Counted from the stretch's first letter, positions 1-15,827 are shown. The stretch: DNA of 15,827 nucleotides from Candidatus Latescibacterota bacterium (GCA_038279365.1 JAYODI010000103.1:1-15827), one strand, 5' to 3'. Made by a program: numbers and translations. Notes: generated from the sequence alone by a model not told the origin.

Positions 1-11
1 ACACGGTTGAT

Positions 12-95
12 CCGTTTGCCGTTTGCCGTTTGCCGTTTGCCGTTTGCCGTTTGCCGTTTGCCGTTTGCCCTTTGCCCTTTGCCCTTTGCCCTTTG
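12..95. repeat. Heptanucleotide tandem repeat (CCGTTTG)x8 followed by (CCCTTTG)x4
   Basis: Read directly: units start at 12,19,...,61 (CCGTTTG) and at 68,75,82,89 (CCCTTTG). Confidence 0.97.
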
Positions 96-104
96 CCTTC
101 CATC

Positions 105-119
105 TGGCACATCAATTGC
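105..119 (+). promoter_or_regulatory. sigma54 (RpoN) -24/-12 promoter
   Basis: TGGCAC-ATCAA-TTGC matches the TGGCAC-N5-TTGC consensus with exact GG-N10-GC spacing and points toward ORF 240..434. Confidence 0.75.
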
Positions 120-239
120 GAACATAGCTTATAGCAGAACAATAACCCAACAAAAAACGCGATAAAACAACACTTTTATTAAAAAATCCCCTTACAACTT
201 AAGGCAAAAACACGCAAAACATTCCCCTTGGAGGAAAAA

Positions 240-434
240 ATGTCCCCTAAAGCCATACAAAGCCTCATCGACATGTTCGGTGTCGAACACGGCGTACAAA
301 TCTTAAATCTATTTACAGCTCCCGAAGATGACGATATTGTCCTTCAGGCACAACAAACTTCGTCCATTCGACAACGTCCAAAAGAGTTGCTTCGCGATGT
401 CACGCTGCCAAGAGAAATACCGCTCAACAAATAA
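240..434 (+). CDS. Small hypothetical protein (64 aa), paralogue of 3256..3435
   Basis: GGAGG at 230-234 lies 5 nt before ATG 240, preferred over the ORF-track TTG at 228. It has a sigma54 promoter upstream and a hairpin downstream, and shares an LxxxF/YGxExGxxxLNxxTA motif with 3256..3435. Confidence 0.75.
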   Translation: MSPKAIQSLIDMFGVEHGVQILNLFTAPEDDDIVLQAQQTSSIRQRPKELLRDVTLPREIPLNK

Positions 435-448
435 TCGCCGGGGGGCAA

Positions 449-496
449 AGGTGCGGAGGGAGCCGGGAAACATTCCCCTCCGCGCCTCTAATTTTT
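449..496 (+). terminator. Probable intrinsic terminator between the convergent small ORF and cysK
   Basis: AGGTGCGGAGGG (449-460) pairs with CCCTCCGCGCCT (476-487) with one G-U pair on the + strand, followed by CTAATTTTT. Confidence 0.55.
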
Positions 497-1433
497 AGGC
501 CTCCATAAATTCGCGCACACTAAAATATCGTTCGCCTGAATCACAAATGATCGTCACAACACGCTTTCCTGGGCCCAATCGACGTGCAACTTGCAATGCC
601 GCAAACACATTGGCGCCAGCTGAAATCCCCGCCAAAATACCCTCTTCACGCCCCAACCGACGCGCCATTTTGATGGCATCTCCATCATCCACACAAACGA
701 TCTCATCAATCACATCTTTGTTCAACACATCGGGCACAAAACCTGCACCAATACCCTGGATCCCATGCAAACCAGGTTCTCCCCCAGACAAAACTGGCGA
801 TTTGCTGGGTTCTACCGCTACAATTTGTACGTGGGGAAATGCCTTTTTTAATATCTCTCCCACACCCGTAATGGTACCACCTGTACCAACACCCGAAACA
901 AACGCGTCTAAACGCCCCTCTGCAGCAGCCAAAATTTCAGGTGCCGTGGTTTGCCGATGTGCTTCTGAGTTGGCTGGGTTTTGAAATTGTTGTGGCATAA
1001 ACATATCATCAGGTGCTTCATCGACCAATCGCTGGGCTTCTGCTACAGCACCAGCCATATCCAAGTGTCCTGGCGTGAGCACCAACTGGGCCCCATAGCT
1101 TTCAAGCAAGTCTCGCCGTTCCCGGCTCATCGAATCAGGCATAGTCAAAATCAACTTGTAGCCTCTGGCTGCAGCAACCACCGCTAAGCCAATGCCCGTA
1201 TTACCGCTGGTGGGTTCTACAATGGTCATATGTGGTTTTAAGCGCCCATCGCGCTCAGCAGCATCAATCATAGACAAACCAATGCGATCTTTTACAGTAC
1301 GCGCAGGGTTCAATGCCTCCATTTTGACCAGCACTTCAGCCATATCAGCTGTCACCAACCGATTAAGCCGAACCAATGGTGTCTGCCCGATTAAATCTAA
1401 AAAATCTTCTACCACCACATTATTTGCTGGCAT
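495..1433 (-). CDS. cysK: Cysteine synthase A (O-acetylserine sulfhydrylase, PLP-dependent)
   Basis: IGQTPLVRL, NPARTVKDR (PLP lysine), EPTSGNTGIGLA, GVGTGGT, HGIQGIGAGFVP, GISAGAN and DSGERY motifs; AAGGA RBS. Confidence 0.95.
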   Translation of the reverse strand: MPANNVVVEDFLDLIGQTPLVRLNRLVTADMAEVLVKMEALNPARTVKDRIGLSMIDAAERDGRLKPHMTIVEPTSGNTGIGLAVVAAARGYKLILTMPDSMSRERRDLLESYGAQLVLTPGHLDMAGAVAEAQRLVDEAPDDMFMPQQFQNPANSEAHRQTTAPEILAAAEGRLDAFVSGVGTGGTITGVGEILKKAFPHVQIVAVEPSKSPVLSGGEPGLHGIQGIGAGFVPDVLNKDVIDEIVCVDDGDAIKMARRLGREEGILAGISAGANVFAALQVARRLGPGKRVVTIICDSGERYFSVREFMEA

Positions 1434-1578
1434 CTATTCATCCTTTTTATAAATACACCCCAAAGCCCCATCTCAAACCCAAATAATATTTCCAATATTT
1501 ATGCCTTTTTACAATATAAAGGCCACATTGAAAGTGATCAACCTCTTTCCAAATGCATACTTACGGTAAAACCATATG

Positions 1579-1607
1579 TTGACAGAGATTTATACACCAC
1601 CTACATT
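1579..1607 (+). promoter_or_regulatory. sigma70-type promoter for 1644..3113
   Basis: TTGACA-N17-TACATT ending 36 nt upstream of the ATG. Confidence 0.7.
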
Positions 1608-1643
1608 TGTACTCCTGCTGCGAATTCTTTAAAAGGTTTTGGT

Positions 1644-3113
1644 ATGCTGAGCAAGCTCTTCATAAAACGAAAAACGGGATCTCGTCTCAGTCCTTTGGCA
1701 CAAACCCTACTCAAGTTATCAGCCATCAACATGAGTTCTGCCAACTGTACCCTCATACTCAATAAAGACAATCATTTAGAACCCGAAGACTTGGGCCGTG
1801 CCCTCTTCTTCAAATCCGACGGCAAACTCCTCATTCGCAATCGCGCCATCTATATCACCACACCCGATCACATCAAAGCAGAAAACCACGACCATTTTCG
1901 AGGGGCCGGCGACATTATCAGTTTGTGGTTTTTACACGAACATGTCCCCCGTAGCATTGACTGTCGTGTGGATGAGCGCGTGCAATTTCCACCAGACCTG
2001 GTATCCACACTCGATCCCAAAGTCGCCATTGGTTACAAACTTACGCCCTTAAGTGATATTTCCAAACAAGACAAACGCAGTTCATTGAGGTTTTCTCACC
2101 AACCAGGTCAGGGCGCCTTACCCGTTTACCCCCAAATTCTCTTCGATCTATTTATTCACAACACCGATCAAACCTATCCAGAAGAAGGGGCCATTGCGCC
2201 ACGCATTGAACACCTGCGCCTCTTGCCCGTTGACGAACAACAACAAAGGCTGTCTTCCGATTTTTTGGCAGAAGAATTGGTACGCCTTTTTAAACAAGAC
2301 ATACGCACCAACCCTTCAGAAACACGCCATGTCCATGTCAGCAAACCATATTTAGAAGAAAAACTCAACCGTTCTGTTTTACTCGAACTGGGCTTTTCAG
2401 ATGTACTGGGATTGGGCAGTGAAGAATTAGGGCGTAACATACATATCAAAAAGCCCATTATTTCTCGCATCAAAGACCGCAGAGACCCTCATTATTTAAC
2501 ATTAGGTGACGTGCTCATCTTGCACTACGGTGCGCGTGCCCAGTTTGACGGCCAGTCTACTTACCACGAGTTGGTCACAGAAATAACCAAAGGCGGTTTA
2601 GAAAACCTCACCATTCGCCCACTCTACACGATTCGCCAAGAGCACGGTCTGCGCGTAACACTCGCCGACTTTAGCGTAAACGGTTTGCGATTTGATTGTT
2701 CAACCGAATTTTTAACTTATATTCTGGGCAAAAATTATCATCAACAGCCCCTTGAAGAGCAAATTACAATCTTACAAAGCCGCATTTTGTTGCTGAATCT
2801 ATATCCCAAACTGCGTTTTAATCGAGATACAGAAATCTATCGTCCTGCACTTCCTAAACGCATTTCTATTTTGGGGAAAATTGTAAGATGTGAAATTGAC
2901 TGGGAAGATGAAGAAGAAAAATTGGGAGGGAAATTGGTGCGGGTAGGCGTTCAATTTATGTACGATCCTGCAGAATACTCACGAGACGTTTATGAATTTG
3001 ACCAATGGGAAAGAATTCGGGCTTTTAAAGAAAACCGCTATTTTAAAGAAGTACACAAATCACTAAACGGTCTCATTGCCTATTTAGAAAGCCAAACCAA
3101 AGACAACACATAA
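1644..3113 (+). CDS. Large PilZ-domain (YcgR-like) putative c-di-GMP effector protein
   Basis: 489-aa ORF. RxxxR motif (KRSSLRF, aa 145-149), DxSxxG motif (LADFSVNGLRF, aa 342-347) and PilZ-like terminal strands (ISILGKIVRC, RVGVQF). Confidence 0.65.
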   Translation: MLSKLFIKRKTGSRLSPLAQTLLKLSAINMSSANCTLILNKDNHLEPEDLGRALFFKSDGKLLIRNRAIYITTPDHIKAENHDHFRGAGDIISLWFLHEHVPRSIDCRVDERVQFPPDLVSTLDPKVAIGYKLTPLSDISKQDKRSSLRFSHQPGQGALPVYPQILFDLFIHNTDQTYPEEGAIAPRIEHLRLLPVDEQQQRLSSDFLAEELVRLFKQDIRTNPSETRHVHVSKPYLEEKLNRSVLLELGFSDVLGLGSEELGRNIHIKKPIISRIKDRRDPHYLTLGDVLILHYGARAQFDGQSTYHELVTEITKGGLENLTIRPLYTIRQEHGLRVTLADFSVNGLRFDCSTEFLTYILGKNYHQQPLEEQITILQSRILLLNLYPKLRFNRDTEIYRPALPKRISILGKIVRCEIDWEDEEEKLGGKLVRVGVQFMYDPAEYSRDVYEFDQWERIRAFKENRYFKEVHKSLNGLIAYLESQTKDNT

Positions 3114-3116
3114 AAA

Positions 3117-3215
3117 AATCAACGAATAAATTCTGATCCGTCAATTCGTTGATTACTCGCAACGCTCGTTGCCGCCTGCGGCTGTGGGTTGATTCGTTGA
3201 TTCGCCCATTTGTTG
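3117..3215. repeat. Intergenic mosaic of degenerate 8-bp units and short inverted repeats (REP-like)
   Basis: AATCAACGAAT (3117-3127) is inverted at 3144-3154 and 3192-3202. Mini-hairpins GCAACG-CT-CGTTGC and GCCGC-CT-GCGGC. Units TGATCCGT/CAATTCGT/TGATTCGT/TGATTCGC. Confidence 0.55.
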
Positions 3216-3221
3216 AATCAA

Positions 3222-3253
3222 AAAAAGGGACGCCAAATTTGGCGTCCCTTTTT
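3222..3253. terminator. Bidirectional intrinsic terminator
   Basis: Perfect 32-bp palindrome AAAAAGGGACGCCAAATTTGGCGTCCCTTTTT between convergent genes. Confidence 0.9.
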
Positions 3254-3255
3254 AA

Positions 3256-3435
3256 TTAAGCATCCTGTAGGGTCCCAGTTTCGAGCGTAAAAAAATTAAC
3301 ATTTTCACGCACGAAGTGGGCAGCTCTATGTTCAGAAATCATTCCAAACTGCCGAGCAGTCATCACATTAAGCAAGTCAAGCCCCTTTTCAAATCCATAC
3401 TTCTTAAACAACGCCTCTGAGTGGTCGCGCATCAT
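3256..3435 (-). CDS. Small hypothetical protein (59 aa), paralogue of 240..434
   Basis: AAGGGGAG RBS directly before ATG ATG (3435/3432), preferred over the ORF-track start at 3486. The stop abuts the terminator and the motif is shared with 240..434. Confidence 0.75.
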   Translation of the reverse strand: MMRDHSEALFKKYGFEKGLDLLNVMTARQFGMISEHRAAHFVRENVNFFTLETGTLQDA

Positions 3436-3592
3436 GCGGTCTCCCCTTAGGATAATAGGATGTGCCGATATAACTCGGCTTGGCATTTTGTGTCATAAGC
3501 ATCCATGCATCTTATGCCAGTTGATATTTGGTAACGAATTGGGTCGTAAATGAGGGGTGTTCCACATCACCTGTAGAACAAAATTTTATGTT

Positions 3593-3790
3593 CTAATCAC
3601 CTCCATCGCTATAGGTTAACGTCTGATACGAGCGCGTCATAAAGAACATCAAATCTTTATCGTTTGTGTGTGTGCCTTGCGCAGGCAGGGGAGAAAACGC
3701 ATCTTTGGCAGAAGGGGCCACCAAAAATGGATTCAACCCACGTTCACCAAACGTAATTGAGCTCGTATCTGTGACGTCCTGTGTAATCAT
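3593..3790 (-). CDS. Small hypothetical protein (65 aa), predicted sigma28-dependent
   Basis: AAGGAGGG RBS 5 nt before ATG 3790 (MITQDVTDTS...), with a near-consensus sigma28 promoter ~50 nt upstream. Confidence 0.7.
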   Translation of the reverse strand: MITQDVTDTSSITFGERGLNPFLVAPSAKDAFSPLPAQGTHTNDKDLMFFMTRSYQTLTYSDGGD

Positions 3791-3842
3791 AATTGCCCTC
3801 CTTGGCAAAGGTCTCGTTATTACTTGATACTACACAGTTATT

Positions 3843-3869
3843 TTATCGGATATTTGGCAGAAAGCTTTA
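3843..3869 (-). promoter_or_regulatory. sigma28 (FliA/SigD) promoter
   Basis: Minus strand reads TAAA-GCTTTCTGCCAAATA(15)-TCCGATAA against the consensus TAAA-N15-GCCGATAA. Confidence 0.8.
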
Positions 3870-3889
3870 GGTAATTTTTACCAATGACC

Positions 3890-3924
3890 AAAAAAAATGA
3901 GAGACATTGAAAAAATGCCTCTCA
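3890..3924 (-). terminator. Intrinsic terminator downstream of the GNAT gene
   Basis: Minus strand: TGAGAGGCATT-loop-AATGTCTCTCA (one G-U) followed by T8. It insulates the sigma28 promoter. Confidence 0.8.
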
Positions 3925-4132
3925 AAAACATAAATACCTTATTATGAGTGTGTTACAAACCCAGGCCTTTTTTTAACCCATTCCAAACAGGCCAATTCAC
4001 ACGCTTCCCTCAACCATCGTAATAACTGCTTTCCAAATAAGCATGTTAGGAAAGAAGAAAAATCTCGGGTGTTTCTTTTTTCTTTTCTCTTCTTTCTTCT
4101 CCCTAATAGATTAAGTGATTTAATCAGCGAGC

Positions 4133-5368
4133 CTAAAGCGAGTCAGCAAGCCAAAAAAAAGAGCCACGCTTAGGAAATAACCGCACCAAAAATGCATCTA
4201 AAGCTGAGTCACCTTCTGGATCGCACAATTGATCCACCCCCAGCAACACACGCACAAAAGCCCCTTCTGAAAGTGCCAAATGCCAATCGACATTTCCAAC
4301 CACATCTACTTCCCGAATCACAACGTCATCACCAACCGTTATTTCCACCTGACGCGTCCCCACAGTCAATCCCAATCGTCCACGCAATTTATGCCCCAAC
4401 ATACGTCGCTTAAACAAGCCAGACATTTGTATCAAAATCTGTGGCATATCCAAAATCTTTGCTTGTAACTCGTGATCTTCGTGAACATCAATCTCTGCAC
4501 CATATTGCGACATCGTAATCAGCAAACGGTTTCTTGGTGGCAAAAAGGCCATCAAGTGTTTGCACCCCACTTGATCCCCCCAAGCCAAACACGCCAGAAG
4601 CAAACGATCTGCACCCACCTCATTCACACACCCCGCTTCATAAATAACCAGTCGATCTCCAGCCCAACAAACCCGCACAAACCCAACATCATCCAACAAC
4701 AAACAAGCATCTTGTTCGGCCACAATACCCAACAAAAGATCATTGCACAGTAACATCGTTTTGGGGTGTTGTGTCTGCAACATCCATTGCCAACGCCGAT
4801 CATCGGCAACAACGGCACCAAATGCCCGATCAGACAAAGACAATCGCGAAAGCAAAGAAACATCATCTATTGTCGCAAGTCGCAATGCATCAGAACAAGG
4901 TAATTCTGCTATGGCCATGTGCGCGTTGGCCTCTACATAGGCCGGAATAAACCCATATTGGGTGTAAAACCTGGGATCTCCTGCCACATGAAGCATCAAA
5001 ACACCTTTTTTACGTGCCAAAACCTCCAAATCACCAATCAACGCACGCCCAATACCTTGTCCTCGAAACGCATGGCCTACCACTACCATTGCAACAATCC
5101 CACCTTGCAATACCACATCACCCAACCCAAACGGGCGCAATGCCAATAATGCATGCCCAATCACTTGCCCATCACAAACAGCAATGCGCGAATGTGCGGG
5201 TGTTGAAAGCACCTGACCATACAACTGGGCAAAGGCATGCCCCACACCAGGGCGAACTTCAAATGCCTCGCTCAACAAATTGCGCACCGCCAGTTGCTCA
5301 GATGAGGTCTTTGCATCTTGAATTTGAAAGGACAAATAAGGGTTCCTAACACGCAACAAATCTTTCAC
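4133..5368 (-). CDS. GNAT family N-acetyltransferase, Eis-like multidomain architecture
   Basis: 411 aa. Acetyl-CoA motif A (VVVGHAFRGQGIGRALI) and FYTQYGF, then a second GNAT-like region and a probable SCP2-like C-terminus. The GTG start is uncertain. Confidence 0.8.
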   Translation of the reverse strand: MKDLLRVRNPYLSFQIQDAKTSSEQLAVRNLLSEAFEVRPGVGHAFAQLYGQVLSTPAHSRIAVCDGQVIGHALLALRPFGLGDVVLQGGIVAMVVVGHAFRGQGIGRALIGDLEVLARKKGVLMLHVAGDPRFYTQYGFIPAYVEANAHMAIAELPCSDALRLATIDDVSLLSRLSLSDRAFGAVVADDRRWQWMLQTQHPKTMLLCNDLLLGIVAEQDACLLLDDVGFVRVCWAGDRLVIYEAGCVNEVGADRLLLACLAWGDQVGCKHLMAFLPPRNRLLITMSQYGAEIDVHEDHELQAKILDMPQILIQMSGLFKRRMLGHKLRGRLGLTVGTRQVEITVGDDVVIREVDVVGNVDWHLALSEGAFVRVLLGVDQLCDPEGDSALDAFLVRLFPKRGSFFWLADSL

Positions 5369-5522
5369 TTATGAATGTATATTTCAAATATATGCAACTT
5401 CGTGCGACATCCGTTACTTGGCAATCTGTCAAGTTTTCGAACAATTGCATAATTGTTATGAGAGCGAATTTCCAAAAACAACCTTAACAATCCAAGCACC
5501 CCCAATTATTCAGGTCATCAAA

Positions 5523-6701
5523 TTACTTTCCAATAGGCAACCAGATCAAAAAAGTAGTGCCGTCACCCGGTACACTATTGGCCGTAATCTTACCCTCATG
5601 ATTTTCAACAATACCTTGGCAAATCGAAAGCCCCAACCCCGTTCCATTTGCCTTCGATGTAAAAAAGGGATCAAAAATACGAGTCAAATTTTCCTCAGAA
5701 ATACCTTCGCCTGTATCGACCACCCTAATTTCAACGCCTTCTTTCTCCTCGCGGTTGCGCAAGACGGTCGTTACCGTCAAATGATCCCCCCGTTTCATGG
5801 CATCCAGGGCATTACCAAACAAATTCAGGAATATCTGCGACATCTGATCCTGATCCACAAAGATTTGCTTTAAAGATCCCAAGTTTTTGGAGATATTAAT
5901 GCCTTTTTTCGATAACTCATGTGACAGCAAATCAACCGCATCAGATATCAGCTTATTGATGTCTATCCAGGTCCTTTCTGGTGGGTGCTGCTTGGAAAAA
6001 TCACGCAAATTATCCAGAATCTTTACCGCCTTTAAAATCTGTTCTACACCAATTCTCAAATTCTTTTGGTGTTCTATGCTCAAACGCTCGTCCAGCTTCA
6101 TCATCTCAAGTCGCCCCGTTGCCACCGTAAGCGGGTTTAAAACCTCATGCACCACCCCTGCAGACAACCGCCCTACAGCCGACAGTTTTTCACTATGTGC
6201 CAGTTCTGAATAAGCACGTTCAAGTTGTTGGCTACGTTCCCTCACCCGTTCTTCCAAATGATCATTCATATCCTGTAATTGCACATTCTGTATCTCAAGC
6301 TGCTCCGACAAGGCACGATTTTCTTGAATCAAACGTACCCGATCAAATCCCATCTTTACTGCCATTTGCATTTCTTGCGAATTCCAAGGTTTTACAATAA
6401 ACCGATGGATTTCACCTTCATTTACACCTGCCGTAATGGTGCTCAAATCAGCGTATCCCGTCAACATAATGCGAAATGTATCGGGCCAACCCAGTCTCAC
6501 TTTTTTCAAAAACTCGGCACCTTCCATTCCTGGCATTCGCATATCAGACACCACCACAGAAACCGTTTCATGCCGTAAAACCTCAAGACCTTCTTCACCA
6601 CTTTGTGCCAGAAAAACTTTATCAGCAACCCGGTTCATTTCACGCTGCAAAGCGTGTAACACATTTTCTTGGTCATCCACGCACAACACAATATCAGACA
6701 T
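5523..6701 (-). CDS. Hybrid response regulator-histidine kinase (REC, coiled coil, HisKA, HATPase)
   Basis: LCVDD / VSDMRMP / IVKPW receiver; H-box VHEVLNPL; NLFGNALDAM, DTGEGI, FDPFFTSK, GTGLGL. ATG 6701 overlaps the stop of the upstream kinase. Confidence 0.92.
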   Translation of the reverse strand: MSDIVLCVDDQENVLHALQREMNRVADKVFLAQSGEEGLEVLRHETVSVVVSDMRMPGMEGAEFLKKVRLGWPDTFRIMLTGYADLSTITAGVNEGEIHRFIVKPWNSQEMQMAVKMGFDRVRLIQENRALSEQLEIQNVQLQDMNDHLEERVRERSQQLERAYSELAHSEKLSAVGRLSAGVVHEVLNPLTVATGRLEMMKLDERLSIEHQKNLRIGVEQILKAVKILDNLRDFSKQHPPERTWIDINKLISDAVDLLSHELSKKGINISKNLGSLKQIFVDQDQMSQIFLNLFGNALDAMKRGDHLTVTTVLRNREEKEGVEIRVVDTGEGISEENLTRIFDPFFTSKANGTGLGLSICQGIVENHEGKITANSVPGDGTTFLIWLPIGK

Positions 6702-8109
6702 CTTCAACCTCTCCCCTCAAAGGCAAGTAAATAGTAAAGGTAGTTCCTTTGCCAACCTCACTTTGCACTGCAATACGTCCATTGTGTTTTTCAATAATCC
6801 CATGAGAAATAGCCAACCCCAACCCGGTTCCAGTACCAACTGGTTTAGTAGTAAAAAATGGATCGAACAAATTCCCCATATACTCAGGTAAAATGCCCTT
6901 GCCGGTATCTTCAATTTCCACCACAATCTGCTCATTTTGCACACACGTGCGAATGCGTATCTCACCCTTCTCATCAATGGCCTGAGCTGCGTTGGTCAAT
7001 AAATTCATAAACACCTGGTTCAACTGGGCTGGGTAACAAACCAATCGCGGCAAATCACCATAAGACTTAATCACATCAGCTTTGTATTTAATGGCATTCC
7101 AAATCACCTTCAAGGTCGATTCAATGCCTTCATGAATATCCATTTCTTTGATTTCTGCCTCATCCAACCGGGCAAAATTGCGCAAACCCAGCACAATATC
7201 CTTCACCCGTTCTGCCCCCTCAACAGACTCTTTGACCAATTGTTTAATATCCTCTAAAATAAAATCCAAGTCCTCTTCTGTCTTTAGAGCATTTAGCTGT
7301 TCGACATGCAAATCAATATCGTTTGCATCTTGGGCCTGTATCGCACCCATAAGCTGGTCATAACAATCGAAAAAATTCTTAAATGTATCCACATACTCAT
7401 TTAGAGTACCCAAATTGCTCATCAAAAACCCAACGGGGTTGTTAATCTCATGAGCAATGCCCGCAGCCAGTTGCCCCAAACCAGCCATCTTTTCCTGATG
7501 TACCATTTGCGTTTGGGTTTGTTTGAGTTGTGTGTTTGCCTGCTCCAGTTCTTCTTTGTTTCTTTGCAAAGCTTCTTGTGCTTCTCTGCGAGGGGTAATA
7601 TCCTGCATAGTACCCTCATAGTACAAAATTTGTCCATTTCCATCGCGCACAATATGAGCATTTTCAGTAATCCAGCGCACTTCACCATTTTTTTGACGAA
7701 TTTGTGACTCAAATCCACTCAAATATTCATTTTCTTCCAGCAATTTTTGAAAAACCTTTCGTCTATCTTTTTCAACATAAAACAGATCTAACCCATTTTC
7801 CTGATCAGCTTTCAGAGCTTCAAATGAATTATACCCTTTAATTTCTATGAGGCGATTATTTGCACTTAAATAATTGCCATCTGGTTTTTTTTGATAAATA
7901 CCTTCAATCGCATTTTCAAAAATGCTGCGATAGTTTCGCTCTGCCAATTTCAGATCTTCAAGTGTTTTATATAACTCACGAGACTTAACTTCAAGCAATT
8001 CTTCCGCTCGCAACCGGGCTTTCATTTCACGTTCTCGGGCGCGTTTCTGTATTTCTAATTCAGCTTCAAGCCCAACCATTTTTCCTGAAACATCGTCCAG
8101 TTCGCCCAT
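6694..8109 (-). CDS. hnoK: H-NOX-associated PAS sensor histidine kinase (HnoK-like)
   Basis: N-terminal REREMKARLRAEELLEVKSRELY helix, typical of H-NOX partner proteins. PAS/PAC (YRSIFENAIEGIY...GTMQDIT), H-box AHEINNP and N/G1/F/G2 boxes. Lies immediately downstream of H-NOX. Confidence 0.88.
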   Translation of the reverse strand: MGELDDVSGKMVGLEAELEIQKRAREREMKARLRAEELLEVKSRELYKTLEDLKLAERNYRSIFENAIEGIYQKKPDGNYLSANNRLIEIKGYNSFEALKADQENGLDLFYVEKDRRKVFQKLLEENEYLSGFESQIRQKNGEVRWITENAHIVRDGNGQILYYEGTMQDITPRREAQEALQRNKEELEQANTQLKQTQTQMVHQEKMAGLGQLAAGIAHEINNPVGFLMSNLGTLNEYVDTFKNFFDCYDQLMGAIQAQDANDIDLHVEQLNALKTEEDLDFILEDIKQLVKESVEGAERVKDIVLGLRNFARLDEAEIKEMDIHEGIESTLKVIWNAIKYKADVIKSYGDLPRLVCYPAQLNQVFMNLLTNAAQAIDEKGEIRIRTCVQNEQIVVEIEDTGKGILPEYMGNLFDPFFTTKPVGTGTGLGLAISHGIIEKHNGRIAVQSEVGKGTTFTIYLPLRGEVEDV

Positions 8110-8121
8110 ATAAACAACCCC

Positions 8122-8674
8122 TTATGCAGATCCTAAAAAAGTAATTTCAAAACGGTAATATGTTTCGTCATTTTCTTTCACTTCTATCGTCTTACGAGCG
8201 ATTTTTTCCGAAAAAAACTTGGCCGCACCATCAATCAGTCCTTCGGCTACAGAAGGTAAATTTCTTGCCGGACGATAAATCATTATTAGCTGGTCTTCTG
8301 CAGGTTCTTCATATTCAAAAGTGGGCAACTTGGCATCTGCATACAATTTTTTTTACTTCTGCATGCACAATAGCATGAACGTTTCTCAAGAATATTTTAA
8401 GCGTTGTCCCATCTTTCACACTATCTGGATAAACTTGCACCAATGGTTCCAGTGCATATTCGCCATATGTGCGCAAAAGATCCTCTAAGGATATCCCCGT
8501 CAAGTCCGACAAAGCCACGACCAAAGCCACCATCTCTTCATCGGAATAGGTATCTACACTGGTATATGCCCCTCCAGATTTAGGATCCACACGGCCCAAA
8601 ATTTCATCCCACACCGCCAAACCAAATTTTTCTTCTACAAGCTTGCCAAATACATTAAACATGATGCCTTTCAT
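8122..8674 (-). pseudogene. hnoX: H-NOX (heme NO-binding, HNOB) protein, frameshifted at an A8 run (8347-8354); 183 aa if one A is removed
   Basis: ORF 8315..8674 gives MKGIMF...FG...W...YTSVDTYSDEE...VHAEVKK. ORF 8122..8346 continues LYADAKLPTF...YRPAR...GLIDGAA. A7 instead of A8 joins them as the family-typical HAEVKKLY. This may be a true frameshift, a slippage site or an assembly error. Confidence 0.88.
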
Positions 8675-8688
8675 GTCTCAATCTCCAA

Positions 8689-9249
8689 TTAATACATTAA
8701 TTCGTTTATTTTTTCTAATAGGGTGCTGTTATCAAAAGGTTTTTGCAACAAGTCGTCTGCACCTGCCTCAACGGCCGCCTCCAATTCGGACAAATCGAGT
8801 GCAGAAACTACCAACACACGTGTTTCGTGCAATATGTCACATTCTTTAATAAAATCTAAGACTTCGCGCCCTGAAATACCTGGCATACTCAAATCCAGTG
8901 TGACCATATGGGGTATGAAGGTGCCTAACATCGCACCAGCAGAAAAGCCATCGGGAGCAATCAGCGTTTGATAACCTTTTCTTTTTAATACACGTCGGAT
9001 GGCCTTGGCCATGGCATCGTCATCATCGACAATCAACACACGCTTATTTTTTTCCTGAAATACATCAGGAATAGGCATCTTATTCTGTTTGAGAAATTCA
9101 ATAAAATCTTCTATTTCTATACGATTATCACCACGCCCCGGCAATTGATAGGCTTTTAGATGCCCCCGCTCAATCCACCGAATAACCGTACGAAAATTAA
9201 CGCCGCAATACTTTGCGACTTCTCCAGTTGTCAAAACATGTTTATCCAT
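8689..9249 (-). CDS. hnoC: Response regulator with N-terminal excisionase/MerR-like HTH and C-terminal REC (HnoC-like transcription factor)
   Basis: LTTGEVAKYCGVNFRTVIRWIERGHLKAYQLPGRGDNRI HTH, then VLIVDDD / TLDLSMP / LQKP receiver. Adjacent to H-NOX as in described hno networks; RBS GAGAGGTG. Confidence 0.85.
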   Translation of the reverse strand: MDKHVLTTGEVAKYCGVNFRTVIRWIERGHLKAYQLPGRGDNRIEIEDFIEFLKQNKMPIPDVFQEKNKRVLIVDDDDAMAKAIRRVLKRKGYQTLIAPDGFSAGAMLGTFIPHMVTLDLSMPGISGREVLDFIKECDILHETRVLVVSALDLSELEAAVEAGADDLLQKPFDNSTLLEKINELMY

Positions 9250-9267
9250 TCATTCACCTCTCTCAAT

Positions 9268-10497
9268 TTAACTGCCTATTTGCATCAAATAAGCCTTTAA
9301 CTCTAATAAGTCCTGCGACCCCATACCCACCTTGTTTAAAATTCTTGGTTCTATGTGAATACGCGCAAAATTACCACTCAAACCAATACCGAATTGCTGA
9401 ACGCAAGCATTTGCAATGTGCACAACATCAACAACCTGATCTTCTTGAACCGACATTCCAGGACTGTGGTGCCACCTGATAACATCCGTAACAACAGGTG
9501 ACAAATCCCACCACTCAGACAAATAGGCCCCCGTTTCCATATGGGTCATTTGCATCACTTTTTTTTCTGCGTCTCGCAATGTAATATGTTCAGCCTGTGC
9601 AAGTTCAACTGCTTGTACAAAATCCTCGTGTAGATAACAATCTTCAAACATTTTTCCAAGGTCATGTAACAAACCTGCTGTAAATAGTTTATCAGAAATC
9701 ACCTGTTCCAAACCCGTTTTTTTACCAATCCAGCGCGAAGCGAGACCACTTGCAAGCGAATGTTTCCAAAAACCTTCTCGAGAATAACCTGCAGGTGGGG
9801 GTGTATCTGGCTGGAGCATATCAAACACAGACATCGACAAAACAAGCCCCTGCACCATTTCCATACCCAAAACGACAACTGCACGCTGAATGGTATCAAC
9901 TCGGTTGCGCTGGCCAAACAATGCCGAATTCGCCCATTTGAGCAGTCGTACGGAAATAGATGGGTCTTGTTCGATCTCCTGACCTATTTGCTTGATAGAT
10001 AAGTTGCTGGATTGAGCAAGTATTTCTTTTATTTTTAAATAACTCTGAGGTAATGTGGGCAAATTATCAACTTCTATCACTTTTGAACCCAAAAGTGGCA
10101 TTGTGTTTTGAAGTGAATCATTTGTGGTGAGCAATTTAGATAAAACTGACCTGAGTTCATTTGGCTCCCACGGTTTCGTAATCATCTGATGGGCACACTC
10201 ATTTTGTAGCATCGAAGCAACAACATCTCGATCAGCATATCCTGTCAAAATAACACGTATGGTATGAGGATATAAATCTTTAATTTTGCGCAAAAATCCT
10301 GCACCATCCATCTCTGGCATACGCATATCGGAAACTACGAGATCAACCGGGTGTTCTGTCAATAAATCCAATCCTTCTTTTGCACAATTTGCAAAAAGAA
10401 GATGCCAAGGTTCTTTCCGTAAAAGCCTTCGTAACGAGGACAATACGGGTGGATCGTCATCTACAAAAAGTACTGTTTTTTCAATTTTGTCTGCCAT
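9268..10497 (-). CDS. Response regulator with HDOD output domain (REC-HDOD)
   Basis: LFVDDD / VSDMRMP / TKPW receiver. HDOD hallmarks LPTLP, DPSISVRLLKWANS, FWKHS, GLLHDLGK and IRWHH. Confidence 0.92.
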   Translation of the reverse strand: MADKIEKTVLFVDDDPPVLSSLRRLLRKEPWHLLFANCAKEGLDLLTEHPVDLVVSDMRMPEMDGAGFLRKIKDLYPHTIRVILTGYADRDVVASMLQNECAHQMITKPWEPNELRSVLSKLLTTNDSLQNTMPLLGSKVIEVDNLPTLPQSYLKIKEILAQSSNLSIKQIGQEIEQDPSISVRLLKWANSALFGQRNRVDTIQRAVVVLGMEMVQGLVLSMSVFDMLQPDTPPPAGYSREGFWKHSLASGLASRWIGKKTGLEQVISDKLFTAGLLHDLGKMFEDCYLHEDFVQAVELAQAEHITLRDAEKKVMQMTHMETGAYLSEWWDLSPVVTDVIRWHHSPGMSVQEDQVVDVVHIANACVQQFGIGLSGNFARIHIEPRILNKVGMGSQDLLELKAYLMQIGS

Positions 10498-10506
10498 GAC
10501 ATATCC

Positions 10507-12642
10507 TTAGTTTTTAGCTTTGTCTGCAACAACCTTGCCAGCAAACAAAAATGTAATAGCATCCTCATCTCGATCAACAATCATTTCTGCCTCACCAAAG
10601 CGAATCACACTACGAGCATGTAGTTTTTTGGCAATTTTGATTTGACTATTAAAAATCCCCTTTTCAACCCGGCGATTTAATTGATCCAACTCTGCTTCAT
10701 AGGTTTTGCGAATGCTCGACAAATCTTTCAGTTTTTTAATCACGCCCACATAATGATCACGTTGTTTGCCAGATAACATGGTTAAGCGCTGTTTAATAGC
10801 CTCACCATCAAATGCGTCCACACCCAGCGAACGCATCAACTTTGACAATTGTACATCACAAACCGAAACATTATTCTTCAACTTTTCTATTTTGGCCTGT
10901 TCTTCAGGATCTGCCTGAACAGACAAAATAGTTCCCGGCACAGAGTCAGACCCCACAACAGCCACCTGAATGCCTTTTGCCGCACTCACCATGCCTCCCA
11001 CCACACTGCCACTTCGTTCGCCACCACCAGCAGGCACTGTTAAGATGCCCCCACAACGTACCTGTGCATTGTGGATATAGCGCCCACACCACAAATCTCC
11101 TTTCACCACCACCACGGCATTTTGGATAAATTGTGCCCGCAATTCACCCATAACCACCACACGTGTTGTTTTACCCACAATCCCACGCCCAACCGTCAAG
11201 TTACCCTTTGCTCGCACCGATGCCCCAGACTCTATTGTACCTCCAATGGTAACAGAACCACCCGCGCGCACTTCAAATCCTGTCTTAACAGATCCCACAA
11301 TATGAACATCTTTTTCAAATGTAACGTTTCCTGTCTCATAATCCACATCACCTGAAATGCGATATATCGGATTGACCGACACATGGCCAGCACGCACAAA
11401 AACAGCGCCACTCAATGTGGCATAAACCGCAGGCACCATCAAACCTTTATACTCAGCTTCAGTCAATCGTGCGCCTTCCCCAGCCCCCAGTGCCGTATCT
11501 TGCCCATCTGTTGCAGATAAAACATCGCCCAAAAGTGTACGCCCTGCACTACCTTTTGTGGCAGGCAACTTTCGCACAATCAAATCACTTTCTGCCACAT
11601 TGTGAATCAGATTGCGCTCACGCAAATCAATCGATCCATCTTCCATCACCTGTCCAGGCTTTTGAGATAAGTCCACCTCATAAATCAAACGCGCATCTTC
11701 ACCTTGAACGGCCGGCACACCTTGTGCAATCAATGTGGCGGTATTCTTATTTAAGCCTGCTAGGTTTGCCAAAACCTGGTCCAAGTCTTCTCTTGCCAGA
11801 CCTTGGTCAATGCCCAAAGTTGCCAGTGCATCCATAATGTATTCTTTAGATATGGATTGAAATGGTGTAACACTGTCGAAATGCACATAAAATACCTGCA
11901 TTTTATCGGGCGACATCCAAAATGGAGGCAAAACCGATATTGTTTTGCCCTCATACATCACAATGCCCCAAACATCTGCCTTTAATTTTCGGCCTTCGCG
12001 TTTGACCCCACTGCCAGCTACAAATTGTCCGTCGGTGATCACGGGCACAGGCTTGTCATAAACATCCGTACCAGCACCATCGGCCACTTCTGCAAATTCG
12101 ACCAGCACATCGTCAGGATAAACCATCCATGCCTGAGAATAAGGTTTTTCTACTGTCAACAAATCTTCTGCATCAAGTACATCTCTGATATTCTTAAAAT
12201 GGATGCTCATTGTTCCAATTTGCCAGTAACTGCCCTGAATATCTAAATCTCCATTGGCCTGCAACAAAGGCAATTTGGGAAAAGGCGCACGAACAGGTGG
12301 TGTACCCGTGGCAATTTCAACATTGCCTTTCCACAAAGAGGCTTTTTTAAGGTGACCATCAACAGCCATCAATGCCTCACCATGAATACCATGTACAATG
12401 CCATGCTCCTTCAATAGAGCCAGCAAAGATTCGGGTGAAAAACCATCCCCAACTTTCTGTACAGACTTGAGCCTGACTGACATCAACATCGCATCAATTG
12501 TCCACACCACTTTCCCCCAAGAGGTTGTCACTGCCATGTCACCAGGCACAGGTGCACATTCCGCATTGGCTAACATCGGATCTTTTTGTGGTTTTTGATT
12601 TTGGGTAGGTGTTTTCACAGTTTGCTCTAAACTATAAATCAT
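10507..12642 (-). CDS. fapA: FapA family flagellar assembly protein (DUF342) with duplicated N-terminal module
   Basis: IAQGVPAVQGEDA, DGSIDLRE, GRTLLG, GDVDYETGNVTF and beta-helix repeats, then a C-terminal coiled coil. The start overlaps the stop of the upstream gene (12632-12642). Confidence 0.85.
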   Translation of the reverse strand: MIYSLEQTVKTPTQNQKPQKDPMLANAECAPVPGDMAVTTSWGKVVWTIDAMLMSVRLKSVQKVGDGFSPESLLALLKEHGIVHGIHGEALMAVDGHLKKASLWKGNVEIATGTPPVRAPFPKLPLLQANGDLDIQGSYWQIGTMSIHFKNIRDVLDAEDLLTVEKPYSQAWMVYPDDVLVEFAEVADGAGTDVYDKPVPVITDGQFVAGSGVKREGRKLKADVWGIVMYEGKTISVLPPFWMSPDKMQVFYVHFDSVTPFQSISKEYIMDALATLGIDQGLAREDLDQVLANLAGLNKNTATLIAQGVPAVQGEDARLIYEVDLSQKPGQVMEDGSIDLRERNLIHNVAESDLIVRKLPATKGSAGRTLLGDVLSATDGQDTALGAGEGARLTEAEYKGLMVPAVYATLSGAVFVRAGHVSVNPIYRISGDVDYETGNVTFEKDVHIVGSVKTGFEVRAGGSVTIGGTIESGASVRAKGNLTVGRGIVGKTTRVVVMGELRAQFIQNAVVVVKGDLWCGRYIHNAQVRCGGILTVPAGGGERSGSVVGGMVSAAKGIQVAVVGSDSVPGTILSVQADPEEQAKIEKLKNNVSVCDVQLSKLMRSLGVDAFDGEAIKQRLTMLSGKQRDHYVGVIKKLKDLSSIRKTYEAELDQLNRRVEKGIFNSQIKIAKKLHARSVIRFGEAEMIVDRDEDAITFLFAGKVVADKAKN

Positions 12643-13693
12643 TCAAAACATCATCAAGGGTTACATCTAAAGATGTCAAATCTGTTTTCAACTGCGAATC
12701 TTGAATGGCCACAGCCGCCTGCATGGTAAAATTGCAAATCATCTCAATATCATTTTCATCAAGCGGTGCCTGAGTATCATGTCTGCGCGCCTCTACAAGT
12801 CCCAAACAAGTCGGTCCCTTCACAATAGGAATCGCCACAAACGCAGACACCTCGTAAACCTGCTCACCAACAGTTACCTGCCCCCGTTCCTTATTCACTG
12901 GCATTTTTTGTGCAATGGCCTGTTCAAAAATCTGGCAATGCGCCAAACGATCCTTTAAATAAGACAAATCAGAAGCATTCTGCCAGCCATCTTGGCCATT
13001 AATACCCTTGCCCAATTGTGCAACTAACGCCTCAACCGATCCTCCCAGATAAACAACAATCTCATCAACACCCACCACTTCACAAATCACTTCAATCACT
13101 GTTTGTAGTGTATCATCAAGGGTGTGTACCTCCAAAATATGGTGCAAAATACGATCTCGCCCCTGAAGTTCTTTCACCTTCTGTTGCAACTGTTCGTGCG
13201 CCAAACGTAAAGCTTCTGTACGTTTGGCAACCTTATCTTCCAATCGATGGTTCCATTCTTCTAACAATGCATTTTTATTTTGGAGCTCTTCGGTCAGTTC
13301 TTTGTTTTCCAATATCAGTTCATATCGTGCAATGGCTTCATCCAACGTGTTTTTCAAATCCAAATCATTCCATGGCTTTGACACATAACGAAAAACCCCA
13401 CCCTTGTTAATGGCATCCATGGCCGCTTCGAGTTCTGAATACCCCGTCAATATTATCCGACTGGCATCGGGTAACAAATCGCGCGACTTACTCAAGAACT
13501 CGGCTCCATTCATTTCTGGCATGCGTTGGTCAGATACAATTACAGATGGCGACTCACCACCTTCGATCAATGCCAGTGCTTCAGACCCACTTTGAGCAAT
13601 CAATATACGATGTGGCGTTTTTCGAAATAGGCGTTGAAGTGAATGCAAAATATTGGGTTCATCATCTACAAAAAGAAGAGTATGCCTGTTCAT
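12632..13693 (-). CDS. Response regulator, REC-coiled coil-GAF
   Basis: LFVDDE / VSDQRMP / VSKPW receiver, heptad coiled coil, GAF-like C-terminus (FVAIPIVKGPTCLGLVEA...FTMQAAVAI). No catalytic output domain. Confidence 0.88.
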   Translation of the reverse strand: MNRHTLLFVDDEPNILHSLQRLFRKTPHRILIAQSGSEALALIEGGESPSVIVSDQRMPEMNGAEFLSKSRDLLPDASRIILTGYSELEAAMDAINKGGVFRYVSKPWNDLDLKNTLDEAIARYELILENKELTEELQNKNALLEEWNHRLEDKVAKRTEALRLAHEQLQQKVKELQGRDRILHHILEVHTLDDTLQTVIEVICEVVGVDEIVVYLGGSVEALVAQLGKGINGQDGWQNASDLSYLKDRLAHCQIFEQAIAQKMPVNKERGQVTVGEQVYEVSAFVAIPIVKGPTCLGLVEARRHDTQAPLDENDIEMICNFTMQAAVAIQDSQLKTDLTSLDVTLDDVLNDL

Positions 13694-13714
13694 ATAAAAT
13701 CTCTCTACCGAAAT

Positions 13715-13769
13715 GGCAAAAAATGACTATTGTGACATTTGAGACAAATATCGCTACATTTCTCACAAA
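13715..13769. promoter_or_regulatory. Direct-repeat operator candidate upstream of the signalling operon
   Basis: ACATTT-NNN-ACAAA occurs twice 21 bp apart (13735-13748, 13756-13769). GAC triplets occur at a 9-bp period (13725, 13734, 13743). Confidence 0.45.
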
Positions 13770-13783
13770 AAGCAAGGTTGAAT

Positions 13784-13825
13784 AAAAAAAAACCATTTTG
13801 ATGTTAAAAAAACATCAAAATGGTT
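13784..13825 (-). terminator. AT-rich perfect inverted repeat; terminator or operator
   Basis: AACCATTTTGATGTT-N5-AACATCAAAATGGTT (13791-13825), followed by a T-run on the minus strand. Confidence 0.65.
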
Positions 13826-13836
13826 ATAAATTCTAC

Positions 13837-13903
13837 AAAAACAAAACCAGTACCACACCCAGAGTAGTTAATTTTTCAAACCTGCTCTGGCGTGTGATAC
13901 TGG
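13837..13903 (-). terminator. Long hairpin terminator after ORF 13910..14110
   Basis: Minus strand: CCAGTATCACACGCCAGAGCAG / CTACTCTGGGTGTGGTACTGG (about 20 bp, with one bulge, one mismatch and one G-U), followed by TTTTGTTTTT. Confidence 0.75.
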
Positions 13904-13909
13904 GAGCGG

Positions 13910-14110
13910 TTAATTCTCTTGTTTATGGGTTTCTGCAAACAATCTAAAAAGACGTTCGTGGCATTCTTCAATAATGTTCAAAGCCCGCTTAGAAGTTCTA
14001 TCACCAGCCTGAATACTAGGAATCAAATCGTTCATAAATTGCAATTGCCCCAGCAATTGCTCTACCATGAGTTCTTTTACATCAAGTCCTATGCGATCTT
14101 GGCTGACCAT
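13910..14110 (-). CDS. Small hypothetical helical protein (66 aa, MVSQDRIGLD...)
   Basis: AGGAG RBS 8 nt before ATG 14110, directly after the stop of 14112..14366, with a terminator immediately downstream. The ORF-track extension to 14296 overlaps the upstream gene and is not used. Confidence 0.7.
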   Translation of the reverse strand: MVSQDRIGLDVKELMVEQLLGQLQFMNDLIPSIQAGDRTSKRALNIIEECHERLFRLFAETHKQEN

Positions 14111-14111
14111 T

Positions 14112-14366
14112 TCAATAACTCCTGTAACACCACTCGTGCATCGACTGTGCCAACATTTTTTTTGCTTCTTGATATACCTGATTGTGGTTGAAACTTTTTC
14201 GTGGAAATAGATAGACTTGAACGGGTGAATGCAAACGAGGAGAAACAACCTCAATTTTGGATTGCCAATAGGTTTCATCTTCAGAAAATGCCACACGATA
14301 AAGGAATTTTTGATTAGCTACCGAAACACAAAAAAGATCATCTTCATTTGTTCCTTCTTTGAACAT
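14112..14366 (-). CDS. Small hypothetical protein (84 aa)
   Basis: AAGGA RBS before ATG 14366, protein-like composition, and 1-nt spacing to the next ORF. Confidence 0.65.
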   Translation of the reverse strand: MFKEGTNEDDLFCVSVANQKFLYRVAFSEDETYWQSKIEVVSPRLHSPVQVYLFPRKSFNHNQVYQEAKKMLAQSMHEWCYRSY

Positions 14367-14481
14367 GATTAAAATTCCTTAAGTGAATCAAATTTATCTA
14401 TGGCCCTTAACACAAGCACTCAGGATATTAGAAGAAAGCATTGTACTAAAAAATGAAAAATCAAGGCTCAAAATGCCCAAT

Positions 14482-14605
14482 AGAAACAATAAAGTACTCT
14501 GGCAGATAATGCACGCTACCGGGGGGCAATGGCACACCATCTCACCAGAGTACCACTGAGGAAGTTACACACAACAAATTTCAGAGGCATTTTATAAGAC
14601 CCAAC
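14482..14605 (-). ncRNA. Candidate sigma54-dependent small RNA or attenuated 5' leader (~120 nt)
   Basis: Begins ~12 nt downstream of a sigma54 promoter. Ends in a 60-nt hairpin (14553-14494) whose inner stem relies on G-U pairs available only on the minus strand, with a C-rich loop, followed by TTTATTGTTTCT. Confidence 0.5.
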
Positions 14606-14616
14606 GATCAGGATAG

Positions 14617-14631
14617 GCAAATCAGATGCCA
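14617..14631 (-). promoter_or_regulatory. sigma54 (RpoN) -24/-12 promoter
   Basis: Minus strand TGGCAT-CTGAT-TTGC with exact GG-N10-GC spacing. An AT-rich tract and repeated TGCAC elements lie upstream. Confidence 0.72.
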
Positions 14632-14847
14632 AAACATCTTTTATGACAAGCTTATTTCTATTACATCCCATTCACGACCTGTTACATCAGGGGCAAAATT
14701 CATAAAAACAAGATTTTAAAAAAACAAAAAAACTGTTATGTAAAAAACATTCTTATCCCTCACTAAGATGCATTTCGCAATTTACCCCCCCCCAAAAAAA
14801 TGCACAAAAATGCACAGGCGGGGCACTTGTGCACAGGGGTGCAAAAA

Positions 14848-15827
14848 TTAAATAATGCAATCTATGCGCTGCTCTCCAAATTCCTTAATATATCGCCCTA
14901 CATGCCACCACCCTCTTCTCTGTTTACCCTTCCCCTTTTCTTCACTGAAACCATTTTGCAAATTCTCGTGAGATTCCTCCGCATTACACACTCGCAACGA
15001 CTTCACAACTATGCCTTGTTCTTTGAGTCCGCCCAACAAATTTGGCAATTGCTTTTGGAGTTTATCCACAACTTCACCAACTGAACAGGCTAATTCCCCC
15101 AAGATCGCACCCTTTTTCTGGACCAAGGTTACACGAATCAAACCAAGTCTTTCATCACGAACAGCAAATGTAATAGTGGTATCAGGGATGGCAGAAATGG
15201 TTTTGGTTTTTTTTATGACAACATCAGACAACGCTAATATATCTGAAGATATTATATTTGTTTTCCGAAGCGCCTCCTCAGAATAAGTGGGGAGATGGTT
15301 TGAAAGTAATGGTTCTACTTCCCTGCGAATATCCGGAGGCATGACATAATCAGATTTTAAATGCTCAAAAACGCTTTGAGCATCCCAAACCCTTTGAGAA
15401 CCACCAGCAAGGCCATCCCCCTCCCTATCACCCTGGCCATAAAAAACAGCATCATTTGCCCCCTCCCCAAGCTGTACCTTAAGATTTTTTTTTGTTTGGA
15501 ACTCAGTACCTTGTTCCCCAAAACCCAAATCCTCTTCGATTTTATTTTCATTCACACCTACATCTTCTGGTGCACTCAGCATAAAAATATCTTCTTTTGT
15601 TTTCATTAATCCAAAACCAATAGCCTGCACCTCTCCAACTTCCTCTTCTCTTTGTGTTTTTGCTTTTTCTGCAGCATTGCCCCAATGCTTGCCTCCTGAC
15701 AACCAAGACCTGTCTACGTCGCCACTACGTGCGAGGTCACTGCCTTCACTCTCAGCCTCAACAACAGCCTTCGCCTGCACCTCTCCAACTTCCTCTTCTC
15801 TTTGTGTTTTTGCTTTTTCTGCAGCAT
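14848..15827 (-). CDS. fliK: Flagellar hook-length control protein FliK-like, 3' part (frame open to the window edge)
   Basis: C-terminal T3S4-like segment TITFAVRDERLGLIRVTLVQKKGAILGEL...KLQKQLPNLLGGLKEQGIVVKSLRV, preceded by a long acidic low-complexity region. No in-frame stop between 15780 and 15825. Confidence 0.65.
   Translation of the reverse strand, partial: AAEKAKTQREEEVGEVQAKAVVEAESEGSDLARSGDVDRSWLSGGKHWGNAAEKAKTQREEEVGEVQAIGFGLMKTKEDIFMLSAPEDVGVNENKIEEDLGFGEQGTEFQTKKNLKVQLGEGANDAVFYGQGDREGDGLAGGSQRVWDAQSVFEHLKSDYVMPPDIRREVEPLLSNHLPTYSEEALRKTNIISSDILALSDVVIKKTKTISAIPDTTITFAVRDERLGLIRVTLVQKKGAILGELACSVGEVVDKLQKQLPNLLGGLKEQGIVVKSLRVCNAEESHENLQNGFSEEKGKGKQRRGWWHVGRYIKEFGEQRIDCII
15623..15827. 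repeat. Exact 55-bp direct repeat, 150-bp period (50 aa), inside the fliK-like gene
   Basis: 15623-15677 is identical to 15773-15827 and encodes AAEKAKTQREEEVGEVQA. The second copy runs to the window end. Confidence 0.95.

Follow-up and report, generated by a model that had tools for sequence, protein, structure and literature searches.

The window analysed here, a stretch of 15,827 nucleotides from a Candidatus Latescibacterota bacterium, contains an operon in which a gas-sensor/kinase pair (H-NOX and a PAS histidine kinase) is joined to a portable pair made up of a REC-GAF response regulator and a DUF342/FapA-family protein. This operon is an undescribed form of the Hno network whose output is uncharacterised, and it provides a way to test the function of DUF342. 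Its gene content, tight packing, recurrence and paralogy, and the lesions in its H-NOX gene together with the absence of these lesions from other populations, are matters of direct observation.

Organisation of the operon

Seven co-oriented genes, all on the minus strand, occupy positions 5523-13693, and the domains assigned to them in an earlier note on this DNA are upheld by Pfam. In gene order, and with a hairpin found upstream, the features are as follows.

13791..13825, minus strand: terminator-like hairpin (15 pairs, T run), some 100 nt upstream of REC-GAF (hairpin scan)
12632..13693, minus strand: REC-GAF response regulator, 353 aa, first gene (Pfam Response_reg 2e-18, GAF 3.9e-10)
10507..12642, minus strand: DUF342/FapA-family protein, 711 aa (Pfam FapA_N 1.9e-41, FapA beta-solenoid 2.1e-52)
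9268..10497, minus strand: REC-HDOD response regulator, 409 aa (Pfam HDOD 7.9e-55, Response_reg 4.9e-22)
8689..9249, minus strand: HTH_17-REC regulator of HnoC-like architecture, 186 aa (Pfam HTH_17 1.5e-10, Response_reg 5.1e-22)
8122..8674, minus strand: H-NOX gene, broken; frame A 8674-8315, frame B 8352-8122 (Pfam HNOB)
6694..8109, minus strand: PAS-HisKA-HATPase histidine kinase, cytoplasmic, 471 aa, immediately following H-NOX, a place like that of HnoK (Pfam)
5523..6707, minus strand: REC-HisKA-HATPase protein (REC-HK), 394 aa, last gene (Pfam)

The close packing that had been noted is confirmed when H-NOX is taken across its frameshift, the successive junctions being an 11-nt overlap, gaps of 9, 18, 14 and 12 nt, and a 14-nt overlap. 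The first of these is the overlap of the fapA start with the REC-GAF stop, which had been seen correctly; the 12-nt gap separates the H-NOX stop in frame B from the start of the PAS kinase, and it appears as 205 nt with the sequence as it stands. The hairpin probably ends the upstream transcription unit, and it is a lead only, as the scan, taken together, found 10 such hairpins against 9.5 +/- 3.7 expected, which is not above chance. RNA-library contigs, which are no proof of transcription, reach into five of the seven genes, and one of them (10346-10600) spans the DUF342/REC-HDOD junction.

Within the REC-GAF receiver, D10, D11, D55, T83 and K106 are conserved, residues that are invariant or nearly so in an alignment of 38 sequences. 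The DUF342 protein matches FapA_N and the FapA beta-solenoid at 141.8 and 178.9 bits (PF03961 with PF20250; cut-offs 27 and 31), has a 98%-identical counterpart in other assemblies, and is modelled by AlphaFold (mean pLDDT 86.1) as a beta-solenoid, a long helical hairpin and a small C-terminal beta domain. The HDOD domain (PF08668) of the REC-HDOD protein scores 185.8 bits against a cut-off of 22.9, and this protein is 62% identical to a paralogue on contig C19 of the same genome and 37% identical to one on contig C88.

Relationship to the Hno network

The Hno network of Shewanella oneidensis and Vibrio cholerae, attributed to Plate and Marletta (2012/2013), reportedly consists of HnoX, HnoK, HnoB, HnoC and HnoD, with outputs that are said to be a REC-EAL protein (HnoB), a degenerate HD-GYP protein (HnoD) and an HTH-REC regulator (HnoC). 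The operon resembles this network in having a stand-alone H-NOX beside a cytoplasmic histidine kinase, an HTH-REC regulator (like HnoC in architecture only), several receivers that would share one kinase, and one receiver with a non-catalytic HD-related domain, which is HDOD here and a degenerate HD-GYP in HnoD. It differs in that a REC-EAL protein is found nowhere in the window genome, HDOD takes the place of HD-GYP, and REC-GAF, DUF342 and REC-HK genes are added; moreover, the H-NOX copy is broken in the window strain and belongs to a clade without the Cys residues found in most aligned relatives. The view that the outputs of the network had been replaced is borne out, as the receivers carry GAF, HDOD and kinase domains and there is no EAL or HD-GYP in the cluster. 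REC-HDOD regulators such as Xanthomonas GsmR have been linked to motility; the protein described here is similar to GsmR when the two are compared by architecture alone, and differs in being embedded with H-NOX, REC-GAF and DUF342.

The core of H-NOX, kinase and HTH-REC regulator recognised in the earlier note is present, and it is common to H-NOX loci of Planctomycetaceae and of a Vampirovibrio MAG. The HnoC-like regulator is 55-57% identical to H-NOX-adjacent HTH-REC genes in loci L016 to L018 and 54% identical to that of the class genome G127, the PAS kinase is 46-52% identical to the kinases directly after H-NOX in L016 to L018, and adjacency of H-NOX and a histidine kinase is likewise seen in L016 to L018 and in G127, G085, G080 and G084. 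H-NOX was found in none of 54 other genomes of the same order sampled at class level (f1 0/30, f2 0/22), in none of three genomes of f3, a family of the same class, and in none of the 40 nearest relatives, two of which belong to the same genus.

Inactivation of the H-NOX gene

H-NOX had been treated as an ordinary gene, which it is not here, being broken by a frameshift and a Ser-to-Pro change. Frame A encodes 119 aa and aligns to HNOB positions 1-109, and frame B, of 76 aa, has the rest of the domain; scored as two pieces, the gene matches HNOB (PF07700; cut-off 25.5) at 80.9 bits (positions 1-114) and 38.9 bits (positions 108-160). The frame is broken by a surplus A in the A8 run of 8347-8354, and no single ORF of about 180 aa is present in the window, while an intact allele of 183 aa exists elsewhere. 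At a distance of 76 nt from the frameshift, the codon CCG at 8271-8269 turns the YxSxR motif into YRPAR, with Pro in place of a Ser that is invariant in 26 of 26 aligned homologues. The His of IVHAEVKK, presumably the proximal haem ligand, aligns with H104, which is invariant in the 26 homologues.

Contigs from two independent metagenomes (runs X2 and X7) have the intact form at both sites, with one nucleotide fewer at 8347 and A for G at 8271, which restores TCG (Ser) on the coding strand; protein P0004 also has Ser in this motif. The likely source sample, run X1, agrees with the window at both lesions, which rest on a depth of 3.3 in that sample. The H-NOX gene of run X7 carries a separate 22-nt deletion at 8587, flanked by CCACAC repeats (depth 3.9, one contig), and may also be broken.

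Since H-NOX is broken here, and perhaps in X7, this copy may be dispensable or the operon may be decaying. It is unlikely, though worth weighing, that the operon of the window strain is a mere remnant, in which H-NOX is inactivated, NO is not sensed, no function is under selection, and the wiring is a matter of history. The two neighbouring lesions and the X7 deletion are what such decay would produce, and related genomes include one (G064, contig C69) in which H-NOX is broken, the kinase truncated and DUF342 reduced to a fragment, and another (G080) without the 7.5-kb output segment of its congener G085; in addition, an intact paralogous hno cluster, including H-NOX, is found on C19. Nevertheless, the remaining six genes have uninterrupted, full-length reading frames in the window, contigs of run X2 with the intact H-NOX allele are free of indels in these six genes (one contig of 7757 nt covers 7894-15652), the RNA-library contigs mentioned above extend into five of the operon's genes, and the lesions themselves are supported by a depth of 3.3 in the likely source sample.

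Recurrence of the H-NOX/DUF342 linkage

The linkage of H-NOX with DUF342 is not due to chance, because the gene set recurs with three H-NOX lineages and two DUF342 subclades. Among 132 genomes surveyed in the class, 12 have H-NOX, all 12 of these have DUF342, and a cluster combining the two is present in four: the window genome, G127, G085 and, as the remnant described above, G064. It had been proposed that a failure to find fapA beside the hno genes in relatives would refute the proposed circuit, and the relatives do have it there. The order is HnoC, H-NOX, PAS-HK, REC-HDOD, REC-GAF, DUF342 in G127 (contig C614) and H-NOX, PAS-HK, CHASE8-HK, REC-HDOD fragment, REC-HDOD, REC-GAF, DUF342, REC in G085 (contig C45), both by Pfam and both from a family other than that of the window genome. 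A metagenome locus (L122) has the order HnoC-like, REC-HDOD, REC-GAF, DUF342. Furthermore, H-NOX (P0001), FapA (P0031, 61%) and REC-GAF (P0074, 68%) homologues were joined to a contig of 25385 nt, and one FapA and one REC-GAF homologue to each of two contigs of 19687 and 9589 nt, in all cases by equal nucleotide count. The three H-NOX proteins fall into three separate starred clades of the H-NOX tree, and the cluster proteins into two starred clades of the DUF342 tree, which suggests that the linkage was assembled or kept more than once. In other phyla, too, H-NOX has REC-HDOD for company, at 9 of 80 H-NOX loci. DUF342, by contrast, is present at none of these 80 loci and at only one of 80 metagenomic REC-HDOD loci.

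That two unrelated operons, REC-GAF with DUF342 and the hno core, came to lie side by side by accident is very improbable. Such an accident would agree with the C19 cluster, which has no REC-GAF and DUF342 upstream, and with the position of this pair relative to REC-HDOD, which differs between the window and G127 or G085, but it is at odds with the recurrence in a third of the H-NOX genomes with different H-NOX and DUF342 lineages, with junctions that are overlaps or gaps of 9-18 nt, and with the RNA-library contig that crosses from DUF342 into REC-HDOD.

A portable REC-GAF/DUF342 module

The REC-GAF/DUF342 pair is a generic module, which related bacteria combine with a wide range of sensors. 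The window genome has three copies, namely in the window, on C88, where the order is REC-GAF, DUF342, REC-HDOD, periplasmic binding protein, HK, and on contig C117 (REC-GAF, DUF342). DUF342 matches above the cut-off number five in this genome and up to 12 per genome in the class. A REC-GAF gene is directly upstream of DUF342 at 11 of 21 loci from relatives and the genome's own paralogues, and at 8 of 29 class loci when the best per genome is taken (a receiver-only protein is found in 2 more, and 5 of the 29 are not assessable).

It is a tentative suggestion, and one more doubtful than not, that the pair, often with REC-HDOD and REC-HK, constitutes an unrecognised portable two-component output cassette of sulfate-reducer-like bacteria, each copy turning one environmental signal into phosphorylation-dependent control of DUF342 at the flagellar motor or pole. 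If this were true, the signals would include NO or redox state, acting via H-NOX, and a periplasmic ligand, cells bearing as many as a dozen copies would integrate many motility inputs without c-di-GMP hydrolysis, and the first regulatory logic for the DUF342/FapA family would be in hand.

A proposed branched two-component network

The evidence is evenly poised on whether the seven genes form one operon encoding a branched two-component network, with REC-GAF/DUF342 as a portable output, H-NOX as one recurrent input, and phosphorylation of REC-GAF controlling DUF342 at the pole or motor. In characterised H-NOX/HnoK pairs, a stand-alone H-NOX binds the kinase and sets its autophosphorylation; by analogy, the haem-based sensor H-NOX would act in the same way on the cytoplasmic PAS kinase encoded next to it. 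As H-NOX is inactivated in the window strain, the input there would come from the PAS domain of the kinase itself or from the intact H-NOX of C19. The kinase would phosphorylate the four receivers encoded beside it, of which the HnoC-like regulator would provide transcriptional feedback, REC-HDOD and REC-GAF would be two further targets, and REC-HK would either add a second relay step or drain off phosphate. REC-GAF/DUF342, usually with REC-HDOD, would be the output cassette that the class attaches to different sensor kinases. Most likely, phosphorylated REC-GAF would change how active DUF342, to which it is translationally coupled, is or where it is located, and DUF342 would in turn work at the flagellar motor or cell pole, like the FapA proteins that have been studied. 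In this way the cell would choose between motility and settling with no need for an EAL enzyme to hydrolyse c-di-GMP. In favour of this network are the confirmed domains and packing, the recurrence and modularity of the gene set, REC-HDOD at H-NOX loci of other phyla, the mutual similarity of three of the receivers, the lack of EAL, the co-occurrence of DUF342 with FlhA and the roles of studied FapA proteins. Against it count the lack of H-NOX in the rest of the order and in the nearest relatives, the rarity of DUF342 at the H-NOX and REC-HDOD loci surveyed elsewhere, the C19 cluster without REC-GAF and DUF342, the broken H-NOX, DUF342 without FlhA in the complete genome G003, the confounded association with FlhA, the flagellar surroundings peculiar to the window genome, and the REC-HD-GYP protein on C169.

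Receivers and c-di-GMP enzymes

The window genome, which is 98.5% complete, has no EAL domain. It encodes five HD_5 (HD-GYP) proteins, one of which has a receiver (a REC-HD-GYP protein on contig C169), along with 5 GGDEF, 7 PilZ and 15 HDOD matches, and the C169 protein could be an alternative phosphoacceptor or the real c-di-GMP output. Pairwise identity among the REC-GAF, REC-HDOD and REC-HK receivers is 40-45% (45% for REC-HK with REC-GAF, 40% for REC-HK with REC-HDOD), and each of the three is 25-29% identical to the HnoC-like receiver. Their best match is the NosR-family model (NCBIfam NF053512, 422 positions), which the receiver and linker of REC-GAF match over positions 1-171 with 219 bits, REC-HDOD over 1-123 with 156 bits and REC-HK over 1-167 with 212 bits. 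The likeness to NosR-family REC-HD-GYP regulators thus covers the receiver and helical linker, whereas the HD-GYP half is absent here and the scores are far under the 400 bits that mark full-length members. Identity to the receivers of REC-HD-GYP proteins is 47-55%. A NosR-type receiver is also found in paralogues without H-NOX, and it therefore marks a receiver subfamily, not a pathway.

It has to be asked if the output is still c-di-GMP, with REC-HDOD acting in a non-catalytic, HnoD-like manner on an HD-GYP phosphodiesterase, the C169 protein as the true phosphoacceptor, REC-GAF sensing a cyclic nucleotide, and DUF342 as a bystander. We consider this quite unlikely. The HD-GYP, GGDEF and PilZ complement of the genome and the kinship of the receivers with REC-HD-GYP proteins would be expected from it, as would the HD-GYP gene that comes after DUF342 in one relative (L113). 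However, the four H-NOX/DUF342 clusters are all devoid of HD-GYP, EAL and GGDEF genes, REC-GAF is translationally coupled to DUF342 and inherited together with it, and the receiver type, as noted, is not specific to H-NOX loci.

DUF342 and the flagellum

The flagellar-assembly output claimed in the earlier note had been drawn only from the family name, and it is not sustained, given the DUF342 copy numbers reported above and the REC-GAF/DUF342/REC-HDOD module that lies behind a different sensor on C88. According to passages of a preprint (bioRxiv 10.64898/2026.10.23.761471), FapA of V. vulnificus takes part in assembly of the polar flagellum, whereas FapA of H. pylori acts at the motor in the control of motility and biofilm, is not needed for assembly and has no detectable PF03961 match; the role of the family is therefore not uniform. 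The protein described here is like FapA of V. vulnificus and B. burgdorferi, as described in those passages, in its Pfam architecture (FapA_N, FapA beta-solenoid, helical hairpin and small C-terminal beta domain). Unlike V. vulnificus FapA, which is sequestered by EIIA-Glc of the PTS, it is coupled to REC-GAF in a two-component operon, and unlike the studied FapA proteins it is one of several paralogues. In passages of a second preprint (PMC13277936), FapA is listed among components co-present with flagella.

Across the 132 class genomes, DUF342 and FlhA are both present in 36, DUF342 only in 7, FlhA only in 9 and neither in 80, so that FlhA is found in 36 of 43 genomes with DUF342 versus 9 of 89 without it, an association that is confounded by shared ancestry and lifestyle. 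Within genus g25 (31 genomes), DUF342, FlhA and H-NOX are found in one and the same set of four genomes. The complete genome G003 encodes DUF342 five times, and a search at E <= 1e-20 detects no FlhA in it. Only in the window genome is the cluster flanked by flagellar genes, this neighbourhood not being conserved in G127, G085 or G064.

These observations bear on a further scenario, in which DUF342 is unrelated to flagella and would be a generic beta-solenoid scaffold, such as a protein that works, like MinC, with a MinD/ParA-type ATPase, or some other polar organiser, with each paralogue under its own REC-GAF and with cell division, polarity or another process as the output. The abundance of paralogues, G003 and the unconserved neighbourhood all point that way, as does a weak likeness to the MinC C-terminal domain (Pfam 0.0014; PDB profile match 4v02_C at E 0.019). 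Nevertheless, the MinC matches are not significant, the co-occurrence with FlhA and the pattern in g25 favour a flagellar connection, and the family members covered by the two preprints are associated with the pole or motor (10.64898/2026.10.23.761471) or co-present with flagella (PMC13277936); the scaffold scenario is thus viewed as somewhat unlikely.

Of the flagellar neighbourhood that had been described around the operon, only part is retained. The sigma54-like pattern has 3 matches versus 1.0 +/- 0.97 expected (13 of 200 shuffles reached 3), and one sigma28-like site with 1 mismatch was located at 3843-3869, outside the cluster. The FliK-like match is under the Pfam cut-off (24.7 vs 29.8 bits), PilZ (PF07238) has its seven genome matches on contigs other than that of the window, and the small flanking ORFs have no Pfam match at E <= 0.1. 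A true FliG gene is nearby, just past the end of the window at contig positions 16495-17511.

Organization of the cluster

The window takes up positions 1-15827 of a contig of 17909 nt (C118) in a metagenome-assembled genome of 6.03 Mb and 199 contigs, which is 98.5% complete and 7.4% contaminated. From 13693 to 5523 seven genes follow one another on the minus strand, and the domains that an earlier note had read for these co-oriented genes are borne out by Pfam.

Genes of the cluster in order, with Pfam assignments
REC-GAF protein, 353 aa, minus strand
DUF342/FapA protein, 711 aa, minus strand (FapA_N, 1.9e-41; FapA solenoid, 2.1e-52)
REC-HDOD protein, 409 aa, minus strand
HTH_17-REC protein (HnoC-like), 186 aa, minus strand
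H-NOX protein, minus strand, in two frames (8674-8315 and 8352-8122)
PAS-HisKA-HATPase kinase, 471 aa, minus strand
REC-HisKA-HATPase protein (REC-kinase), 394 aa, minus strand

Along the cluster the junctions are, in order, an overlap of 11 nt, gaps of 9, 18, 14 and 12 nt, and an overlap of 14 nt; contigs from an RNA library (X15) reach it in part only and are unable to show a single transcript. Motif scans found no convincing sigma70, sigma54 or sigma28 site directly upstream of the REC-GAF gene. About 100 nt ahead of the first start codon, at 13825-13791, there is a hairpin of 15 pairs with a T run behind it; the scan that gave it was overall not above chance. Contig depth in the RNA library is highest (15) at 13994-14464, over small ORFs between a FliK-like gene and the cluster (13910-14366) that have no Pfam or NCBIfam match. 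Elsewhere in the window a 71-aa ORF (3808-3593) without a family match has a sigma28-like site upstream, TAAAG-N14-TCCGATAA (3843-3869, minus strand; one mismatch).

Two modules and their paralogues

Parts of the cluster recur within the same genome. Contig C19 carries, at its start, a second, intact H-NOX gene (183 aa, YRSKR) in the order REC-HDOD, HTH-REC, H-NOX and the N-terminus of a PAS kinase, with 62-76% identity to the window's genes and neither REC-GAF nor DUF342 ahead of the H-NOX copy. This kinase is cut at the contig end and probably continues on contig C112, the start of which holds a kinase C-terminus and a REC-kinase. Contig C88 reads REC-GAF, DUF342, REC-HDOD, a periplasmic binding protein and a kinase, with a REC-HisKA gene farther along; the 2.6-kb contig C117, truncated at its end, carries REC-GAF and DUF342, and on contig C17 a single-domain receiver stands ahead of a weak DUF342-like gene. 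These layouts lead to the view that REC-GAF and DUF342, with or without REC-HDOD, are a module paired with different sensors. REC-HDOD, HnoC, H-NOX, kinase and REC-kinase are a second module, and the window unites the two. Contig C88 also holds a further DUF342 gene, which is split (locus L011, 2641-5343; FapA_N part at 3451-5343, solenoid part at 2641-3348), with stop codons between the parts (two TAA within the match) and a DUF6901 gene preceding it.

In a survey of 132 genomes of the class, DUF342 was present in 43, and a single genome can have as many as 12 matches. A REC-GAF gene lies immediately upstream in 11 of the 21 loci found with the window's protein, the flanks of which reach only 1.5 kb. 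A sample of 29 class genomes, each represented by its best DUF342 locus (five of these loci being cut by contig ends), gave an upstream REC-GAF in eight and a receiver-only protein of similar size in two more, and the long DUF342 forms (860-1046 aa) lack an upstream REC-GAF. Downstream of DUF342 the relatives have REC-kinases, a sigma54 activator, an HD-GYP protein or a receiver with no recognised output, and one contig (G095:C4) reads REC-HDOD, REC-GAF, DUF342, REC, REC. DUF342 is a multi-copy, regulator-coupled family. The phenotypes of the DUF342/FapA family vary between species; the systematic pairing with REC-GAF offers a testable idea for the family, namely that DUF342 is controlled by phosphorylation.

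Recurrence of the H-NOX-DUF342 link

H-NOX is absent from all 40 close relatives, including two genomes of the same genus, and at class level from two families of the same order (0/30 and 0/22 genomes) and a third family (0/3). Window positions 1-5329 are syntenic with the same-genus genomes G001 and G002, and this synteny stops after a GNAT gene; the contig thus belongs to the source organism, and the cluster was added specifically in this lineage. A clean insertion could not be shown by comparing flanking synteny with G001, G002 and G003; in the last of these a FliG paralogue lies near a PALP gene in the opposite orientation, with different genes between. A same-genus locus (L119, G002:C43 6764-10364) holds homologues of the kinase and the REC-kinase (59-64% identity); the sensor region is longer there, H-NOX is lacking, and the REC-kinase is divided between ORFs of 111 aa and 255 aa.

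Across the class, H-NOX occurs in 12 of the 132 genomes, and in four of these 12, the source genome among them, DUF342 belongs to the same cluster. The placing of fapA beside the hno genes is hence not confined to the window.

Clusters of relatives that combine H-NOX and DUF342 (Pfam)
G127:C614: HnoC, H-NOX, 3xPAS-HK, REC-HDOD, REC-GAF, DUF342
G085:C45: H-NOX, PAS-HK, CHASE8-HAMP-HK, REC-HDOD fragment, REC-HDOD, REC-GAF, DUF342, REC
G064:C69: decayed, with H-NOX split over two frames, a kinase that lacks the ATPase domain, a C-terminal fragment of DUF342, and REC-HDOD

In a congener of G085 (G080) the corresponding site holds H-NOX and the PAS-HK alone. A tree of H-NOX proteins (quick IQ-TREE, 39 rows) puts those of the window, G127 and G085 into three different starred clades. 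Their DUF342 proteins fall in two, one with the window and the C88 paralogue and the other with G127, G085, the metagenomic locus L122 and the C117 paralogue (47 rows, several long branches). The trees show that the link arose, or was retained, on more than one occasion. Among 80 H-NOX loci of other phyla none has DUF342, nine have HDOD, and the three closest have an HnoC-type HTH; of 80 metagenomic REC-HDOD loci, L122 alone reads HnoC-like, REC-HDOD, REC-GAF, DUF342. In closer relatives, homologues of H-NOX, FapA (61% identical) and REC-GAF (68%) were found on Logan contigs of an identical length of 25385 nt, and FapA and REC-GAF homologues on contigs of 19687 nt and of 9589 nt, co-location in each case being read from equal length only.

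Receivers and the output route

Bacterial H-NOX signalling is understood chiefly as the control of c-di-GMP enzymes or quorum-sensing relays, whereas here the receivers carry non-catalytic outputs and are accompanied by DUF342. The core of H-NOX, kinase and HnoC is joined repeatedly, in different lineages, to REC-HDOD, REC-GAF and DUF342, and the 98.5%-complete source genome has no EAL domain, which together point to a different output route. In our assessment the cluster is a variant network of Hno type whose portable output module is uncharacterised. To this extent the earlier interpretation is borne out; its other half, flagellar assembly, is not supported. The literature searched, with subscription journals outside its scope, yielded no joint treatment of H-NOX with HDOD or with FapA.

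The receivers of REC-GAF, REC-HDOD and REC-kinase share 40-45% identity with one another and 25-29% with that of HnoC; the conserved receiver residues are present, including an Asp at the expected phospho-acceptor position. For all three the best match is the NCBIfam model of NosR-family REC-HD-GYP proteins, confined to receiver and linker at 156-219 bits, far under the cut-off of 400, and paralogues unlinked to H-NOX give the same partial match. What the match marks is a subfamily of receivers characteristic of REC-HD-GYP regulators rather than membership of the family. The genome has five HD-GYP proteins, one of them with a receiver (contig C169), five GGDEF matches, and an unusually expanded set of 15 HDOD matches.

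The predicted DUF342 model (pLDDT 86) has mixed domains at the N-terminus together with a beta-solenoid, a long helical hairpin and, at the C-terminus, a small beta domain. No solved structural relative was found in the PDB: Foldseek returned nothing at E <= 0.001, its hits being small L27-like barrels with E >= 0.065, and the sequence profile matched MinC only (E 0.019). A complex prediction that paired the full REC-GAF with residues 230-711 of DUF342, each supplied as an alignment, scored 0.01 and 0.00, which is not evidence either way.

The flagellar link

The fliK gene placed in the neighbourhood by the earlier note is a FliK-like match under the Pfam cut-off, and a true FliG gene lies just past the window on C118 (16495-17511). 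FliG is itself strongly expanded: FliG_C has eight matches in this genome (contigs C31, C194, C118, C26, C191, C17 and C48), at least four of them full-length at about 340 aa, and ten, ten, 15 and three in the relatives G003, G077, G125 and G042. None of the copies in G003, G077 and G125 adjoins DUF342, and FliG as a conserved link was therefore rejected. The clusters of G127, G085 and G064 have no flagellar genes beside them. In the class survey DUF342 and FlhA occur together in 36 genomes, DUF342 alone in seven, FlhA alone in nine and neither in 80, and in genus g25 DUF342, FlhA and H-NOX are found in the same four of 31 genomes. Six of the seven DUF342-only genomes are incomplete; G003 is complete and has no FlhA match at E <= 1e-20. 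Since the genomes are kin, this co-occurrence is an association and not proof.

According to a 2026 preprint, V. vulnificus requires FapA for flagellation and H. pylori does not; in the latter the protein holds back migration and has a motor-cage protein as interaction partner (10.64898/2026.10.23.761471). Another preprint names FapA as one of the components that occur together with flagella (PMC13277936). Given that DUF342 is multi-copy and regulator-coupled, 'flagellar assembly' is here a name rather than a finding. Our best guess is a DUF342 target related to motility or the pole.

Inactivation of the sensor gene

The arrangement described in the earlier note is real overall. What it missed is that the H-NOX gene is broken, and the PilZ protein it placed in the neighbourhood is not supported, the genome having seven PilZ matches and contig C118 none. 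The first H-NOX frame encodes 119 aa covering HNOB positions 1-109, and the remaining 76 residues follow in a different frame. The break is a run of eight A's at 8347-8354, where seven would preserve the frame; 76 nt beyond it, codon CCG (8271-8269) places Pro in the YxSxR motif, the Ser of which is invariant in 26/26 aligned H-NOX homologues. The same H-NOX with an open frame and the Ser was recovered as a homologue (P0004, 183 aa).

Logan contigs from four runs were aligned to the window. The likely source run (X1) is identical to the window at these lesions (depth 3.3), while two independent metagenomes (X2 and X7) have one base fewer at 8347 and A instead of G at 8271, restoring frame and Ser. 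In X7 one contig (depth 3.9) has a 22-nt deletion at 8587 (window 8587-8611), between CCACAC direct repeats in H-NOX, which would be a second, independent frameshift in another population. The other six genes are open in the window, and X2 contigs, one of which (7757 nt) spans 7894-15652, have no insertion or deletion in any of them. With one population carrying two linked lesions and a second population carrying another, true inactivation is a better fit than sequencing error. That the gene bears independent lesions in nature suggests that, of all components of the circuit, the sensor is the most dispensable.

The H-NOX clade of the window (P0001 to P0007 and both copies of this genome) is without the Cys residues (KLC...C...HC) found in most of the more distant relatives in alignment A1; in the Vibrio cholerae H-NOX these residues form a redox-sensitive zinc site.
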